Below, piece by piece: positions 1-51,563 of a DNA stretch of 51,563 nucleotides. The stretch is from Bdellovibrionota bacterium. GTDB lineage: Bacteria > JAGRBM01. The DNA is taken from contig JBFLVN010000001.1 of the NCBI GenBank assembly GCA_040758475.1, positions 1 to 51,563 on the forward strand. The letters are read 5' to 3'. Each line of letters starts with the position of its first letter. Positions within the stretch are counted from its first letter, which is position 1. The translations under genes were made by a program, and so were the position numbers. The notes under the pieces are model-generated. The model was not told the origin of the DNA. It worked only from the letters and a program-made list of their open reading frames with translations, and made no database searches.

Positions 1-558
1 GAGCCCCGCCGGTAGTCCAATGGATAAAGCCGTTACCGGCAAACCGATGGCGGCGGCACAGGCGGGGTCCATCACCCACAGGAGAAGCATCCGGCGGAAG
101 AGTGAAACGGCCGTGAAGACGGCCGCGGCGATCACCAGAAATATCCAGACGTCCACTGGCGTAGCCCCCAGAAGGGTGGAGGACGCAAGGCGGTGGATTT
201 CTTCCGTTCCATGGGGGCTCTTGGCGAGAAGGAGGACGGAGAGGCCCCCGGCGGAGAGGAAAATCCAGCCCGTCACGGCTTCGCGGCTTTCCCGGCCCTC
301 GCCTCCTCCCCGCTCCCCCGCGAGGGAGGCGGCGATGGAAAAAAGCGAGGCCCAGGCGGCGGCGAGGATTTCCGAATCGCTCACCAGGAGGGAAAGAGCA
401 ATTCCCAGGACGGAAGCCTGGGCGACGGCGGCTCCAAGAAAAATCTGCTCCCGCGCGACGACGAAGACGCCAAGAACTGAAAGGGTCAGAGCGGCAAGCC
501 ACCCCGAGAGGTAACTGGCGGCAAAAAGATCCCAGGAGGAGAGGAAGGAAGTAATCAT
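1..558 (-). CDS. Metal ABC transporter permease (ABC-3, ZnuB/TroC-like), first 186 codons; gene continues past window start
   Basis: Open-ended, so absent from the ORF track. Reverse translation from the ATG at 558-556 gives MITSFLSSWDLFAASYLSGWLAALTLSVLGVFVVAREQIFLGAAVAQASVLGIALSLLV..., a hydrophobic multipass sequence typical of ABC-3 permeases. The ATG overlaps the stop of the upstream ATPase gene (ATGA at 555-558). Confidence 0.7.
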   Translation of the reverse strand, partial: MITSFLSSWDLFAASYLSGWLAALTLSVLGVFVVAREQIFLGAAVAQASVLGIALSLLVSDSEILAAAWASLFSIAASLAGERGGGEGRESREAVTGWIFLSAGGLSVLLLAKSPHGTEEIHRLASSTLLGATPVDVWIFLVIAAAVFTAVSLFRRMLLLWVMDPACAAAIGLPVTALSIGLPAGL

Positions 559-1280
559 GCTATCCCCTCCACCGCTACTGGATGGCCATAAGCGGTTTCC
601 AGGTGCCTTGGCTCAAGGACTTCGCTTGCGGGGCCCGTAACTGCCTTCCCGTTTGCGAAGAGCGCGGCGTGGGTCCCCATCTGGTGGGCGACCGAAAGGT
701 CGTGGCAGACGAAGAGGATCGTCACGTCCCCTTTGCCGTGCAGCGACCGGAGGACTTCCAGGAACGCCGCCTGGGAAGAGAGATCGAGCCCGGCCGTGGG
801 TTCGTCCAGGATCAGGACGGTGGGGTGCCGGATGAGGGCCCGGGCAAGGAGCGCCCGCTGCCGCTGCCCGCCCGAAAGGGACCAGTAACCGCGGGCATCC
901 ATTCCCGAAAGATTCGTTCGGGCGAGAGCTTCCTCAAGGAGATGCTCGCGGCCGGACAGTGGCGGCTTGGTTCCAGCGAGTCCAAGAGAGATAAATTCCC
1001 TCACCGTCGTCGGCAGGGCAGGGCTCATCTCGCATCGTTGGGGCACGAAACCCACGCGCTCCTTTTGGAAGAGTTCGGGCTCGCGGAAGAGCGTCCCTCC
1101 CATCGGCGGCAGGAGTCCCAGGATGGTTTTGACGCAGGTGGTCTTCCCGTGCCCGTTAGGCCCCACGAAGAACCAGAACTCTCCCTCCCGGATTTCCAGG
1201 TCCAGGTTTTCAACGACCGGGTAGCGGCCATAACCCAGGGAAAGCCCGGAGGCGCGGATGAGGATTTGGCGGGTGCTCAT
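555..1280 (-). CDS. Metal ABC transporter ATP-binding protein (ZnuC/TroB-like)
   Basis: Walker A GPNGHGKTT, ABC signature LSGGQRQR, Walker B LILDEPTAGLD. 4-nt overlap with the upstream binding-protein gene. Confidence 0.9.
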   Translation of the reverse strand: MSTRQILIRASGLSLGYGRYPVVENLDLEIREGEFWFFVGPNGHGKTTCVKTILGLLPPMGGTLFREPELFQKERVGFVPQRCEMSPALPTTVREFISLGLAGTKPPLSGREHLLEEALARTNLSGMDARGYWSLSGGQRQRALLARALIRHPTVLILDEPTAGLDLSSQAAFLEVLRSLHGKGDVTILFVCHDLSVAHQMGTHAALFANGKAVTGPASEVLEPRHLETAYGHPVAVEGIA

Positions 1281-2290
1281 AAACCCCCTCCGAGCGCCTT
1301 GGCTGTTTGCCTCACGTTGTAATCGACCATCTGCAAATAACTCTCCGTCCCGGGGCGCGATCCCACTTGATTAGCAAGCTCCGCGACCCGGGCCCCCGTG
1401 TTTTCCGATACGAAGCGGGCGTGGCGGGGATCGAAGTAGGCGCTCGTGAGGATCGCGCCGGACTTCTCCGCCTTCATTCGCTCGACGAGCCCGGCCAGGT
1501 GCCTGGCCGTGGGGGGGACGCCGGGCTTGGGCTCGAGGTGTCCCACGACCACAAGCCCGAAGCGCCTGGCGAAGTAGGGCCAAAGGTCGTGGTCGGTGAC
1601 GATCTTCGACCCGTAGTAAGGAGAGAGGGCGCCAAGCCAACCCTGGAGTTTATCCCCCAAAGCCCCCGGCCCTTCCGCCGCGTAGCGCTGGGCTATTTCT
1701 TCCGCGTCCGGTGCGGCAGCGAGGGATTCTCCCAACAATGCAGAGAGAATTTCCTTGCGGGACGCTTCGTAGTTCGCCTCGAACCCGGCCCGGTTTTCCG
1801 GCGAAAGCATTCCCAGGCGGTCGCGGATCAGGCGGGCCACCCGCAGGCCCTCCAGGGGATCGAGGAGGTAGTGGGGGTTTCCCCCCGCGTGGACGTCTCC
1901 CATGGAACGGTCGACGGGGCCGGTGGGAACTCCCAAGGGGACGAGCCCTTCGCTGGCGTCGAGGAAGCCCGGGTTTCCCGGAAGCACTTTCCCGTTGCGG
2001 GCGCTTTGGAGGAGAAGCGGCGCCCAGCCGATTTCCAGTTCGAGCCCCACTTGCAGGTAAAGATCGCACCGGGAGAGGGCTTTGATGAAACTGGGCCGGG
2101 CTTCGACGAAGTGTGGGTCTTCCACTCCCTTGGCGAAGACGGTCACCTCGACTTGAGCGCCGCCCACTTCCCGGGCGATGGCCCCCAGGTCCGGAACCGT
2201 GGCACAAATTCGGAGTGGAGAAGCCTGTGCCGCCGCCGTACCAAGCAAAGCGGTGATGAACGTGGTGATCGTGCAAAGGAATTTTTTCAT
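1277..2290 (-). CDS. Periplasmic metal-binding protein, TroA/ZnuA family (ABC substrate-binding component)
   Basis: Signal peptide MKKFLCTITTFITALLGTAAAQA. Family-like blocks DPHFVEARPS, GGNPHYLLDP and TDHDLWPYFARRFGL. Operon context with the ATPase and permease. Confidence 0.85.
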   Translation of the reverse strand: MKKFLCTITTFITALLGTAAAQASPLRICATVPDLGAIAREVGGAQVEVTVFAKGVEDPHFVEARPSFIKALSRCDLYLQVGLELEIGWAPLLLQSARNGKVLPGNPGFLDASEGLVPLGVPTGPVDRSMGDVHAGGNPHYLLDPLEGLRVARLIRDRLGMLSPENRAGFEANYEASRKEILSALLGESLAAAPDAEEIAQRYAAEGPGALGDKLQGWLGALSPYYGSKIVTDHDLWPYFARRFGLVVVGHLEPKPGVPPTARHLAGLVERMKAEKSGAILTSAYFDPRHARFVSENTGARVAELANQVGSRPGTESYLQMVDYNVRQTAKALGGGL

Positions 2291-2300
2291 GGCCGTGCTC

Positions 2301-3623
2301 CTAGTACTGGTGGGGCGGATGAGAGCCGATGAGGAATTCGACGCCGGTCCACACTGAGTGGGCGTTTTTCCCCGAAGGGGCCGAGAGGGCGAGGTGGGCG
2401 GCCCGGTCGAAGTTGTACTGGAGCCTTAGGCGAAGGAATTCCGAGGGGTGCCAGACCAGGATGGGCGAGAGGCGGTGGCGGTTGTCCCGGAAAGGGTCCT
2501 CGGAGCGGGGGACGACGGTGCCACCCAGCGTATCGACGCCCTCTTCCTTGCCGGTGGCGTATTCGTAGCGGAATCCGGCCGCCCAGCCGGTGTGGAATCC
2601 CCACAGTCCCTGGGCGTAGAAGCCGTAGTCGTGAAGGGTTTCTTCCGGGACCACCGGGGAAGCCACGGCGGCCGATTCGTAGGACCGGCCCGCGAACTCC
2701 CCTTCCAGGATGAAGAACGGCCAGCCTTTGGCTCCGCCGGGGCGCCACTTCAAAACGAGATCGGCGCCGTAAATCCAGGTGCGCGTGTTCTCGGAAGTGC
2801 CGTTGGGGCCAGCGAGGCCCGAGAGGCCAAGTTGCACGGAAACGTCGTCCGTGAGATCGCCGGCGTTGACGAGACGGGCGAGGTAGACGAGATCGCCCAA
2901 ATCCTTCACCCGGGCGTTTACGTTGTCGCGCCCGCCCACGCCCGCGCCTTCCTCCTCTTCGCCAAGGAAGCTCACCATCGTTTCTCCGTTGGCGTTCTGG
3001 GTACTGAGAACGAGTTCGGAAGACCAGGGAACGGGAATCAGCCAGGAAACCCGGGCCCCCGGGCCCCGCTGGCCGTCGGGGCCGAAGAGCCGGGAGAGGA
3101 TGAGGGGCTGGTCCTGCCAGTGCCAGGCGTGGGGGTGCAAGGGGTTCGTGCGGCCGAATTCGGTGAAGAACTGGCCGGCTTTGACTTGCAGGCCCCAGGG
3201 AAGCTGCTGGCTCGTGAGGAAGGCTTCTTCGAGTTCAATGATCGTCTCGCCGTCCTCAATGAAGAGAATGATGTGTCCTTCCCCGCGCACGTAGGGGTCG
3301 ACCGCCCCGGTGAGCGATAATTCGGCCTGCTGGAGAGTGAATCCCCGGCGCTTGGGGTCGTGGCCACCCCCCTGGAGCTCTTCAATGGAAGGGTTTTCTT
3401 CCGTGGACCAGCCCGCCGCGAGGAGGGCGTCCAGGGAAATATCGATGAGCCGGACTTTTTTGGTGCCCGAGTACATCGACAAGAGGTCCGAAGGCCTGGA
3501 AGTTTCGGGAGGGGGACCGGTTGGCGTCCCCTGGTCTTGGGCGAAGGTATAAGAATTCGAAGCGGAGAAAAGACACGCGCTGGCCGCCAGGAGGCTGAGC
3601 GCGCGAGAGATTTCGCGGTTCAT
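2301..3623 (-). CDS. Predicted outer-membrane beta-barrel (porin-like) protein, first gene of the metal uptake operon
   Basis: Start moved to the internal ATG at 3623 (MNREISRALSLLAASACLFSASNSYTFAQ, a signal peptide) with AAGGAG 6 nt upstream. Alternating amphipathic strands rich in G/Y/W/F and a C-terminal aromatic residue. Ends 11 nt before the binding-protein gene. Family not identified. Confidence 0.5.
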   Translation of the reverse strand: MNREISRALSLLAASACLFSASNSYTFAQDQGTPTGPPPETSRPSDLLSMYSGTKKVRLIDISLDALLAAGWSTEENPSIEELQGGGHDPKRRGFTLQQAELSLTGAVDPYVRGEGHIILFIEDGETIIELEEAFLTSQQLPWGLQVKAGQFFTEFGRTNPLHPHAWHWQDQPLILSRLFGPDGQRGPGARVSWLIPVPWSSELVLSTQNANGETMVSFLGEEEEGAGVGGRDNVNARVKDLGDLVYLARLVNAGDLTDDVSVQLGLSGLAGPNGTSENTRTWIYGADLVLKWRPGGAKGWPFFILEGEFAGRSYESAAVASPVVPEETLHDYGFYAQGLWGFHTGWAAGFRYEYATGKEEGVDTLGGTVVPRSEDPFRDNRHRLSPILVWHPSEFLRLRLQYNFDRAAHLALSAPSGKNAHSVWTGVEFLIGSHPPHQY

Positions 3624-3734
3624 GAAAGACTCCTTGCCGGAGTGTTCCGGCAAACGGTTTTGGTTGCGGCGGAGAGCCGGACAGCTCCCGCGCAACGGGA
3701 TGAATTTTCGGGATTTGAAGGGCTAGATCAGGAA

Positions 3735-4088
3735 CTAAAGAGGCGGGCCGCGGGTGGCGCGGGTCGTTCTATCGATCCCCCTCCGGTGGGAAACGGGGAA
3801 TTCGGTAAGGCGGACCGGCGTTCCTTGCAAAAGCGGAACGCCAAAGCCGTTCTGAAAAACCGCTGGCGAGTGATGGAGAACCTGGCAGAGGGTGCAGTGG
3901 GAGACGTCCTGGTGAAGGGGCGTCTCTCCAGAAGGCGAGACCGTTCCAGAGGGAGCGGACGGGGCCGACGCTCCCCAGGGAGCGAGTTCGCTGGCGTGTT
4001 CCCAGGCGTGGAGGAGCGGCGTCGCGAAAGTCGCGAGGAGGGCGAGGAGGCCTAACAGCCGGAATCTTTTGTTCGCATGCGAAGACAT
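3735..4088 (-). CDS. Small hypothetical exported protein, His/Cys-containing
   Basis: Internal ATG at 4088 gives MSSHANKRFRLLGLLALLATFATPLLHAWEH (signal/TM-like), then an HCTLCQVLHH motif. No family recognised and coding status uncertain. Confidence 0.35.
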   Translation of the reverse strand: MSSHANKRFRLLGLLALLATFATPLLHAWEHASELAPWGASAPSAPSGTVSPSGETPLHQDVSHCTLCQVLHHSPAVFQNGFGVPLLQGTPVRLTEFPVSHRRGIDRTTRATRGPPL

Positions 4089-4148
4089 TCGCGATTCCAC
4101 CAGCAGAGGCCAAGAATTAATGGGCGAGGGACCGGAAGGCAAGAAAAA

Positions 4149-4700
4149 TCAGATCGCCTGCCTCAAAAACTCCTCTCGAAGCTGGGCGCTGTCCGCTAAA
4201 ACGCCCCGGAAGGCCGTCGTCACGACTCTGGCCGATTCCTTTTCGGGGCCCCGCGAATTGAGGCAGAGCTGAGTCGCCTCGACGCGGCAGGCCGCCCCTT
4301 TGGCCCCGAGGTGGGACATGAGGGCCTCGACGATCTGCTCGGTCATCCGCTCCTGGGTCTGAAGCCTTCGGGCGAAGCAATCGACGAGGCGGGCGAGGCT
4401 CGATAGTCCCGTCACGCCCTTGCCCGGCACGTAGGCCACCGCCGCTCTCCCGAAGAAGGGAAGGAGGTGGTGGCAACAGACGGAAGTAAAGGCGATGTCC
4501 CGGACGATGACGGTCTGGTCGCCCGGCGGGGCGAACTGGACCGAGAGGATTTTGGCCGGGTCCTGCTCGTAGCCGCAGAGCATCTGGGTGGGCCAGTCCC
4601 GGGCCACGATCTGGGGAAGGTCGCTCGCGATCGGGTCGCTTACGCCCGCGCCTTCGAGGAAAAGGCGCATGGCTTCTTCGATCTTTTTCTGGTTCATCAA
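4149..4700 (-). CDS. folE: GTP cyclohydrolase I (type IA)
   Basis: Hallmark active-site block CCHHLLPFFG, ERMTEQI and typical length (183 aa). Confidence 0.9.
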   Translation of the reverse strand: MMNQKKIEEAMRLFLEGAGVSDPIASDLPQIVARDWPTQMLCGYEQDPAKILSVQFAPPGDQTVIVRDIAFTSVCCHHLLPFFGRAAVAYVPGKGVTGLSSLARLVDCFARRLQTQERMTEQIVEALMSHLGAKGAACRVEATQLCLNSRGPEKESARVVTTAFRGVLADSAQLREEFLRQAI

Positions 4701-4718
4701 TTGGCCTGGAGAAACGGA

Positions 4719-5153
4719 TTAAAGCGCCTGGAGCTTGGGCCTCGGCGGATTGGTGTTGGTCTTTTCGAAAGGCTCGCTCGCCCGTTCGACGGCGGCCGCA
4801 TCGTCTTTTTCACCCCGGTAGATCGTGCAGGCGTCCCAGGTCTCGTAAAGCTTGATTTCGGAGAGCTCCGGGACCGCGGGTTTTAGCTGCTCCCAAATCC
4901 AGACGCTGATGGCCTCGCACGAGGGGAGGGGGATGAAATCGTTCAAAAAGCCGTGGTCGAGCTTTTCGAGGACCCGCTGCTGGACGTGGCGGCTCAAGTC
5001 GTCGAAATCGACGACCATGCCGGTTTTCACGTTCACGGGCCCCTCCACCGACACGAACAGGGTGTAGGAGTGGCCGTGGATGCGGCTGCAGAGCCCCTCG
5101 TGGTTGGGGATCTTGTGCGAGGCCTCGAAACGGAATTCCCTGGTAAGCCGCAT
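4719..5153 (-). CDS. queD: 6-carboxytetrahydropterin synthase / 6-pyruvoyl-tetrahydropterin synthase family
   Basis: N-terminal RFEASHKIPNHEGLCSRIHGHSY (Cys plus the HGH zinc/catalytic motif), about 140 aa, adjacent to folE. Confidence 0.8.
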   Translation of the reverse strand: MRLTREFRFEASHKIPNHEGLCSRIHGHSYTLFVSVEGPVNVKTGMVVDFDDLSRHVQQRVLEKLDHGFLNDFIPLPSCEAISVWIWEQLKPAVPELSEIKLYETWDACTIYRGEKDDAAAVERASEPFEKTNTNPPRPKLQAL

Positions 5154-5245
5154 GAAAGCCCTCCTAATGAAAACGGGGCGGCGAAGCGGGAGAGTCTAGT
5201 CCCTTGCGGGGGATGAGCCAACGGCGGACGCCCCTGCGTGGGAGA

Positions 5246-7270
5246 TCAGGGTTTTCCAGCGGCCACGAGCGGCACGGGTTCGCTTGCGGCCAGCAAGGCT
5301 TCGAGCTCGGGCCCTTCCAGATGTTCCTTTTCGAGGAGCCTGACCGAGAGGGCCAAGAGCCGGTCCTTGCGGCGCAGGAGGATTTCCCGGGCCGTTTCGC
5401 GGGCCTTGGCCACGATGGCCTGGGCTTCAGCGTCGATCAGATCGGCCGCCTTCTCGCCGTATTCCCCCTTCTGGGTGAGGCCGAGGAAGGGATTTCGTTC
5501 CTGTTCGTAGGAAAGGGGCCCCAATTTTTCGCTCATCCCGAAACGCATGACCATGGCCCGGGCGAGCTGGGTCGCGCGGGCGAGGTCGTCGGCCGCGCCC
5601 GTGGAAACGTCCCCGAAAACGACCTCCTCGGCGGTCCGGCCGCCAAGGAGCACCGCGAGCCTTGTTTCGAGTTCCTGCCGGGTGAGGAGGTAGCGGTCCT
5701 CCGTTGGCTGCTGCTGGGTGAACCCCAAAGCGCCGATGGATCTTGGAATGATGCTCACCTTGTGGACCGGATCGGCCCCGGGGAGGGAAGCCGCCACAAG
5801 GGCGTGGCCCGCTTCGTGGTGGGCGACGAGCTCTTTTTCCCGGCGGTTCATCACCCGCCCCTTGCGTTCCAAACCCGTCGTGATCCGGTCGAGGGCGGTT
5901 TCAAAATCCTCGTTCGATACTTGTTCGCGGCTTCGGCGGGCGGCGGCAAGCGCCGCTTCGTTGACGAGGTTCGCGAGGTCGGCGCCCACGAATCCCGGCG
6001 TCCGCCCTGCGAGCGAGCGGAGGTTTACTTCCGGGGCGAGCTTCACTTTGCGCACGTGGACGCGGAGGATCGCCTCCCGGCCGTTGATGTCCGGGCCGTC
6101 GATCATGATGGTCCGGTCGAAACGCCCCGGGCGCCGCAGGGCGGGATCGAGGACGTCGGGCCGGTTCGTGGCGGCGAGCAGAATGACGCCCGAGTTGGGC
6201 TCGAAGCCGTCCATTTCGGCCAGAAGCTGGTTGAGGGTCTGCTCCCGCTCATCGGCGCCTCCAATGGGATTGAGGCCGCGCTTCCCGCCCATGGAATCGA
6301 TCTCGTCCACGAAAACGATGCACGGGGCGGCCTTGTGGGCCTGGGCGAAGAGGTCGCGGACCCGGGCCGCGCCCACGCCCACGAACATTTCCACGAACTC
6401 GGAACCCGAGAGGCTGAAGAACGGAACCGCCGCTTCCCCGGCGACCGCGCGGGCGAGGAGCGTCTTGCCGGTACCGGGCGCGCCCGTGAGGAGTATACCC
6501 TTGGGAATCTTGGCCCCGAGGCGCGTGTAGCGGTCTGGGTTTTTGAGGAAATCGACCACTTCCCGGAGTTCCGCTTTCGCCTCGTCGATGCCGGCCACGT
6601 CGTCGAAGGTGACTTTCACCTCGTGTTCGGCGGCCATTCGGGCGCGGCTGCGGCCAAACGAAAGGATGCTGGCCCCGGGGCCGCCGCCGGCGAACATGCG
6701 CCGCACGAAGAAACTCCCGATGGCGAACGTGATCAGGATGAGCGCCAGGAGTGAGAAAATCTGTGAGAACCAGGTCGTCGAGAGTTCCCCTTCGTAGACG
6801 ACGCCGTGCTTGTCGAGAAGGGGGACGAGCTGCTCGTCCTCGGGGAGGCGTACGGTGCTGAAGCGGTCGGGGACGCGCGCCTTGAAGTCCCGGATGGCCT
6901 CCGGCACGAACCGTTCCGCTCCTGACGGCGGCACCTGAGGAGTTTCGGGTTCGGGGGGCGCGGGTGGAGGGACGAACTCGCCCGTGATGTGCTCGCCGGC
7001 GATGTGGACGCTCTTGATGCGCCCTTCGCTTACCGCTTTCTTGAATTCGCTGTAGGGGATTTGGACCGTGTTGCGCGTGATCCAGTACTGCTGGACCCAG
7101 AAGAGCGCCGTGAACAGGAGGAGAATCCAGATGAAGGGCGACCGGAACGGTCCCCGGGGCGGAAGGGGGCCCATGCCATCAGGCTCGCCCTTGGACGCCT
7201 TCTTGGGCTCCAACGGGCGCCTCGGAGACGGCGACGCGGCGTGGGTAAACTGGCGGCCCTCGGGCAGCAT
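5246..7270 (-). CDS. ftsH: ATP-dependent zinc metalloprotease FtsH
   Basis: AAA Walker [19 protein letters not shown], Walker [33 protein letters not shown], zinc motif HEAGHALV, and a TM helix [18 protein letters not shown]. The ORF is open to 7534, but the ATG at 7270 gives the usual ~674 aa. Start uncertain. Confidence 0.93.
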
Positions 7271-7289
7271 GACCGTTCTAATCTGAGGC

Positions 7290-8417
7290 TTGCACCATCC
7301 AAAGGCAAGGCACCATACTCCGGCCGCCCAGGGGGTCTGGGCCAAGGGAGGCTCTGCCGCCGTGGCGGAGATCGAGGGAAAACCAGGGAAAAGCGGCGCG
7401 CCCGCTCCATCCACTCCGAAAACGCGAAAACGCCTGCCCGCCAAGGGTGGGCGGTCCCGAAAGCACCGGGTGCTCGTGACCGGCGCCACGAGCCCGCTGG
7501 GCCGCAAGCTTTGCGAAAAACTTCTCTTCGACAAGGACGTCGAACTTGTTTGGGGGCTCTCTCGTTCGGAACTCCCGTACTATTTCAAGGACTTGGACCC
7601 CAAGCGTTTCGTTTTCAAGACCTGCGCGCCCTACAACGAGCGGCGCCTCGCGGAACTCTGCGCCAGCGAGGAGTTCCAGGCGGCGCGCATTGACACGATT
7701 GTCCACCTGGCCTTCCAGGTCGGACGCGCGGCGACGGACGCCCAGATCCAGGAATACAACCTTCGGGGAACCCAGAACCTGCTCAACATCGCCCGCGAAA
7801 CGGGCAGCATTCGGAAATTCGTCTTTCTCTCCAGCGCCAAGATCTACGACCTGCCCTCGGGGCACGTAGAGGCGCTCACGGAGGAGAGTCCCCTCAACAA
7901 GGACCCGGACGCCCCTCCTTACGTGAAGGATTTGCTCGAAGCGGAGGCTCTTTGCCTCGAACAGATGGGAAAGAAGAAAGGGCTCAAGGTCGTCGTCCTG
8001 CGCCCGTCTTTCGTCCTGGGGCGGAACATCCATTCCTTCTACAGCTATTACCTCGATTCCCCGGTCTGCCCGCGGATTCTGGGTTTCAACCCCGTGGTCA
8101 ACCTCGTCCATTCGGAGGACGTCGTCCGGGCGCTCCGGCTCGCGATCACGAAGGATGCGGAGGGCGTTTTCAATATTCCGGGGAAAGAGACGAAGACCCT
8201 CCTCGAATACATCAAGTGGTCAGGGGCGCGGACGATGCCGGTGCCCGAGGCCCTGATCGAGCCCCTCTGGCAAGGGGTCCGGCTGCTCCAGTTCAACCGC
8301 CATCCCTTCCCGTTCCGGTCGGATTGGCTCAAGCGCAACTGCGTCTTGTCGGGCGCGCGGGCGAAGGCCGAGCTCGGCTATCAGCCGGAGCATCACGTCA
8401 AGTTTGAAGAAGTATGA
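7290..8417 (+). CDS. NAD-dependent epimerase/dehydratase family protein (extended SDR)
   Basis: Rossmann motif VLVTGATSPLG. The first ~60 codons are low-complexity, so the true start may be an alternative codon near 7470 (GTG just before LVTGATS). Confidence 0.75.
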   Translation: MHHPKARHHTPAAQGVWAKGGSAAVAEIEGKPGKSGAPAPSTPKTRKRLPAKGGRSRKHRVLVTGATSPLGRKLCEKLLFDKDVELVWGLSRSELPYYFKDLDPKRFVFKTCAPYNERRLAELCASEEFQAARIDTIVHLAFQVGRAATDAQIQEYNLRGTQNLLNIARETGSIRKFVFLSSAKIYDLPSGHVEALTEESPLNKDPDAPPYVKDLLEAEALCLEQMGKKKGLKVVVLRPSFVLGRNIHSFYSYYLDSPVCPRILGFNPVVNLVHSEDVVRALRLAITKDAEGVFNIPGKETKTLLEYIKWSGARTMPVPEALIEPLWQGVRLLQFNRHPFPFRSDWLKRNCVLSGARAKAELGYQPEHHVKFEEV

Positions 8418-8432
8418 AGAGCGCCGGAAGTC

Positions 8433-9032
8433 TCAATCTTTTTTCTTGAGTTTTTCCTTGAGCTTGCTGATGAGTTCGTCGAATCCCTTTTCGGAAATGA
8501 TTTTCCCGAAAGAACTGCGGTAGTTCTCGATGAGGTCCACGTCGTCGAGCACGTAGTTCACGATCCGCCATCCGGATTTCGTGTTTTCGAAGAAATAATC
8601 CACCGTGATTTCCTCGTTGTTCTTGATAATCACCGTCTTGACGACGGTAGCCCCGTTGGGGCCCTTGGCCTCTCCTTCGTAGCGGATCTGGCTTTGAAGG
8701 AAGTGCTTGAGGGCGTCTTCGGAGGAGGAATTGTTGCGGGTGACCTGGGAGAAGACCCGGATGTATTCCTGGAGCTGTTTGGGCGTGGCTTTCTGCTTGT
8801 GGGCGCCCAGGGAGGAAATGGCGATCGTTTCGTAATCGAAGAGGGAGTTGAGGTCTTCCTCGATCTTGGAGCGCTTGGGCGCCGGGAGGGGGAGCGGATT
8901 CGCTTTGAGGAACGAGCGGATATTCGTGTCCCGCTCCTTGAGCAGGTCGGTCGGGGTCCCCGCCGTCGCCTGGGCCGAAACCGGAAGCCACAGGGAGATG
9001 GCCGCAAGAACGGTGAAAAAGAATCGCTTCAT
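8433..9032 (-). CDS. MlaC/Ttg2D-like periplasmic phospholipid-binding protein
   Basis: Signal peptide MKRFFFTVLAAISLWLPVSAQA. About 200 aa. C-terminal block WRIVNYVLDDVDLIENYRSSFGKIISEKGFDELISKL matches my recollection of the MlaC family pattern (W.I.D..i.gvsl..nyR.qF). Confidence 0.65.
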   Translation of the reverse strand: MKRFFFTVLAAISLWLPVSAQATAGTPTDLLKERDTNIRSFLKANPLPLPAPKRSKIEEDLNSLFDYETIAISSLGAHKQKATPKQLQEYIRVFSQVTRNNSSSEDALKHFLQSQIRYEGEAKGPNGATVVKTVIIKNNEEITVDYFFENTKSGWRIVNYVLDDVDLIENYRSSFGKIISEKGFDELISKLKEKLKKKD

Positions 9033-11506
9033 GGGTTTGCCTCCGAAGGAGCCGGAGCCGCCGCCTCCTGGCTGTTAAGGAGCGGGAGCCCCGCTTCCTG
9101 CTGCAGCGTCGCGACGGCTTGATGATAGTCGAAAAGAGCCTGGTAGTGGGCTCCCCTCAGTTCGATGTATTCCTTGTAGGCCTTGATAAGGCCGTCCGTA
9201 TCCTCCACCCCGATTCCGAAGTTGAGCGTAGCCGAGCGGAACCACTTTTTGGCCGATTGGAGGCCTTTACCCACTTCCTCCAGGGCATCCCGTGCCCGGA
9301 CGACTTCCAGATAGGCCTGGGTGACTCGCAAGGTGAATCCGAAGTCGGCCGCCTTGGAGAGGGCTTGCAGTTCCGTGAGCTGAGCCCGGGCCGTTCCCAG
9401 TTCGGCCGATTTGCGGTGCAGGGAGAGATCCCAGCGGAGGCCGATAAATGGGCCCCCGAAGAAAATGCGTTTGGGGTCATCGATCTCGGGCTCATTGGGT
9501 GGGGGATGGTGGCCCGGGGATTCCGTCCACTCAAGCCGCGCCCCCAGGAAGAGGTCGGGGTAGAGGTTGGCCCGGGCCATGTCCACCTGCGCCTGCCGGG
9601 CAAGGAGGCCCGCGCGAAGCTGCTTCATCTCCGGGTGATTCTGGAGCGCGCTTTCCCGGTAGTCGTCGATGGCTTTCAATTCGTATTCCGGAGGTGCGAG
9701 GCGCCGCTCGGCGGGCTCAAAAGTTTCATCCGGTGCAAGGCCCAACATGAGGGCGAGGGTCCTTTCCACCAGCGAACGGCCCTTGATGAGCTCCTGGATC
9801 TTGATGGCCAGCTTGGCCCGGAAGGATTCGATCTCGTAAAGATCGATGGCCGTGACCTCGCCCGTCTCTCTCTCGAGTTTATCCTTGATCTTCGCATGGG
9901 CGTCGTCAAGGTTTTTCCGGACGTCCGCCAGCATTTCGTCGATGTCCCGCGCCACGAGAAGGCCCCAGTAGAGGAGAGACACACGCTTCGTAATTTCCTC
10001 GGCTTTTCCGCGAGTTTTTTCGCGGGAAACTTCGAGTCCCTGCCGGGCCAAGGCCAGGGCAGCATCCAATTTACCGAAGGTATAAAGGGGCTGGACGAGA
10101 TCTATTTGAAGGTGGTTGAAAGGGGAGAGTCTCTCGAAAAAGTTTTTACCAGCGTTGGTCTTGATATAATCCTGATTGATATTTTCGTCGTCATCCTCGC
10201 TTGGGTCTAAAATATAGTGGGATTCTCTGTTCGCTGAAAAAATATTTGTGAGCTCCGCTTTCGGAATCCATCTCGCCCGCTGGGCCTGAGTGACGTAGGA
10301 TTCAGCAACGGCGGTTGAAGCGCGCACGGCATCCAATTCGACGCTGATCTGAAGGGCCCTTTCGATGGCTTCGGGAAGGGACAGGCGGACGACTTTTTTC
10401 GCCTCTTCACTTGCGGGCGGGGACGAAGCGGCCGTTTCGGCGGCTTGTGGAGGCGTTTCTTCTTGGGCCCAGACCCCACTGGCACTTCCCAGGGATATGG
10501 CAGCCAGACATGCCGCAACGGCGGCTACGGCCTTGCCATTGGAGCGAGGTGAAAAGACGAGCAGGAGGTAACTCAAACCCGCGAAAAGGAGCGTGCGGAT
10601 GCGCCTGATGATCGCGAGGGAAATCCCCGCGTCGAGCCCTAACCCCAGGAGGGAGAAGAAATACCCATGGCTTCCTTCATAAGCCCCAAGGGCTCCGGGG
10701 ATGAAAGAGAAGGCGGCGTTTATCAGCATGACCGACGCCGCGATGACGTAGGCCGAAGAAATGCCGACTTTCATGCCAAGAAGGGAGGCGGCGAGGACGA
10801 CATCCCACGTCCGGATCGCCCGGCCCAGGAAGTGGATGGCGAGGGCCGCGAGGAACCGCCCCGGGTGGTCCCGCCAGAAAACGGCGATTTGCCGGTCCAT
10901 TTCCTCCATGCGGGAGCGGAACTGGGGTGAAACCCGCAGGCGGACTTTTTCCGCCAGGTTCAAGATGGCGGTGACCGTCCGCCCCTTTCGCTGCTGCACG
11001 ATGAGCCAGAGAAGGCCGGCGATCCACGAGGAGAGCATCAAGGCGGAGATTCCAATGACCAGGGCATGCCCCGAAAAAACGAAGAAGGCGACGGCAAGGC
11101 CGCTCGCCATGAACAGAAGGCTTGCGAGAAAGAAAATCGTCTTGTCGAGGAGGACGTAGGCTGCTCCCTGGTCTCCCTGAAGGCGGTCGCGAATCAGGAG
11201 GACCTTGACGGGTTCGCCGCCGAGATTGAGGAGCGGGGTCAAAGTATTGACCGCTTCGCCGCAAAGACGCGTGTGCCAGAGCGTCAGGAAACCGATGGAG
11301 GGGTGGCGGGTGTCGAAAAGAATCCGCCACGCCAAGGCCGCTACCGTGTTCCATGCGAGTGCCATGAGCAGCAAAAGGGCGAAACTCCACCCCAAGCCGC
11401 GCAGGCGCTCCAGGACGTCGTGAGGGCCCGCGCGCCAGAGGAGAAGCGCGAAGAGCCCCATGCCGGCGGCCAGGAGGAAAAGTCTTTTGGCGGAGAAACT
11501 CTTCAT
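9029..11506 (-). CDS. Continuous ORF joining a flippase-like/LPG-synthase-TM-type membrane domain to a TolC-family outer-membrane factor
   Basis: Start set at the ATG at 11506 (MKSFSAKRLFLLAAGMGLFALLLW), which overlaps the upstream stop by 1 nt (TAATG). The N-terminal ~330 aa are multipass. An internal signal-peptide-like segment follows (KAVAAVAACLAAISLGSASGVWAQ). The last ~450 aa are TolC-like (LSLPEAIERALQISVELDAVRAS and paired coiled/barrel repeats). Confidence 0.7.
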   Translation of the reverse strand: MKSFSAKRLFLLAAGMGLFALLLWRAGPHDVLERLRGLGWSFALLLLMALAWNTVAALAWRILFDTRHPSIGFLTLWHTRLCGEAVNTLTPLLNLGGEPVKVLLIRDRLQGDQGAAYVLLDKTIFFLASLLFMASGLAVAFFVFSGHALVIGISALMLSSWIAGLLWLIVQQRKGRTVTAILNLAEKVRLRVSPQFRSRMEEMDRQIAVFWRDHPGRFLAALAIHFLGRAIRTWDVVLAASLLGMKVGISSAYVIAASVMLINAAFSFIPGALGAYEGSHGYFFSLLGLGLDAGISLAIIRRIRTLLFAGLSYLLLVFSPRSNGKAVAAVAACLAAISLGSASGVWAQEETPPQAAETAASSPPASEEAKKVVRLSLPEAIERALQISVELDAVRASTAVAESYVTQAQRARWIPKAELTNIFSANRESHYILDPSEDDDENINQDYIKTNAGKNFFERLSPFNHLQIDLVQPLYTFGKLDAALALARQGLEVSREKTRGKAEEITKRVSLLYWGLLVARDIDEMLADVRKNLDDAHAKIKDKLERETGEVTAIDLYEIESFRAKLAIKIQELIKGRSLVERTLALMLGLAPDETFEPAERRLAPPEYELKAIDDYRESALQNHPEMKQLRAGLLARQAQVDMARANLYPDLFLGARLEWTESPGHHPPPNEPEIDDPKRIFFGGPFIGLRWDLSLHRKSAELGTARAQLTELQALSKAADFGFTLRVTQAYLEVVRARDALEEVGKGLQSAKKWFRSATLNFGIGVEDTDGLIKAYKEYIELRGAHYQALFDYHQAVATLQQEAGLPLLNSQEAAAPAPSEANP

Positions 11507-12780
11507 TATTTGGAAGTGGCCGGGGCGCCTTCGGCTTGCCCCGTTGGCAAGCTCATCCGGCCGGAGATCACGTAGACCAGCATACAAGTGATTGTGAACG
11601 CCGCCGCCCAAAAGAGGAATTCGAGCCCATTGAGAGCGCAGACGACGAAGGTCGTGAGGCTGAAGAAATCCCGTTTGCCCATGAAGCGGATTTTATCGAG
11701 GAGCCGGTAGGCCAGGGGTTTCTCGCGCCCTTCGTAGCGGGCTTCCATGTCCTTGTAGACGGCGACGAGCGAGCCGGATTTCGTATTTCGGAGGAGGTAA
11801 CTGTACATGAGCCCCAGAACGAGAAAGACGCACAGGAGCAGGCCGTAGCCCACCCACCTCGTCCAGAGGGCTTGCGTGCGGGCGTACATCCCCTCGGTGA
11901 GACCCGCGACGAAGAGCGTGTAGGTCAGGTTGTCTCCCAGCGTGTCGATCCATTCTCCGTAGGGGCTCGCCTTGAACTTGCAGCGGGCGATTTCACCGTC
12001 GCAACGGTCGAGGGCGGAAGCTAGTTGGAAGCAAAAGCCTCCCCAAAAGACTCCCCATTGGTCCCCCCGCGAGAGGAAAGTAAAAGAGAGGGCCCCCACG
12101 AACGTCGCGAAGGCCGTGAGCATGTTCGGGGTAATGGGCGATTCGCTGACAATCCAGGAAATTGGAAGTGAAATCTTTGAGTTCACGTTTTTGGAAACCC
12201 ACCCGCTCGTGGGTTTGGTAAGGGTCCGGAAAATGGCGAGCTTGGCGGAGCGGGCCTCAGACCGGGAGCGGACGGGCAGGAGGAAGGCATCTTTGGCTTC
12301 GGGGCGTTTTTCCGCCACGAGCACCTGGGCTTTGGCGGCCGCCGCCAAGGGGGCGGCGGAAGAAACGGCCTTGGAGGGAAGGGCAAAGAACTCCGTTTCC
12401 GCGGAGTATCGAAGCCCTTCGGCTGGAAGGGGCGCGGTGGCCAAGTGGCGAACGAGGCCCGTCCCGAACGCCAAGGGGCCCTCAATAAAGAGAACCCGAT
12501 CAGCGCTGGAACTCGCCGCCGCGAGGGCCTTGGCCGATACTTCTTTGGGACTGCCTTCAGTGATTTCGAGGGAGAGTTTCCCAAGCCGTTCGTCCGATTC
12601 GATGAGCGCCCGGACTTTTTCCGAATGAGGGCCCGGGACAAGCCAGATTTTTTCAACGCCCCCTTGGGATAACCCCAGCAATTGACGGGTGATCAGGGGA
12701 AGGCCGGCTACGCGGAGGAAAGGATTGTCTCCGTTCGGGGCTTCGACCGGTTGTAGCGATAGGACTGCGGCAGTGCTCAT
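11506..12780 (-). CDS. Degenerate nucleotidyltransferase-like domain fused to CDP-alcohol phosphatidyltransferase
   Basis: CDP-alcohol motif D-x2-DG-x2-AR...G-x3-D-x3-D is seen as DRCDGEIARCKFKASPYGEWIDTLGDNLTY. Several TM helices. The N-terminal part resembles an NTP-transferase fold but lacks the GxGTRL loop. Start placed at ATG 12780 (MSTAAVLS). Confidence 0.8.
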   Translation of the reverse strand: MSTAAVLSLQPVEAPNGDNPFLRVAGLPLITRQLLGLSQGGVEKIWLVPGPHSEKVRALIESDERLGKLSLEITEGSPKEVSAKALAAASSSADRVLFIEGPLAFGTGLVRHLATAPLPAEGLRYSAETEFFALPSKAVSSAAPLAAAAKAQVLVAEKRPEAKDAFLLPVRSRSEARSAKLAIFRTLTKPTSGWVSKNVNSKISLPISWIVSESPITPNMLTAFATFVGALSFTFLSRGDQWGVFWGGFCFQLASALDRCDGEIARCKFKASPYGEWIDTLGDNLTYTLFVAGLTEGMYARTQALWTRWVGYGLLLCVFLVLGLMYSYLLRNTKSGSLVAVYKDMEARYEGREKPLAYRLLDKIRFMGKRDFFSLTTFVVCALNGLEFLFWAAAFTITCMLVYVISGRMSLPTGQAEGAPATSK

Positions 12781-12858
12781 GGTGGAAATTCGATCAGCGC
12801 CCCTTGCGCGACGAGGGCGCCCCGCCCAGCCCGCGGGAGGGAGCAAAGAGCCTCGGGT

Positions 12859-13602
12859 TTACTGGAACAGGCCGGAGAGGTTCTCGCGGACGAAAGCGAG
12901 ATCCTCGGGGTAATCGATCTCGGCCCAGCGGAGGCCTTCGATGCAGACAGCACCGATGCCGTAACCCGAAAGGGCGATCCGTTCGACGGCCTTCGTGTAC
13001 CAATCCGTGTTGCCGGTGGGGGAAGAAACCATCGCCTCCAATTCCTTGAGGAGGCGGCCGGCTCCTTCCCGGGTGAATTTCATGATCCCGATGGACTCGC
13101 CCTGGGCGCGGGCCGGGTCGATCGTCTTGTTGATCGCCTGGACGCGGCCCTCGCTCACAAGCAGCTTCATGTCGTCGTCGTCGTAGCGGTCCTTGCGGTC
13201 CATGCAGACGTGGATTTCGTAGTGGTTTTCCCCGGTGAGCCGGGTGAGGATACGGTGGTCGAAAACGTCATCCCCGTTGATGAGGACGAAGCCCTCTTCC
13301 ATGTACTTCCGGGCCGACCAGAGGCTTACGAGATTGTTCGTGTCTTTCCAGCGGGGATTAAAAACGGTCTTAATGGGGAGGGAGGCGAGCCCGTTGCCGC
13401 GCCATGCGGCGACCGACTGTTCCACCAGATCGCCGCGGAAGCCCGTAACAATCACGGCTTCGCGCACGCCCGCCCGAAGGCAATTCTTGAGCTGGTGCTC
13501 GAGAATCGTGCGGCCGTCCACTTCGATCAGGCACTTGGGCCTGTCTTCTGTGTAAGGCTTGAGCCTCGTTCCTTGTCCAGCTGCCAGAATGATTGCCCGC
13601 AC
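12859..13602 (-). CDS. Sugar/alcohol-phosphate nucleotidyltransferase (NTP_transferase family)
   Basis: N-terminal MRAIILAAGQGTRLKPYTEDRPKCLIEV (canonical GxGTRL activation loop), 247 aa. Confidence 0.85.
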   Translation of the reverse strand: MRAIILAAGQGTRLKPYTEDRPKCLIEVDGRTILEHQLKNCLRAGVREAVIVTGFRGDLVEQSVAAWRGNGLASLPIKTVFNPRWKDTNNLVSLWSARKYMEEGFVLINGDDVFDHRILTRLTGENHYEIHVCMDRKDRYDDDDMKLLVSEGRVQAINKTIDPARAQGESIGIMKFTREGAGRLLKELEAMVSSPTGNTDWYTKAVERIALSGYGIGAVCIEGLRWAEIDYPEDLAFVRENLSGLFQ

Positions 13603-13810
13603 GCTGTTAATGCCTCACTTACCGGTCGCCCTTCAAAAACTGAAAGGGCGTGCGTATTCTTTTTCCCACTACCCCTCGGCTCGAAGGGCCTTCAGACTCT
13701 CTTTTGGGTGAGCTGCCGCTCAAAAGTCGCGGGAAAGTAATCCGAGCGCCTTCAAGCTGCAACACGTTCCCGTAGGGGCCGATCCTAGCAGGTAGCCCCC
13801 CGCTAGAATG

Positions 13811-13826
13811 TGTGATCCAAATCACA
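13811..13826. promoter_or_regulatory. Perfect CRP-type palindrome TGTGA-N6-TCACA in an AT-rich intergenic patch
   Basis: Sequence tgtgatccaaatcaca is read directly. It lies between the ferredoxin stop (13949) and the NTP-transferase start (13602), at the edge of an AT-rich stretch (13826-13950) inside otherwise GC-rich DNA. Confidence 0.4.
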
Positions 13827-13948
13827 TATTCTATTTTTTTAGTAGTTTCAAATAGTTACTCCAATTTATCAGCCCAAGGGCCGCGTATAATCGTTTACAC
13901 CGCCCTAATAATAAAGTTTATCGCCCTTGGATGGAAGTTTTTGAAACT

Positions 13949-14248
13949 TTAATAAGTCCGCTTCTCCGGTGTTGCGGGGAGCACTTCGAGATCGGCTTGG
14001 ACCGTCACGTGGCAGGCAAGGCGTTCCCCTTCCGTGGCATTGCGGTTGTTAAGCAGAATGCTTTCCAGGGCAGTGGGTGGTGTTAGCTGATCCGCGCCTT
14101 TCCCGGGTTGGAAGCGGCAAGTGCCGCAAATCCCTTGGCAGCAACCCCAACCGATTCCTTCGTATCCGGCTTGGGTGACGGCCTGAGCGAGGGGCGTGCC
14201 GATGGGGACGTCGACGAAGGAACCACCGGGAAATGAGACGCGGGGCAT
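13949..14248 (-). CDS. 2Fe-2S ferredoxin (plant/vertebrate-type cysteine spacing)
   Basis: Cys pattern CCQGICGTC ... C (C-x4-C-x2-C, then a distal Cys in ERLACHV), 99 aa. Confidence 0.75.
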   Translation of the reverse strand: MPRVSFPGGSFVDVPIGTPLAQAVTQAGYEGIGWGCCQGICGTCRFQPGKGADQLTPPTALESILLNNRNATEGERLACHVTVQADLEVLPATPEKRTY

Positions 14249-14270
14249 TGAAAAAGTATAGGGTAAGGCA

Positions 14271-14942
14271 ATGCCCCTGTCTTCGTCTTCCAGACCGATT
14301 CCCCGCGGCCTTTATGCGATCCTGGACCCTGCCCAGTGCGGGGGACGGGAGCCGGTTGCGTACGCGAAGGCTCTCTTGGATGCGGGCGTACGCCTCCTTC
14401 AATTGAGAGACAAGGATTATCGCGCCGGGCGCACGCTCGCCCTTGCCCGCGGGATCGGGGCGCTTTGCCAGCAGCGGGGCGCTCTTTTCGTCGTCAACGA
14501 CCGCTTGGACGTGGCGCTCCTTAGCGGGGCACCCGCCCTCCATTTGGGGCCCGATGATCTGCCGGTGGCGGTAGCGCGAAGAGAGTATTCGGGAATCCTG
14601 GGGCGGTCGACGAACTCGGTGAACGAAGCAAAGGAAGCCGTACGCGAAGGGGCGGATTACGTGGCTTTCGGGCCGCTCTTTGAGACGTCCTCGAAGACGG
14701 GTTCCGCCTTGCGGGAGAAGCGGACGCTGGAGGACCTCTCCCGCCTTTGCCGGGAGGTTTCCGTCCCCGTCTTCGGGATCGGGGGGATTACCCTGGAGCG
14801 GGCCGCCGGGATCGCCGCCGCGGGGGCGTGGGGTGCCGCCGTCATTGGAGCGCTCGTTCGGGCGGACGATCTTGCGACGGTGTGCCGGGCTTTTTCGGCC
14901 CCTTTCAGCGCTTGCTCCCCCGGCGGGGATGGGCAAAAGTGA
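14271..14942 (+). CDS. thiE: Thiamine-phosphate synthase
   Basis: Blocks GLYAILDP, VRLLQLRDK, FVVNDRLDVAL, HLGPDDLP, YVAFGPLFETSSK, VPVFGIGGIT. Confidence 0.9.
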   Translation: MPLSSSSRPIPRGLYAILDPAQCGGREPVAYAKALLDAGVRLLQLRDKDYRAGRTLALARGIGALCQQRGALFVVNDRLDVALLSGAPALHLGPDDLPVAVARREYSGILGRSTNSVNEAKEAVREGADYVAFGPLFETSSKTGSALREKRTLEDLSRLCREVSVPVFGIGGITLERAAGIAAAGAWGAAVIGALVRADDLATVCRAFSAPFSACSPGGDGQK

Positions 14943-15582
14943 CGCCGTGAAAGAAGACGAAAACCCAACCGCCCGCCGGCGCCCCGCGCGTCCAAGCAAG
15001 GAGCGGATCCTCTCCACCGCCGCCCGCCTTTTCGCCCGCAAGGGATACGCCGCGACGAGCGTGGACGAAGTCGCCGCCGCCGCGAAAACAAGCAAGAGTT
15101 CGATCTATTGGCATTTTAAGAGCAAGGAAGACATCCTCCTTGCTCTCCTCACCCAATCCACCTCGGCCTGGGTGAGCCAGGCCTTGGACGTCGTCGCGGC
15201 CATCGAACGCCCGGAAGAAAAACTCCCCGCCGTCCTGCGGAACGCCGAACGCCAGATGACCGGATCGCGGGACACCCTGCGGCTTCTCATCGGCATGATC
15301 TGCGAACGGGGGGAAGTGCATCCCCGGACCCGCGCCGCTCTCCAGGCGATTTACCGGGAATTCCGCGAGGTGATCGCCCGGGAACTCAAGGCCGCGTTTC
15401 CTTACCTGACGCCCGACCTTGTACGGCTGGCGTCGGTTCTTATTCTGGCGGCGTTCGATGGGATGTTTATCCAGTGGCAGCTTGAACCCGAGGCGGTCGA
15501 TCCGAAAAAGGTTTTCGCCCAGATCGAATCGGCGCTGGACCCCGTCGTGCGGCTTGCCACCGTGCCTAACCGGCCGGCGTGA
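14929..15582 (+). CDS. TetR/AcrR family transcriptional regulator
   Basis: Start at the internal ATG at 14929 (MGKSDAVKEDE...). HTH block ILSTAARLFARKGYAATSVDEVAAAAKTSKSSIYWHFKSKEDIL. Overlaps the thiE end by 14 nt. Confidence 0.85.
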   Translation: MGKSDAVKEDENPTARRRPARPSKERILSTAARLFARKGYAATSVDEVAAAAKTSKSSIYWHFKSKEDILLALLTQSTSAWVSQALDVVAAIERPEEKLPAVLRNAERQMTGSRDTLRLLIGMICERGEVHPRTRAALQAIYREFREVIARELKAAFPYLTPDLVRLASVLILAAFDGMFIQWQLEPEAVDPKKVFAQIESALDPVVRLATVPNRPA

Positions 15583-16237
15583 CGCCTGGTTCTTCTTCCG
15601 GTTCTTCCCAAAAAACCTTTCCGATCCCTTTCCGGATGAGGATGGGCACGCCGTCTTCCAGCGAAATGACCGTACTGGGTTCGAGCGAGAGGACGCCCGC
15701 GTCGAAAACGCAATCGACCAGTTTCCCGTAGCGGGATTCGATGTCTTCGGGGTCGTTGAGGAGCTCTTTCTGCTCGGCGGGGACGTCGAAGCGGGGGTCC
15801 GTGACGCTCGTCGTGATGAGCGGCCGTCCGAGGGCTTTTACCAGGGCCAAAGGAAATGGATGGTTTGGAATCCGGATGCCGATGGTCTTCTGCTTCGTCG
15901 TCAGCAGGCGAGGCACTTGGCGGGAGGCTTCCAGCACGAAGGTGTAGGGACCGGGGAGCTGGTGCTTTAGAATCCGGTAATCGGCCTTGGAGATGTTCGC
16001 GTACTCGGAGATGTGCGAGAGATCGGCGCAGACGATCGAAAGGGGTTTTCCCGGTTCGAGGCGCTTGATCCGGTAGATCCGTTCCACGGCCCGCTTGTCG
16101 TGGAGGTCGCATCCCAGGCCGTAAATCGTGTCGGTCGGGTAGACGATGACCCCGCCGTCCCGGAGGATCTCGGCCGCCCGTTCCACCGCGGCGGGCTGCG
16201 GGTTTTGGGGATGAACTTTGATGCGCACGGGAGACAC
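15566..16237 (-). CDS. tsaC: L-threonylcarbamoyladenylate synthase (YrdC/Sua5 family)
   Basis: Signature GGVIVYPTDTIYGLGCD, PLSIVCAD, LPGPYTFVL, IGIRIPNHP. Confidence 0.9.
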   Translation of the reverse strand: MSPVRIKVHPQNPQPAAVERAAEILRDGGVIVYPTDTIYGLGCDLHDKRAVERIYRIKRLEPGKPLSIVCADLSHISEYANISKADYRILKHQLPGPYTFVLEASRQVPRLLTTKQKTIGIRIPNHPFPLALVKALGRPLITTSVTDPRFDVPAEQKELLNDPEDIESRYGKLVDCVFDAGVLSLEPSTVISLEDGVPILIRKGIGKVFWEEPEEEPGVTPAG

Positions 16238-16313
16238 GCTAAGGGGAGGCGGCGCCGCCCGTCAAGGCGGCGCTTTCGCCCAGGACTCGCGGGGGGTATC
16301 CTCCCCGGCCGCC

Positions 16314-17813
16314 ATGCGGCCCGTTCTTCCAAAGATGCGATTTGCCGTTCTCCTGAGTCTTGCGCTCTGGCTGGGAGCGTTTCCCTTCCGCGCGGGAGCC
16401 CAGTCCCTGCCCGGCCAGGAAGAGACCGTCCGGCGGGCGATTGGGATGCTCGCGGAAACCTACGCCCGTGCTCCTCAGTCCGAGGAAGAAGCCCAGCGTT
16501 TTTCGGTTCTCCAGGGAAGGGCGCTCGACGACATCGCCGACGCCGGGCCCGCGGCTCGCGGAATTTTGCGGGAAGCCCTCCAACAGGAGGGCGTTCTTCC
16601 GCCCGTGGCCTACACGCTGGCGACGCTCCTCGTTCTTTCGGAAGGGAAGGGGGCTGCCGATTTCGTCCTCCGGGCGACGGCCCGGCTCTCTCCGGCCATT
16701 TCCCCCGCTGAGGCCTACTATTTTGCCCACACCCTCTCGGTCGCCGCCCCCAAGCAGGGGGCCGAGCTGGCTTTCCGTTTCGCGAAGCTTCCCGAAAACA
16801 CGGAATTCCCCGTGCCGGCGGCCAATCTCGTACTTCCGCTCGTTCCGGCGATGGCATACCTCCTGGCGGCTGGCGACAACGAATCGCTCAATGAGCTGGG
16901 CCGCAAACTCTCCAAACCCGGGAAATTGCATTTTCAAAACGCCCGGACGCTCCTCCGGGTGGCCGCCCACCTCCAGGCGGTGGAACTCGTCCCCGGTTTG
17001 CTGCGGGAACTTCCGAAGCTGCCCGCGAACTCTCCGGTCCTCGAAGATGTTCTGGACACCCTCGGGCGGCTTGCCGATCTTTCGGCCTTAAAGCCCCTTT
17101 CGGACTACGCCCGGAAAGGGAAAACCCCGAAGGTTCGCGAGCGGGCCGCCTTGGCGCTCGCGGACCTTCGCTCCCCCATGTGCGAGGACGCCCTGCTCGC
17201 GGCCCTGGGCGATCCGGTGCCGGCCGTCCGGAGCGCGGCCATCGTGGGGCTTGCGGCCATCGAAACCCCGGGCTCTCTCGACGCCCTCCGCAAGGGCCTG
17301 GGTGGACTCGAAAAAAGCGAACAGGTCCGCCAGGACTACCTCCAGGCCGCCGAACTGGTGGGCGATCGTTCCTGGGCACCCGACCTGGACCGGGCGAGCC
17401 GCAAATGGGTGGGCGTGCAGGAACGCGTAAAACAGATTGAGAAAAAAGCCGCTCGCCGGGAAACTCTCCCCGAACGGATCGCCCCGGAACTCTGGCCGGA
17501 GCTTCCGCTCAACCGGCTGGACCCCAAGAAACTCGATGGGATTCTGATGGAAATGATCGAACGCGGAGGGATCGATTTCCCGGTCCAGAAGAAAACCATC
17601 CTGTACTCGGCGGTGCCGGAACAGATTCCCGCGCTCACGCCCCTTCGCATTCTCCTCGCCCAGCGCCTCACGCGCGAGAACATCCTGGCCTGGACGGAGT
17701 ACCTCGAAACGCTCCGGCTCCTTCGAATCCGCCTTCGGCCGGACCCCCGTCCGCTTTTCCCCCAACTGGGGAAAGCGCCCCACAGCCCGCTCGAAATCAA
17801 GGATGCGAAATAG
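16314..17813 (+). CDS. Exported HEAT-repeat protein
   Basis: Start ATG 16314 or 16335 (MRFAVLLSLALWLGAFPFRAGAQ, a signal peptide). PBS-lyase/HEAT-like repeats such as VRERAALALADLRSPMCEDALLAALGDPVPAVRSAAIVGLAAIETPGSLDAL. Confidence 0.65.
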   Translation: MRPVLPKMRFAVLLSLALWLGAFPFRAGAQSLPGQEETVRRAIGMLAETYARAPQSEEEAQRFSVLQGRALDDIADAGPAARGILREALQQEGVLPPVAYTLATLLVLSEGKGAADFVLRATARLSPAISPAEAYYFAHTLSVAAPKQGAELAFRFAKLPENTEFPVPAANLVLPLVPAMAYLLAAGDNESLNELGRKLSKPGKLHFQNARTLLRVAAHLQAVELVPGLLRELPKLPANSPVLEDVLDTLGRLADLSALKPLSDYARKGKTPKVRERAALALADLRSPMCEDALLAALGDPVPAVRSAAIVGLAAIETPGSLDALRKGLGGLEKSEQVRQDYLQAAELVGDRSWAPDLDRASRKWVGVQERVKQIEKKAARRETLPERIAPELWPELPLNRLDPKKLDGILMEMIERGGIDFPVQKKTILYSAVPEQIPALTPLRILLAQRLTRENILAWTEYLETLRLLRIRLRPDPRPLFPQLGKAPHSPLEIKDAK

Positions 17814-17815
17814 CC

Positions 17816-18529
17816 ATGCCGGTCCTTCGCGCGGTCATTTTCGATTTCGACGGCGTTCTCGCGGACACGGAAAAGCTCCACTGGGAACTCTACCAGGAAG
17901 TCCTTTCGCCCCTGGGGGCTTCCTTCTCGTGGGACGAATATGTCTCCCGCTGGATGGCCCTGCACGATGAGGGATGCATCGAGGCGGTATTGATCGACCG
18001 GAAGCTTCCGGCCGAGAAGGGGAAAGTTTCCGCCCTGGCGGCCCAGAAGGGAAAACTCTTTCAGGAACGGCTCGGGCGCGGGCGGGTCGATCTCTTCCCG
18101 GGGGTGGCGAGCCTCGTGGGCCGTCTTGCCGCGAAGATGCCGATCGCCATCGCTTCCGGCGCCTTGCGGATCGAAGTGGAAGCCGTCCTCCGGGCCCACG
18201 GCCTTCTGCCCTCTTTTTCGGCCGTCGTGGCGGCGGAGGATTGCGAGCACCACAAGCCCCACCCCGAGCCCTACGAGCGGGCGCTCGCGGCTTTGAACCG
18301 GCGGCAGGGCGCGGCAGGCATTTCTCCCCGCGAGACCCTGGTTTTCGAGGATACGCCCGACGGCATCCGCTCGGCCAAGCGGGCCGGGATGTGGTGCGTG
18401 GGCATCACCAATTCCTATCCGGCCGAAAAGCTCGAAGCGGCCGACCTGGCCGTGGAGGGCCTCGAAGGGATCGAACTCCTGGGGCTCGAGGCCCGGCTCG
18501 AAAGCGGAGCCGCCCTCGGCGCGAAATAA
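17816..18529 (+). CDS. HAD-IA family hydrolase (beta-phosphoglucomutase-like)
   Basis: Motif I AVIFDFDGVLADTE, motif III/IV region FEDTPDGIRSAKRAGM. Confidence 0.85.
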   Translation: MPVLRAVIFDFDGVLADTEKLHWELYQEVLSPLGASFSWDEYVSRWMALHDEGCIEAVLIDRKLPAEKGKVSALAAQKGKLFQERLGRGRVDLFPGVASLVGRLAAKMPIAIASGALRIEVEAVLRAHGLLPSFSAVVAAEDCEHHKPHPEPYERALAALNRRQGAAGISPRETLVFEDTPDGIRSAKRAGMWCVGITNSYPAEKLEAADLAVEGLEGIELLGLEARLESGAALGAK

Positions 18530-18566
18530 CGAGGCTTTGTGGTAAGATTCCCCCGCTGCCTTTTCC

Positions 18567-18656
18567 GGAGGGGTGGCCGAGCGGTTTAAGGCACCGGTCT
18601 TGAAAACCGGCAGGGCTTTGCGGCCCTCGTGAGTTCGAATCTCACCCCCTCCGCCA
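18567..18656 (+). tRNA. tRNA-Ser, anticodon UGA, encoded CCA
   Basis: Hand-folded. Acceptor GGAGGGG/CCCCTCC. 3-bp D stem GCC/GGC. Anticodon stem CCGGT/ACCGG with loop CTTGAAA (anticodon TGA). Long variable arm (AGGGC..GCCCT) typical of class II Ser. T arm GTGAG-TTCGAAT-CTCAC. Discriminator G followed by CCA. Confidence 0.9.
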
Positions 18657-20171
18657 GATGTGACTTCCTCCGTTTTCCGCCATGAGATTGAACGGAAAGC
18701 GGTAATCAAATCGCACACTTGTACCGTCAAGCGCCAAGTTCGATGAGACCACTTCGGCCAGTTCGGCGCGGAAGTGGTGATTTCCACAATCATAGAGTGA
18801 TTTCAGGCGGTTACAGAGTTCTATGACGTTCCGAAGGTGTTTATGGGCGCTGCTCAGGCCGCCGCCCTTGCGGGCGAGGTCGTTTTCGATTCTGGATAGC
18901 TCCGAGCGCCAGGCGTTCCATTTCCCCTTAAAGAAATCTTCATCAATCTTGCCAGTTACGTGGTCCGTATAGAGCCGATCTAGGTGGTTCTTTAGTTCGG
19001 CGGCCTTCTTTTCAAGGGAAACCCTGCCGGTGGCCGATTCGCCCTCCCACTTGGCCTCCGCTTCATCCAGGGCTTTCTGGAGCAGGAGGGCCATGTCGTC
19101 GGGGACGTACAGGGCGGTTATTTTCTCCCTTAAAACCGCTTCCAGCACTTCCTGGCGGACATATGCCCGCTCGCAGGTGCTTGGGCTATTGCCACAGTGG
19201 TAATAGACGTATTTCCCCTTCTTAATCTCAGCCGTGACGGCCCATCCGCATTTAGCGCATTTGAGGAGCCCGCGGTAAGGGAAATCGTGTTTGTAATAGC
19301 TCTCGGGCCGATTCTGGCGCCTAAGCTGCACCTGGGCGGCATCCCATAAGTCCCGGGTCACGATGGGATCAAAATTCCCCTTGTAGAGTTTTCCAGACCA
19401 GTAGAATTCGCCATAGTAGATGGGGTTTTTTACAACAATCTCTACCCCTCGTTTGTTAAGTTCCCTACCCGTACGGGTCCGAAGGCCGCCCCGGCTTACG
19501 AGGTCCGCCACCGCCGCCATCGAATAGCGCCCCGTGGCGTATTTCTCGAAAACTTTTCGGACAAAGGGCGCCTCCTTGGGATCTTGTACGAGACACCTTT
19601 TCTGGCGGTTCCATCGGTATCCGAGGGGCGGAATGGAGGGGAATTGGCCGCTTTCGGCCTTTTTCTGCTGGCCTTTCCGGACTTCTTCGGAGAGGTTCTC
19701 CACGTAGTTCTTGGCCATTAAGACCTTTATTTCGTGGATAAACCGGCTGTGGGACGAGGCCTCCCGCCCCAGGATTTCAGACTCTTTTACCAGATGAACC
19801 CGTACGTCCTTCTCGCGCACGAGATCGTCCAGGGTCGTGTAGTCCTTTAAATTCCGGTACGCCCGATCGGTCTTTTCGACCAGGAGATTTACCGGGAGGG
19901 GGCTCCGCCGAATGAAGGCGAGCATTTCCCCAAACTTCGTGCGCCCCGTGGCTCTTGCCGTTTCCACGTCCACGAATTCGGAAACGACCTCGAAGCCCTT
20001 CTCCAGGGCGTATTTCCGAAGGAGCGAGAGCTGCGCGTCGATGGAAAAGCCTTCTTCCTGTTCCCGCGAAGAGACGCGGGCGTATAAGACCGCCACCATG
20101 GATGAAATAGAGGAAGCCCGCTTCGAGCGGCTAAACATTCTATCTCTTTTAACGTAGCTCAGTCTTCCCAT
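18642..20171 (-). CDS. Large serine recombinase (serine integrase)
   Basis: Resolvase-type N-domain VLYARVSSREQEEGFSIDAQ (catalytic Ser). Recombinase domain. Zinc ribbon CAKCGWAVTAEIKKGKYVYYHCGN. C-terminal coiled coil. Alternative starts at 20138 and 20099 (MVAVLYARVSS). The last 5 codons plus stop (IWRRG*) are the reverse complement of the tRNA-Ser 3' end. Confidence 0.9.
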   Translation of the reverse strand: MGRLSYVKRDRMFSRSKRASSISSMVAVLYARVSSREQEEGFSIDAQLSLLRKYALEKGFEVVSEFVDVETARATGRTKFGEMLAFIRRSPLPVNLLVEKTDRAYRNLKDYTTLDDLVREKDVRVHLVKESEILGREASSHSRFIHEIKVLMAKNYVENLSEEVRKGQQKKAESGQFPSIPPLGYRWNRQKRCLVQDPKEAPFVRKVFEKYATGRYSMAAVADLVSRGGLRTRTGRELNKRGVEIVVKNPIYYGEFYWSGKLYKGNFDPIVTRDLWDAAQVQLRRQNRPESYYKHDFPYRGLLKCAKCGWAVTAEIKKGKYVYYHCGNSPSTCERAYVRQEVLEAVLREKITALYVPDDMALLLQKALDEAEAKWEGESATGRVSLEKKAAELKNHLDRLYTDHVTGKIDEDFFKGKWNAWRSELSRIENDLARKGGGLSSAHKHLRNVIELCNRLKSLYDCGNHHFRAELAEVVSSNLALDGTSVRFDYRFPFNLMAENGGSHIWRRG

Positions 20172-20232
20172 TGGTTCACCAAGACTTAGCTTTTAGACTG
20201 CCTAGTAAAACGCTCTATTTTCTCTTTTTCCA

Positions 20233-20445
20233 TCACTGATTGTCAAGTAAAATCTGATTCTCGCTTTCGGTGGAAACGGGTGCTTTCGCGTTCCAGCTAT
20301 CCTGGATTATCAGGATTTCAAAAAACTCCCCTAATACCCTGGCCGCTTCCCGGGCTTCTTTGTAGGAGAGTTCCTTCCCGATCTTTTTTCCCAAGACCTC
20401 GGCCGTCATTTTTACAAGCTCCTCCGATGGCGTGAAGGGTTTCAC
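20233..20445 (-). CDS. Hypothetical small protein (70 aa) coupled to the primase gene
   Basis: 4-nt overlap with the stop of the upstream primase ORF. No recognisable motif. Confidence 0.45.
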   Translation of the reverse strand: MKPFTPSEELVKMTAEVLGKKIGKELSYKEAREAARVLGEFFEILIIQDSWNAKAPVSTESENQILLDNQ

Positions 20446-23207
20446 AGGGCTTCCTCGGAGAGGTCTTTGGTGAATTCAAAGTACCGAATCCCCTTGACGG
20501 CTTTCCTTCGCACGCCCCACCCGGCCCGAGTAAGGACTTCTTCGGAGTCGGCAAGCCGGGAGCCCATCTGTTGCGCGCTGGCAAAGGGTGGAAGAAGCCC
20601 CAGTTTCTTTCCAAGCGATCCGAAGGCCCCTTGGAATGTAAGAGCCGTGCCCGTGAAGGTGACTTTCGCAGGAACGCCGTTCTGGAGGGAGATCGTCTCG
20701 TGGCGGATTTTGTATTCTTTCCCGAAATCTTCGTAGCTTCCGGAGTGGAGAAGTTCGCTGGCGAGGTTTTCAAGGAAGAAAACGAAGGGGTTTGTATGAG
20801 TCTCCGCTTCCCGGGCTTTTTCCTCCTGGTTTCCCAAAAGTTCCTCGACGATCTCCTGGGCCATCTTTTCAGCCGGAAGGCTCTTCTTGCGGGCATCGGG
20901 GATATATTTGAGGAGCACTTCCAGGATGACGAAGAGCCCGGAGAGGAACTCATCTAGCCGCTGCTTGGCGTGGCCCGGGTGGTGGAGGCGTAAGTATTGA
21001 AGATAAAAGGCTTTTTTGCTGTTCCAGTGGGGCAAAATTTCTTTGGCGAGCACAAGGAAAAAAGCCGAGAGGATGGAAGAGCGCTTTTCACGGAGTTCTT
21101 CGAGAATGGCGGTTTTTTGAAACCCGGGGCTCCGGTACTTTCCATCGAATTCCAGGCTCCAGGTACGAGTGATCAACTCGTGCTGGTCAAAGGGCTCGAT
21201 CGCCGTGACGATGACCTGGTTATAGAGGCGCTCGTAGACGTTCTCGGAGTCGGTCCCACCCTTTCTTTTTTGATTGACCGTTCCCGTGGCCGCGGCGAGA
21301 AGGAAGTTAAGGGTTCCCCGGTCGATGTCGCGGGATTCCAAATTGTCCTTGATCGTGAGGGGATTTGTCATGCCGTCGGAGAAATCCGAAGCGGTGCGGC
21401 TCTTTCCTACCCAATCCTCCCCATAGACGAGCATGGAACAGAGGTTCGCGGCAGTGGTTTTTCCGGAAGCCGCGCTCCCGCTCATGTGCAAAATGGCCCT
21501 ATCCCGCGAGAAGCCAAGCAGGAAAAGATTCAAAAGCCAGGAAGCCACGAAGTACCGCCCCGCGGCATCGGTGGACAGGTTCGAGAGAAAGAGTCTTCGG
21601 AAATCTAAGAAAGCCCCCTTCACGTCCACGTCGGGAGAAAAATCAATGGGCCGCATTTTATTCGAAGGGCGAAGGAGCGAATTCCTGGCGTTTGGAAGTA
21701 CGGTCACTTCGCCGGGCGCGATTCTTAGAATCTGGTCGTCCGGTCGTGAGGTATGGAGGAAAATCTCACTGTTCTCGACGTGCAACCAGGGGGAAACTTC
21801 GATTCTTCTGCCTGAATTAAGGCACTCGCACTCCAAGGCGTCGAAAATTATTTTCGCTCGCTGCTCCGAGTAGACGATGCGGGCTTTTTCATAGAGAAGC
21901 GCCCGAAATTCCCTTTCGGCCCCCAGGGCAAAAACTTTTCCTTCGTACGAGAGAAAGCATCTCCCGCCGTTCTTTTCGACAAAGAACGCCTTTTCTCCCC
22001 CCAGCCATTCCCAGATCATGAGGGCCTGGTTCTTGGCCGCCTCAGGGGCGAAGAATTTTATCTTTCGCTCTTCGCAGAATTCGAAATAGAGGGAGAGGCA
22101 TTTTTTTAAGGAAACGTACTGGGGCAGGGATTGATCCAGGAGGACTTGAAGGGCGCTCTTCTGGTCTTTCTGGCTCCTCAAATACTCGTCAATGTCCTTC
22201 GTCTCCCCCGGCCAGGTGATGAGCCGCACTTCCGCGGTGGGTTTTTCTAGGATGCCGGCCAGCGTGGGCGGAAGGGGGGCGAGGGTCTCGATTACTTTTT
22301 CCGTATACATCCTCCCCGCTTCATCCTGGTCAAAAGCTAAGAAAATCGTTTTTCCAGGGGAAATCTCCTTGAGGACGTGAAGCTGCTCGCCTGAGAGCTG
22401 CCCGCAGATCGCAAGGACTGACGAAAACCCCCGCCCGGCGACGGTGAGAAGGTCGTTTTGCCCTTCGACCAGGAGGATTTCGTCTTTCTTGAGGGCTACT
22501 TGGTTTAGAAAAACGCATCCAGGGGAGCGGTACTCGGAGCGGAGGCGTAGCGGGGTTTTATCCTGGCTGAAGGGCTTGCAGGTAAAATCCCTAATATCAC
22601 CGTTTGGAAGGTAATGGGGATAAACAAAGAGCCCCGGGGGAAAGGCATCTATGAGCCCTTCTCCCTGCTCTTTGACAAGGCCAGAGGCCAGGAGTTCGTC
22701 CCTACTAAAATCGTGGAGATGCCGGTGAAGGGCGCCATCCGAAAAGCCCACTTGGAAGGCTTTAAGGATTACGGGGGAATGGCCCCGTTTTTCTTGCAAA
22801 TGCTTTAAAGCCTCATGGTTGCGGGGAGCAAAGAGGTTTTCGTGAAAATACTTCGTCGCGGCGGCAAAGACACTTGCACGGGGATTGCTTCCTGCTGATG
22901 GGGCGCTAGGTGCCGCTCCCGGGAAATCCAATTTAATGCCGTAGTCAGCCGCCAGGGCTTTCAAGGCGTCCACAGCCGAACCGAGCATCCGGTACTCTTT
23001 GGCGAACGTGATCACGTCGCCAAATTTCCCGCACTGGAAGCATTTGTAAGTGTCTTCGTAGACCGTGAAGCATTCATGGCCCCGGCAAAACGGGCATTCT
23101 TCCAAGTGGACGTAGTTCGAAAACTTCTTCTTTACCCGGCCGCCCGACTCCTGGATGATGAAATCCAGGAGCCGGACGGCTTCCTTCACCCGCGTAAAAT
23201 CGCTCAT
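20442..23207 (-). CDS. Bifunctional DNA primase (CHC2 zinc finger + TOPRIM) fused to a P-loop NTPase/helicase-like domain
   Basis: Zinc finger CPFCRGHECFTVYEDTYKCFQCGKFGD. TOPRIM ILLVEGQNDLLTV and FDQDEAGR. C-terminal Walker A MSGSAASGKTTAANL. Confidence 0.85.
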   Translation of the reverse strand: MSDFTRVKEAVRLLDFIIQESGGRVKKKFSNYVHLEECPFCRGHECFTVYEDTYKCFQCGKFGDVITFAKEYRMLGSAVDALKALAADYGIKLDFPGAAPSAPSAGSNPRASVFAAATKYFHENLFAPRNHEALKHLQEKRGHSPVILKAFQVGFSDGALHRHLHDFSRDELLASGLVKEQGEGLIDAFPPGLFVYPHYLPNGDIRDFTCKPFSQDKTPLRLRSEYRSPGCVFLNQVALKKDEILLVEGQNDLLTVAGRGFSSVLAICGQLSGEQLHVLKEISPGKTIFLAFDQDEAGRMYTEKVIETLAPLPPTLAGILEKPTAEVRLITWPGETKDIDEYLRSQKDQKSALQVLLDQSLPQYVSLKKCLSLYFEFCEERKIKFFAPEAAKNQALMIWEWLGGEKAFFVEKNGGRCFLSYEGKVFALGAEREFRALLYEKARIVYSEQRAKIIFDALECECLNSGRRIEVSPWLHVENSEIFLHTSRPDDQILRIAPGEVTVLPNARNSLLRPSNKMRPIDFSPDVDVKGAFLDFRRLFLSNLSTDAAGRYFVASWLLNLFLLGFSRDRAILHMSGSAASGKTTAANLCSMLVYGEDWVGKSRTASDFSDGMTNPLTIKDNLESRDIDRGTLNFLLAAATGTVNQKRKGGTDSENVYERLYNQVIVTAIEPFDQHELITRTWSLEFDGKYRSPGFQKTAILEELREKRSSILSAFFLVLAKEILPHWNSKKAFYLQYLRLHHPGHAKQRLDEFLSGLFVILEVLLKYIPDARKKSLPAEKMAQEIVEELLGNQEEKAREAETHTNPFVFFLENLASELLHSGSYEDFGKEYKIRHETISLQNGVPAKVTFTGTALTFQGAFGSLGKKLGLLPPFASAQQMGSRLADSEEVLTRAGWGVRRKAVKGIRYFEFTKDLSEEAL

Positions 23208-23404
23208 AGGCCCTGCACCATCTTTTCGGCAATAACCCGCGCCGACGTGGCGATGGTTTCGCAGGACGTATCGGCGTCCTCGGGATTGGCGCAGATCCCG
23301 ATGAGGGCGCAGCCTTCGTAGAAGCGCTGCAAATCCTGTTTTTCCTTGGGGACTTGAAGCCGGATCACATTGCTCTTTTTGCGAAGACGTTTAACGACTT
23401 TCAT
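23204..23404 (-). CDS. Hypothetical small protein (66 aa)
   Basis: 4-nt overlap with the primase start, same strand, basic N-terminus. No family recognised. Confidence 0.4.
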   Translation of the reverse strand: MKVVKRLRKKSNVIRLQVPKEKQDLQRFYEGCALIGICANPEDADTSCETIATSARVIAEKMVQGL

Positions 23405-23470
23405 TTCTTGCTCCTCGGGCGTTTTTCGCCCTTTTAAGATCGGGGAAGGCTTCTCTTGGTTTTTGAGGGA

Positions 23471-23704
23471 CTAGTTCATCGACAGGGCGGGTTCTTCGGC
23501 GGCGCGCTTCAAACACTCGATCAGGTCGTCCAGGAGGATCTCGTGTTTTCTGCAAAACGCTTCCAGGACCGTGAGGGACCCCTCTCCAAGCAGGTCCAAG
23601 GTGAGGTCGTCCGTGACGGTGCGGCCATTCCTCGTAATGCTCACGGTGTACTGGTGCCCGTTCGGGCCAATGTATTTACAGGTGGCTTTCAGCTCGGGTT
23701 TCAT
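23471..23704 (-). CDS. Hypothetical small protein (77 aa)
   Basis: Internal ATG at 23704 is preceded by GGAGGAG 9 nt upstream. The longer track ORF (to 23869) overlaps the upstream HTH gene and is less likely. Confidence 0.4.
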   Translation of the reverse strand: MKPELKATCKYIGPNGHQYTVSITRNGRTVTDDLTLDLLGEGSLTVLEAFCRKHEILLDDLIECLKRAAEEPALSMN

Positions 23705-23771
23705 TGGCAAGACTCCTCCATTGAGACCGCGGGGGGTCTCTTTTCTCTCGCTCAGGATTTTTTGGGAAAAA

Positions 23772-24044
23772 CTAAGCCGCGGGTTCTTGGGGCTCGTCCC
23801 GCTCATAGGGACTGGGGGGCAATTCTCCGTGGTAGAAGTAATCGGCTCCCTGGTCGCGTGATAGACCAAGTGCCTTTTGCACCCTCCGGGCGGTGGCTCT
23901 GTTCATGCTCTTTACCTGACCGGTGAGCCACCCCCGGAGGGTGTTGGGCGCGACCTTGAGCTTCTTGGCGAAAGCATGGGTGCTAAGGCCGCTTTCCCTT
24001 TTGAGACGGGACATGATGCGTTTCAAAGACGTGGGGGAATTCAT
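23772..24044 (-). CDS. XRE-family HTH protein (Cro-like arm of divergent switch)
   Basis: ATG at 24044 with GGAGG upstream. HTH-like LKRESGLSTHAFAKKLKVAPNTLRGWLTG. Confidence 0.6.
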   Translation of the reverse strand: MNSPTSLKRIMSRLKRESGLSTHAFAKKLKVAPNTLRGWLTGQVKSMNRATARRVQKALGLSRDQGADYFYHGELPPSPYERDEPQEPAA

Positions 24045-24102
24045 AAAACCTCCTTGGCTTGACGAACACCCATGATATGAATAAAAGTGTAAATGTCTAT
24101 AT

Positions 24103-24146
24103 GCGGAAAGTTGCAAATGTGCGGGAAGTTGCAAATTTTGGCAAAT
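24103..24146. promoter_or_regulatory. Tandem operator-like direct repeats in the divergent XRE/XRE intergenic region
   Basis: gcggaaagttgcaaatgt (24103-24120) is immediately followed by gcgggaagttgcaaat (24121-24136) and a partial third copy ttggcaaat (24138-24146). The surrounding 163-bp spacer is AT-rich. Confidence 0.45.
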
Positions 24147-24207
24147 TCAGTATTATTCTTAGGGACTTGGGCGGATCATTATTTTTCGTTCACGTGAGGA
24201 AATTTTT

Positions 24208-24630
24208 GTGGCGAGCCCGAAGAAAGAGCAGAAAATAGCCGCCTACGTCCGTAAGGCGCGGGAATCACTGGATATTTCACAAGGCCATCTCGCCAGTCTC
24301 ACGGGCTATAGCGGCCCCGAAGCTATTAGCCGCATCGAGACGGGCCTTGTGGCCTTTCCGTTAGAGAAGGCTCACCTCTTCGCCGACGCCCTGGGCCTGG
24401 ATCGCCGGGAGTTCTGGCTCTTCTGCATGGAGAGTAGCGACGTGGAGCAGCCCAAGAGCTTCGGAGTCTTGGCCAAGGACGGCCTCGTCCCCCCGGACAT
24501 TGCCAATAAGCTGCTTAAAATCCGAAGGTCCGAGCGGTTTTGGGAGAAAGTCCGGGAACTCGTCAAGGACGACGACGAGCGCCGGGAACTCGAAGAGCGG
24601 CTAAAGAAGTTTAAGAAGCCGGCCGCCTGA
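24208..24630 (+). CDS. XRE-family HTH repressor (cI/ImmR-like)
   Basis: GTG start with GAGGAAA 7 nt upstream. HTH IAAYVRKARESLDISQGHLASLTGYSGPEAISRIETG. Followed on the same strand by an ImmA-like peptidase. Confidence 0.75.
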   Translation: MASPKKEQKIAAYVRKARESLDISQGHLASLTGYSGPEAISRIETGLVAFPLEKAHLFADALGLDRREFWLFCMESSDVEQPKSFGVLAKDGLVPPDIANKLLKIRRSERFWEKVRELVKDDDERRELEERLKKFKKPAA

Positions 24631-24928
24631 GCGGCTATTTAGTATCCCCAAATCCGCCAACTTCGTCTAAAAATCATACAGATTAACAAGATTAAATCCG
24701 CCTTTAACGGTTCTTAAAGATTTCTTCATTAAAATCTTCCCTAGCTCCTACAGCACGCGAGGGCGCACGGGGAGGCGGGCCGTGAACTTCTTTATTCCAC
24801 TCCATACCCATTCCAACACCGACTTTACTGATTGGTTAGACCCTCCCCGCTTGTGACGCTGGATGTCACGGGAAAACTAGACTTTCGGTTTTCGTTCGGT
24901 ATCTTCTCGGGCCGGGAAGGTCAGGGCA

Positions 24929-25501
24929 ATGAATTTCCAGCCAAGCAGGGTCTTGTACGCCGCGGAGTGTCTTCTGAAACAACTCGGATGGGAGGATAAA
25001 GAACCCCCTTTCTCGCCTTTGGAGGCGATTCGCTCGCTCTACGAGGGAAGAGTCATTATCTCCACGACGGCGGAATTCTCCAAAGGCGAGAACGGATGCG
25101 TTTATCTGGACCCCGATATTCCCGAAGCAACCTTCATCGCCTTGAACCGGAACGATCCCCTCTGCACCAAGACCGCCACCCTGGCCCACGAGCTTGGGCA
25201 TCTCTTTCTAGGACACCCCTTGGGAGGGCTCGGGGGATGTCTTTGCCGGATAGAGGGCCAGGTAAGCGAGGGAAACGTGATTGAGCGCGAGGCCAATACG
25301 TTTATGAGCGAGTTTTTAGTGCCCTTAAACACCCTGGACCGTTACTTTTCCAAAGACATCTCCCTCATGCGGAAAAAAGACCCCGAGGGCTTCCAGGTGG
25401 AAACCGATCTCCTCTCGCTCCAATTCGGCGTCTCCACTGCCTTCGTCCTAACGCAGCTCTGGCGGCTCCACAGGCAAAGAAAAGATAGGTGGGGGTTATG
25501 A
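24929..25501 (+). CDS. ImmA/IrrE-family zinc metallopeptidase (anti-repressor protease)
   Basis: HEXXH motif in ATLAHELGHLFLGHP, a distal REANTFMSEFLVP block, GGAAGG RBS 8 nt upstream. Confidence 0.8.
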   Translation: MNFQPSRVLYAAECLLKQLGWEDKEPPFSPLEAIRSLYEGRVIISTTAEFSKGENGCVYLDPDIPEATFIALNRNDPLCTKTATLAHELGHLFLGHPLGGLGGCLCRIEGQVSEGNVIEREANTFMSEFLVPLNTLDRYFSKDISLMRKKDPEGFQVETDLLSLQFGVSTAFVLTQLWRLHRQRKDRWGL

Positions 25502-25552
25502 GGAGGAATTTGCCGACACGTATGGTTGTTATTCCTCGGTTTGGATCTCCGA

Positions 25553-26323
25553 TCAAAGATCTTCCGCAATTCTCGGCAATGGATACCCCTTGGCGGTGTG
25601 TGCTTTCATATCTTGACGAAGTTTATCTATATGAAGGATATCCTTGCTGATAGCCTTAGCTGTTGCCGCGAAAAATGCGATTTGTGCTGCTTTACGGCCC
25701 GGCGCTAATCTAATCATAAACTCGCATAGCATGGTTGCCACTCCCTGGAATGATTGGAAAAATGGCTGCTGCATGAAGCGAGGACCGTAGATGTACACGA
25801 ATTCCTCTGGCTCCTTCGTATAATCAATGTCCGCAGTCCCTGTACCTCTGAGATAAACCTCGGCCGCGCTTTTAATTCCCTGGAGCAGGGCGAGGGCACC
25901 TCCCTCTTTTTTTACCCACGATTTGAATGCATCTAGGACTTCTTTGTGATCGGTCGACTCCAGGATGGGTTTTAGTTCGGGACAGTCCAGATATCGCGTA
26001 GGAAGTTCTGCAATAGAGGATATTTCGTCGAAGTTTCGTATTGCGGCATGTTCTGCTGTATCGAGAATTTGCTTTGCTACTAGAAGAGCGTCACGACGAT
26101 TTGTTTCTTGGAGATGCTTAAACTCCGCGAGGAACTGTATCCTCTGTTCTTCGATCTGCCTTGCTTGGTACGAAAGGCTCGCTGAGAACCATATAACCGC
26201 CAGAATTCCAGCTGCTGCTGAAATGATGCTGCCGTAACCGGAAAGGAGATTGATGTCGATTGACGCAATTGCTGCATAAACAGATATAAAAACTAATATT
26301 GTTAAAAGAATTAGCAACCGCAT
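25553..26323 (-). CDS. Uncharacterised protein with two N-terminal TM helices and a ~200-aa cytosolic domain (defence-cluster gene D)
   Basis: ATG at 26323 (MRLLILLTILVFISVYAAIAS) has GGAGG 8 nt upstream. The ORF is also open to an ATG at 26407 that overlaps the helicase stop (ATGA). Second TM is IISAAAGILAVIWFSASL. No family recognised. Confidence 0.6.
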   Translation of the reverse strand: MRLLILLTILVFISVYAAIASIDINLLSGYGSIISAAAGILAVIWFSASLSYQARQIEEQRIQFLAEFKHLQETNRRDALLVAKQILDTAEHAAIRNFDEISSIAELPTRYLDCPELKPILESTDHKEVLDAFKSWVKKEGGALALLQGIKSAAEVYLRGTGTADIDYTKEPEEFVYIYGPRFMQQPFFQSFQGVATMLCEFMIRLAPGRKAAQIAFFAATAKAISKDILHIDKLRQDMKAHTAKGYPLPRIAEDL

Positions 26324-26403
26324 GCATCGTGCCTCCGAGTCGCATTTCATAACCGAGAACCACACGTGATCAGGTTCTCTTTGCCAATCTCGTTCTTGGC
26401 ACG

Positions 26404-28479
26404 TCATTTTCTCAGATCGTCTAAAAACTCTGACGCTGGTTCGACTCCGGTGATGAGTAAGTGATCCCGTGCGCGGGTGCAGGCGACGTAGAGAAGGTGG
26501 CGCTCGGTGTTGTAAACTTCTTCGAGGTCGGAATCGTCCGCGACGGTCTCGATCCGCTCCTGCAAAGGGATGATTTCATCGTCACAGGCCATAACGGCGA
26601 CGGCCCGAAACTCCAGCCCCTTCGCCAAGTGCATGGTACCGAGGGACAGGTAGCCGCTCACCGTCTCGACGTTTTCGTCCAGCAATTTGCAGGGTACTCC
26701 CGCCGCTTCCGCTGCCTTTCGGGCTCGCTCCATTTGGGTTGTCGAGCGTACGAAAACCCCTATTTCGTGGGGCTTGATGCCCTCGTTTCCCAGCTCAGAG
26801 AGCCACGCTCCGACTTTCTTGATCTCGTCTTCCTGTGTCTTGAGAACTGCGATTGTCGGCTCCGGCCCATTGAAGACTGAGACCGTGCCGCGCCGATCTT
26901 CTGTATTCCCGTCCACGTCCGAGATTTCGGGCCCCAGGAGCCGGTCGGCCTGCATTCTGATCTGATGGGATGTCCGGTAGTTGATCCGCAGGGTGCGCGA
27001 GCGCCCGCGGACCTCCACGCCCAGGGATTTCCAGGAAAAGGGCTGCTGGAAAATCCGTTGGCCCAGGTCGCCGGCAAAGAAGAGGCCGTTCGGCCGCTTC
27101 GCTCCGAGGGCCGCGAGGAAACGCAATTGGGGGATGTCTATGTCCTGGGCCTCGTCCACGACGGCAAAATCAAACGGCGGGCTCTTGCTGTTTTCAAGAT
27201 GGGAGGCCAAGCGGCAGAACATCTCGGCTTCCGTGACGAGCCCGCGATCTCGCAGTTGGGAGCGCACCTGATCGACAATAGACCACAGCGCGAGCCGTTG
27301 CTTCTCGGGAAGACGGGTCTTGCGTCCCAGGCGCACTACGTCCCGGTACGCCTCCCAGGTTTTCAACTGCCACGCATCAACTACTTGCTCCCATTCCGTA
27401 AGCAGGAAGTACGGACTGAATTTCTTGCCTTCTTCCATTGTCCCGGCGGCCGCCATGAGCAGTTCGCGGAGCGTTTCTCGAGAAGGGACTTGTAACTTTC
27501 CCACGTTCATTTCGTAGAGCCGCCTACCGATGGAGTTCATCGAATGAACTTCAAGGCGCTCCCCAAGACGAGGCTCGTTGCTGATGAGCCGCCGCAGCTT
27601 GGTACGCAGGGCATTAGCAAGCGTGTCGGAGAATGTCGCCAGGAGCACCCGGGCATCCGGGTTCCTGCGGGCCAGAAATACCGCCCGGTGTAGGGCGACG
27701 ATGGTTTTTCCCGTCCCCGCCGAGCCCGAAACCCGCGCCGGACCGCCAAAATCCCGCTCCACGATCTCCCGCTGGGCCGGATGCAAAAAGATCGTCCACT
27801 TCTCCCAGGGGTATTCGAGAGCGCGTTCGAGTTCCTCCACATTGGCCATCAACCGGAAGCGACGTTGGGCGTCGGGATGGACAAAGGGATCGGTACCGGC
27901 CGGGGCTGGTCGTGCGATCTGAGGCGTTACGCCCGTCGCCAAGTCCAGCAGGGCCTCGGCGGCCTCTCCTGGCAGGTGATCAGCCAGCTCCAGTATTGAA
28001 TCCTCGTCGGCCCGGCGCACGTCGGCCAGCCACTCGGCAGGCACCCCATAGCGGAGGAGGTCGTCATCGGAGAGGTGGGAGAAAAGAGAGGGTTTGGTAG
28101 GCGCGGGGCGCTCGACCTCGACGTGCTTGGGAATCGTGATTTCCTCGATCCGCTCGCGGATTTCAACAAACTGCGCGGCACCGGTCTTGGGGTGCGTCTC
28201 CAGTTTGCGGCGTTCCGCCCAGCGGTAGGCAGAATCATGGTGATCGACGTAGCACAGGAGCAGGCTCGCCGCCGTTTTATGAACAATCAGGCGGATGTCC
28301 CGGGTTACCCGCACCGACCAGAAGTTCTTGTCCTTTGCTTTGTCGAGCTTGTGGAACTGCATTCCCGGATTGGCGGGATTCATTTGCAGGTCAAAAGCCG
28401 TGGTTTTCACGGCCTTCTGCTCTTCACCGGTCAACCGGGCCAAGCTGTCGGTGAAGGTATCGGCGATACGGAATTGCAT
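26404..28479 (-). CDS. SF1 UvrD/Rep-type helicase with N-terminal RelE/ParE-fold-like domain (defence-cluster gene C)
   Basis: Helicase motifs GSAGTGKT (I), VVDEAQDI (II), FFAGDLGQRIF (III), INYRTS (IV), TMHLAKGLEFRAV (V), LLYVACTRARDHLLI (VI). The N-terminal ~95 aa (QKAVKTTAFDLQMNPANPGMQFHKLDKAKDKNFWSVRVTRDIRLIVHKTAASLLLCYVDHHDSAY) follow the RelE/ParE pattern. Confidence 0.85.
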   Translation of the reverse strand: MQFRIADTFTDSLARLTGEEQKAVKTTAFDLQMNPANPGMQFHKLDKAKDKNFWSVRVTRDIRLIVHKTAASLLLCYVDHHDSAYRWAERRKLETHPKTGAAQFVEIRERIEEITIPKHVEVERPAPTKPSLFSHLSDDDLLRYGVPAEWLADVRRADEDSILELADHLPGEAAEALLDLATGVTPQIARPAPAGTDPFVHPDAQRRFRLMANVEELERALEYPWEKWTIFLHPAQREIVERDFGGPARVSGSAGTGKTIVALHRAVFLARRNPDARVLLATFSDTLANALRTKLRRLISNEPRLGERLEVHSMNSIGRRLYEMNVGKLQVPSRETLRELLMAAAGTMEEGKKFSPYFLLTEWEQVVDAWQLKTWEAYRDVVRLGRKTRLPEKQRLALWSIVDQVRSQLRDRGLVTEAEMFCRLASHLENSKSPPFDFAVVDEAQDIDIPQLRFLAALGAKRPNGLFFAGDLGQRIFQQPFSWKSLGVEVRGRSRTLRINYRTSHQIRMQADRLLGPEISDVDGNTEDRRGTVSVFNGPEPTIAVLKTQEDEIKKVGAWLSELGNEGIKPHEIGVFVRSTTQMERARKAAEAAGVPCKLLDENVETVSGYLSLGTMHLAKGLEFRAVAVMACDDEIIPLQERIETVADDSDLEEVYNTERHLLYVACTRARDHLLITGVEPASEFLDDLRK

Positions 28480-28531
28480 CACTTCGTTGCACTCATGTTT
28501 CAGTAGTTAAAAGGGTAGGGCTACCCATGCA

Positions 28532-29443
28532 TCACCGCTCCACAATTTCACCAGTGTTGGCATCCACCATAAAGCGTTTGAGATCTTGATCAAAAACAAT
28601 CAAGTCGTTCTCATCAAATCCTTCAGTGATGAGCTCTGCAACCTTATCTGATGTGACTTTCATGAACTTTGTGTCTCGCATAATGTCAAACTGGATAAGT
28701 AGACCTGCAATGGGGACTCCGCCGCGATTCTCCACTTCTATCGTGGCATCCACCAACGGGACCTTCATATCCACGTGCCTGGGAGAATCCCAGCTTACCT
28801 CCTTCATTTTTCTTTCGATGAAATCATTGACCTGAACTCGCTCGCCTGGAAGGTTTAAGCAGACAGGCTGGCCGCGCCATAGGCCAGCCGATCCGCCTTT
28901 AATCGACTGTATATCGTCAGTGATTTTCTTACGGTCTTCCTCGTTGGTGACCGCAAACGTGACTTGGGGGGTGCTCGTTCCAATTATGTGGAACGTCAGA
29001 TGGATCGATTTGATTCGTCCTTCCCAATCAGATTCCTTAAACTCTCGCAATACGGCCAACTTTATTCCTTTATGCTTCGCGAACTTCTGGGCATCCCTAG
29101 TAAAGCCATTGCAGGTGAGAATTATTGATTCATCAGGATGAATATCATCCACAACGGCCGAAAAGTTCCGGATAATGTCCAAGCCTACTTTATCGCCTGA
29201 GACATCGAAGTCTTTGCACTCGATCAAGATTCGTCTTAGATTTCCCTCCTTACTTCGGACCGTCACATCTATTTGATGCTTAACGCCTGAGTCGCCCGAT
29301 AGCTCCAGGTCATGTATTACAACCTCATCCTGTTCTAACTTTTTAAGCAGAAATGCAGTCAGAATTTCGTAGCGGGTGCCCTGTTTCGTCGAGAGAATGG
29401 TGTGGTACTTATCGTGTATTTCATCATAACGTGACTTTGCCAT
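28532..29443 (-). CDS. Mrr-type PD-(D/E)xK restriction-endonuclease-domain protein with unassigned C-terminal domain (defence-cluster gene B)
   Basis: Core GTRYEILTAFLL...SGDSGVKHQIDVTV...RRILIECKDF...VGLDIIRNF...ILTCNGFTRDAQKFA. ATG at 29443 has AAGGTGG 8 nt upstream (the track start at 29455 is a GTG). Confidence 0.75.
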   Translation of the reverse strand: MAKSRYDEIHDKYHTILSTKQGTRYEILTAFLLKKLEQDEVVIHDLELSGDSGVKHQIDVTVRSKEGNLRRILIECKDFDVSGDKVGLDIIRNFSAVVDDIHPDESIILTCNGFTRDAQKFAKHKGIKLAVLREFKESDWEGRIKSIHLTFHIIGTSTPQVTFAVTNEEDRKKITDDIQSIKGGSAGLWRGQPVCLNLPGERVQVNDFIERKMKEVSWDSPRHVDMKVPLVDATIEVENRGGVPIAGLLIQFDIMRDTKFMKVTSDKVAELITEGFDENDLIVFDQDLKRFMVDANTGEIVER

Positions 29444-29492
29444 GCCGACTTCCACCTTTCCCCAGGGCCTTCGATTGTCCTGGTTTGGGATG

Positions 29493-30818
29493 TCATTTCC
29501 GTGCGACCTGAACGATTTTAGCTACAGCCTCCAATATGTCTTTTGGGAGGTTCGATAGAATATCAGGTTCGGACTCCGCGCTGGCGCGCCGATCGAACTG
29601 AGAATCTTTAAATATCTTCTCGATGGTTTCCGTGAGAAACTTCGCGTATTCAACGGCTTGGTCCTTTGCTGCCAAGTCCCTCACTAATGTCGAGTAACCC
29701 TCAAGCGACAGTGACAGAGCCGATTTAAACGCATATACCTCTTCGGCGGAACGATCTCGCCTATATTGCGAAGCAAAAAAGTAAATCAGAAAGATTATGG
29801 GCCCGATAGAGAGCAATCTGATCCAGAAAAGCGAGCCCGCATCTTTTTGGCCGAACTCAAGCACCAGCACAAACGTTCCAACTGCTGCTGCTGCTGCTGC
29901 GAAAGCCAAAAACCACAACCATCGCTTGCGGGCTGTATATAATTCTTCTTTTCGTTGGTGAAATGCACGGAACAATCCCGTACTCGTCGCAATCTTGAGT
30001 TGCGCCTTATATTTCTCCTGTAATTCGCCAAGTTGGCGAAGCAAGTCGGTCGTCTCGGCCTTGTGCTTCTCCATTGCTTTTTCGGCAGTGTAAATGGATG
30101 ATTCTAATTTTTTCTTGTTCTCGTCAATTTCGCCATGAAACTTGACGATCTTTTCCCGAAGCGCCCCCACTTCATCGCTCGATTTCTTTATCTCTGCTTG
30201 TTGGGCTGTAATTTGGTCTTTACTGGTTGTAACTGCCACAACGGCTTGCTGAGCTTGGGCTTGTAAAGTCTGCGCCTCCTTTGAGGCATTGGCGGCAGCA
30301 ATCTTTGACTCGTTCACTTGCGCGAGTGAGGTTTGTGCCTGAGTCCGGATATCCTCTGCTTCTCGTGCTTTCTTGAGAGCGTTTTCAAGTTCGCTTTGTA
30401 GTTGACCAACGTACCGGAGTTTCTGCTCGAATTGGGATATGCTTTCATTCCGGTGAAAGAGGCCTGAACTCCAAAGTGTTTGGTGCAGAACATTTATACC
30501 GTTGGAGAGATTTGTAAAATTATCCAATGATGGACCAACGATCCATTGATCAAGATGAGGATATATCTGCTTTTGTAATGTGTTCCTGAGGCTAACCAGA
30601 ATGTTGAACGGCGCGGTAGTGCCTTCGACAAAAACAGCATCAAGTAATGCATCAATACATGACGCGAGGATTGTAAGTTGCCCAACAGCATCGGAGCGAT
30701 GCTCTTCGGGTGTTTTATTTGGCCAGCCCTGGTAAGTCTTTATATCCTGTGCTCGATCCGCTAAATCACGGGGATAGCTCTCCAATTTCTGCCGTGTTTG
30801 TATGTCTGCCGTACCCAT
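29493..30818 (-). CDS. Coiled-coil protein with two C-proximal TM helices (defence-cluster gene A)
   Basis: AAGGGAG RBS. Long Q/A/K/E heptad-like region (aa ~140-290). TM helices WLWFLAFAAAAAAVGTFVLVLEF and LFWIRLLSIGPIIFLIYFFA. No NTPase motif and no family recognised. Confidence 0.6.
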   Translation of the reverse strand: MGTADIQTRQKLESYPRDLADRAQDIKTYQGWPNKTPEEHRSDAVGQLTILASCIDALLDAVFVEGTTAPFNILVSLRNTLQKQIYPHLDQWIVGPSLDNFTNLSNGINVLHQTLWSSGLFHRNESISQFEQKLRYVGQLQSELENALKKAREAEDIRTQAQTSLAQVNESKIAAANASKEAQTLQAQAQQAVVAVTTSKDQITAQQAEIKKSSDEVGALREKIVKFHGEIDENKKKLESSIYTAEKAMEKHKAETTDLLRQLGELQEKYKAQLKIATSTGLFRAFHQRKEELYTARKRWLWFLAFAAAAAAVGTFVLVLEFGQKDAGSLFWIRLLSIGPIIFLIYFFASQYRRDRSAEEVYAFKSALSLSLEGYSTLVRDLAAKDQAVEYAKFLTETIEKIFKDSQFDRRASAESEPDILSNLPKDILEAVAKIVQVARK

Positions 30819-30865
30819 AGTGGTTTTCTCCCTTCGCGCTCGTTATGTAATCTATACGCCCCCCC

Positions 30866-33655
30866 TCACCCCACTCTAAACACCTTCATCACTTCATCCC
30901 CCAGGTGATTGATGACTTTCACGGCGATGCGGCCGGATTTGGGCTTATCGAAGGGCCTGGAGGTGTCGCTGTGGAGCGTGGCCCAGGCGTCCTCATTGAT
31001 CTCAGCCTTGAGGGTGGTTTTGAGCGCCTTGTAGGGGTCGTTCGCCCCTAGGAAATAGGCGTGGCGGACGAAGAAGCTTTCCTCATTGTAGTCGGTATCA
31101 ATGAACCAGCAGGCGATCCCCTCGGGACCGTCGCTTCGGACTTCGCCCGTATTGGGGTGGAACACGTCCACGCCATTCACCTTGACCTGGATCTGGCCGT
31201 CCTTGGCATTGAGAACCTCGATGTCGGGCTCGCCGAAGATGACGAAGAGATTCCCCTTGCCCGTGTTCTTCAAATCCCCGGCCATGTGCAGGTCTGCGTT
31301 CATGCGGGCTTTGAGCACGGGGATACGGCCTAGCTTGTCAAAATCGGTGGAACGGGCGTCGTAGTTGAAGGCGCAGGCGATGAGCACGTCGAAGCCCGCG
31401 TCCCCAGCCTCCCGGGCGGCTTCCACAAGATCGGGGCGCGAGACAGTGCCGAATTCAGGACCGATGAAGACAGCCGCTCGCTTCTCCTTGCCGCCTTCTA
31501 AATATCGCCCCTCTGCGCACACCAGCGTCCCCGGCCAGGGGGTGAGGAACGTGAAATCAATCTTGTCTTCCTTGTGGGCCTGTTGGACCCCGGCGGTCTT
31601 CAAATTCTCCAGGATCATCTGAACGAAGGTCAGTCCTTCGCCGTAGCCGCCTGCTTGGTCGTCAACGCGGATCAACTCGTCGTCCTCGTCCACTCCGAGA
31701 ACCCGGTGGGGCGTCAAGCTCTCTACCGTGAACGGCCCCGCCACGCGGACCTTTTTCTTGTCCTCGTAGGGCCGGTTATAGAGGTGCTCGAACTCCGCCT
31801 TGGCCGCAATGGAGGCGTCGATCTCCCTCTGCCGGGCGATGCGTTGCTCCCACCATTGAGCGTGGAGCTTCTTGGCCTCTGCGGGCCATTTCTCATCCGC
31901 CTCATGGGGGATCTCCCATTCCTCCCATTTATGCTTGAGGGCCTTGTTCAATTTGTCCCGCAGCGGTTCAAGGGTCTTCTGGAACTTCTCCCAAATCACG
32001 TCGATCTCGGCGTTGTTGGCAATGGATTTGAGCGTGATGTGCGGCACCCGCTCGTAGACGAACCCCTGGCGGATGTCCCCGCGGGTCGGCTGGCTCGAAG
32101 GCCCGGTTCGGGTGACTTCCGCTTCCTTGATCTGACCGTCCTTTGAATCGGCCAGCAGGTAATATGGATATCGAGCCCCCATGATCCGAGCACGGGCCAG
32201 CGCGAGCGCCACGCGGGAGGTGTCAATTGTGATCCAGCGGCGGCCCCATTGCTCGGCGACATAAGCGCTCGTTCCAGAACCGCATGTTGGATCGAGAATG
32301 AGATCGCCGGGATCAGTGGCCATAAGGATGCAACGTTCGACTACTGATGGCGCTGTTTGAACGACATAGATAAGGCCGGTACCAATTTGAAGTGATTCCC
32401 ATCGATCACTTATCGGTAATACCGCAAAATCGTCTTTGTATCGCTTATAGCGGATTGTCGAATTGCCGGCCGCGACTCGTCCGCTTTTGGCCAATGTTGA
32501 AAGGCCCGTGATCGTCGTTTTCCAGTGGCTCGATGCACCTGGCTGATAGGTTTTTTCTTGAAAACGAAAGCTCTGCTCAGTATTTGCTTGACCGGAGCTG
32601 ATCAAGCTGGTATGCCGAAAAATTCGGCCTTCGGGAAGTAGTTCAGGGCGAGCAAGTTCGTCTTTACTCAATCGCCTTTCGATACCATTTCCCAACTCGA
32701 CTTGATCGTAGCGATCCGAGGAGACGTGTCCTGCGACACGCTCGTCGTATAGTTGTCGGTACTTTACGTGTTCACGGGATTTTGCAAACCACACAATAAA
32801 ATCAACGGTATTAGCAAGCAATTTTGACGCTTGGCTACCAGTCTTTTGGACTTGAATGATTGAGATAAAATTATCTTCACCATAAACTTCATCCATTACT
32901 GATCGCACACGATGCAGATTCTCATCTCCTATTTGCACAAAGATGGAGCCGGAATCGGCCAATAAATCCCGAGCGACAGTGAGCCGATCTCTCAGATAGG
33001 TTAGATAGGAATGGATGCCATCCCGCCAAGTATCCCGAAACGCCTTCACCTGTTCTGGCTCACGGGTGATGTGCTCGGCGCTCCCATCCTTTACATCCCG
33101 GCTGGTCGTGGACCATTGGAAGTTTGAGTTGAACTTGATGCCGTAGGGCGGGTCGAAGTAGATGCACTGAACCTGACCCCGGAGCCCTTCGCGTTCGGCG
33201 AGCGAAGCCATCACCTGGAGGCTATCTCCCAGGATCATGCGGTTCTGCCATTTGCCGTCGTGTTGGTAGAAATCGGTCTTGTCGGCGCCTTCGGGGAGGC
33301 CATTAAAGTCAGCAAAGAGATCAAACTGGTTCTGAGTGGCCTTTTGGTCGGCCTCGCTGCGACGCAGGAGGTCGTCAATTAGGACCTTGGGGTGGACTTT
33401 TTCCTGGATGTAAAGCGGCGGGGCGTGGACCACGAGGTCCGACCAGTCCTGCTCATCCTTGCCGCGCCAGACGAGTTGTGGGTCTAAATCGCGGTTACGG
33501 CGCTCGTAGGCCACCCGGATCGGCGTCTGTTCTTCTTTCTGCATCACCGACTGGAACTCAGCGGAAGGAATGTTTTTTCGCGTGGCCTCGGTGTGCTTGA
33601 AGGTCTCGACTGTTTTCTTCGAGGCGAGCTTCTTGCCTGTCTTCTTGGCGGCCAT
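30866..33655 (-). CDS. mod: Type III R-M DNA methyltransferase (Mod, beta-class N6A/N4C MTase) with long C-terminal extension
   Basis: Motif IV IYFDPPYGIKFNSNF lies upstream of motif I ILDPTCGSGTSAYVAEQWGRRWITID (beta-class order). 929 aa. Starts 10 nt after the res stop. Confidence 0.9.
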   Translation of the reverse strand: MAAKKTGKKLASKKTVETFKHTEATRKNIPSAEFQSVMQKEEQTPIRVAYERRNRDLDPQLVWRGKDEQDWSDLVVHAPPLYIQEKVHPKVLIDDLLRRSEADQKATQNQFDLFADFNGLPEGADKTDFYQHDGKWQNRMILGDSLQVMASLAEREGLRGQVQCIYFDPPYGIKFNSNFQWSTTSRDVKDGSAEHITREPEQVKAFRDTWRDGIHSYLTYLRDRLTVARDLLADSGSIFVQIGDENLHRVRSVMDEVYGEDNFISIIQVQKTGSQASKLLANTVDFIVWFAKSREHVKYRQLYDERVAGHVSSDRYDQVELGNGIERRLSKDELARPELLPEGRIFRHTSLISSGQANTEQSFRFQEKTYQPGASSHWKTTITGLSTLAKSGRVAAGNSTIRYKRYKDDFAVLPISDRWESLQIGTGLIYVVQTAPSVVERCILMATDPGDLILDPTCGSGTSAYVAEQWGRRWITIDTSRVALALARARIMGARYPYYLLADSKDGQIKEAEVTRTGPSSQPTRGDIRQGFVYERVPHITLKSIANNAEIDVIWEKFQKTLEPLRDKLNKALKHKWEEWEIPHEADEKWPAEAKKLHAQWWEQRIARQREIDASIAAKAEFEHLYNRPYEDKKKVRVAGPFTVESLTPHRVLGVDEDDELIRVDDQAGGYGEGLTFVQMILENLKTAGVQQAHKEDKIDFTFLTPWPGTLVCAEGRYLEGGKEKRAAVFIGPEFGTVSRPDLVEAAREAGDAGFDVLIACAFNYDARSTDFDKLGRIPVLKARMNADLHMAGDLKNTGKGNLFVIFGEPDIEVLNAKDGQIQVKVNGVDVFHPNTGEVRSDGPEGIACWFIDTDYNEESFFVRHAYFLGANDPYKALKTTLKAEINEDAWATLHSDTSRPFDKPKSGRIAVKVINHLGDEVMKVFRVG

Positions 33656-33665
33656 AATCTTGATC

Positions 33666-36600
33666 CTATTTCCCCGTCTTCGCGGTTACCGATTCAACCA
33701 TCTTTTTGAACGCGGCCTCGATCTCGTAAACATCCGTGAACTCGGTGAAAGCCCAGCGTCCGTACTGACGCAGGTTATTCACTCCCGGCATCCAGTAGGT
33801 ATCCATCGTGGCTTTCTTGTCCTTGGCGTCCTCTCCCCGGTAGCCCTTGATCTCTATAATGAGGTTGAGCGTGTCGGCACGGCCGTCGTCCACCTGCACG
33901 ATGAAATCGGGGATGTACTTGCGCATCGTGGAACCGTAGCGGTAGGGGACTTCGAGCCCGAGGCCGTGGTTCTTTACGTAGGCCCGGACTTTGGGATGGG
34001 TTTCGGCTACCCGACAGAACTCGGCCTCCCAATCACTATCCAGTACCACCCAGTTGACGTGGCACTTGCGCGAGTCGGTCTGCCAACGGCTTGACTTGGA
34101 GGTGGCAAAATGGACGTGCTTGGTTGAACCCTCCGCGTTGTAAGGATCGAGCACGGCCTTGATGGGCCGTTTCCCCATGAGAGCACGGGTGATCCCGGCG
34201 GTGATACGCTCGCAGGCCATGTCGGCAAGCTCCTGGTACATGAGCTGGGCCGGGAATGTGCCACCCTTGCAGACGAGGCAGGTATCGAGCCATTGCTTGG
34301 TAATTCGCTTTAGCTGACCGAACAGGTGGAGCTTGGGGTCGTCCCCCTGGTCCCGCCATTTTGTGTAGATGAGGCGCTTCGTCAGGTGAAAGAGCAGCGT
34401 TGACTGCCTCAAGTCCCCCGTATGGACGAGATTGAGGTCGATGCCTTCCCCGATAATTCCTGCGTTCCTGGTGATGGAAGGACCAACCTGGTCCGGCGTG
34501 AGTTCCAGGGTAGAGTCTGGGGTAAACGCCGCGGTTAGGCGCTCCTCGCCCAACTCAATCCGGTACCCCTGAACCCTAGGGAAACGAATCTCCAAGGCAT
34601 CTCGTTCGGGACTCATGGCCTTTACCTGGATCGTCTCCCGGGGTTTCTGGGGCGGGGCGATTACGGGCTTGGCCGTGAAATCGAAGGGAATTCCCAGCAC
34701 GTCGGCGTACTCCACATCGAAGAGATTGTCTTCGTTGAGATCATAGGATTGGCGCCGCAAGGCACGTCCGATCACCTGCTCGCAAAGAAGCTGCGTGCCG
34801 AAAGCCCGCACACCCAGGACGTGGGTGACGGTGTTCGTGTCCCAACCCTCCGTCAGCATAGAGACGGACACGACGCAGCGGATGGACTCGCCGAGGCGGC
34901 CTTCCTTGCCCACAGTGTTCATCGCTTCCCGGAGCAGATCCTGATCCGTCAGGTTCTCCGCCTTGCTGCGGTCTCCGGTGCGCTCCACGATCTCTCGGCG
35001 GAAACGCTCGATCTCATCCGCCGCCATTTTTCGGAAGTCGTCGTCCAAGGTCTTCCCCGACTCCAACTGCTCGCTGTCAATCAGAAGGGTTCTTGGGCGG
35101 GGAATCTGATTGCCATGCTCGTCAAAATTGCGGAACAGGGCCAGACGGCCGTTCTCCAGCGTCGTAGAGCCGTCCTCGTTTTCCCGGTGAAACCCCGAAA
35201 TGTAGTCGTAGACTAGCTTGGACGTGGAGGTGTTGTTGCAGACGACAATGAAACAGGGCGGAACTTTGATGCCGGCATCCTTCCAAAGGTTGAAAGTCTT
35301 TTCATAGTGGCCGTAGAGGGCCTCCAGGGCGGTTTGCAGTTCCACGGGGATGCTCAAAGGATCGAGCGTCCCAGACTTCTCCCGCCCCTTCTTGGGCATC
35401 TTGCCCCGGATGTGTTCCCACAGGTTGCGGAACTTGGGCATGTCGCCGCCGGGGATGTTATCGGCGACGGGGACGCGCGGGAGCTTCACGATCCCGCATT
35501 CGATCGCGTCCATGAGTGAGAAGTCACTTACGGTCCAGGGGAAGAGGGTCCCCTCGGCATAGCCGGAGCCGCGCAGGAAGAAAGGCGTGGCCGAGAGGTC
35601 AATCACGCGGGCCAGCCCTAGCTTGCGCTTCACGGTTTCAAGGCCCGAAATCCAGACGCGGGCAGCCTCGTTGTTCTTCTCGGCTTCCTTCTTCTCTTCA
35701 CCCTTGAGATCGTCGTCATCATCCTCACCATCGGGTTTCTCCCGATAGCAGTGATGGGCCTCGTCGTTGAGCACCAGGACGTTCTTCATGCCCATGAGGT
35801 CCGGCATCACCCGCTGGAGCATCTGCCCCTCGGTCTCCAGCGTTTTGATCTCCTGGCCGCGGCCCTGGAGAAGGGCGCGCCCCGTCTTGGAGATTTCCAT
35901 TCGCTCGCGCATCTGGAAAGCGTGGAAATTCGTTATGACGATCTTGGCGTGCTTTACGTCGCCCAACATGTCACCGGGAACCAGCTCGCGGCTCTGGTAG
36001 TAGCTGTCCGGATCGTTGGGCTGGAGTACCCGCAGGCGGTCGCGGATCGTAAGGCCGGGCGTCACCACGAGGAATCCCCGCGTGAAGTGCTTGCTCCCCT
36101 GGCGGCGGACGGCGTTGATCGTCTGCCACGCGATGAGCATGGCCATGACGGTCGTCTTGCCCGCACCAGTGGCGAGCTTGAGGGCCATCCGCAGGAGTTC
36201 GGGATTGGCGTCGTTGTTGGCATTTGCCAGGTGGTCCAGGAACTTGCTTCCGGTCTTGCCGAGCTTGGGGGCCACCTCTGTCAGGTAGATGACCGTCTCG
36301 ATGGTCTCGACCTGGCAGAAGAAAGGACGAATATCGCTGAATTTGTAGTGACGCCAGTGCTGAAGCAGCCGGGCAGTCTCGGGCGTTACGTTCCAATCGT
36401 TGGGGTTCGGAAGCGCCCTCCACTGATCCACGTGGCGGCGTAGTTCATTGATGTTGGAGGTAGTCTCGTATTGTTGATCGGTTGTCGAGAGCCCTTTGCC
36501 CTCATCGAAGACGATTTCCCGTTGGCCTTTGGATTTATGTTTCTTCGGCTTGGGGATGGGGGTAATGAAGGAGACCTTCCGGCGCTCCTCGATGATCCGT

Positions 36601-36695
36601 TGCGTGGGCTGGCCGCTCTCGTCCAACTCCCAATGGCGAGCCGGATACTCGTAGGGGGAGTTGAGGATCGGTTGCTCAAAGAAACGGTTGTCCAT
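33666..36695 (-). CDS. res: Type III restriction enzyme Res subunit (SF2 DEAH helicase + C-terminal PD-(D/E)xK nuclease)
   Basis: Walker A LATGAGKTTVMAMLIAW, DEAH in VLNDEAHHCY, helicase-C block MLTEGWDTNTVTHVLGVRAF. C-terminal nuclease-like YIPDFIVQVDD...LNLIIEIKGY. The likely start is the ATG at 36695 (MDNRFFEQPILNSPYEYP). The track ORF opens at 36728. Confidence 0.9.
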   Translation of the reverse strand: MDNRFFEQPILNSPYEYPARHWELDESGQPTQRIIEERRKVSFITPIPKPKKHKSKGQREIVFDEGKGLSTTDQQYETTSNINELRRHVDQWRALPNPNDWNVTPETARLLQHWRHYKFSDIRPFFCQVETIETVIYLTEVAPKLGKTGSKFLDHLANANNDANPELLRMALKLATGAGKTTVMAMLIAWQTINAVRRQGSKHFTRGFLVVTPGLTIRDRLRVLQPNDPDSYYQSRELVPGDMLGDVKHAKIVITNFHAFQMRERMEISKTGRALLQGRGQEIKTLETEGQMLQRVMPDLMGMKNVLVLNDEAHHCYREKPDGEDDDDDLKGEEKKEAEKNNEAARVWISGLETVKRKLGLARVIDLSATPFFLRGSGYAEGTLFPWTVSDFSLMDAIECGIVKLPRVPVADNIPGGDMPKFRNLWEHIRGKMPKKGREKSGTLDPLSIPVELQTALEALYGHYEKTFNLWKDAGIKVPPCFIVVCNNTSTSKLVYDYISGFHRENEDGSTTLENGRLALFRNFDEHGNQIPRPRTLLIDSEQLESGKTLDDDFRKMAADEIERFRREIVERTGDRSKAENLTDQDLLREAMNTVGKEGRLGESIRCVVSVSMLTEGWDTNTVTHVLGVRAFGTQLLCEQVIGRALRRQSYDLNEDNLFDVEYADVLGIPFDFTAKPVIAPPQKPRETIQVKAMSPERDALEIRFPRVQGYRIELGEERLTAAFTPDSTLELTPDQVGPSITRNAGIIGEGIDLNLVHTGDLRQSTLLFHLTKRLIYTKWRDQGDDPKLHLFGQLKRITKQWLDTCLVCKGGTFPAQLMYQELADMACERITAGITRALMGKRPIKAVLDPYNAEGSTKHVHFATSKSSRWQTDSRKCHVNWVVLDSDWEAEFCRVAETHPKVRAYVKNHGLGLEVPYRYGSTMRKYIPDFIVQVDDGRADTLNLIIEIKGYRGEDAKDKKATMDTYWMPGVNNLRQYGRWAFTEFTDVYEIEAAFKKMVESVTAKTGK

Positions 36696-36904
36696 TAGAT
36701 TTGCTTCCAAACCGTCTCTACCATTCAAAACGAGGTCTAATAACTGTATTTCCCAGATTCATCAAGGCGTTTCCGCCTTAAAATCCTCATATCCTCCAAG
36801 CCTTGTTTTAAGGAGCACTCGTTCTAAGAGCTGTATTTCTTGCAACCTAATGGAGTGGAGTTTTGGGCATTTATCAAAAGGAAGACACTGCGAACGGGTA
36901 GTTC

Positions 36905-37267
36905 TTACCTCCGTTGCCTTCGCTTCTTTTTCCCTTTCGCCAGCTTCGCGGCCGGCGCCTGGCGGAAGGGGTTGGGGATGGGGCCGCTCTCGAAGAGTTG
37001 AGGGATCGGCACCCCGTAGGCAATCGAGATCGCCTTGAGGATTCCCACGGAAACGTTTGTTTTCCCGCCTTCCATGCGTTGCAGGTAGATGGGGTGGATG
37101 CCGATGGCTTCCGCGGCCTCTTCCTGGGTGGCTCCCAGGGATAAGCGGATTTCCCGAAGTCTTGCCCCCAAACGGAGGCATTCCTTGCGGATAGCCTGGT
37201 TAATCTCAGGGCGTTGCCAGATTTCGCTTCGGCCGGGCTTTCGCTGGATTTTGGAGGAAGAAGCCAC
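36905..37267 (-). CDS. XRE-family HTH regulator upstream of res/mod (possible controller protein)
   Basis: HTH LGARLREIRLSLGATQEEAAEAIGIHPIYLQRMEGGKTNVSV. GTG start. Same strand as res, 209 nt upstream of the res start (ATG 36695). Confidence 0.7.
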   Translation of the reverse strand: MASSSKIQRKPGRSEIWQRPEINQAIRKECLRLGARLREIRLSLGATQEEAAEAIGIHPIYLQRMEGGKTNVSVGILKAISIAYGVPIPQLFESGPIPNPFRQAPAAKLAKGKKKRRQRR

Positions 37268-37375
37268 GTCCCGGCTATTACTGTCCTTAGCGGATCGTTT
37301 GAATAAACAATTGATTGACAGACTATCGTCTAGTTATTTAAGATTCCCGCCATCCGCCGAAGGGATGGGGGAGTC

Positions 37376-38080
37376 ATGCAAGGAGTCGATGTCCCCGCGC
37401 CAGCTTTGATGGCCGGTGCCCACGTCATTTGCCGATACCTCACGCAGACCGGCAAGCTTTTGGCCGTCGCTACCCACGTCTCCGAACGCCGCCGCCAGGA
37501 GGTCTATTCCTTCCGGTATGGCTATCTCTACGGGGATAGGAAATGGGATTTTGAGGGCTTTAAAGAGCGGGAAAGTTGGGTTTCTCCTGAAAATGTTCCT
37601 GGCTGGCGAGGCGTTGTCGCCTGGGATTTGCCCAAGATTCTCGAATACCGGACCTGCGTATTGGCGAAACTCCCCGGGGAGCATTCGGGCTGGTTGGCTG
37701 ACGATCTGGTCTTTACGTATTCGCAACACGTCCGGACCAAGGGGAGTTACCAGGGGGAAAGAGGCCGCATCCGCCACGACCGGGTTTATTCGGACGTGGC
37801 GCAGGTGGTTGTAAAGATCCTCTCCGAAGACGGGCCTTTCGGAAAAACGTTCAATGATCTCCGAAATTCTCAAAGAAACTCGCCCTGGCACGAGCGCAGG
37901 GAAGGGCTGCCAACTTATTGGATGCTCGTCTGTGGCCGCGATCTCCTGGCCGAAGAAGCCCGGATTTTGGAAACGGAGAGAATCTTGTCCATGAGGCTTG
38001 GGGAGGATTTTGAGAGTTTCCTGGAATTGTTGCCGTCCCTGGATACCCTGCCCCTCTTCGTCAATACGGGGGTGATATGA
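37376..38080 (+). CDS. Hypothetical protein (234 aa), divergent from the XRE gene
   Basis: Longest ORF in this stretch with a diverse, W/Y-containing composition. A 185-aa antisense ORF (37334-37891) competes and I cannot exclude it. No motif recognised. Confidence 0.4.
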   Translation: MQGVDVPAPALMAGAHVICRYLTQTGKLLAVATHVSERRRQEVYSFRYGYLYGDRKWDFEGFKERESWVSPENVPGWRGVVAWDLPKILEYRTCVLAKLPGEHSGWLADDLVFTYSQHVRTKGSYQGERGRIRHDRVYSDVAQVVVKILSEDGPFGKTFNDLRNSQRNSPWHERREGLPTYWMLVCGRDLLAEEARILETERILSMRLGEDFESFLELLPSLDTLPLFVNTGVI

Positions 38081-38132
38081 GGGTTCTTGTTTCGGCGGAA
38101 GGCGTTGCTTCAGACGGCCTCCTCAAAAGGGT

Positions 38133-38162
38133 GAGCCCGGCGGGGGTTTGTCCGCCGGGCTC
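38133..38162 (+). terminator. GC-rich stem-loop downstream of the 37376-38080 ORF (possible terminator, no U-tract)
   Basis: Perfect 11-bp stem gagcccggcgg / ccgccgggctc with an 8-nt loop, 53 nt after the stop codon. Confidence 0.3.
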
Positions 38163-38903
38163 TGCATCATGCGCCTCCTGGCATCTTTTCGGAACGGAAA
38201 AGTCTTCGGGGACTTACGATCCGGTGAAAACGCCAGGAGTCTCTCTAGGGTGAGAGCGATCATAGCGGGGTCGAAGCGGTTTGCAAGATGGCCTCAGGTG
38301 CCCAAAGACTGAAAGGAAAAATCCGAGGACGAGGAGGAGGAAACCTGCAAGACACTGGATTTACTGGAAAAATAACCTGTGCCCACCAAGTAGGCACTCC
38401 TGCGGCCCTGGCTCTCAGGCTGGCGCGAAGGCGTAAACCCGGTTTACGGTCGCACGTTGGAAGGCAAAGGGTGGGCGCCAACTAAGTATGCACTAATGGG
38501 AGGAGCGCACTGTGCGAGTGCAGCCAAAAAACAGCCTTGTGGCGCGATTTTCTCAAAGATTACGGCTCCTTATGCTGCTTTTCCAAGTGTGAGCCCCGTA
38601 GCTATTACAAAACGGCCGACCGAAAATCGGATATGGCATCGTAGCAAAATGAGTAGTTCGGCGGCGGTGAGCGACGCTCAATGGCGATTTCCCGAGTTAT
38701 TTCAGGGAGTTGGGCTTGAAAAGGGTGTACACAAATAGTGCACGGATTTGAAAGGGGACGGTTGATTTCTCTCTTGCCATTGGTTTAATAAGCAAACTGT
38801 AACCAAACGAATTGGCCCTGTCGTGGTGGCGGGGCCTGTTCCAGCTAGCGGGGACAACAAGGGGCGGTTTTTGGGGAAAGAAACCGCTGGAGGAGTCATC
38901 ACG

Positions 38904-41900
38904 ATGAACCGCGTGAGATGGGGAGTGTCTCTATTCGTCTGTACATTTCTCGCCGTTGGGTCCGCCCATGCTGATCCAGTAACGGTCATCTTGGACGCGC
39001 AGGGCGATACCTACGTTCGGGGCGGCAGCAGCAATACGAATGAAGGAGCGTCGAGCTTCACCCAGGTGCAAAGCTCTGGGAACAATCGGGCGCTCGTTCG
39101 ATTCTCCCAGGTCGAACTGGAATCGGCGCTGGGCGATGGCTCCCTCATTTCAGCGACGCTCGAACTCACGATCACCGAGAACGGGGATAATTGGGGAAGC
39201 ACGGGCCGGACGGTGGACGCTCACCGGGTCACGGTGGATTGGGCGGAGGGGAATGGGCAGGTTTCGGGCCACAACCCTTCCGACCGTGGCGCGGGCTCTG
39301 GGGCGACGTGGAACTGCGCCATTGATTCGAACATCTCGAATTCGGCCAAAGACTGCATCGGTTCGACCGAATGGAACATGAGCGGCTCAGGGGCACGCCC
39401 CTGGGTAACGGTTCCCACGGCTTCTCTCCTTATTACGAACTCTCTAACAGGCGCCGTAACCTGGAACGTGACGAGCGACGTGGATGCGTTCCTCACGGGG
39501 ACGGGCAACTACGGTTGGGTCATTAAGAGGACTGACGAAGGGGCGAGCGGTCAGGCGGATTTCGGTTCCAGGGAAAGCGCAAATCCTCCAAGGCTTATTC
39601 TGGTCGTCGACATGCCGACCCCGAATTTCCCGCCCGCCATTTCGGGGAACCCACCGGCAAGAGTAAACGAGGGGGATTCCTATAGCTTCATTCCCACGGC
39701 CAGCGACCAGAACCCGGGGGACGTTCTTACGTTTTCGATCCAGAACAAGCCCGCCTGGGCCTCGTTTAACGCGAGCACCGGCGAGCTTTCGGGAACCCCA
39801 AGCCTCGCGGACGTTGGAATTTATGACAACATCATCATCACGGTCACCGATCCGGCGATGGCATCGGATTCCCTTCCGCCATTCTCTATCGCGGTGACGA
39901 TCACGTTGGAAGTGGTTGCCGATACCTACCTGAGAAGCGGGGCGGAGAATACGAACGAAGGAGGCTCTACTTTCCTTCGGGTGAGGGAATCGGGCGACAA
40001 CCGCGCGCTCGTGCGCTTTAGCCAGGCGGAACTTGAGGCGGCCGTAGGAGCAGGAGCGCTTTCCTGGGCACTTCTCGAAGCCGACATCCAGCACAACGGC
40101 GATAACTGGGGCACGGGCCGCGCCGTTGACGCCCATCTTCTTACTTCCGATTGGACGGAGGGGAATGGAAAGGTTTCGGGAATTAACCCCTCGGACCGTG
40201 GCACTGGGCCGGGGGCCACGTGGAATTGCGCGACGGACGCGGACATTGAGAACCAAGCCAAGGACTGCTCGGGAGTATCCGAGTGGAACATGAGCGGTGC
40301 CGGGCTTCGCCCCTGGGCGGAAGTCCCGACGGATACAGTAACGATCACAAACCTCCAGAGCGGCACGGTCGCCTGGGACGTGACGGCGGACGCCCTTTCG
40401 TTCCTCTCTGGGAGCGCCCCCAATTACGGCTGGCTCATTCGCAAGACCGAGGAGGGGCAACCCGGCCTCGTGGAATTCGATTCCCGCGAGAGCGGCAATC
40501 CCCCGCGTCTTGTGCTGGCCATTGATACGTCAGGAGTTTCGAACCATCCGCCCACGATCTCGGGGACGCCGCCCACGAGCGTTAATGAAGATAGCCTCTA
40601 CTCTTTCACCCCTACGGCCAGCGATCCGGATGCTGGTGATACGCTTACTTTCCAGATAACCAACAAACCCGCCTGGGCGGCGTTTAGCACTTCAAGCGGG
40701 ACTCTCTCCGGTACACCAACCAACGCCGACGTGGGCACTTACACCGGGATCGTCATATCCGTGCGAGATAGCGCCTTGGCTACGGCGACGCTTCCGCCGT
40801 TTTCAATCACGGTCGTCAATACAAACGACGCGCCAACGATCTCGGGTAATCCGCCCACGACGGTCAGCGAAGATTCTTTTTATACCTTTACCCCTTCGGC
40901 CTCTGATGACGATATCGTTCATGGGGATAGCCTGACATTCTCCATTCAAAACCAGCCCGCGTGGACCTCTTTCAATCTTCTGACCGGCGAACTCTCCGGC
41001 ACTCCCGCAAATGAATACGTAGGGGTCTACCCAGGAGTTGTTATCTGCGTTTCGGATGGGGAGGCGCCGGACGCCTGCCTTCCGGCTTTTTCGGTCACTG
41101 TTACAAACACCAACGATCCGCCGTCAATTTCAGGCACGCCCGATACGGCTGTTTTTGAAGATTCCTTCTATGGCTTCGTGCCAACAGCTCTCGATGATGA
41201 TCTCATCTACGGAGACACCCTCGAATTTTCCGTTCAAAACCTGCCGCCCTGGGCGGAGTTCGATCCGTTTACCGGCACGCTTTCCGGGGCGCCAGAGAAC
41301 GGGGATGTCGGTACCTACGCCGGAATTATCATCACGGTGACGGACGATTCCTTTGCCAGCGCGGCCCTTCCGGCGTTTTCGATCACGGTCGTTAATACGA
41401 ATGACGTGCCTACCATCTCGGGTACTCCGCCCACGACAGTCAGCGAAGATTCTTTTTATACCTTTGTCCCTTCGGCCTCTGATGACGATCTCGGCGATGC
41501 CTTGAGCTTCACGATTCAGAACAAACCGGCCTGGGCATCGTTTAGTGCGGTGACCGGGGAACTTTCTGGCACTCCCATTAACGCAGACGTGGGAACGTAC
41601 GTGGGCATTGTGATTTCGGTTCAAGACCTGGGTGGCGCGACCGCTTCACTACCCGCTTTTTCTATCACTGTTACGAACACGAATGACCCGCCCACCATCG
41701 CGGGTACGCCGCCCACGCAAGTAGCGCAGGGGGCCTTGTATAATTTTACCCCCTCCGCCACCGACGAGGATTTTCCGCATGGCGACGTACTGACTTTTTC
41801 GATCACAAACCGGCCTCCTTGGGCGAGCTTTGACACCGAAACCGGACGTCTCTTCGGAACACCCGGAAATGCCGACATTGGTACGTATTCCAGCATCGTT

Positions 41901-44900
41901 ATCACGGCGACCGATTCCTCGAACGCCAGCGCCCAGCTTGCGGCCTTTACCATTGAAGTTACGAACGTAAACGATCCGCCCAGTATCGGTGGGACGCCCA
42001 GCACGAGCGTGAATGCGGGCGAGCTTTATTCCTTTACGCCTACGGCGAGCGATCCGGACACTCCTTATGGGGATACGCTTACGTTCTCCGTTCAGAATCC
42101 GCCGCCTTGGGCCTCCTTCAGTACCGCTACGGGAGCGCTCTCGGGCACGCCTACGGTTGCCGATGCGGGTACGTACTCGGGCATTGTCGTTTCGGTACAA
42201 GATTCTTCTCTCGCCACGGCCGCTCTCGCGCCCTTTTCCATCGAAGTGGTTTATGTGGTGACGAACTGTGTTCCGGACTATGAGATCGTGCGCGTGAGCG
42301 TCGATTCTGAGGGCAACGAAGGGAACGATTGGAGCCTCGGCGGCTATCTCTCCGCCGACGGCCGTTATACGGCCTTCGATTCGATCTCCGACAACTTGGT
42401 GTCTAACGATACGAACTGGACCTACGACGTCTTCGTGTTCGACCGGCAGACCTGTGCGACAGAGCGCGTTAGTGTGAGTTCGGCGGGTGACGAGGCTGAT
42501 GCCTCTAGCTCGACGGCGGCTATTTCCCCTGATGGCCGGTACGTACTCTTCTATTCGGACGCAACCAACTTGGTGCCCGATGACACGAACGGATTTGGCG
42601 ACGTGTTCATGCGGGACCGGCTCTCTGGAGAAACCGAACGGGTGAGCCTCCGGGCGGACGGGGGAGAGGTTCAAGGAGAGAGCAGCTACAGCCGGTCGCT
42701 CTCCGCCGACGGGACTTGGGTGGTTTTTGAGTCCTTCGCCAGCGACGTGGTGCCAGGAGATACGAACAACAACTGGGATGTTTTCGTCCGGAACCGGCTG
42801 ACAGGGCAAGTCGAGCGGGCAAGCGTGACCAGTTCAGGGGGGCAGGTGTTTGGTGCCAGTTTTGGCGGCTATCTTTCGGCTGACGGAACCCTCCTGGTAT
42901 TCGACTCGGAGGCGTTCAACCTCGTGTCGGGGGATACTAATGGGGTATCGGACGTTTTTATCCGCGATTTGCAAACCGGCACTACTACTCGGGTGCTGGG
43001 AGAGTCCGGCGTGCAAGGCAATGGCTATAGCTGCTGTGGCGTTCTCTCTCCCGACGGGCGGTACTTGGTGTTCGAGTCGGAGGCCACCAACCTCGTTGCT
43101 GACGACACGAACGACGCGAGCGACGTATTCCTGCGCGACCTCGTGACGGGAGAATTTGAGCGCATAAGTCTTTCCTCGGTAGGTGAGGAGGGAGACGGGT
43201 TTAGCGCCTTCGAGGCGATTTCCGCTGATGGCCGGTACGTGCTCTTTTTCTCAGACGCCACAAACTTAGTGCCCGGCGACACGAATGCTTTTGGCGATGT
43301 GTTCGTGCGGGACCGGGCTTCGGGGCAGACCCGCCGGGCAAACCTGAACGCGCTGGGTGTGGAGGCGAGCGATTTCTCGGGTCCGGGCTCCATTTCAGAG
43401 GATGGCCGTTTCGTTGCTTTCAACAGCGGCGCTACGAATCTGGTCCCGAATGACACGAACGGGGCGTTCGACGTGTTCGTGGCGCCCAATCCGTTCCTGA
43501 TCTCGGCACCACCTCTGCCCCCGCTGATTTCCTCGGTCCAAATCGTCTGCACTCCCGGCAGTGAGCAGACCACGATTCTAGGAGAGGGATTCCTGCAACA
43601 AAATGGCACGGCCAACGGAGTCCTTATTACGACCCATTCAATCGCTCCGCTATCTGCTCCCGTAACCCGCCTTCTCACGGATTTGAACGCGGACGCGCAG
43701 AATACCCAAGTCGTGATCCCAGGGATCGTGAGTGGTTTGACCGACGTCGGCATTGTCGATGTTTCCCTTGCGACCGCCGAAGGGACATCCAACGTCGTCC
43801 GGGCTACGAGTTGCCTCGGGCAGGGTAATACGCCGCCTTCCATCGGTGGCGTCCCTCCGGCATCCGTAAACCAAGGGGAACTCTATTCCTTCATCCCGTC
43901 CGCGTTTGATCCCGATCCAACCGATGTTCTGGAGTTCATCATCGAAAACCAGCCCCTCTGGGCGTTCTTTGATCCGTTCTCCGGTGAGCTTTCCGGAGTG
44001 CCCGGAAATGACGATGTAGGCGTTCACGAGGACATCGTTATCTCGGTCACGGACGGCCGCTCTCTACCCGTTTCGTTGCCTCCGTTCTCCATCGAGGTTT
44101 TTAACGTCAACGATCCTCCAACCATTACAGCTTCCGCTCCGGCGTCCGCGAACGCCTTCAAGTTCTACCAGTTCGTTCCGGCTGCCGACGATCCCGATCT
44201 CCTCTACGGTGACGAGATATTCTTCTCCATTTCCGGCAAGCCCCGGTGGGCGCGCTTCGATGCGAACACCGGCGTTTTGAGCGGTGCCCCGGCGGACACG
44301 GATATCGGTGTATTTGCCGGAATCAGCATTTCGGTAAGAGATATCGCCGGTGAAACCGCGACGTTTGGTCCTTTCAGCATCGAGGTCGTTCCAGGCTCCC
44401 TTCCGCCGGACCCGGCCTTGGTCGCCACTCCCTTGGATCAGACCGTCGCCGCTAATATCTTCGACGGTACGGAATTTCTGTATTCGGGGTCTGATCCGAT
44501 TCAGATGGGGATTGAGGCCGAGGTGATTGTCCCCCGCCAAGCGGCGGTCATCAGGGGGCAGGTGCTTGGGACCGACGGAACGCCTTTACCCGGCGTTCGC
44601 GTCAGCATCGCCGATCACCCGGGTTATGGATTTACCTTTAGCCGAGCCGACGGCTGGTACGATCTAGCGGTAAATGGCGGTGGGCTTCTGACTCTCGACT
44701 ACGAGAGAAGCGGATTCATTAGCGCTCAGCGCCAGTCCGATATCCCCTGGCAGGATTACGTCGTACTCGATGAAGTGCGGCTCGTGGCTTACGACACCGC
44801 CTCTACGGTCGTTAATTTCTCGGACCCTATCCAAGTCCATCAAGCCAGCGTGGTGACCGACCAGGACGGAACCCGGCAAGCCGTGCTCCTCTTCGAGCAG

Positions 44901-47900
44901 GGAACCCAGGCATCGGCGGTATTGCCGGACGGTTCCGAGCAAGCTCTCTCGTCGCTCACCGTGCGGGCGACGGAACTCACGGTGGGCGAACACGGACCCC
45001 AGTCCATGCCAGCGGAATTGCCGCCGACTTCCGCCTATACTTATGCCGTTGAATTGAGTGCCGATGAGGCGGTAGCTCTTGGAGCCAAGAGCGTTTCTTT
45101 CTCTAAACCCGTCGTTCAGTACTTGGAAAATTTCCTCAATTTCCCGGCAGGGGCGATTGTACCCGTCGGATATTACGATCCCACTAAAAAAGCGTGGGTG
45201 CCGTCCGCTAATGGGCGCGTCGTCCAGATTTTAAGCACTGCCGGAGGGCAGGCGACGCTCGACGTGATCGGAGAGGGTAATCCGGCAAGTGCAGCCGAAC
45301 TGGATGAATTGGGTATTACGAGCGCCGAACTAACTACCCTGGCGTCGTTGTATAGTCCCGGACAAACATTGTGGCGGTACGCTATTCCCCACTTTACGAG
45401 CGTTGACGCGAACTGCCCGTATCATGATACTGAAAGAAAGCCCAAACCGCCGAAACCGAAATCAAAACCGAAAGATGATGACGAGGATGACCCGTGCAAA
45501 GCGAGCGGGTCTATTATTGGATGCTTGCGTCAAACACTGGGGGAGGCTGTCCGGGTCACCGGTACACCCTTTAGCTTGCATTACCAGAGCGAGCGTGTGG
45601 GCCGTACCGGCGCGTCATTGGCGCGTGAAATAACCTTTACAATAACGGATGACGATGTTCCTGCGGACCTGGGCCGCATTCTTGCTGAACTGTCAATCGC
45701 TGGGAGAACCTTGCGACAAGAGCTTGTCTCGCCGTTTGTTGCTAATCAAGAAGTTGTCTTTGTATGGGACGGCCTGGACGCTTATGGGCGCCCATTCAAC
45801 GGTTCGGTGCCTTATGACGTCAAAATAACGCACTTTTATCCAGGCCTTTATCGCACGTTTCTTTCCAGAATACTGCAAATGCTTACTGAGGCGGGATGCA
45901 GGATTATCGATGTTTTCGGACTTCCTGCCGACCTGCGAATTGTGGCAGTCGATTCTGCCGGGCAGCCATGTCAAGTATTTAGCTTAAACCTTGCTGCGGA
46001 CGTCGCGAGCCGGGAAGCGCAGGGAGTGAGCACCGAGTTTTCCGGAGTGTTCAAAAATAATTTTGATGTAACTACGGCCAGTATTGGCTTGGGTGGTTGG
46101 ACACTTAGCGAGCACCATCAGTACGACCCAGCGGGACGTGTTCTTTATACAGGTGATGGCGAGAGAAGGGTCGCCGACAATGTTGCCTGGGTGATTGAAA
46201 CGGTGGCTGGAATTGGCCCTTCTCCGCATGGCGGTTTCAGCGGTGATGGCGGGCCGGCCCTAGAGGCTAGATTGCAGGCTCCCTACGGGATGGCGGTCGC
46301 GTCGGATGGAAGCATTTATTTTGCCGCCGCCGGGAACCACCGAGTTCGCAAAATTTCGCCTTCGGGAGTTATCACGACTGTAGCTGGAAATGGAACTGCC
46401 GCGTCTACGGGGGACGGTGGTCCAGCACTGGCAGCGTCGCTCAATAGCCCGTTGGACGTGGCGCTGGCGCCTGACGGCAGTCTCTATATCGCAGAGAATG
46501 AGGGCAACCGTATTCGCCGCGTCGCCTCTGACGGACTCATCGAGACCGTAGCGGGAACCGGCATTGCGGGTTATTCGGGGGATGGTGGCCCAGCAACCCA
46601 AGCCAAGCTCTCGAAACCTTCCGCTGTTGAGCTTGCGCCAGACGGGACGCTCTTCATCGCCGATTGGTTGAATCGGCGCGTTAGGCGCGTTGGTCCAGAT
46701 GGAGTTATCACAACGATCGCGGGCAATGGGAACAACGGAGGCTTAATCGTCGAGGGACTGATGGCGACGAATGTGGGCATTGGCACCCCTATCGCTCTTG
46801 CGTGGCGTAGCGATGGTGATCTTCTCATTGCCAATTCCCGCACGACGGTGGGTGGTCCCCCAGGATTCCTCTATCGCGTAGACCCATCTGGCAGAATCCA
46901 CCCCGTTGCTGGTAACGGCTCTTACGGTGCTGGTGGAGATGGTGGAAGCGCCGCGCTTGCCGCGTTGGACCGGCCGCGTGGCGTCGCCATAGATTCAGAA
47001 GGGGTAGTTTACATCGCCGATTTTGAGCAAAACCGTTTGCGGCGAATCGGTACGAATGAGATTATCAACACAATCGCCGGAAATGGGTTGCCCCCATCAC
47101 TGGATGAGCAGGATGGTGTCGCGGTAGGGCCTCGGTTGAATGATCCTTCGGCGGTAGCTCTTTCGCCGGACGGCAGTATTTATGTCTCTGATTGGGGTAA
47201 TTCCCGCATCAAACGGGTCAAGCAAGCGATTCCAGGTTTCAGTGGGGATGAGATTCTGATCGCTTCGGAAGACGGTTCTGAACTCTATCGTTTTTCAAGC
47301 ACCGGCCGTCATTTAGGTACGCGGGATACGTTGACTGGCACAATCTTGTACTCCTTTACGTATAATTCCCAAGGGCAGCTTGTTGCCATGCGGGATCGAA
47401 ACGGCCTTGAGACGGTCATCGAGCGTGATCCTAGCGGGAATCCAACAGCGATAGTAGCTCCCGGCGGCCAGCGAACCGCCCTCTCTCTGGGGTCTGATGG
47501 GTACCTTGCGCGGATCGAAAATCCCGCCGGAGAGGCTGATCTATTTACATATACTGCTGTGGGACTGCTTTCTACACGGACTGATCCGAAGGGAAGCGTT
47601 TATAGATTCTATTACGATCCCAACAGGCGACTAATAAGAGACGAAGACCCATCGGGTGGCTTTACGGAACTCTCGCAGGTTGAAGCAGACGAATGCCAAC
47701 TGGACAGCGTGTCACTCAAGGACTGTGTAACAGTGACCAAGAGCACGGCTGAAGGGCGCATCACAACGTACCTGCGTGGAATCGATGCGTTTGATAATCG
47801 TGTGATTCAAGTGACTCATCCTAGTGGGCTGATCCAGAAGAGGGTGGGTGGTATTGATGGATCGTCTACCTGGACGGATGCAGACGGAACCATAGCAATA

Positions 47901-50294
47901 TTCTCTCCCACAGCCCATCCGCAGTATGGAATGCAGGTGCCAATAACCTCAGCAACTATTGCTCTGCCGAGTGGAATACTTTTTGCCGAAAATGCCTCTA
48001 TACAGACGTCCCTTTCCGAGCCCGGAAATCCAATGTCCCTCACTACTCGGACTGAAACGCGGACTATTAATAACAAGACTTATTCGGCCGTTTATCGGGC
48101 TGACGCTTTTGGTGGTGATTTACCGAGGACGTTGACGGTCACTAGCCCAGAAGGCCGAACGATCAAACAATCGTTAGATTCACTTGGAAATATTGTTTTT
48201 AAGCAACAGACAAATCTTATCCCGATAATCGCTATTTATGATCCAACGCGTGGGCTTCTGAATCAAATAACTCAGGGTTCCGGTCTTGAAACTCGTGCAA
48301 CGACATACACGTACGACATCAGAGATCGATTAGAGACCATCGTTGACTCCGAAATGCGTCAGATGTCTTTTGAGTATGATAACGCGGATCGCGTCACGAA
48401 AAAGACTTTGCCCGATGGACATTTCATCCTTTATGGATATGACGCGAATGGAAATCTAACGAGTGTCACTCCGCCAGGACGGCCCGCGCATATTTTCAAT
48501 TACACGCCAGTAAACCTAATGAATCAGTATTCGCCGCCGGATTTGTCTAATATTCCCATTGAAGCCACGGTTTACACCTACAACAGAGATCGTCAACTTG
48601 AATTGATAACTCGGCCTGATGGGCTTGAGATCGACTATTCTTACAATTCAAGGGGACAGGTTGCGTCAGTTCTAACTCCGGATGGGGCATTGGGGTATGT
48701 ATATGATCCGGTAAGCGGCAAACTCGCGACCTTGACAGCTCCCGGCGGCGTTACCCTTGATTATACCTATGACGGAAATCTGCTGGCTTCCACCACCTGG
48801 AGTGGGTCTCAAGTCGTAGGCAATGTATCTCGCACTTATAACAATGATCTGTTGGTCTCATTTCTTTCGGTCAACGCCGACTCTATTCCGCTTACTTATG
48901 ACGACGACAGCCTTCTTATCGGTGCCGGAACTCTTTCAATTGCCCGTGATCCGGTAACCGGTTTGATCACCTCCACCGCTTTGGGCGGTGTGACTGACTC
49001 TCGCGATTACAATTCTTTTGGTGAACTACAGGGTTACGACGCGTCCTATAATTTCTCCACTCTTTACAGCTCAAATCTCACACGGGATACGCTCGGAAGG
49101 ATCACCCAGAAGGTTGAAACGATTCTAGGAGCTACCACGACTTACGATTACTTCTATGATTCAATTGGCCACCTTGAGGAAGTCCACACGAATGGCATGA
49201 CGACGGCGGAATATCAATACGACGATAATGGTAATCGGCTTGTAAAGACAGGCCCAACGGAATCTGAAGTTGGTGGCTATGACGATCAAGATCGCCTTCT
49301 TTCCTATGGAGAGACTGGCAGCGAAGCTACGTATGTTTATGCTGACAATGGAGAACTGCTTTCAAAGACCGACATTAATGGAACGACGACATACTATTAT
49401 GATGGCTTAGGTAACCTGCGTGAAGTTATGCTGCCTAACGGTGATCTAATTGAATATATTGTTGACGGAGAGAATCGGAGAATTGGTAAGTTGCGAAATG
49501 GCGTGTTTGAAAAAGGATTGCTTTATCAGGACAAAGTGAGACCTGTTGCAGAACTGGATGGAAACGGAGTTGTAATGTCGATGTTCGTTTATGGCAGTGA
49601 GAGGTACTCACCAGACTATATTATAAAAGACGGGAATGAATTCCGGATTGTTAAAGATTATCTGGGAAGCGTTCGCTTGGTAGTGGAGGCGTCAACGGGA
49701 ATAGTTGTCCAAAGAATGGATTACGATGAATTCGGCAAAGTTGTGAATGATACTAACCCGGGGTTCCAGCCATTTGGTTTTGCTGGTGGGATATATGATG
49801 AAGATACCGGACTGGCCAGATTTGGTGCCAGAGATTACGACGCAAAGGTGGGCCGTTGGACGAGCAAAGATCCAATTCTATTTAAAGGCGGAGACACTAA
49901 TCTGTATGGGTATGTAGTTTCTGATCCCATTAACTTCATTGATCCTTTAGGAATGGCCGGGGTTGAATGTCACGTGCAGGGTTGTGTCGGAGGTGTATGT
50001 GCCGGTATTGAGGTCGGTTCCGACTGTCCGGGCGACGTCGACTTGACCTTGGAACTTGGTCTAGGGGCCGGTGCATCCGCAGGATGCTCGGCATCAGTGG
50101 GTACCGACGAGGGTGAACCCGAGGGACTCGCTGACGTTAGTTTTTATGCTGAAGCTAGTGCGGAAGGTGCAGGCCTAGAGGCTGGAGCCGAAGTATCGGT
50201 TGATACAGAAGGAAACGTATCAGCTGATGCGTCTGCCGGTTGGGAGGTTGGCGGAGGAGCTCAGGCATCCGCTGGAGTACGAATTGAATTTTAG
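38904..50294 (+). CDS. Giant secreted teneurin-like RHS/YD-repeat polymorphic toxin (about 3796 aa)
   Basis: ATG at 38904 with GGAGGAG upstream. Signal peptide MNRVRWGVSLFVCTFLAVGSAHA. Two ~210-aa modules with G[ND]NRALVRFSQ...NPPRL[IV]L. Nine Ig/cadherin-like repeats (P.ISG.PP..V.E...Y.F.P.A.D). Seven or eight TolB/PD40-like blades (S.DGRYV.F.S.A.NLV..DTN...DVF.RD). Carboxypeptidase-regulatory-like fold (IRGQVLGTDGTPLPGVRVS). NHL repeats (GDGGPA......P.GVA...DGS.YIAD..N.R.RR.). YD repeats. RHS core ending in YDAKVGRWTSKDPI...NLYGYVVSDPINFIDPLGM. Confidence 0.95.
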   Translation: MNRVRWGVSLFVCTFLAVGSAHADPVTVILDAQGDTYVRGGSSNTNEGASSFTQVQSSGNNRALVRFSQVELESALGDGSLISATLELTITENGDNWGSTGRTVDAHRVTVDWAEGNGQVSGHNPSDRGAGSGATWNCAIDSNISNSAKDCIGSTEWNMSGSGARPWVTVPTASLLITNSLTGAVTWNVTSDVDAFLTGTGNYGWVIKRTDEGASGQADFGSRESANPPRLILVVDMPTPNFPPAISGNPPARVNEGDSYSFIPTASDQNPGDVLTFSIQNKPAWASFNASTGELSGTPSLADVGIYDNIIITVTDPAMASDSLPPFSIAVTITLEVVADTYLRSGAENTNEGGSTFLRVRESGDNRALVRFSQAELEAAVGAGALSWALLEADIQHNGDNWGTGRAVDAHLLTSDWTEGNGKVSGINPSDRGTGPGATWNCATDADIENQAKDCSGVSEWNMSGAGLRPWAEVPTDTVTITNLQSGTVAWDVTADALSFLSGSAPNYGWLIRKTEEGQPGLVEFDSRESGNPPRLVLAIDTSGVSNHPPTISGTPPTSVNEDSLYSFTPTASDPDAGDTLTFQITNKPAWAAFSTSSGTLSGTPTNADVGTYTGIVISVRDSALATATLPPFSITVVNTNDAPTISGNPPTTVSEDSFYTFTPSASDDDIVHGDSLTFSIQNQPAWTSFNLLTGELSGTPANEYVGVYPGVVICVSDGEAPDACLPAFSVTVTNTNDPPSISGTPDTAVFEDSFYGFVPTALDDDLIYGDTLEFSVQNLPPWAEFDPFTGTLSGAPENGDVGTYAGIIITVTDDSFASAALPAFSITVVNTNDVPTISGTPPTTVSEDSFYTFVPSASDDDLGDALSFTIQNKPAWASFSAVTGELSGTPINADVGTYVGIVISVQDLGGATASLPAFSITVTNTNDPPTIAGTPPTQVAQGALYNFTPSATDEDFPHGDVLTFSITNRPPWASFDTETGRLFGTPGNADIGTYSSIVITATDSSNASAQLAAFTIEVTNVNDPPSIGGTPSTSVNAGELYSFTPTASDPDTPYGDTLTFSVQNPPPWASFSTATGALSGTPTVADAGTYSGIVVSVQDSSLATAALAPFSIEVVYVVTNCVPDYEIVRVSVDSEGNEGNDWSLGGYLSADGRYTAFDSISDNLVSNDTNWTYDVFVFDRQTCATERVSVSSAGDEADASSSTAAISPDGRYVLFYSDATNLVPDDTNGFGDVFMRDRLSGETERVSLRADGGEVQGESSYSRSLSADGTWVVFESFASDVVPGDTNNNWDVFVRNRLTGQVERASVTSSGGQVFGASFGGYLSADGTLLVFDSEAFNLVSGDTNGVSDVFIRDLQTGTTTRVLGESGVQGNGYSCCGVLSPDGRYLVFESEATNLVADDTNDASDVFLRDLVTGEFERISLSSVGEEGDGFSAFEAISADGRYVLFFSDATNLVPGDTNAFGDVFVRDRASGQTRRANLNALGVEASDFSGPGSISEDGRFVAFNSGATNLVPNDTNGAFDVFVAPNPFLISAPPLPPLISSVQIVCTPGSEQTTILGEGFLQQNGTANGVLITTHSIAPLSAPVTRLLTDLNADAQNTQVVIPGIVSGLTDVGIVDVSLATAEGTSNVVRATSCLGQGNTPPSIGGVPPASVNQGELYSFIPSAFDPDPTDVLEFIIENQPLWAFFDPFSGELSGVPGNDDVGVHEDIVISVTDGRSLPVSLPPFSIEVFNVNDPPTITASAPASANAFKFYQFVPAADDPDLLYGDEIFFSISGKPRWARFDANTGVLSGAPADTDIGVFAGISISVRDIAGETATFGPFSIEVVPGSLPPDPALVATPLDQTVAANIFDGTEFLYSGSDPIQMGIEAEVIVPRQAAVIRGQVLGTDGTPLPGVRVSIADHPGYGFTFSRADGWYDLAVNGGGLLTLDYERSGFISAQRQSDIPWQDYVVLDEVRLVAYDTASTVVNFSDPIQVHQASVVTDQDGTRQAVLLFEQGTQASAVLPDGSEQALSSLTVRATELTVGEHGPQSMPAELPPTSAYTYAVELSADEAVALGAKSVSFSKPVVQYLENFLNFPAGAIVPVGYYDPTKKAWVPSANGRVVQILSTAGGQATLDVIGEGNPASAAELDELGITSAELTTLASLYSPGQTLWRYAIPHFTSVDANCPYHDTERKPKPPKPKSKPKDDDEDDPCKASGSIIGCLRQTLGEAVRVTGTPFSLHYQSERVGRTGASLAREITFTITDDDVPADLGRILAELSIAGRTLRQELVSPFVANQEVVFVWDGLDAYGRPFNGSVPYDVKITHFYPGLYRTFLSRILQMLTEAGCRIIDVFGLPADLRIVAVDSAGQPCQVFSLNLAADVASREAQGVSTEFSGVFKNNFDVTTASIGLGGWTLSEHHQYDPAGRVLYTGDGERRVADNVAWVIETVAGIGPSPHGGFSGDGGPALEARLQAPYGMAVASDGSIYFAAAGNHRVRKISPSGVITTVAGNGTAASTGDGGPALAASLNSPLDVALAPDGSLYIAENEGNRIRRVASDGLIETVAGTGIAGYSGDGGPATQAKLSKPSAVELAPDGTLFIADWLNRRVRRVGPDGVITTIAGNGNNGGLIVEGLMATNVGIGTPIALAWRSDGDLLIANSRTTVGGPPGFLYRVDPSGRIHPVAGNGSYGAGGDGGSAALAALDRPRGVAIDSEGVVYIADFEQNRLRRIGTNEIINTIAGNGLPPSLDEQDGVAVGPRLNDPSAVALSPDGSIYVSDWGNSRIKRVKQAIPGFSGDEILIASEDGSELYRFSSTGRHLGTRDTLTGTILYSFTYNSQGQLVAMRDRNGLETVIERDPSGNPTAIVAPGGQRTALSLGSDGYLARIENPAGEADLFTYTAVGLLSTRTDPKGSVYRFYYDPNRRLIRDEDPSGGFTELSQVEADECQLDSVSLKDCVTVTKSTAEGRITTYLRGIDAFDNRVIQVTHPSGLIQKRVGGIDGSSTWTDADGTIAIFSPTAHPQYGMQVPITSATIALPSGILFAENASIQTSLSEPGNPMSLTTRTETRTINNKTYSAVYRADAFGGDLPRTLTVTSPEGRTIKQSLDSLGNIVFKQQTNLIPIIAIYDPTRGLLNQITQGSGLETRATTYTYDIRDRLETIVDSEMRQMSFEYDNADRVTKKTLPDGHFILYGYDANGNLTSVTPPGRPAHIFNYTPVNLMNQYSPPDLSNIPIEATVYTYNRDRQLELITRPDGLEIDYSYNSRGQVASVLTPDGALGYVYDPVSGKLATLTAPGGVTLDYTYDGNLLASTTWSGSQVVGNVSRTYNNDLLVSFLSVNADSIPLTYDDDSLLIGAGTLSIARDPVTGLITSTALGGVTDSRDYNSFGELQGYDASYNFSTLYSSNLTRDTLGRITQKVETILGATTTYDYFYDSIGHLEEVHTNGMTTAEYQYDDNGNRLVKTGPTESEVGGYDDQDRLLSYGETGSEATYVYADNGELLSKTDINGTTTYYYDGLGNLREVMLPNGDLIEYIVDGENRRIGKLRNGVFEKGLLYQDKVRPVAELDGNGVVMSMFVYGSERYSPDYIIKDGNEFRIVKDYLGSVRLVVEASTGIVVQRMDYDEFGKVVNDTNPGFQPFGFAGGIYDEDTGLARFGARDYDAKVGRWTSKDPILFKGGDTNLYGYVVSDPINFIDPLGMAGVECHVQGCVGGVCAGIEVGSDCPGDVDLTLELGLGAGASAGCSASVGTDEGEPEGLADVSFYAEASAEGAGLEAGAEVSVDTEGNVSADASAGWEVGGGAQASAGVRIEF
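40550..42250 (+). repeat. Six tandem ~285-nt coding repeats (Ig/cadherin-like He_PIG-type domains) inside the RHS gene
   Basis: Recurring PPTISGTPPT.V.EDS.Y.F.P.ASD ... TF.I.N.P.WA.F...TG.LSGTP.N.DVGTY..I.I.V.D units. Two units share a ~113-nt stretch (40801-40913 vs 41377-41489), near-identical over its last 63 nt. Confidence 0.85.
49956..50291 (+). other. C-terminal variable (toxin) domain of the RHS protein, 112 aa, unrecognised family
   Basis: Begins right after the DPLGM core boundary. Five Cys in the first 44 residues. Very acidic (0 Lys, 1 Arg, about 21 Asp+Glu). Gly/Ala/Ser-rich with GxxxG-like runs (LGLGAGASAG, GGGAQASAG). Ends in alternating hydrophobics, VRIEF. Confidence 0.7.
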
Positions 50295-50324
50295 GCCAGA
50301 TCTCTTGAATAGAGGTTAATTTAG

Positions 50325-50711
50325 ATGTCAGGACCGTTCCGTGAACGTTTTGCGAATCTACATCTCGGTGAAAAGATTGCTATTATCGTTATACCAGTTG
50401 CGTTTATTGTGGTGCCTATATATTTTACATATTCGGACGAATATAGAATGGCGAAAGAGTTTTGTTGGAATGCAGAATCTGTAATTGAGTCAATTGGACA
50501 GGTTCGAAGCGTAACATGGCGACCGTGGAAGGGATTCAGCAATAGGAGGGGAAAGGGGCGCGTGGTTTTTTACGTTGAAGGGATGACGGGCGAAGGCGAA
50601 CTAACTGTATTAATAAGAACCGATAGGAATGTTGGTTGCGTGGAGGTCAGAAGAGCTGTTTTAAAAGGCACAAATGGTGAGCGTGAATTGGATGGATGGG
50701 AATGCCGATAG
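50325..50711 (+). CDS. Small single-TM protein, candidate RHS immunity protein 1
   Basis: GAGGT RBS 7 nt upstream, 30 nt after the RHS stop. TM helix IAIIVIPVAFIVVPIYF followed by a ~90-aa domain. Low GC. Confidence 0.55.
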   Translation: MSGPFRERFANLHLGEKIAIIVIPVAFIVVPIYFTYSDEYRMAKEFCWNAESVIESIGQVRSVTWRPWKGFSNRRGKGRVVFYVEGMTGEGELTVLIRTDRNVGCVEVRRAVLKGTNGERELDGWECR

Positions 50712-51160
50712 GGTATTTTATGAATCCGACCAGAGTCGCTCTTCTAATTATTTCAGTAGCACTCACTGCTATCGTTGACCCATTTCGGGAAGTGGTAGGC
50801 AATCAATATAACTCGTTCAGTGAGTGTGTCGTTAAAAATCTAGCTATATATGCTTTCATGTTTGTCGGGCCATTGCTCGTTTTAACATTTCATTCGTTAC
50901 GTTTAAATGAATTTCCTTGGACTAAATCGTTTTGGGCGGAGAATCCATTCCATTTAAGAAATCCATTTCAACTGTTTCATTTTGTTTCCTGGACCATGCT
51001 TCTTTCCGGTGTGTTACTTATTATTCGGCAACTCTTGGTTTCATCTCAACTTGATTATGGCGCCCTGGCCATCCTTTTTATGGGGTCGTTCTTTCGCGGC
51101 GGTATCTTTTTGTCGGAGTTAATATTTTCAAATAAATTCACTAAAGAAAAAGAAGCGTGA
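50696..51160 (+). CDS. Four-TM membrane protein, candidate RHS immunity protein 2
   Basis: Overlaps the previous gene by 16 nt. Four hydrophobic helices (VALLIISVALTAIV, LAIYAFMFVGPLLVLTF, LFHFVSWTMLLSGVLLII, LAILFMGSFFRGGIFLSELIF). The lowest GC of the window. Confidence 0.55.
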   Translation: MGMPIGYFMNPTRVALLIISVALTAIVDPFREVVGNQYNSFSECVVKNLAIYAFMFVGPLLVLTFHSLRLNEFPWTKSFWAENPFHLRNPFQLFHFVSWTMLLSGVLLIIRQLLVSSQLDYGALAILFMGSFFRGGIFLSELIFSNKFTKEKEA

Positions 51161-51191
51161 CCATTTTGGTGAAAATCGAACACCTTTTTGT

Positions 51192-51216
51192 CTGAAAATT
51201 TTGGGAGACCCGCAGC
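51192..51216. repeat. Direct repeat copy 1 (ctgaaaattttgggagacccgcagc) at the right island border
   Basis: Matches 51475-51498 with one indel and one mismatch. Lies 17 nt beyond the stop of the uppS-like ORF, where GC rises. Confidence 0.6.
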
Positions 51217-51232
51217 GGCGGATGTCTTTCAT

Positions 51233-51563
51233 TCACCGGCCCACAGTTCGCGAGAAAATTGCACGAACAGATTCAAACGCGCGAGTTCTAAAGCCGATTG
51301 CCCTCAAAACTCCCTTTGCCCCCGGCCAGGGTTGGGGCCAGGGCATGATTTCCGAGTAGGTACCCTGCCACGGGAGGAAGTTCGAAAGCCGCCGCTCGCC
51401 CGCGGTTCGGATTATGACGTCGGGTTCTGGCAGGCCGGCCGTAAATCCTCGCCCTTCCCCGTCGTGACGAAAGCCTGAAAATTTGGGAGACTCGCAGCCG
51501 GGAGGATACCCGGATGGCAGAGGATGTCGAAGGCGGCGAAAGGCTGAGGGCGGAGCTATTGAA
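51233..51563 (-). CDS. Isoprenyl transferase (undecaprenyl-diphosphate synthase, UppS-like), C-terminal part; open at window end, possibly a fragment
   Basis: Not in the track (open-ended). Reverse translation gives GLPEPDVIIRTAGERRLSNFLPWQGTYSEIMPWPQPWPGAK...LRAIGFRTRAFES*. This matches the UppS block D.(L/I)IRT.GE.R.SNFL.WQ..Y.E-x7-WP. The 30 codons nearest the window edge are not recognisably UppS-like. Confidence 0.5.
   Translation of the reverse strand, partial: SIAPPSAFRRLRHPLPSGYPPGCESPKFSGFRHDGEGRGFTAGLPEPDVIIRTAGERRLSNFLPWQGTYSEIMPWPQPWPGAKGVLRAIGFRTRAFESVRAIFSRTVGR
51475..51498. repeat. Direct repeat copy 2 (ctgaaaatttgggagactcgcagc)
   Basis: See copy 1. This copy lies inside the open uppS-like reading frame, 283 nt from copy 1. 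Confidence 0.6.

Follow-up and report, generated by a model that had tools for sequence, protein, structure and literature searches.

A RelE/YoeB-like head on an ArmD-family helicase encoded at the end of a Type III-like restriction operon

What a toxin fold might do at the front of a DNA helicase is a question raised by one gene in a 51,563-nucleotide stretch of a Bdellovibrionota bacterium (contig JBFLVN010000001.1), the whole of which is here referred to as the window. A first-pass annotation made from the sequence had read the gene product as a RelE/ParE-fold domain joined to a full SF1 helicase of the UvrD type, and had offered two options, a helicase-gated effector or a toxin fold reused as a nucleic-acid or ribosome sensor. 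We analyzed the protein, its relatives and its neighborhood to see how far this picture holds.

The fusion gene and its helicase core

The open reading frame lies on the minus strand at 26404..28482, starts with GTG at 28482, ends with the stop codon at 26404-26406 and encodes 692 aa. An ATG one codon after the GTG (28479) gives the 691-aa protein called by NCBI; the coordinates first assigned to the gene, 26404-28479, are correct and are to be read on the minus strand, which the annotation had omitted. The protein begins with a basic head of RelE/YoeB fold; a flexible tether connects this to an acidic helical domain, behind which lies a compact SF1 helicase of the UvrD type. The N-terminal and acidic strings quoted in the annotation correspond to aa 18-86 and aa 137-181, respectively, and the fusion it described is borne out by structure prediction together with fold search.

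The helicase core (aa 233-692; 26407..27786, minus strand) was assigned by Pfam, PDB profiles, Foldseek and motifs to the compact SF1A UvrD/PcrA/Rep type. The Pfam domains UvrD-helicase (aa 234-479) and UvrD_C (aa 613-678) score 57.3 and 64.6 bits, both above their cut-offs, and none of the SF1 motifs Q, I, Ia, II, III, V and VI is missing, with Walker A as GSAGTGKT (aa 253-260) and Walker B as VVDEAQD (aa 441-447). Profile matches in the PDB include UvrD, PcrA, Rep, HelD and GajB, of which UvrD and PcrA (E about 1e-19) are closer than GajB (E about 7e-6), and Foldseek agrees with a UvrD-type core. The Pfam domains, and the NCBI product name "3'-5' exonuclease", would suit an ordinary housekeeping UvrD/PcrA/Rep repair helicase or an exonuclease, but this reading is refuted by scores and context and we give it practically no credence. 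The best NCBIfam equivalog score is 61 bits for pcrA against a cut-off of 911, the uvrD, pcrA and rep cut-offs are all missed more than 10-fold, no exonuclease domain was found in the protein by Pfam or NCBIfam despite the label, and the gene is patchily distributed and mobile. The case foreseen as fatal to the proposal, a common housekeeping helicase with no defence-island association, does not hold, given these scores and the defence operon described below. Among defence models in PADLOC, the best matches over the helicase part are those of GajB, which are partial, and of NERD-UvrD (C3a187). These are compact UvrD-type defence helicases as well, but GajA (ATPase-TOPRIM), which Gabija requires, is absent from the window, and a RelE-like head takes the place of NERD.

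As judged by sequence comparison, the fusion itself is already known. It is ArmD of ARMADA Type II, described in 2025 from E. coli O157:H7 as a "GajB-like helicase with RelE-like domain" (bioRxiv 10.1101/2025.09.15.676423; 10.1101/2025.09.22.677730). BLASTP of aa 6-678 against E. coli ArmD (WP_000218177.1) gave a collinear match with 32% identity (E=9e-95), which is full-length and takes in both the RelE-like head and the helicase; ArmD shares the order of a RelE-like head, then an acidic helical domain and lastly a compact UvrD/GajB-like helicase. The whole gene was assigned to the ArmD family of RelE-like/UvrD-like helicases on the basis of its ORF, its Pfam domains and this collinear homology. 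Searching E. coli genomes with the helicase gene by blastn returned nothing, and ArmD was reached via tblastn on plasmids and then a DNA search. K259 of Walker A and D443 of Walker B are the counterparts of ArmD K266 and D454, both of which were tested in the ARMADA preprint. Defence was abolished by armD deletion or K266A and needed all four arm genes according to the ARMADA preprint, while the second ARMADA study found armD deletion milder than the other arm deletions. The defence was reported to be direct and non-abortive (ARMADA preprint).

The RelE/YoeB-like head and the acidic domain

The head, a RelE/YoeB-like (BECR-fold) domain at aa 1-108 (28159..28482, minus strand), was defined by its model, Foldseek, conservation and an alignment with YoeB. 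By sequence, no curated family model places it among RelE/ParE proteins above threshold: Pfam PF05015 (HigB-like_toxin) scores 20.2 bits against a cut-off of 27, and 26 of 32 diverged family members match it in the same subthreshold way (20.2-23.1 bits against 27). Single-sequence and profile searches of the N-terminal region against PDB sequences found no toxin, an exhaustive representative search with aa 1-110 gave mostly same-family fragments among the best 150 matches, and hhalign against YoeB was weak (E about 0.003); fold comparison alone worked. The AlphaFold2 model of aa 1-110 is confident (pLDDT 93.4, pTM 0.86), with the topology beta-alpha-alpha-beta4-alpha and an extra C-terminal beta-hairpin (aa 92-107). 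All of the 50 best PDB matches found with Foldseek are RelE/ParE-superfamily proteins, with YoeB 2a6r on top (E=7.7e-5) and RelE 3bpq, 2khe, YafQ, HP0892/4, ParE2, HigB and Cami1 among the others, at target-normalised TM values of 0.65-0.76. The modelled resemblance to RelE/ParE is more than chance, in agreement with what had been proposed for the first ~95 residues, and the opposing case of an HTH or wHTH domain fails, as structure prediction and fold search give the RelE/ParE fold.

The RNase members (YoeB, RelE, YafQ) rank first in the fold matches and ParE ranks below them. This order bears on whether the head instead inhibits DNA gyrase or another DNA enzyme in the manner of ParE. Weak ParE_like Pfam matches occur in 13 of 32 members, the fold matches include ParE2 and ParDE structures, and DNA-directed action would suit a DNA helicase. 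Nevertheless, ParE-type members of the fold are non-nucleolytic and lack the catalytic R/H residues (Gerdes 2025) that are invariant in the head, and a ParE-like activity appears very improbable to us.

In fold, topology and basic surface (pI 9.4), the head is like the ribosome-dependent mRNA interferases YoeB, RelE and YafQ, but a further helix and beta-hairpin (aa 82-107) are added to it, a C-terminal region of 580 aa is fused behind it, and it lacks a separate antitoxin gene. No cognate antitoxin gene is conserved beside the helicase, as a type II module would have: upstream lies Mod or variable cargo, and the downstream neighbors are not conserved. RelE folds placed on a sensor or motor, as here, are also found in the anti-phage systems Cami1 (CARF-RelE), HEC-07 and CoCoNuT, where the RTL domain of CnuH is likewise N-terminal to an SF1 helicase (UPF1-like) and CnuH belongs to McrBC-type systems. 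Their partner domains differ (CARF, AdoMetDC-like, SmpB-like OB), and the likeness is one of architecture, with no sequence relationship claimed. Helicase fusions are not mentioned in the text or supplements of the Gerdes 2025 survey of multidomain RelE/ParE toxins.

Conservation within the protein is highest in the head (mean pairwise identity 0.80, against 0.70 for the helicase), and H44, R58, R64, H68, H82 and Y86 are 100% conserved among 83 family members. The comparison with YoeB, which is an alignment rather than a superposition of coordinates, pairs R58, R64 and H82 with YoeB R59, R65 and H83. R64, H82, D83 and Y86 are also invariant between the helicase's clade and the ArmD clade, which share 31% identity; the ArmD equivalents of H/E44, R58, R64, H82, D83 and Y86 are E48, R62, R68, H88, D89 and Y92. 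Whether catalytic residues are retained, a check suggested at the outset, receives a divided answer. R64 and H82 correspond to YoeB R65 and H83, but position 44, which is H in the helicase's clade and E in E. coli ArmD, neighbors the column of catalytic E46 and leaves an uncertainty of one residue in the placing of the general base, and the residue opposite YoeB Y84 is D83 and not a tyrosine, invariant Y86 being three residues on. The head is probably an active RNase. Of the two options offered at first, the effector is favored because residues equivalent to the YoeB catalytic residues are conserved, although computation cannot separate the two.

It is possible, at a distinctly lower probability, that the RelE fold is non-catalytic and serves as a docking or sensing module (for RNA, the ribosome, RNA polymerase, Res/Mod or ArmC) that licenses the helicase, with the ATPase as the sole enzyme. 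Such a module could do without a tyrosine matching YoeB Y84 and without a clear general base, and the very high conservation of the head fits a binding interface too. The non-nucleolytic ParE-type members, the undecided position of the CoCoNuT authors on whether their RelE-like RTL domain is active, and the non-abortive nature of ARMADA defence all point in the same direction. On the other hand, the invariant R, H and Y residue types suit phosphodiester cleavage and stand at YoeB catalytic columns, the H-to-E swap at position 44 preserves acid/base chemistry, and RNase members rather than ParE lead the fold matches.

Behind the head follows a tether (aa 109-134; 28081..28158, minus strand) that is poorly conserved (mean pairwise identity 0.55) and predicted to be disordered (pLDDT <50 at 110-126). 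Then comes a conserved acidic four-helix domain (aa 135-190; 27913..28080, minus strand), recognized by model helices (139-144, 149-157, 163-167 and 172-182; pLDDT about 80), charge (pI 4.05, net charge -10) and invariant residues, namely G146, P171 and G184 across both clades. The domain is present and acidic in E. coli ArmD too. A segment of low model confidence (aa 191-232; 27787..27912, minus strand), drawn from conservation and the model, leads into the helicase Q-motif and contains the conserved motifs DPFxHPDAQRRFR and EELxRALEYPWEKW. The whole stretch of aa 109-232 has a net charge of -11. What had been called an acidic linker of ~120 aa is acidic indeed, but it is not a plain linker, since it holds a folded domain between two low-confidence stretches. 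Profile searching of the PDB gave no genuine sequence match for the acidic domain, the sole hit for this middle region being a designed repeat protein that was judged spurious. A reading as tandem helix-hairpin-helix DNA-binding motifs, suggested by GVP and LPxEA, was dropped on account of the strong acidity.

The pairing of a basic head (pI 9.3-9.4) with the acidic domain is kept in both clades, and we propose that the acidic domain is a putative in-cis neutraliser or a partner-binding module. In-cis inhibition is speculation because the full-length structure model has a pTM of 0.42, at which the inter-domain geometry is unreliable and the packing of head against helicase unreadable.

The restriction operon and its embedded genes

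In the window, the helicase gene is the last of a co-directional group headed by Res and Mod, the two conserved frame genes. Res (33666..36728, minus strand; 1020 aa) is a restriction endonuclease of the BPTD_3080 family comprising an SF2 ATPase and an endonuclease; it matches NCBIfam NF046055 with 1381 bits (cut-off 800) as well as Pfam ResIII and RE_endonuc, and canonical Type III Res models match it weakly. Mod (30866..33655, minus strand; 929 aa) is a Type III-type N6/N4 DNA methyltransferase (Pfam N6_N4_Mtase; PADLOC MTase_III PDLC03632, 1457 bits). Being adjacent and co-directional, they constitute a Type III restriction-modification (RM) pair, the canonical definition of which contains no third helicase subunit. 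Hma was considered as the host frame and rejected, as there is no Hma model in the PADLOC matches listed for Res or among the best 25 for the helicase and Mod.

Two cargo genes lie between Mod and the helicase. The first (29493..30818, minus strand) encodes a 441-aa coiled-coil protein with predicted membrane segments and is not conserved in other loci; the second (28532..29455, minus strand) encodes a 307-aa Mrr_cat restriction-endonuclease-like protein (Pfam Mrr_cat E=1.1e-11) from a widespread family of about 300 aa. In the neighborhoods of homologs, the 441-aa protein is not a conserved partner of the Mrr-like gene. On the other side of the helicase, a 284-aa membrane protein (25553..26407, minus strand), particular to the window and without a family match, overlaps the helicase stop with its start by 4 nt. 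A far attachment site was sought for the island, and the single tRNA-end repeat seen lies inside a giant repeat ORF and is probably due to chance.

The spread and neighbors of the fusion, which had been recommended for survey, proved to be wide and constant, respectively. The helicase's clade comprises at least 587 species-genome loci in more than 12 phyla, as the last gene of an operon of BPTD_3080-family Res and Type III Mod, and its identity across phyla is about 70-80%, far above that of ArmD's clade. Of the 49 loci with enough sequence, 43 have a co-directional Mod (cluster c1) upstream, in 8 cases as the immediate neighbor of the helicase; Mod was not detected in the other 6, nor in locus L004. 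Every one of the 16 informative IMG/VR contigs has this arrangement, as do 10 of 12 plasmids (Res at >=50% identity). A three-gene operon free of cargo is found on p1NCPPB4222 of Pseudomonas avellanae (locus L087, 4037-12097). The helicase start often overlaps the preceding gene by 1-4 nt. The clade is patchily distributed and horizontally transferred, in defence operons, plasmids and integrated elements. The interval between Mod and the helicase often contains known systems (Lamassu, Hachiman, IetAS, SIR2-HerA, pAgo, DRT), and the helicase gene closes this slot for other defence systems on the downstream side. An association with defence is thereby supported. Known host restriction-like systems similarly carry co-directional cassettes nested between conserved genes, with GmrSD-like HEC-06, ABC ATPases and Lamassu as cargo types in common with this slot; the published account of embedded defence cassettes does not mention a Type III-like Res-Mod-ArmD-like frame.

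The armD gene, too, ends an operon of co-directional genes, the first of which encode an SF2 helicase(-nuclease) and a DNA methyltransferase. The partners of ArmD are ArmA (Snf2/BrxHII-like), ArmB (a PglX-like methyltransferase of about 1640 aa) and ArmC (YprA-like, about 2100 aa, DUF1998), whereas here a Res of the BPTD_3080 family and a Type III Mod take their place, with a slot for embedded systems. The ARMADA operon context was seen only for homologs at 31-40% identity and does not occur in the window.

This fixed position also bears on a further explanation, namely a self-contained abortive-infection gene made of a toxin, an in-cis antitoxin and a motor, which would sit beside RM genes and be independent of Res/Mod. 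The succession of a basic head and an acidic domain is reminiscent of toxin and antitoxin fused within one gene, a separate antitoxin gene is not conserved alongside, and the loci without detectable Mod (6 of 49, and L004) as well as the other defence genes nearby are in its favor. However, the helicase keeps its last, co-directional place behind the same Res-Mod family in all three samples (43/49, 16/16 and 10/12), and ArmD of the sister clade is fixed behind a methyltransferase/helicase-nuclease set and is insufficient alone, which makes independence improbable. A physical interaction of the helicase with Res/Mod may be inferred, for which gene order is the sole basis. Co-variation of the helicase with Mod is weak (rho 0.30, from pairs that are not independent), co-variation with Res is absent, and a test of co-evolution found no cargo-specific clustering of helicases.

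Proposed role and implications

In line with what is established for these families, Mod would mark the host DNA, and Res-Mod would recognize and attack invading DNA that is unmethylated. On balance, we lean towards the helicase being an ArmD-type accessory motor-effector of the restriction system with a catalytically competent RNase head. By analogy with the role of ArmD in ARMADA defence, it would serve the system as an ATP-driven accessory motor and engage DNA either at the restriction step or after it. The RelE/YoeB-like head would be inactive at rest, probably held by the acidic domain and/or the helicase, and would be freed or positioned once the motor engages target DNA. It might then cleave RNA, most plausibly mRNA on ribosomes translating invader transcripts, by which a block of translation would be added to DNA restriction. 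The milder effect of armD deletion in the second study counts against this reading, and the non-abortive character of ARMADA defence argues against a global translation shut-off.

The RelE-like head of ArmD-type helicases now stands on a much firmer basis than the published HHpred support for ArmD (E=0.0085), with a confident fold, invariant candidate catalytic residues and a paired basic head and acidic domain. Moreover, the module is not confined to ARMADA, since it is the conserved gene that closes a Type III-like RM operon which is very widespread and horizontally mobile, and this wider occurrence suggests a general route for restriction systems to acquire an accessory function, either RNA-directed or that of a motor. 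A bolder and rather doubtful idea is that ArmD-like proteins are a portable "third arm" for different methylation-based restriction systems (ARMADA, and the Type III-like RM described here), in which an active, ribosome-dependent YoeB-type RNase and an acidic in-cis antitoxin-like domain are combined in a single chain with a DNA motor that releases the RNase solely on invader DNA. If this were true, DNA restriction would be physically coupled to a local shut-off of invader translation, and the head would be so highly conserved from phylum to phylum because it docks to the ribosomal A site, which is itself universally conserved. Finally, the interval between Mod and the helicase represents a new embedding site that houses many known systems and several unknown cassettes such as c4-c5-c12, and it could be mined for new defence genes.

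The RelE/YoeB-like head and the acidic region of the helicase

The helicase ORF (26404..28482, minus strand) encodes 692 aa from a GTG, and an ATG one codon later yields the 691-aa NCBI product "3'-5' exonuclease" (MAG Bdellovibrionota). Pfam places UvrD-helicase at aa 234-479 and UvrD_C at aa 613-678, both above threshold, and the complete set of SF1 motifs is intact. Many family members are named either "3'-5' exonuclease" (NCBI) or "mRNA-degrading endonuclease RelE" (JGI); no exonuclease domain was detected in the family in any library searched, and NCBIfam holds no model specific to this helicase family.

The first-pass annotation quoted two sequence strings, which we located at aa 18-86 and 137-181 of this protein, and proposed a RelE/ParE-like N-terminus on an SF1 helicase, to be checked by structure prediction. 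Evidence from sequence alone is weak but consistent. Pfam HigB-like_toxin at aa 38-82 scores 20.2 bits, below its threshold of 27; among 32 diverged family members it matches 26 and ParE_like 13, all sub-threshold, and the family profile found no toxin among PDB sequences. The question was settled by structure prediction and Foldseek. [quoted passage not shown] At the level of the predicted fold, the proposal is confirmed. YoeB (E=7.7e-5), RelE, YafQ and HP0892/0894 rank above ParE and HigB, and a head of the ParE type, the non-RNase branch, is the less likely reading, the ParE_like matches notwithstanding.

The catalytic residues of YoeB are reportedly E46, R65, H83 and Y84 (Kamada and Hanaoka 2005); the YoeB sequence used here is identical to PDB 2a6q_E, and therefore the published numbering applies. 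Three statistically weak alignments (BLASTP, hhalign and a merged profile; E about 0.003) concur in pairing R58, R64 and H82 of the window helicase with R59, R65 and H83 of YoeB, and place E46 on K45, adjoining H44, and Y84 on D83, after which comes the invariant Y86. In 83 family members H44, R58, R64, H68, H82 and Y86 are invariant, while R64, H82, D83, A85 and Y86 are so even to the ArmD clade (relatives of the E. coli O157:H7 ARMADA Type II helicase) at 31% identity. Position 44 is H in the window helicase and E in E. coli ArmD, where acid/base chemistry would be retained. No other region of the protein is as conserved as the head (mean pairwise identity 0.80 vs 0.70 for the helicase), a pattern that supports a function for it.

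The "~120-aa acidic linker" of the first-pass annotation is indeed acidic overall (aa 109-232, net charge -11), but it is neither uniform nor a plain linker. First, aa 109-134 form a poorly conserved tether, low-confidence in the model. Second, aa 135-190 form a conserved acidic four-helix domain (pLDDT about 80, pI 4.05). Third, from aa 191 up to the helicase Q-motif the model is again of low confidence, and the sequence has strongly conserved motifs. In E. coli ArmD, too, a basic head (pI 9.3-9.4) goes with an acidic domain (pI 4.05). The acidic domain gave no informative sequence match; because of its charge it is unlikely to bind DNA, and an in-cis neutralising or partner-binding role would fit, without being proved by it. 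The full-length model (pLDDT 71, pTM 0.42) is insufficient for domain packing.

The Res-Mod frame and its embedded cargo

ORFs were called and clustered in 84 related loci and the window. The order is fixed: Res (about 1020 aa), Mod (about 930 aa), 0-5 or more co-directional variable genes (counts possibly inflated by the simple ORF caller) and the helicase, with nothing conserved downstream. Of the 49 loci whose upstream sequence spans 6 kb or more, 43 have a co-directional Mod upstream of the helicase, immediately next to it in 8. Overlaps of 1-4 nt between the helicase start and the gene before it are frequent. This Mod is likewise present on every one of the 16 IMG/VR contigs with upstream room, and Res accompanies it on those that extend far enough. 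Moreover, 10 of 12 plasmids with a Res at least 50% identical have the helicase; more distant BPTD_3080 systems, e.g. Picosynechococcus pAQ5, are without it. With 1381 bits against a cut-off of 800, the window Res falls fully within NF046055 (NCBIfam, "BPTD_3080 family restriction endonuclease") and resembles canonical Type III Res only remotely; the PADLOC MTase_III match spans the whole of Mod. A literature search found no paper using the name BPTD_3080.

In the distant system of Picosynechococcus sp. PCC 7002 plasmid pAQ5 (L092, 7989-16591), a toxin-antitoxin-like UPF0175/DUF3368 pair is embedded between Res and Mod, and a single 624-aa protein with ATPase and cytidine-deaminase domains follows Mod in the helicase's place. 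The Res-Mod interval is a second insertion point of the frame: five loci (L001, L019, L033, L035, L061) hold there a protein of about 490 aa (cluster c6) with DUF4062 and HATPase_c_4, which in PADLOC weakly resembles pAgo-associated N-terminal domains.

Known systems in the Mod-helicase interval include Lamassu (LmuA/C/B), two Hachiman types, IetAS and SIR2-HerA, besides a SIR2-pAgo fusion, DRT UG14, GmrSD/SspE-like HEC-06 proteins and OLD/AriA-like ATPases; some cassettes have no PADLOC match. Helicases with the same cargo are no more alike than others (67% vs 70% identity), and therefore the helicase is part of the frame, not of the cargo. The published account of defence cassettes nested within restriction-like host systems does not mention this Type III-like frame. 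Separately, a three-gene cassette (c4-c5-c12; about 250, 180 and 140 aa; L040:7194-7952, L062:3727-4269, L024:1533-1955; also L015, L063) recurs in this interval in 4-6 loci. PADLOC gave no match to it, and its sole family match is that of the first gene to TIGR04255, an uncharacterised "sporadic" family. Its embedding makes it a candidate new defence system.

The window cargo (28532-30818, minus strand) comprises two genes, one for a 441-aa coiled-coil protein that has membrane segments, the other for a 307-aa Mrr_cat nuclease. The nuclease family, with members of about 300 aa, is widespread and does not have the 441-aa neighbour as a conserved partner. The start of a window-specific gene for a 284-aa membrane protein (25553-26407, minus strand) shares 4 nt with the stop end of the helicase gene. 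The operon appears to be carried on an integrated element: tRNA-Ser (18567-18656) adjoins the gene of a large serine recombinase (18642-20171, minus strand), and GC falls from about 0.64 to 0.47-0.60 past 19 kb; no far boundary was located. A 921-aa DnaG/Toprim primase-like gene (20442-23207) is followed by HTH regulators and an HTH and M78-peptidase pair (24208-24630, 24929-25501) with CapH/CapP-like PADLOC matches. Elsewhere, a giant 3823-aa ORF (38823-50294, plus strand) resembles an Rhs/teneurin-like polymorphic toxin; it has He_PIG/Ig repeats (period about 288 nt), RHS repeats and teneurin-type NHL, TTR and YD-shell domains, and the small ORF after it (50696-51160, plus strand) could be an immunity gene.

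Kinship with ArmD and the possible role of the head

The 690-aa architecture is very common, with at least 8000 candidates in a word-indexed search, whose top matches are 75-80% identical, come from distant phyla and in many cases were already auto-labelled "RelE" by JGI. The survey of spread and neighbours proposed in the first-pass annotation gave at least 587 loci among species-representative genomes from more than 12 phyla, and the family also occurs on plasmids and 18 IMG/VR contigs. A housekeeping helicase is a less likely explanation of the family.

ARMADA Type II was described in a 2025 preprint on YprA-family helicases: armD deletion or K266A abolishes its non-abortive defence and D454N weakens it, both mutations lying outside the RelE residues. 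A second preprint confirmed ARMADA II in EDL933, armD deletion being somewhat milder (the two preprints: bioRxiv 10.1101/2025.09.15.676423, 10.1101/2025.09.22.677730). We retrieved the exact ArmD gene (WP_000218177.1), adjoining ArmC (WP_000937974.1), from an O157:H7 genome. ArmD is collinear with the window helicase over aa 6-678 (32% identity, E=9e-95), its K266 and D454 corresponding to K259 and D443, and homologs at 31-40% identity occur in ARMADA-type operons of E. coli and Klebsiella plasmids, Thermus and Tsukamurella. The RelE-like/helicase fusion is therefore an architecture already known, as ArmD. CoCoNuT CnuH is another SF1 helicase noted to have a RelE-like domain; the multidomain RelE/ParE toxins listed in the Gerdes 2025 survey include no helicase fusions. 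Unlike ArmD, the window helicase has a Type III-like Res and Mod as partners. In the ARMADA-like operon of a Tsukamurella plasmid (L089, 12016-15935), a second UvrD-helicase-domain gene (597 aa) directly follows the ArmD-like gene, overlapping it by 4 nt.

For the homolog ArmD, experiments show that defence by its methyltransferase/helicase-nuclease partners needs this helicase, with Walker A intact. Alongside the fold, family membership, conserved residues, operon position and breadth of distribution established in this analysis, we infer that the window helicase may be an accessory motor of the Res-Mod system and its head an active YoeB-type RNase, which would be silenced in cis and deployed once the motor has engaged the DNA of the invader. 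A head serving as a non-catalytic docking or sensor module is the main rival; the non-abortive ARMADA phenotype is compatible with docking, but equally with a locally confined RNase. An abortive-infection gene acting independently is less likely. With the architecture itself known, what is new here is its Type III-like RM host system, its extreme conservation and spread, and the position of the helicase as the edge of a defence-embedding slot.

Follow-up and report, generated by a model that had tools for sequence, protein, structure and literature searches.

A teneurin-like RHS protein from a Bdellovibrionota bacterium ends in a hypervariable cargo without detectable relatives and is followed by two putative membrane-protein genes

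Results

The window (the whole stretch of DNA analyzed, 51,563 nucleotides) derives from a Bdellovibrionota MAG and encodes a giant teneurin-like RHS protein that bears a Sec signal peptide, with the cleavage context ..AVGSAHA followed by DP, and ends in a 112-aa tail (Table 1). The frame of this carrier is a 3823-codon ORF (38823-50294) that opens at GTG 38823; the NCBI start is M28 (38904), and the product, MEW6774692.1, has the GenBank name "putative Ig domain-containing protein." Its architecture comprises two CBM96 domains, at least eight He_PIG Ig domains and PD40 repeats, together with teneurin-type TTR and NHL domains, a YD shell, and the RHS core with its tail, and its Pfam matches exceeding curated cut-offs are PF05345, PF24517, PF25020, PF25021, PF25023, and PF05593. 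The core, which ends in ...SDPINFIDPLGM, is covered over its full length by NCBIfam Rhs_assc_core (1-76/76, E 2.7e-21). This match spans residues 308-385 of the translation of positions 48801-50291 and terminates at DPLGM, a motif present once in the 3823-codon ORF, in agreement with the first-pass annotation, which had placed the boundary there with 112 residues following. The tail is closed by a stop codon at 50292-50294, and across it the RHS frame alone is open, the other five being stop-rich.

Table 1. Coordinates of the RHS locus and of the features described in the text
Feature	Position	Strand	Remarks
Giant secreted teneurin-like RHS protein	38904..50294	+	3796 aa from NCBI start
Low-GC3 cassette: last ~2.2 kb of YD shell and core, tail, orfA, orfB	47800..51200		Defined by GC3
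RHS repeat-associated core domain (plug with aspartyl autoprotease motifs)	49722..49955	+	TIGR03696
Hypervariable C-terminal cargo (tail), 112 aa	49956..50291	+	Acidic, Gly/Ala/Cys-rich, all-beta amphipathic
Tail half 1 (residues 1-52; all five Cys)	49956..50111	+	Putative first four-strand unit
Acidic Pro-containing linker GEPEGLAD joining the tail halves	50112-50135	+	
Tail half 2 (residues 61-112), ending AQASAGVRIEF	50136..50291	+	Self-alignment, AF2 strands
orfA, 128 aa, candidate immunity protein 1	50325..50711	+	One TM segment; GC3 0.38
orfB, 154 aa, candidate immunity protein 2	50696..51160	+	Four TM segments; GC3 0.38

The core was compared with eight relatives, 46-70% identical (~54%), from seven other lineages: Acidimicrobiia, Bacillota (two), Chloroflexia, Parabeggiatoa, a deltaproteobacterium, KSB1, and Acidobacteriota. 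Similarity stops at query residues 384-391 in seven of the eight, the exception (L004) being similar up to residue 406, and the tails of the eight are unrelated. This loss of similarity at the same boundary marks the 112 residues, as far as sequence can tell, as a genuine hypervariable RHS C-terminal cargo without detectable relative: an exhaustive search of ~15 billion proteins returned no relative of the tail, and nothing matched it in Pfam, NCBIfam, PADLOC, or PDB sequences, in keeping with the earlier remark that it is unlike nuclease, deaminase, or ADP-ribosyltransferase tails.

The tail contains five Cys (tail positions 5, 10, 15, 24, and 44), no Lys and one Arg, as had been counted before, as well as one His and one Asn. 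Asp and Glu number 20, slightly below the "about 21" acidic residues first reported, and the acidic character stands, with a net charge of -19 and a pI of ~4. Gly (n = 23) and Ala (n = 19) make up 38% of the residues, and 75 of the 112 codons (67%) have G as their first base. Because Lys is absent, Arg and His occur once each and the codons are so biased toward G-first, the tail is very unlikely to be an enzyme.

Its most striking property is a two-residue periodicity. At 180 degrees, 11-residue hydrophobic moments average 1.64, versus 0.65 +/- 0.12 in 2000 shuffles (z 8.6), a z value that tops those of all nine comparison sequences, whereas the helical (100 degrees) moment gives z -1.4 against shuffles. 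The amphipathic register persists across nearly all 112 aa, with Ala, Val, Leu, Ile, Trp, and Phe on one face and Gly, Ser, Asp, and Glu on the opposite one. The strand-like alternation seen at first reading was thus upheld (z ~8.5), and the runs LGLGAGASAG and GGGAQASAG and the C-terminal SAGVRIEF were all found. However, the interpretation of these runs as helical glycine zippers was not supported, since no 19-residue window exceeds a Kyte-Doolittle value of 1.1 and the tail accordingly contains no hydrophobic helix; GxxxGxxxG occurs four times (0.83 expected, p ~0.017), never within a hydrophobic helix.

The 112 aa offer room for about eight strands, each 9-12 residues long and linked by short turns. 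A weak internal repeat of 2 x 52 aa is suggested by an ungapped self-match at offset 60 (residues 13-48 versus 73-108; BLOSUM62 score 52) and by 14/52 identities, counted by hand, between the full halves; the best gapped self-alignment lies elsewhere (ends at residues 95/107; score 58, z 2.4 versus shuffles, p ~0.02). The single-sequence AF2 model of the tail is all-beta at low confidence (pLDDT 45); its strands in the region of half 2 span residues 59-69, 72-82, and 88-97. The tail appears to be an exceptionally regular amphipathic beta sequence, apparently of two ~52-aa halves.

Two real-looking membrane-protein genes follow, and their Kyte-Doolittle profiles gave the same one and four TM segments that the first-pass annotation had assigned. 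The start of orfA lies 30 nt beyond the RHS stop, and orfA shares the RHS frame; the gap contains two more in-frame TAG codons, and AGAGG is found ~10 nt 5' of the start. Its TM segment is N-terminal (~residues 17-35) and is followed by a ~90-aa basic domain with three Cys, which is predicted, by a weak topology prediction, probably to face the periplasm; the pI of orfA is 8.9. It is missing from the GenBank annotation (no PGAP call), the accessions of the RHS protein and orfB being consecutive, no exact copy of it exists in the protein collection, and indexed searches found no relatives. The loose likeness to Coa1/DUF1783 proposed at first reading was not supported, as orfA drew no Pfam or NCBIfam match at E <= 10. 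The GenBank version of orfB (MEW6774693.1) has 146 aa and starts at ATG 50720. The 16-nt overlap described between the two ORFs therefore holds only with the orfB ATG at 50696 and becomes an 8-nt gap with that of GenBank. In orfB, the distribution of K+R around the four hydrophobic segments (seven inside, two outside) favors a predicted N-in/C-in topology; a search of 5.8e9 clusters returned only its self-match, and metagenome contigs, PDB, PHROGs, and PADLOC returned nothing. Membrane ORFs also lie behind RHS relatives with quite different tails (L001), and their presence here therefore predicts little.

Base composition sets this end of the locus apart. GC3 within the RHS gene is 0.69-0.71 at 38.8-40.6 kb and 0.41-0.47 from 47.8 kb, and falls to 0.40, 0.38, and 0.38 in the tail, orfA, and orfB (~0.39 together). 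The left edge of the resulting cassette is approximate and gradual, and the right edge, at ~51200, is abrupt, GC returning to 57% beyond 51161. The claim that the lowest GC of the window lies here proved correct: among 465-nt windows of the entire contig, GC is lowest (38%) at 50738-51202. One foreign codon composition is common to the tail, orfA, orfB, and the final ~2 kb of the shell, which makes it probable that a recombination event inside the RHS core brought them in jointly.

Discussion

Pore-forming cargo of an RHS shell has a precedent in Tse5-CT, which is countered by the immunity protein Tsi5, integral to the membrane and predicted to have two TM regions (PMC9637101, PMC10684867). 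[quoted passage not shown] Among teneurin-like proteins, almost all have a gene immediately downstream (PMC13018210), and at many published toxin loci the downstream genes are small and multi-TM (PMC13018210, Suppl. Data 6). The Bacillus inaquosorum C-terminal domain (CTD) requires a signal peptide for toxicity and lets propidium iodide into the cells; three of nine teneurin-like CTDs inhibited growth in Escherichia coli (PMC13018210).

Our best reading, tentative at a probability of roughly 0.4, is a nonenzymatic, envelope-acting cargo with membrane immunity. Specifically, the region would be the variable 3' cassette of a Sec-exported teneurin-like/RHS polymorphic toxin. If the protein behaves like the RHS and teneurin-like proteins that have been solved, the aspartyl autoprotease of the core would cut off the tail and the shell would retain it inside. 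Freed outside the target-cell cytoplasm, the tail would form a beta-sheet oligomer that perturbs or permeabilizes a cell-envelope membrane, and any pore would be cation-selective by virtue of an acid-lined lumen. One or both of orfA and orfB would protect the producer: orfA could offer its periplasmic basic domain to bind the acidic tail, and orfB, as a four-helix N-in/C-in protein, would work in the inner membrane like pore-forming colicin immunity proteins and Tsi5. The tight spacing (30 nt ahead of orfA, followed by an overlap of 16 nt or a gap of 8 nt) counts in favor of this reading. Against it count a mostly Ala hydrophobic face with four aromatics, in which the tail is unlike natural beta-barrel membrane proteins, and the lack of a PGAP call for orfA. 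The net charge of -19 disfavors spontaneous insertion into anionic bacterial membranes, although cations or low pH could neutralize it, and the period-2 amphipathic pattern is also compatible with a soluble beta-sandwich or with a sheet of the silk or amyloid type.

The tail might instead be no toxin at all, but an inert, degenerate, or structural appendage, either low-complexity filler that a decayed cassette left behind or an adhesive sheet resembling silk or amyloid, with orfA and orfB as unrelated island cargo or nonfunctional. Its low-complexity sequence, rich in Gly+Ala and G-first codons, fits this idea, as do the uncalled orfA, the failure of AF2 to yield a confident fold, and the zero homologues among ~15 billion proteins, which leave the tail without sign of conservation. 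Moreover, GAGASAG-type runs with a period-2 pattern presumably resemble those of sheet-forming fibrous proteins. We nevertheless consider it doubtful, for the RHS frame is clean and random decay would erase an amphipathic register of this length; the tail sits at the toxin site of all characterized RHS and teneurin-like proteins, orfA and orfB are tightly packed after the stop and have the GC3 of the cassette, and at nearly every published teneurin-like locus the CTD is accompanied by a downstream gene (PMC13018210). A soluble, disulfide-stabilized acidic beta toxin that never enters the bilayer, with orfA as the true immunity protein and orfB accessory or unrelated, is unlikely. Such a toxin would bind a periplasmic or outer-membrane target or strip divalent cations from the envelope. 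Because the carrier is Sec-exported, the five Cys of the tail and the three of the orfA soluble part could reach an oxidizing compartment, the charges of the two proteins are complementary, the strongly negative tail argues against lipid insertion, and immunity genes usually directly follow RHS toxin genes (PMC13018210). However, no target can be named, the tail is of too simple a composition to form a specific binding fold, the weak topology prediction and unusable AF2 model of orfA (pLDDT 47) offer little help, and the co-transferred polytopic orfB is left unexplained.

It is decidedly improbable that the tail mimics an outer-membrane protein (OMP), as a minimal eight-strand (2 x 4) unit whose C-terminal ...A-S-A-G-V-R-I-E-F serves as a beta-signal, so that the BAM machinery of the target inserts it as a leaky barrel or is jammed by it. 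The strand number and turns would fit, and hydrophobic residues occupy -1, -3, -5, -7, and -9 from the terminal Phe, but this motif is simply where the global period-2 pattern stops. OMP-like structures have been predicted for the CTDs of P. oryzisoli and D. oleivorans, the latter with a 105-aa multi-TM gene downstream (PMC13018210, Suppl. Data 6); both appear to lie outside the three toxic in E. coli, because the toxic chimeras used CTDs of M. fibrata, A. pedis, and Methylocaldum (PMC13018210). By eye, AEGAGLEAGAEVSVDTEGNVS of the tail recalls AEG-GLGAGAGVSVDFNGDVA of the Paenibacillus/Solirubrobacter CTD family, a likeness that is not statistically significant: against an HMM built from four family members the tail scored -4.6 (rank 2186/5001 versus shuffles), and Smith-Waterman comparison gave z 1.3-2.1. 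The barrel likeness originally noted is also not supported, in that no Pfam OMP or autotransporter family matched at E <= 10 and the tail has only 4 aromatic residues versus 23-25 in OmpX or the D. oleivorans CTD, and an eight-strand lumen holding ~15 to 20 acidic residues and one basic one would be unstable. Least credible is a pore former of the helical glycine-zipper type or one resembling Tse5, colicins, or CDI ionophores, or else a small enzyme. The excess of GxxxGxxxG and the downstream membrane proteins would suit such a pore, but hydropathy and the helical moment speak against it, and one of the four motifs, GTDEGEPEG, cannot be membrane-embedded; catalytic-type residues are absent for an enzyme, and the searches of Pfam, NCBIfam, PADLOC, and PDB sequences disfavor both.

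The envelope-acting reading remains the one we favor. With a toxin part that has no detectable relative, the 3' end of this RHS gene and the two genes behind it look like a toxin–immunity module of a known kind.

The carrier protein and its core/tail boundary

The contig, from a Bdellovibrionota MAG, is complete at 51,563 bp. The giant RHS ORF that it carries (see table for the coordinates of all features) encodes a protein deposited as a "putative Ig domain-containing protein," the architecture of which appears to be that of the bacterial teneurin-like proteins (TLPs). Specifically, the N-terminus, MNRVRWGVSLFVCTFLAVGSAHA/DP, is a typical Sec signal, read straight from the sequence, and Pfam places in the carrier two CBM96 domains, at least eight He_PIG Ig domains, and PD40 repeats, together with PF05593 (E 2.4e-32), TTR_TEN1-4 (E 4.3e-29), TEN_NHL (E 4.9e-39), and TEN_YD-shell (PF25023, E 3.1e-36), the last three in the expected order and all of them above the curated cut-offs. 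The TTR, NHL, and YD-shell models all matched in the Pfam scan, while no separate FN-plug model did. No T6SS genes were found among the ORFs scanned.

The NCBIfam RHS-associated core model TIGR03696 matches over its full length (E 2.7e-21), and its final residue is the end of DPLGM, which occurs once in the ORF in the visible context DPILF...SDPINFIDPLGM. The boundary that the first-pass annotation had placed at this motif is therefore the true core/tail junction, and the 112 residues beyond it (the tail) would be encapsulated and released by autoproteolysis. When the last 497 aa of the carrier were used to search one genome per species, nine loci were found. In eight the RHS core is shared, at 46-70% identity (about 54%), and these belong to Acidimicrobiia, Bacillota (two), Chloroflexia, Parabeggiatoa, a deltaproteobacterium, KSB1, and Acidobacteriota; the ninth, on a Vibrio contig, matches in the repeat region only (34% identity). 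Similarity to the core stops at query residues 384-391 in seven of the eight loci and reaches residue 406 in the remaining one (L004), and the eight tails are unrelated to one another and to the tail studied here. On this sequence evidence the tail is hypervariable cargo lying beyond the RHS core. Core segments of this shell type are present in MAGs from at least seven distant lineages, implying that the shell type has spread widely by horizontal transfer. Two of the tails, those of L004 and L005, begin with hydrophobic Cys/Gly/Ala-rich stretches (VACGGVCVAGVGIGIV... and RIAPLAIAIAICGGSGACEAAVAAALATATATLGIVAG..., respectively), and several small multi-TM ORFs follow another of the loci, L001.

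Coordinates of the genes and other features discussed in the text
Feature	Position	Strand	Remarks
LPG_synthase_TM/efflux ORF	9029-11608	-	859 aa; LPG_synthase_TM at residues 48-343, OEP/TolC-like efflux repeats at 648-837
Large serine recombinase	18642-20168	-	
Toprim/CHC2 primase-like protein	20442-23204	-	
M78/IrrE peptidase	24929-25498		
UvrD-like helicase	26404-28479	-	weak HigB-like N-terminus
Mrr/NERD nuclease	28532-29452	-	
Type III restriction-modification methylase	30866-33652		
Type III restriction-modification Res helicase-endonuclease	33666-36725		
Giant RHS ORF	38823-50294	+	GenBank start M28 (nt 38904), giving 3796 aa; MEW6774692.1
Tail	49956-50291	+	112 aa after DPLGM
orfA	50325-50711	+	128 aa; one hydrophobic segment, about residues 17-35
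orfB	50696-51160	+	154 aa; four hydrophobic segments; MEW6774693.1, locus tag AB1405_00190
21-nt direct repeat, first copy	51196-51216		
uppS 3' fragment	51233-51475	-	~80 codons ending in a stop
21-nt direct repeat, second copy	51478-51498		two mismatches

Sequence character of the tail

The tail is beta-amphipathic, non-helical, and non-enzymatic in character. Its Cys residues (positions 5, 10, 15, 24, and 44), its lack of Lys, and its single Arg are as first described, and the acidic residues number 20, slightly fewer than the ~21 then estimated. With 1 His, 1 Asn, 23 Gly, and 19 Ala, the ~11-kDa tail has a pI of about 4 and a net charge of -19; the scarcity of Lys, Arg, His, and Asn combined with 38% Gly+Ala makes an enzymatic fold very unlikely. 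Its GC content of 57.5% is apparently normal because of its amino-acid make-up, 75 of the 112 codons starting with G. The Kyte-Doolittle maximum over all 19-residue windows is 1.1, so the tail has no transmembrane helix. At 180 degrees the hydrophobic moment averages 1.64, compared with 0.65 +/- 0.12 in shuffled sequences (z 8.6), and at 100 degrees z is -1.4; by the Kyte-Doolittle maximum and this last value, bilayer-spanning hydrophobic or amphipathic helices of the Tse5-CT, colicin, or CDI-ionophore type are absent. V/L/A/I/W/F predominate in one register of the alternation and G/S/D/E in the other, and the two registers exchange roles around residues 50-70.

This beta regularity exceeds that of every comparator sequence tested: z was 2.9-4.1 for three Paenibacillus/Solirubrobacter "OMP-like" TLP C-terminal domains (CTDs), 0.4 for the corresponding Desulfosudis oleivorans CTD, -2.2 to 4.1 for four tails of the core relatives, and 1.0 for Escherichia coli OmpX. 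In a self-comparison, residues 13-48 match residues 73-108 at an offset of 60 (ungapped score 52), a match that can be extended by hand to residues 1-52 versus 61-112 with 14 identities in 52 positions; with gaps allowed, the top-scoring self-alignment is another one, of short offset, with its end at residues 95/107 (score 58; z 2.4, p about 0.02). The offset-60 match weakly suggests that the tail may consist of two four-strand halves joined by GEPEGLAD. A single-sequence AlphaFold2 model contains strands only, at a pLDDT (45) too poor for use, and a Foldseek search with it returned noise (nothing below E 0.7, TM-scores < 0.42).

The glycine-zipper-like runs pointed out earlier do not make the tail a helical glycine zipper. 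GxxxGxxxG occurs four times against 0.83 expected (p about 0.017), an enrichment due to the even periodicity of the tail; none of the four motifs lies in a hydrophobic helix, one of them being GTDEGEPEG, and the feature of toxins of the Tse4, EsxX, and CdzC/D type, GxxxGxxxG within a hydrophobic segment, is not present in the tail. The terminal A-S-A-G-V-R-I-E-F fits the beta-signal pattern and is also the end of the tail-wide alternation. The tail has 4 aromatic residues, whereas OmpX has 25 and the D. oleivorans CTD 23.

Homology searches

Consistent with the earlier remark that the tail resembles no familiar toxin domain, searches of Pfam, NCBIfam, PADLOC, and PDB sequences gave it no meaningful match. 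Scans of the tail and of the two small ORFs 3' of the RHS gene, orfA and orfB, against Pfam, NCBIfam, PADLOC, and PHROGs yielded no match of any meaning at E <= 1 to 10, the best being heavy_Cys (TIGR04289, E 2.6), and OMP family models in Pfam and NCBIfam gave no match for the tail at E <= 10. In a word-indexed search of 5.8e9 protein clusters, neither the tail nor orfA had a match and orfB matched itself alone, and PDB sequences contained no match for any of the three. Matches were likewise absent for the tail and orfA in plasmids (tblastn), for orfA in viral contigs, and for the tail and orfB in metagenome contigs. An exhaustive phmmer search of 1.84e9 representatives with the tail returned its own protein and two repeat proteins that were rejected as artefacts of composition or repeat summing once their sequences had been read: the score of one, a 4710-aa Cys/Gly repeat protein, sums 45 weak stretches, and the other has 514 aa (E 7e-4). 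Overall, no relative of the tail was found among about 15 billion proteins. The tail is not a frameshifted pseudogene, as all other frames are closed.

The downstream ORFs

Both downstream ORFs encode membrane proteins, in agreement with the first-pass annotation. The 16-nt overlap ascribed to them holds if orfB starts at the ATG at 50696 and does not hold for the GenBank start, the ATG at 50720. orfA is absent from the GenBank annotation, where the RHS protein and orfB bear consecutive accessions, and its exact sequence is not in the collection. Its frame is clean over 128 codons and an SD-like AGAGG lies ~10 nt 5' of its ATG. It begins 30 nt after the RHS stop in the same frame; the gap holds two further in-frame TAG codons, which excludes read-through from the RHS gene. 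Following the TM helix, orfA has a ~90-aa basic domain with three Cys (pI of the entire protein 8.9), and an N-in/C-out topology is weakly favoured. The resemblance to Coa1/DUF1783 suggested earlier was not borne out: neither Pfam nor NCBIfam has a family that matches orfA at E <= 10, the PDB sequence search was empty, and a Foldseek search with its AlphaFold2 model, unusable at pLDDT 47, gave nothing below E 0.1 (TM-scores < 0.42). For orfB, a hand count of K+R (seven on the N-terminus, loop 2, and the C-terminus versus two on loops 1 and 3) favours a predicted N-in/C-in topology in which the periplasmic loops are very short.

Composition and unity of the cassette

GC3 of the RHS gene falls from 0.69-0.71 at 38.8-40.6 kb to 0.41-0.47 over its last ~2.5 kb, and is 0.40 in the tail and 0.38 in both orfA and orfB; total GC returns to 57% after 51161. 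The first-pass annotation had located the lowest GC of the window in the downstream genes, and the minimum 465-nt stretch (50738-51202, 38% GC) indeed covers most of orfB. The 3' shell, the tail, orfA, and orfB (the cassette, ~47800-51200) look like a single imported unit, which is the expected product of RHS tip replacement by recombination, and this unity is the best available evidence tying orfA and orfB to the tail. Within the RHS gene, GC3 is a mosaic, ~0.70 in the N-terminal adhesion part and 0.50-0.55 from ~45.4 kb, the onset of the teneurin superfold, which suggests successive replacements of its 3' portion.

The cassette adjoins a 3' fragment of uppS (undecaprenyl-diphosphate synthase; Pfam Prenyltransf positions 158-198 of 219, E 1.6e-12), bracketed by a 21-nt direct repeat, AAATTTTGGGAGACCCGCAGC. 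The two copies are 282 nt apart, none being expected by chance, and the first coincides with the abrupt rise in GC at the right edge of the cassette; repeats and fragment may be an integration or recombination scar. On the 5' side of the RHS gene lies a lower-GC island (18642-37000, 47-60% GC versus ~63% to its left), which, with its recombinase, primase-like, peptidase, helicase, nuclease, and restriction-modification genes, looks like a mobile/defence island, and the teneurin-like toxin may be part of it. Further to the left, the 859-aa ORF may be a fusion, which would be unusual, or else mechanical ORF calling has run two genes together.

Discussion

TLPs are a recently described class of polymorphic toxins (Raoelijaona et al. 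2026, PMC13018210). Like the carrier, they combine a Sec signal and variable N-terminal adhesion modules with teneurin TTR, NHL, and YD-shell domains and a CTD after a DPxG[LMQ] boundary, and the adjoining downstream gene is often small and multi-TM. Almost all TLPs have such an additional gene directly downstream, and their CTDs, inside the YD shell, average ~15 kDa; that of Bacillus inaquosorum is hydrophobic, is toxic only if sent to the periplasm, and renders cells permeable to propidium iodide (PMC13018210). The present system differs in its larger carrier, its smaller tail, and its two downstream membrane ORFs instead of one. Neither the tail nor orfA or orfB has significant sequence similarity to the published TLP examples extracted, and the two ORFs scored <= 2.5 bits against 17 membrane-type/small TLP immunity examples (PMC13018210 Suppl. 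Data 6).

Among the TLP domains compared with the tail are the OMP-like CTDs, comprising a Paenibacillus/Cohnella/Solirubrobacter family and D. oleivorans (PMC13018210, Fig. 3a, Suppl. Data 3 and 5). They resemble it in being rich in Cys and Gly immediately past the cleavage motif, in their GxGxGxG runs, and in beta alternation, albeit weaker and in D. oleivorans slight. Three Paenibacillus CTDs and one Solirubrobacter CTD end, as the tail does, in an aromatic residue, whereas D. oleivorans ends ...ALQE; D. oleivorans_1 is, like the tail, followed by a multi-TM protein. A 21-residue stretch is alike by eye (AEGAGLEAGAEVSVDTEGNVS in the tail versus AEG-GLGAGAGVSVDFNGDVA in an OMP-like CTD). In contrast, the OMP-like CTDs are longer (136-145 aa), with a net charge of +5 to -8 and more aromatics, and the tail is more acidic and far more regular (z 8.4). 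Membership of the tail in the Paenibacillus/Solirubrobacter family was rejected, since an HMM of four members scored the tail at -4.6 (rank 2186 of 5001 against shuffles) and Smith-Waterman comparisons with OMP-like CTDs were not significant (z 1.3-2.1 against shuffles). The Paenibacillus, Cohnella, and Solirubrobacter CTDs are conserved, starting [FY]C[IV]G[AG]S.Y..[VI]G.GG..(Y)C and ending in C.QY(KW) or C..RW (PMC13018210 Suppl. Data 3 and 5), and could be given a family model of their own.

Outside the TLPs, a close parallel is Tse5/Tsi5 of Pseudomonas aeruginosa, in which an RHS shell encloses a pore-forming toxin and the immunity protein, Tsi5, is a membrane protein that has two predicted TM regions; the membrane target of Tse5 was deduced by the same inferential route (PMC9637101, PMC10684867). 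The two loci have in common an RHS shell, a non-enzymatic cargo of unknown family, and an integral-membrane downstream protein, here a candidate immunity protein. However, Tse5-CT (~16 kDa) is predicted to contain TM and amphipathic helices and enters lipid spontaneously, whereas the tail is beta-patterned and strongly acidic, and Tse5 relies on a T6SS for delivery (PAAR-like N-terminus, VgrG4), whereas the carrier has a signal peptide. Small four-TM, N-in/C-in proteins with short periplasmic loops are the typical format for immunity within the bilayer. The predicted form of orfB is that of the colicin and CDI-ionophore immunity proteins, without sequence similarity, but their cognate toxins are helical bundles and the tail a beta peptide. 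The Caulobacter glycine-zipper bacteriocins CdzC/CdzD, to which the tail has no sequence similarity, are reportedly small, Gly-rich, and non-enzymatic, aggregate and kill on contact, are said to be countered by a membrane immunity protein, and reportedly leave by a type I system without an RHS shell. CDI ionophore toxins have cognate CdiI immunity proteins (PMC11630599), and ExiCD, two polytopic membrane proteins, protect against extracellular EsxX (PMC12744356).

Collectively, the locus reads as an orphan cargo/immunity cassette of an RHS/teneurin-like polymorphic toxin, unusual in physico-chemical character. The best-supported reading, to which we assign a probability of roughly 0.4, is that the tail is a non-enzymatic cargo acting at the envelope, with immunity located in the membrane: the tail would be toxic, would perturb membranes through an oligomeric beta assembly, and would be countered by orfA, orfB, or both. 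The observations of the first-pass annotation held, and its interpretation, a membrane-targeting toxin with membrane-embedded immunity, is supported in part. Set against action at the envelope are the high negative charge, a "hydrophobic" face that is dominated by Ala, and the few aromatics; period-2 amphipathicity would also fit a sandwich fold that is soluble, or a sheet of the silk or amyloid type, and membrane ORFs also follow L001, whose tail is quite different.

A more specific form of the envelope-acting reading, which we consider improbable, makes the tail a beta-type membrane-inserting cargo, the first for an RHS/teneurin cage, forming a cation-selective beta pore either by self-assembly or by subverting the BAM machinery of the target. 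The tail would then act as a duplicated, 2 x 4-strand, acid-lined unit with a C-terminal end resembling a beta-signal, and immunity would come from a bitopic protein that faces the periplasm (orfA) together with a polytopic inner-membrane protein (orfB).

RHS/teneurin-like proteins serve as modular cages for delivery, and it is the cargo that determines how a bacterium can affect its neighbours. Among non-enzymatic cargoes, those known (Tse5-CT and that of B. inaquosorum) are helical and hydrophobic. If the tail is inert, it is one more orphan on a mosaic RHS gene; if it is toxic, a small, strongly acidic, all-beta amphipathic cargo would represent a new physico-chemical class and a compact peptide for beta-sheet assembly at membranes. 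Furthermore, the locus extends the teneurin-like toxins to Bdellovibrionota, a predatory phylum outside the six listed for TLPs (PMC13018210).
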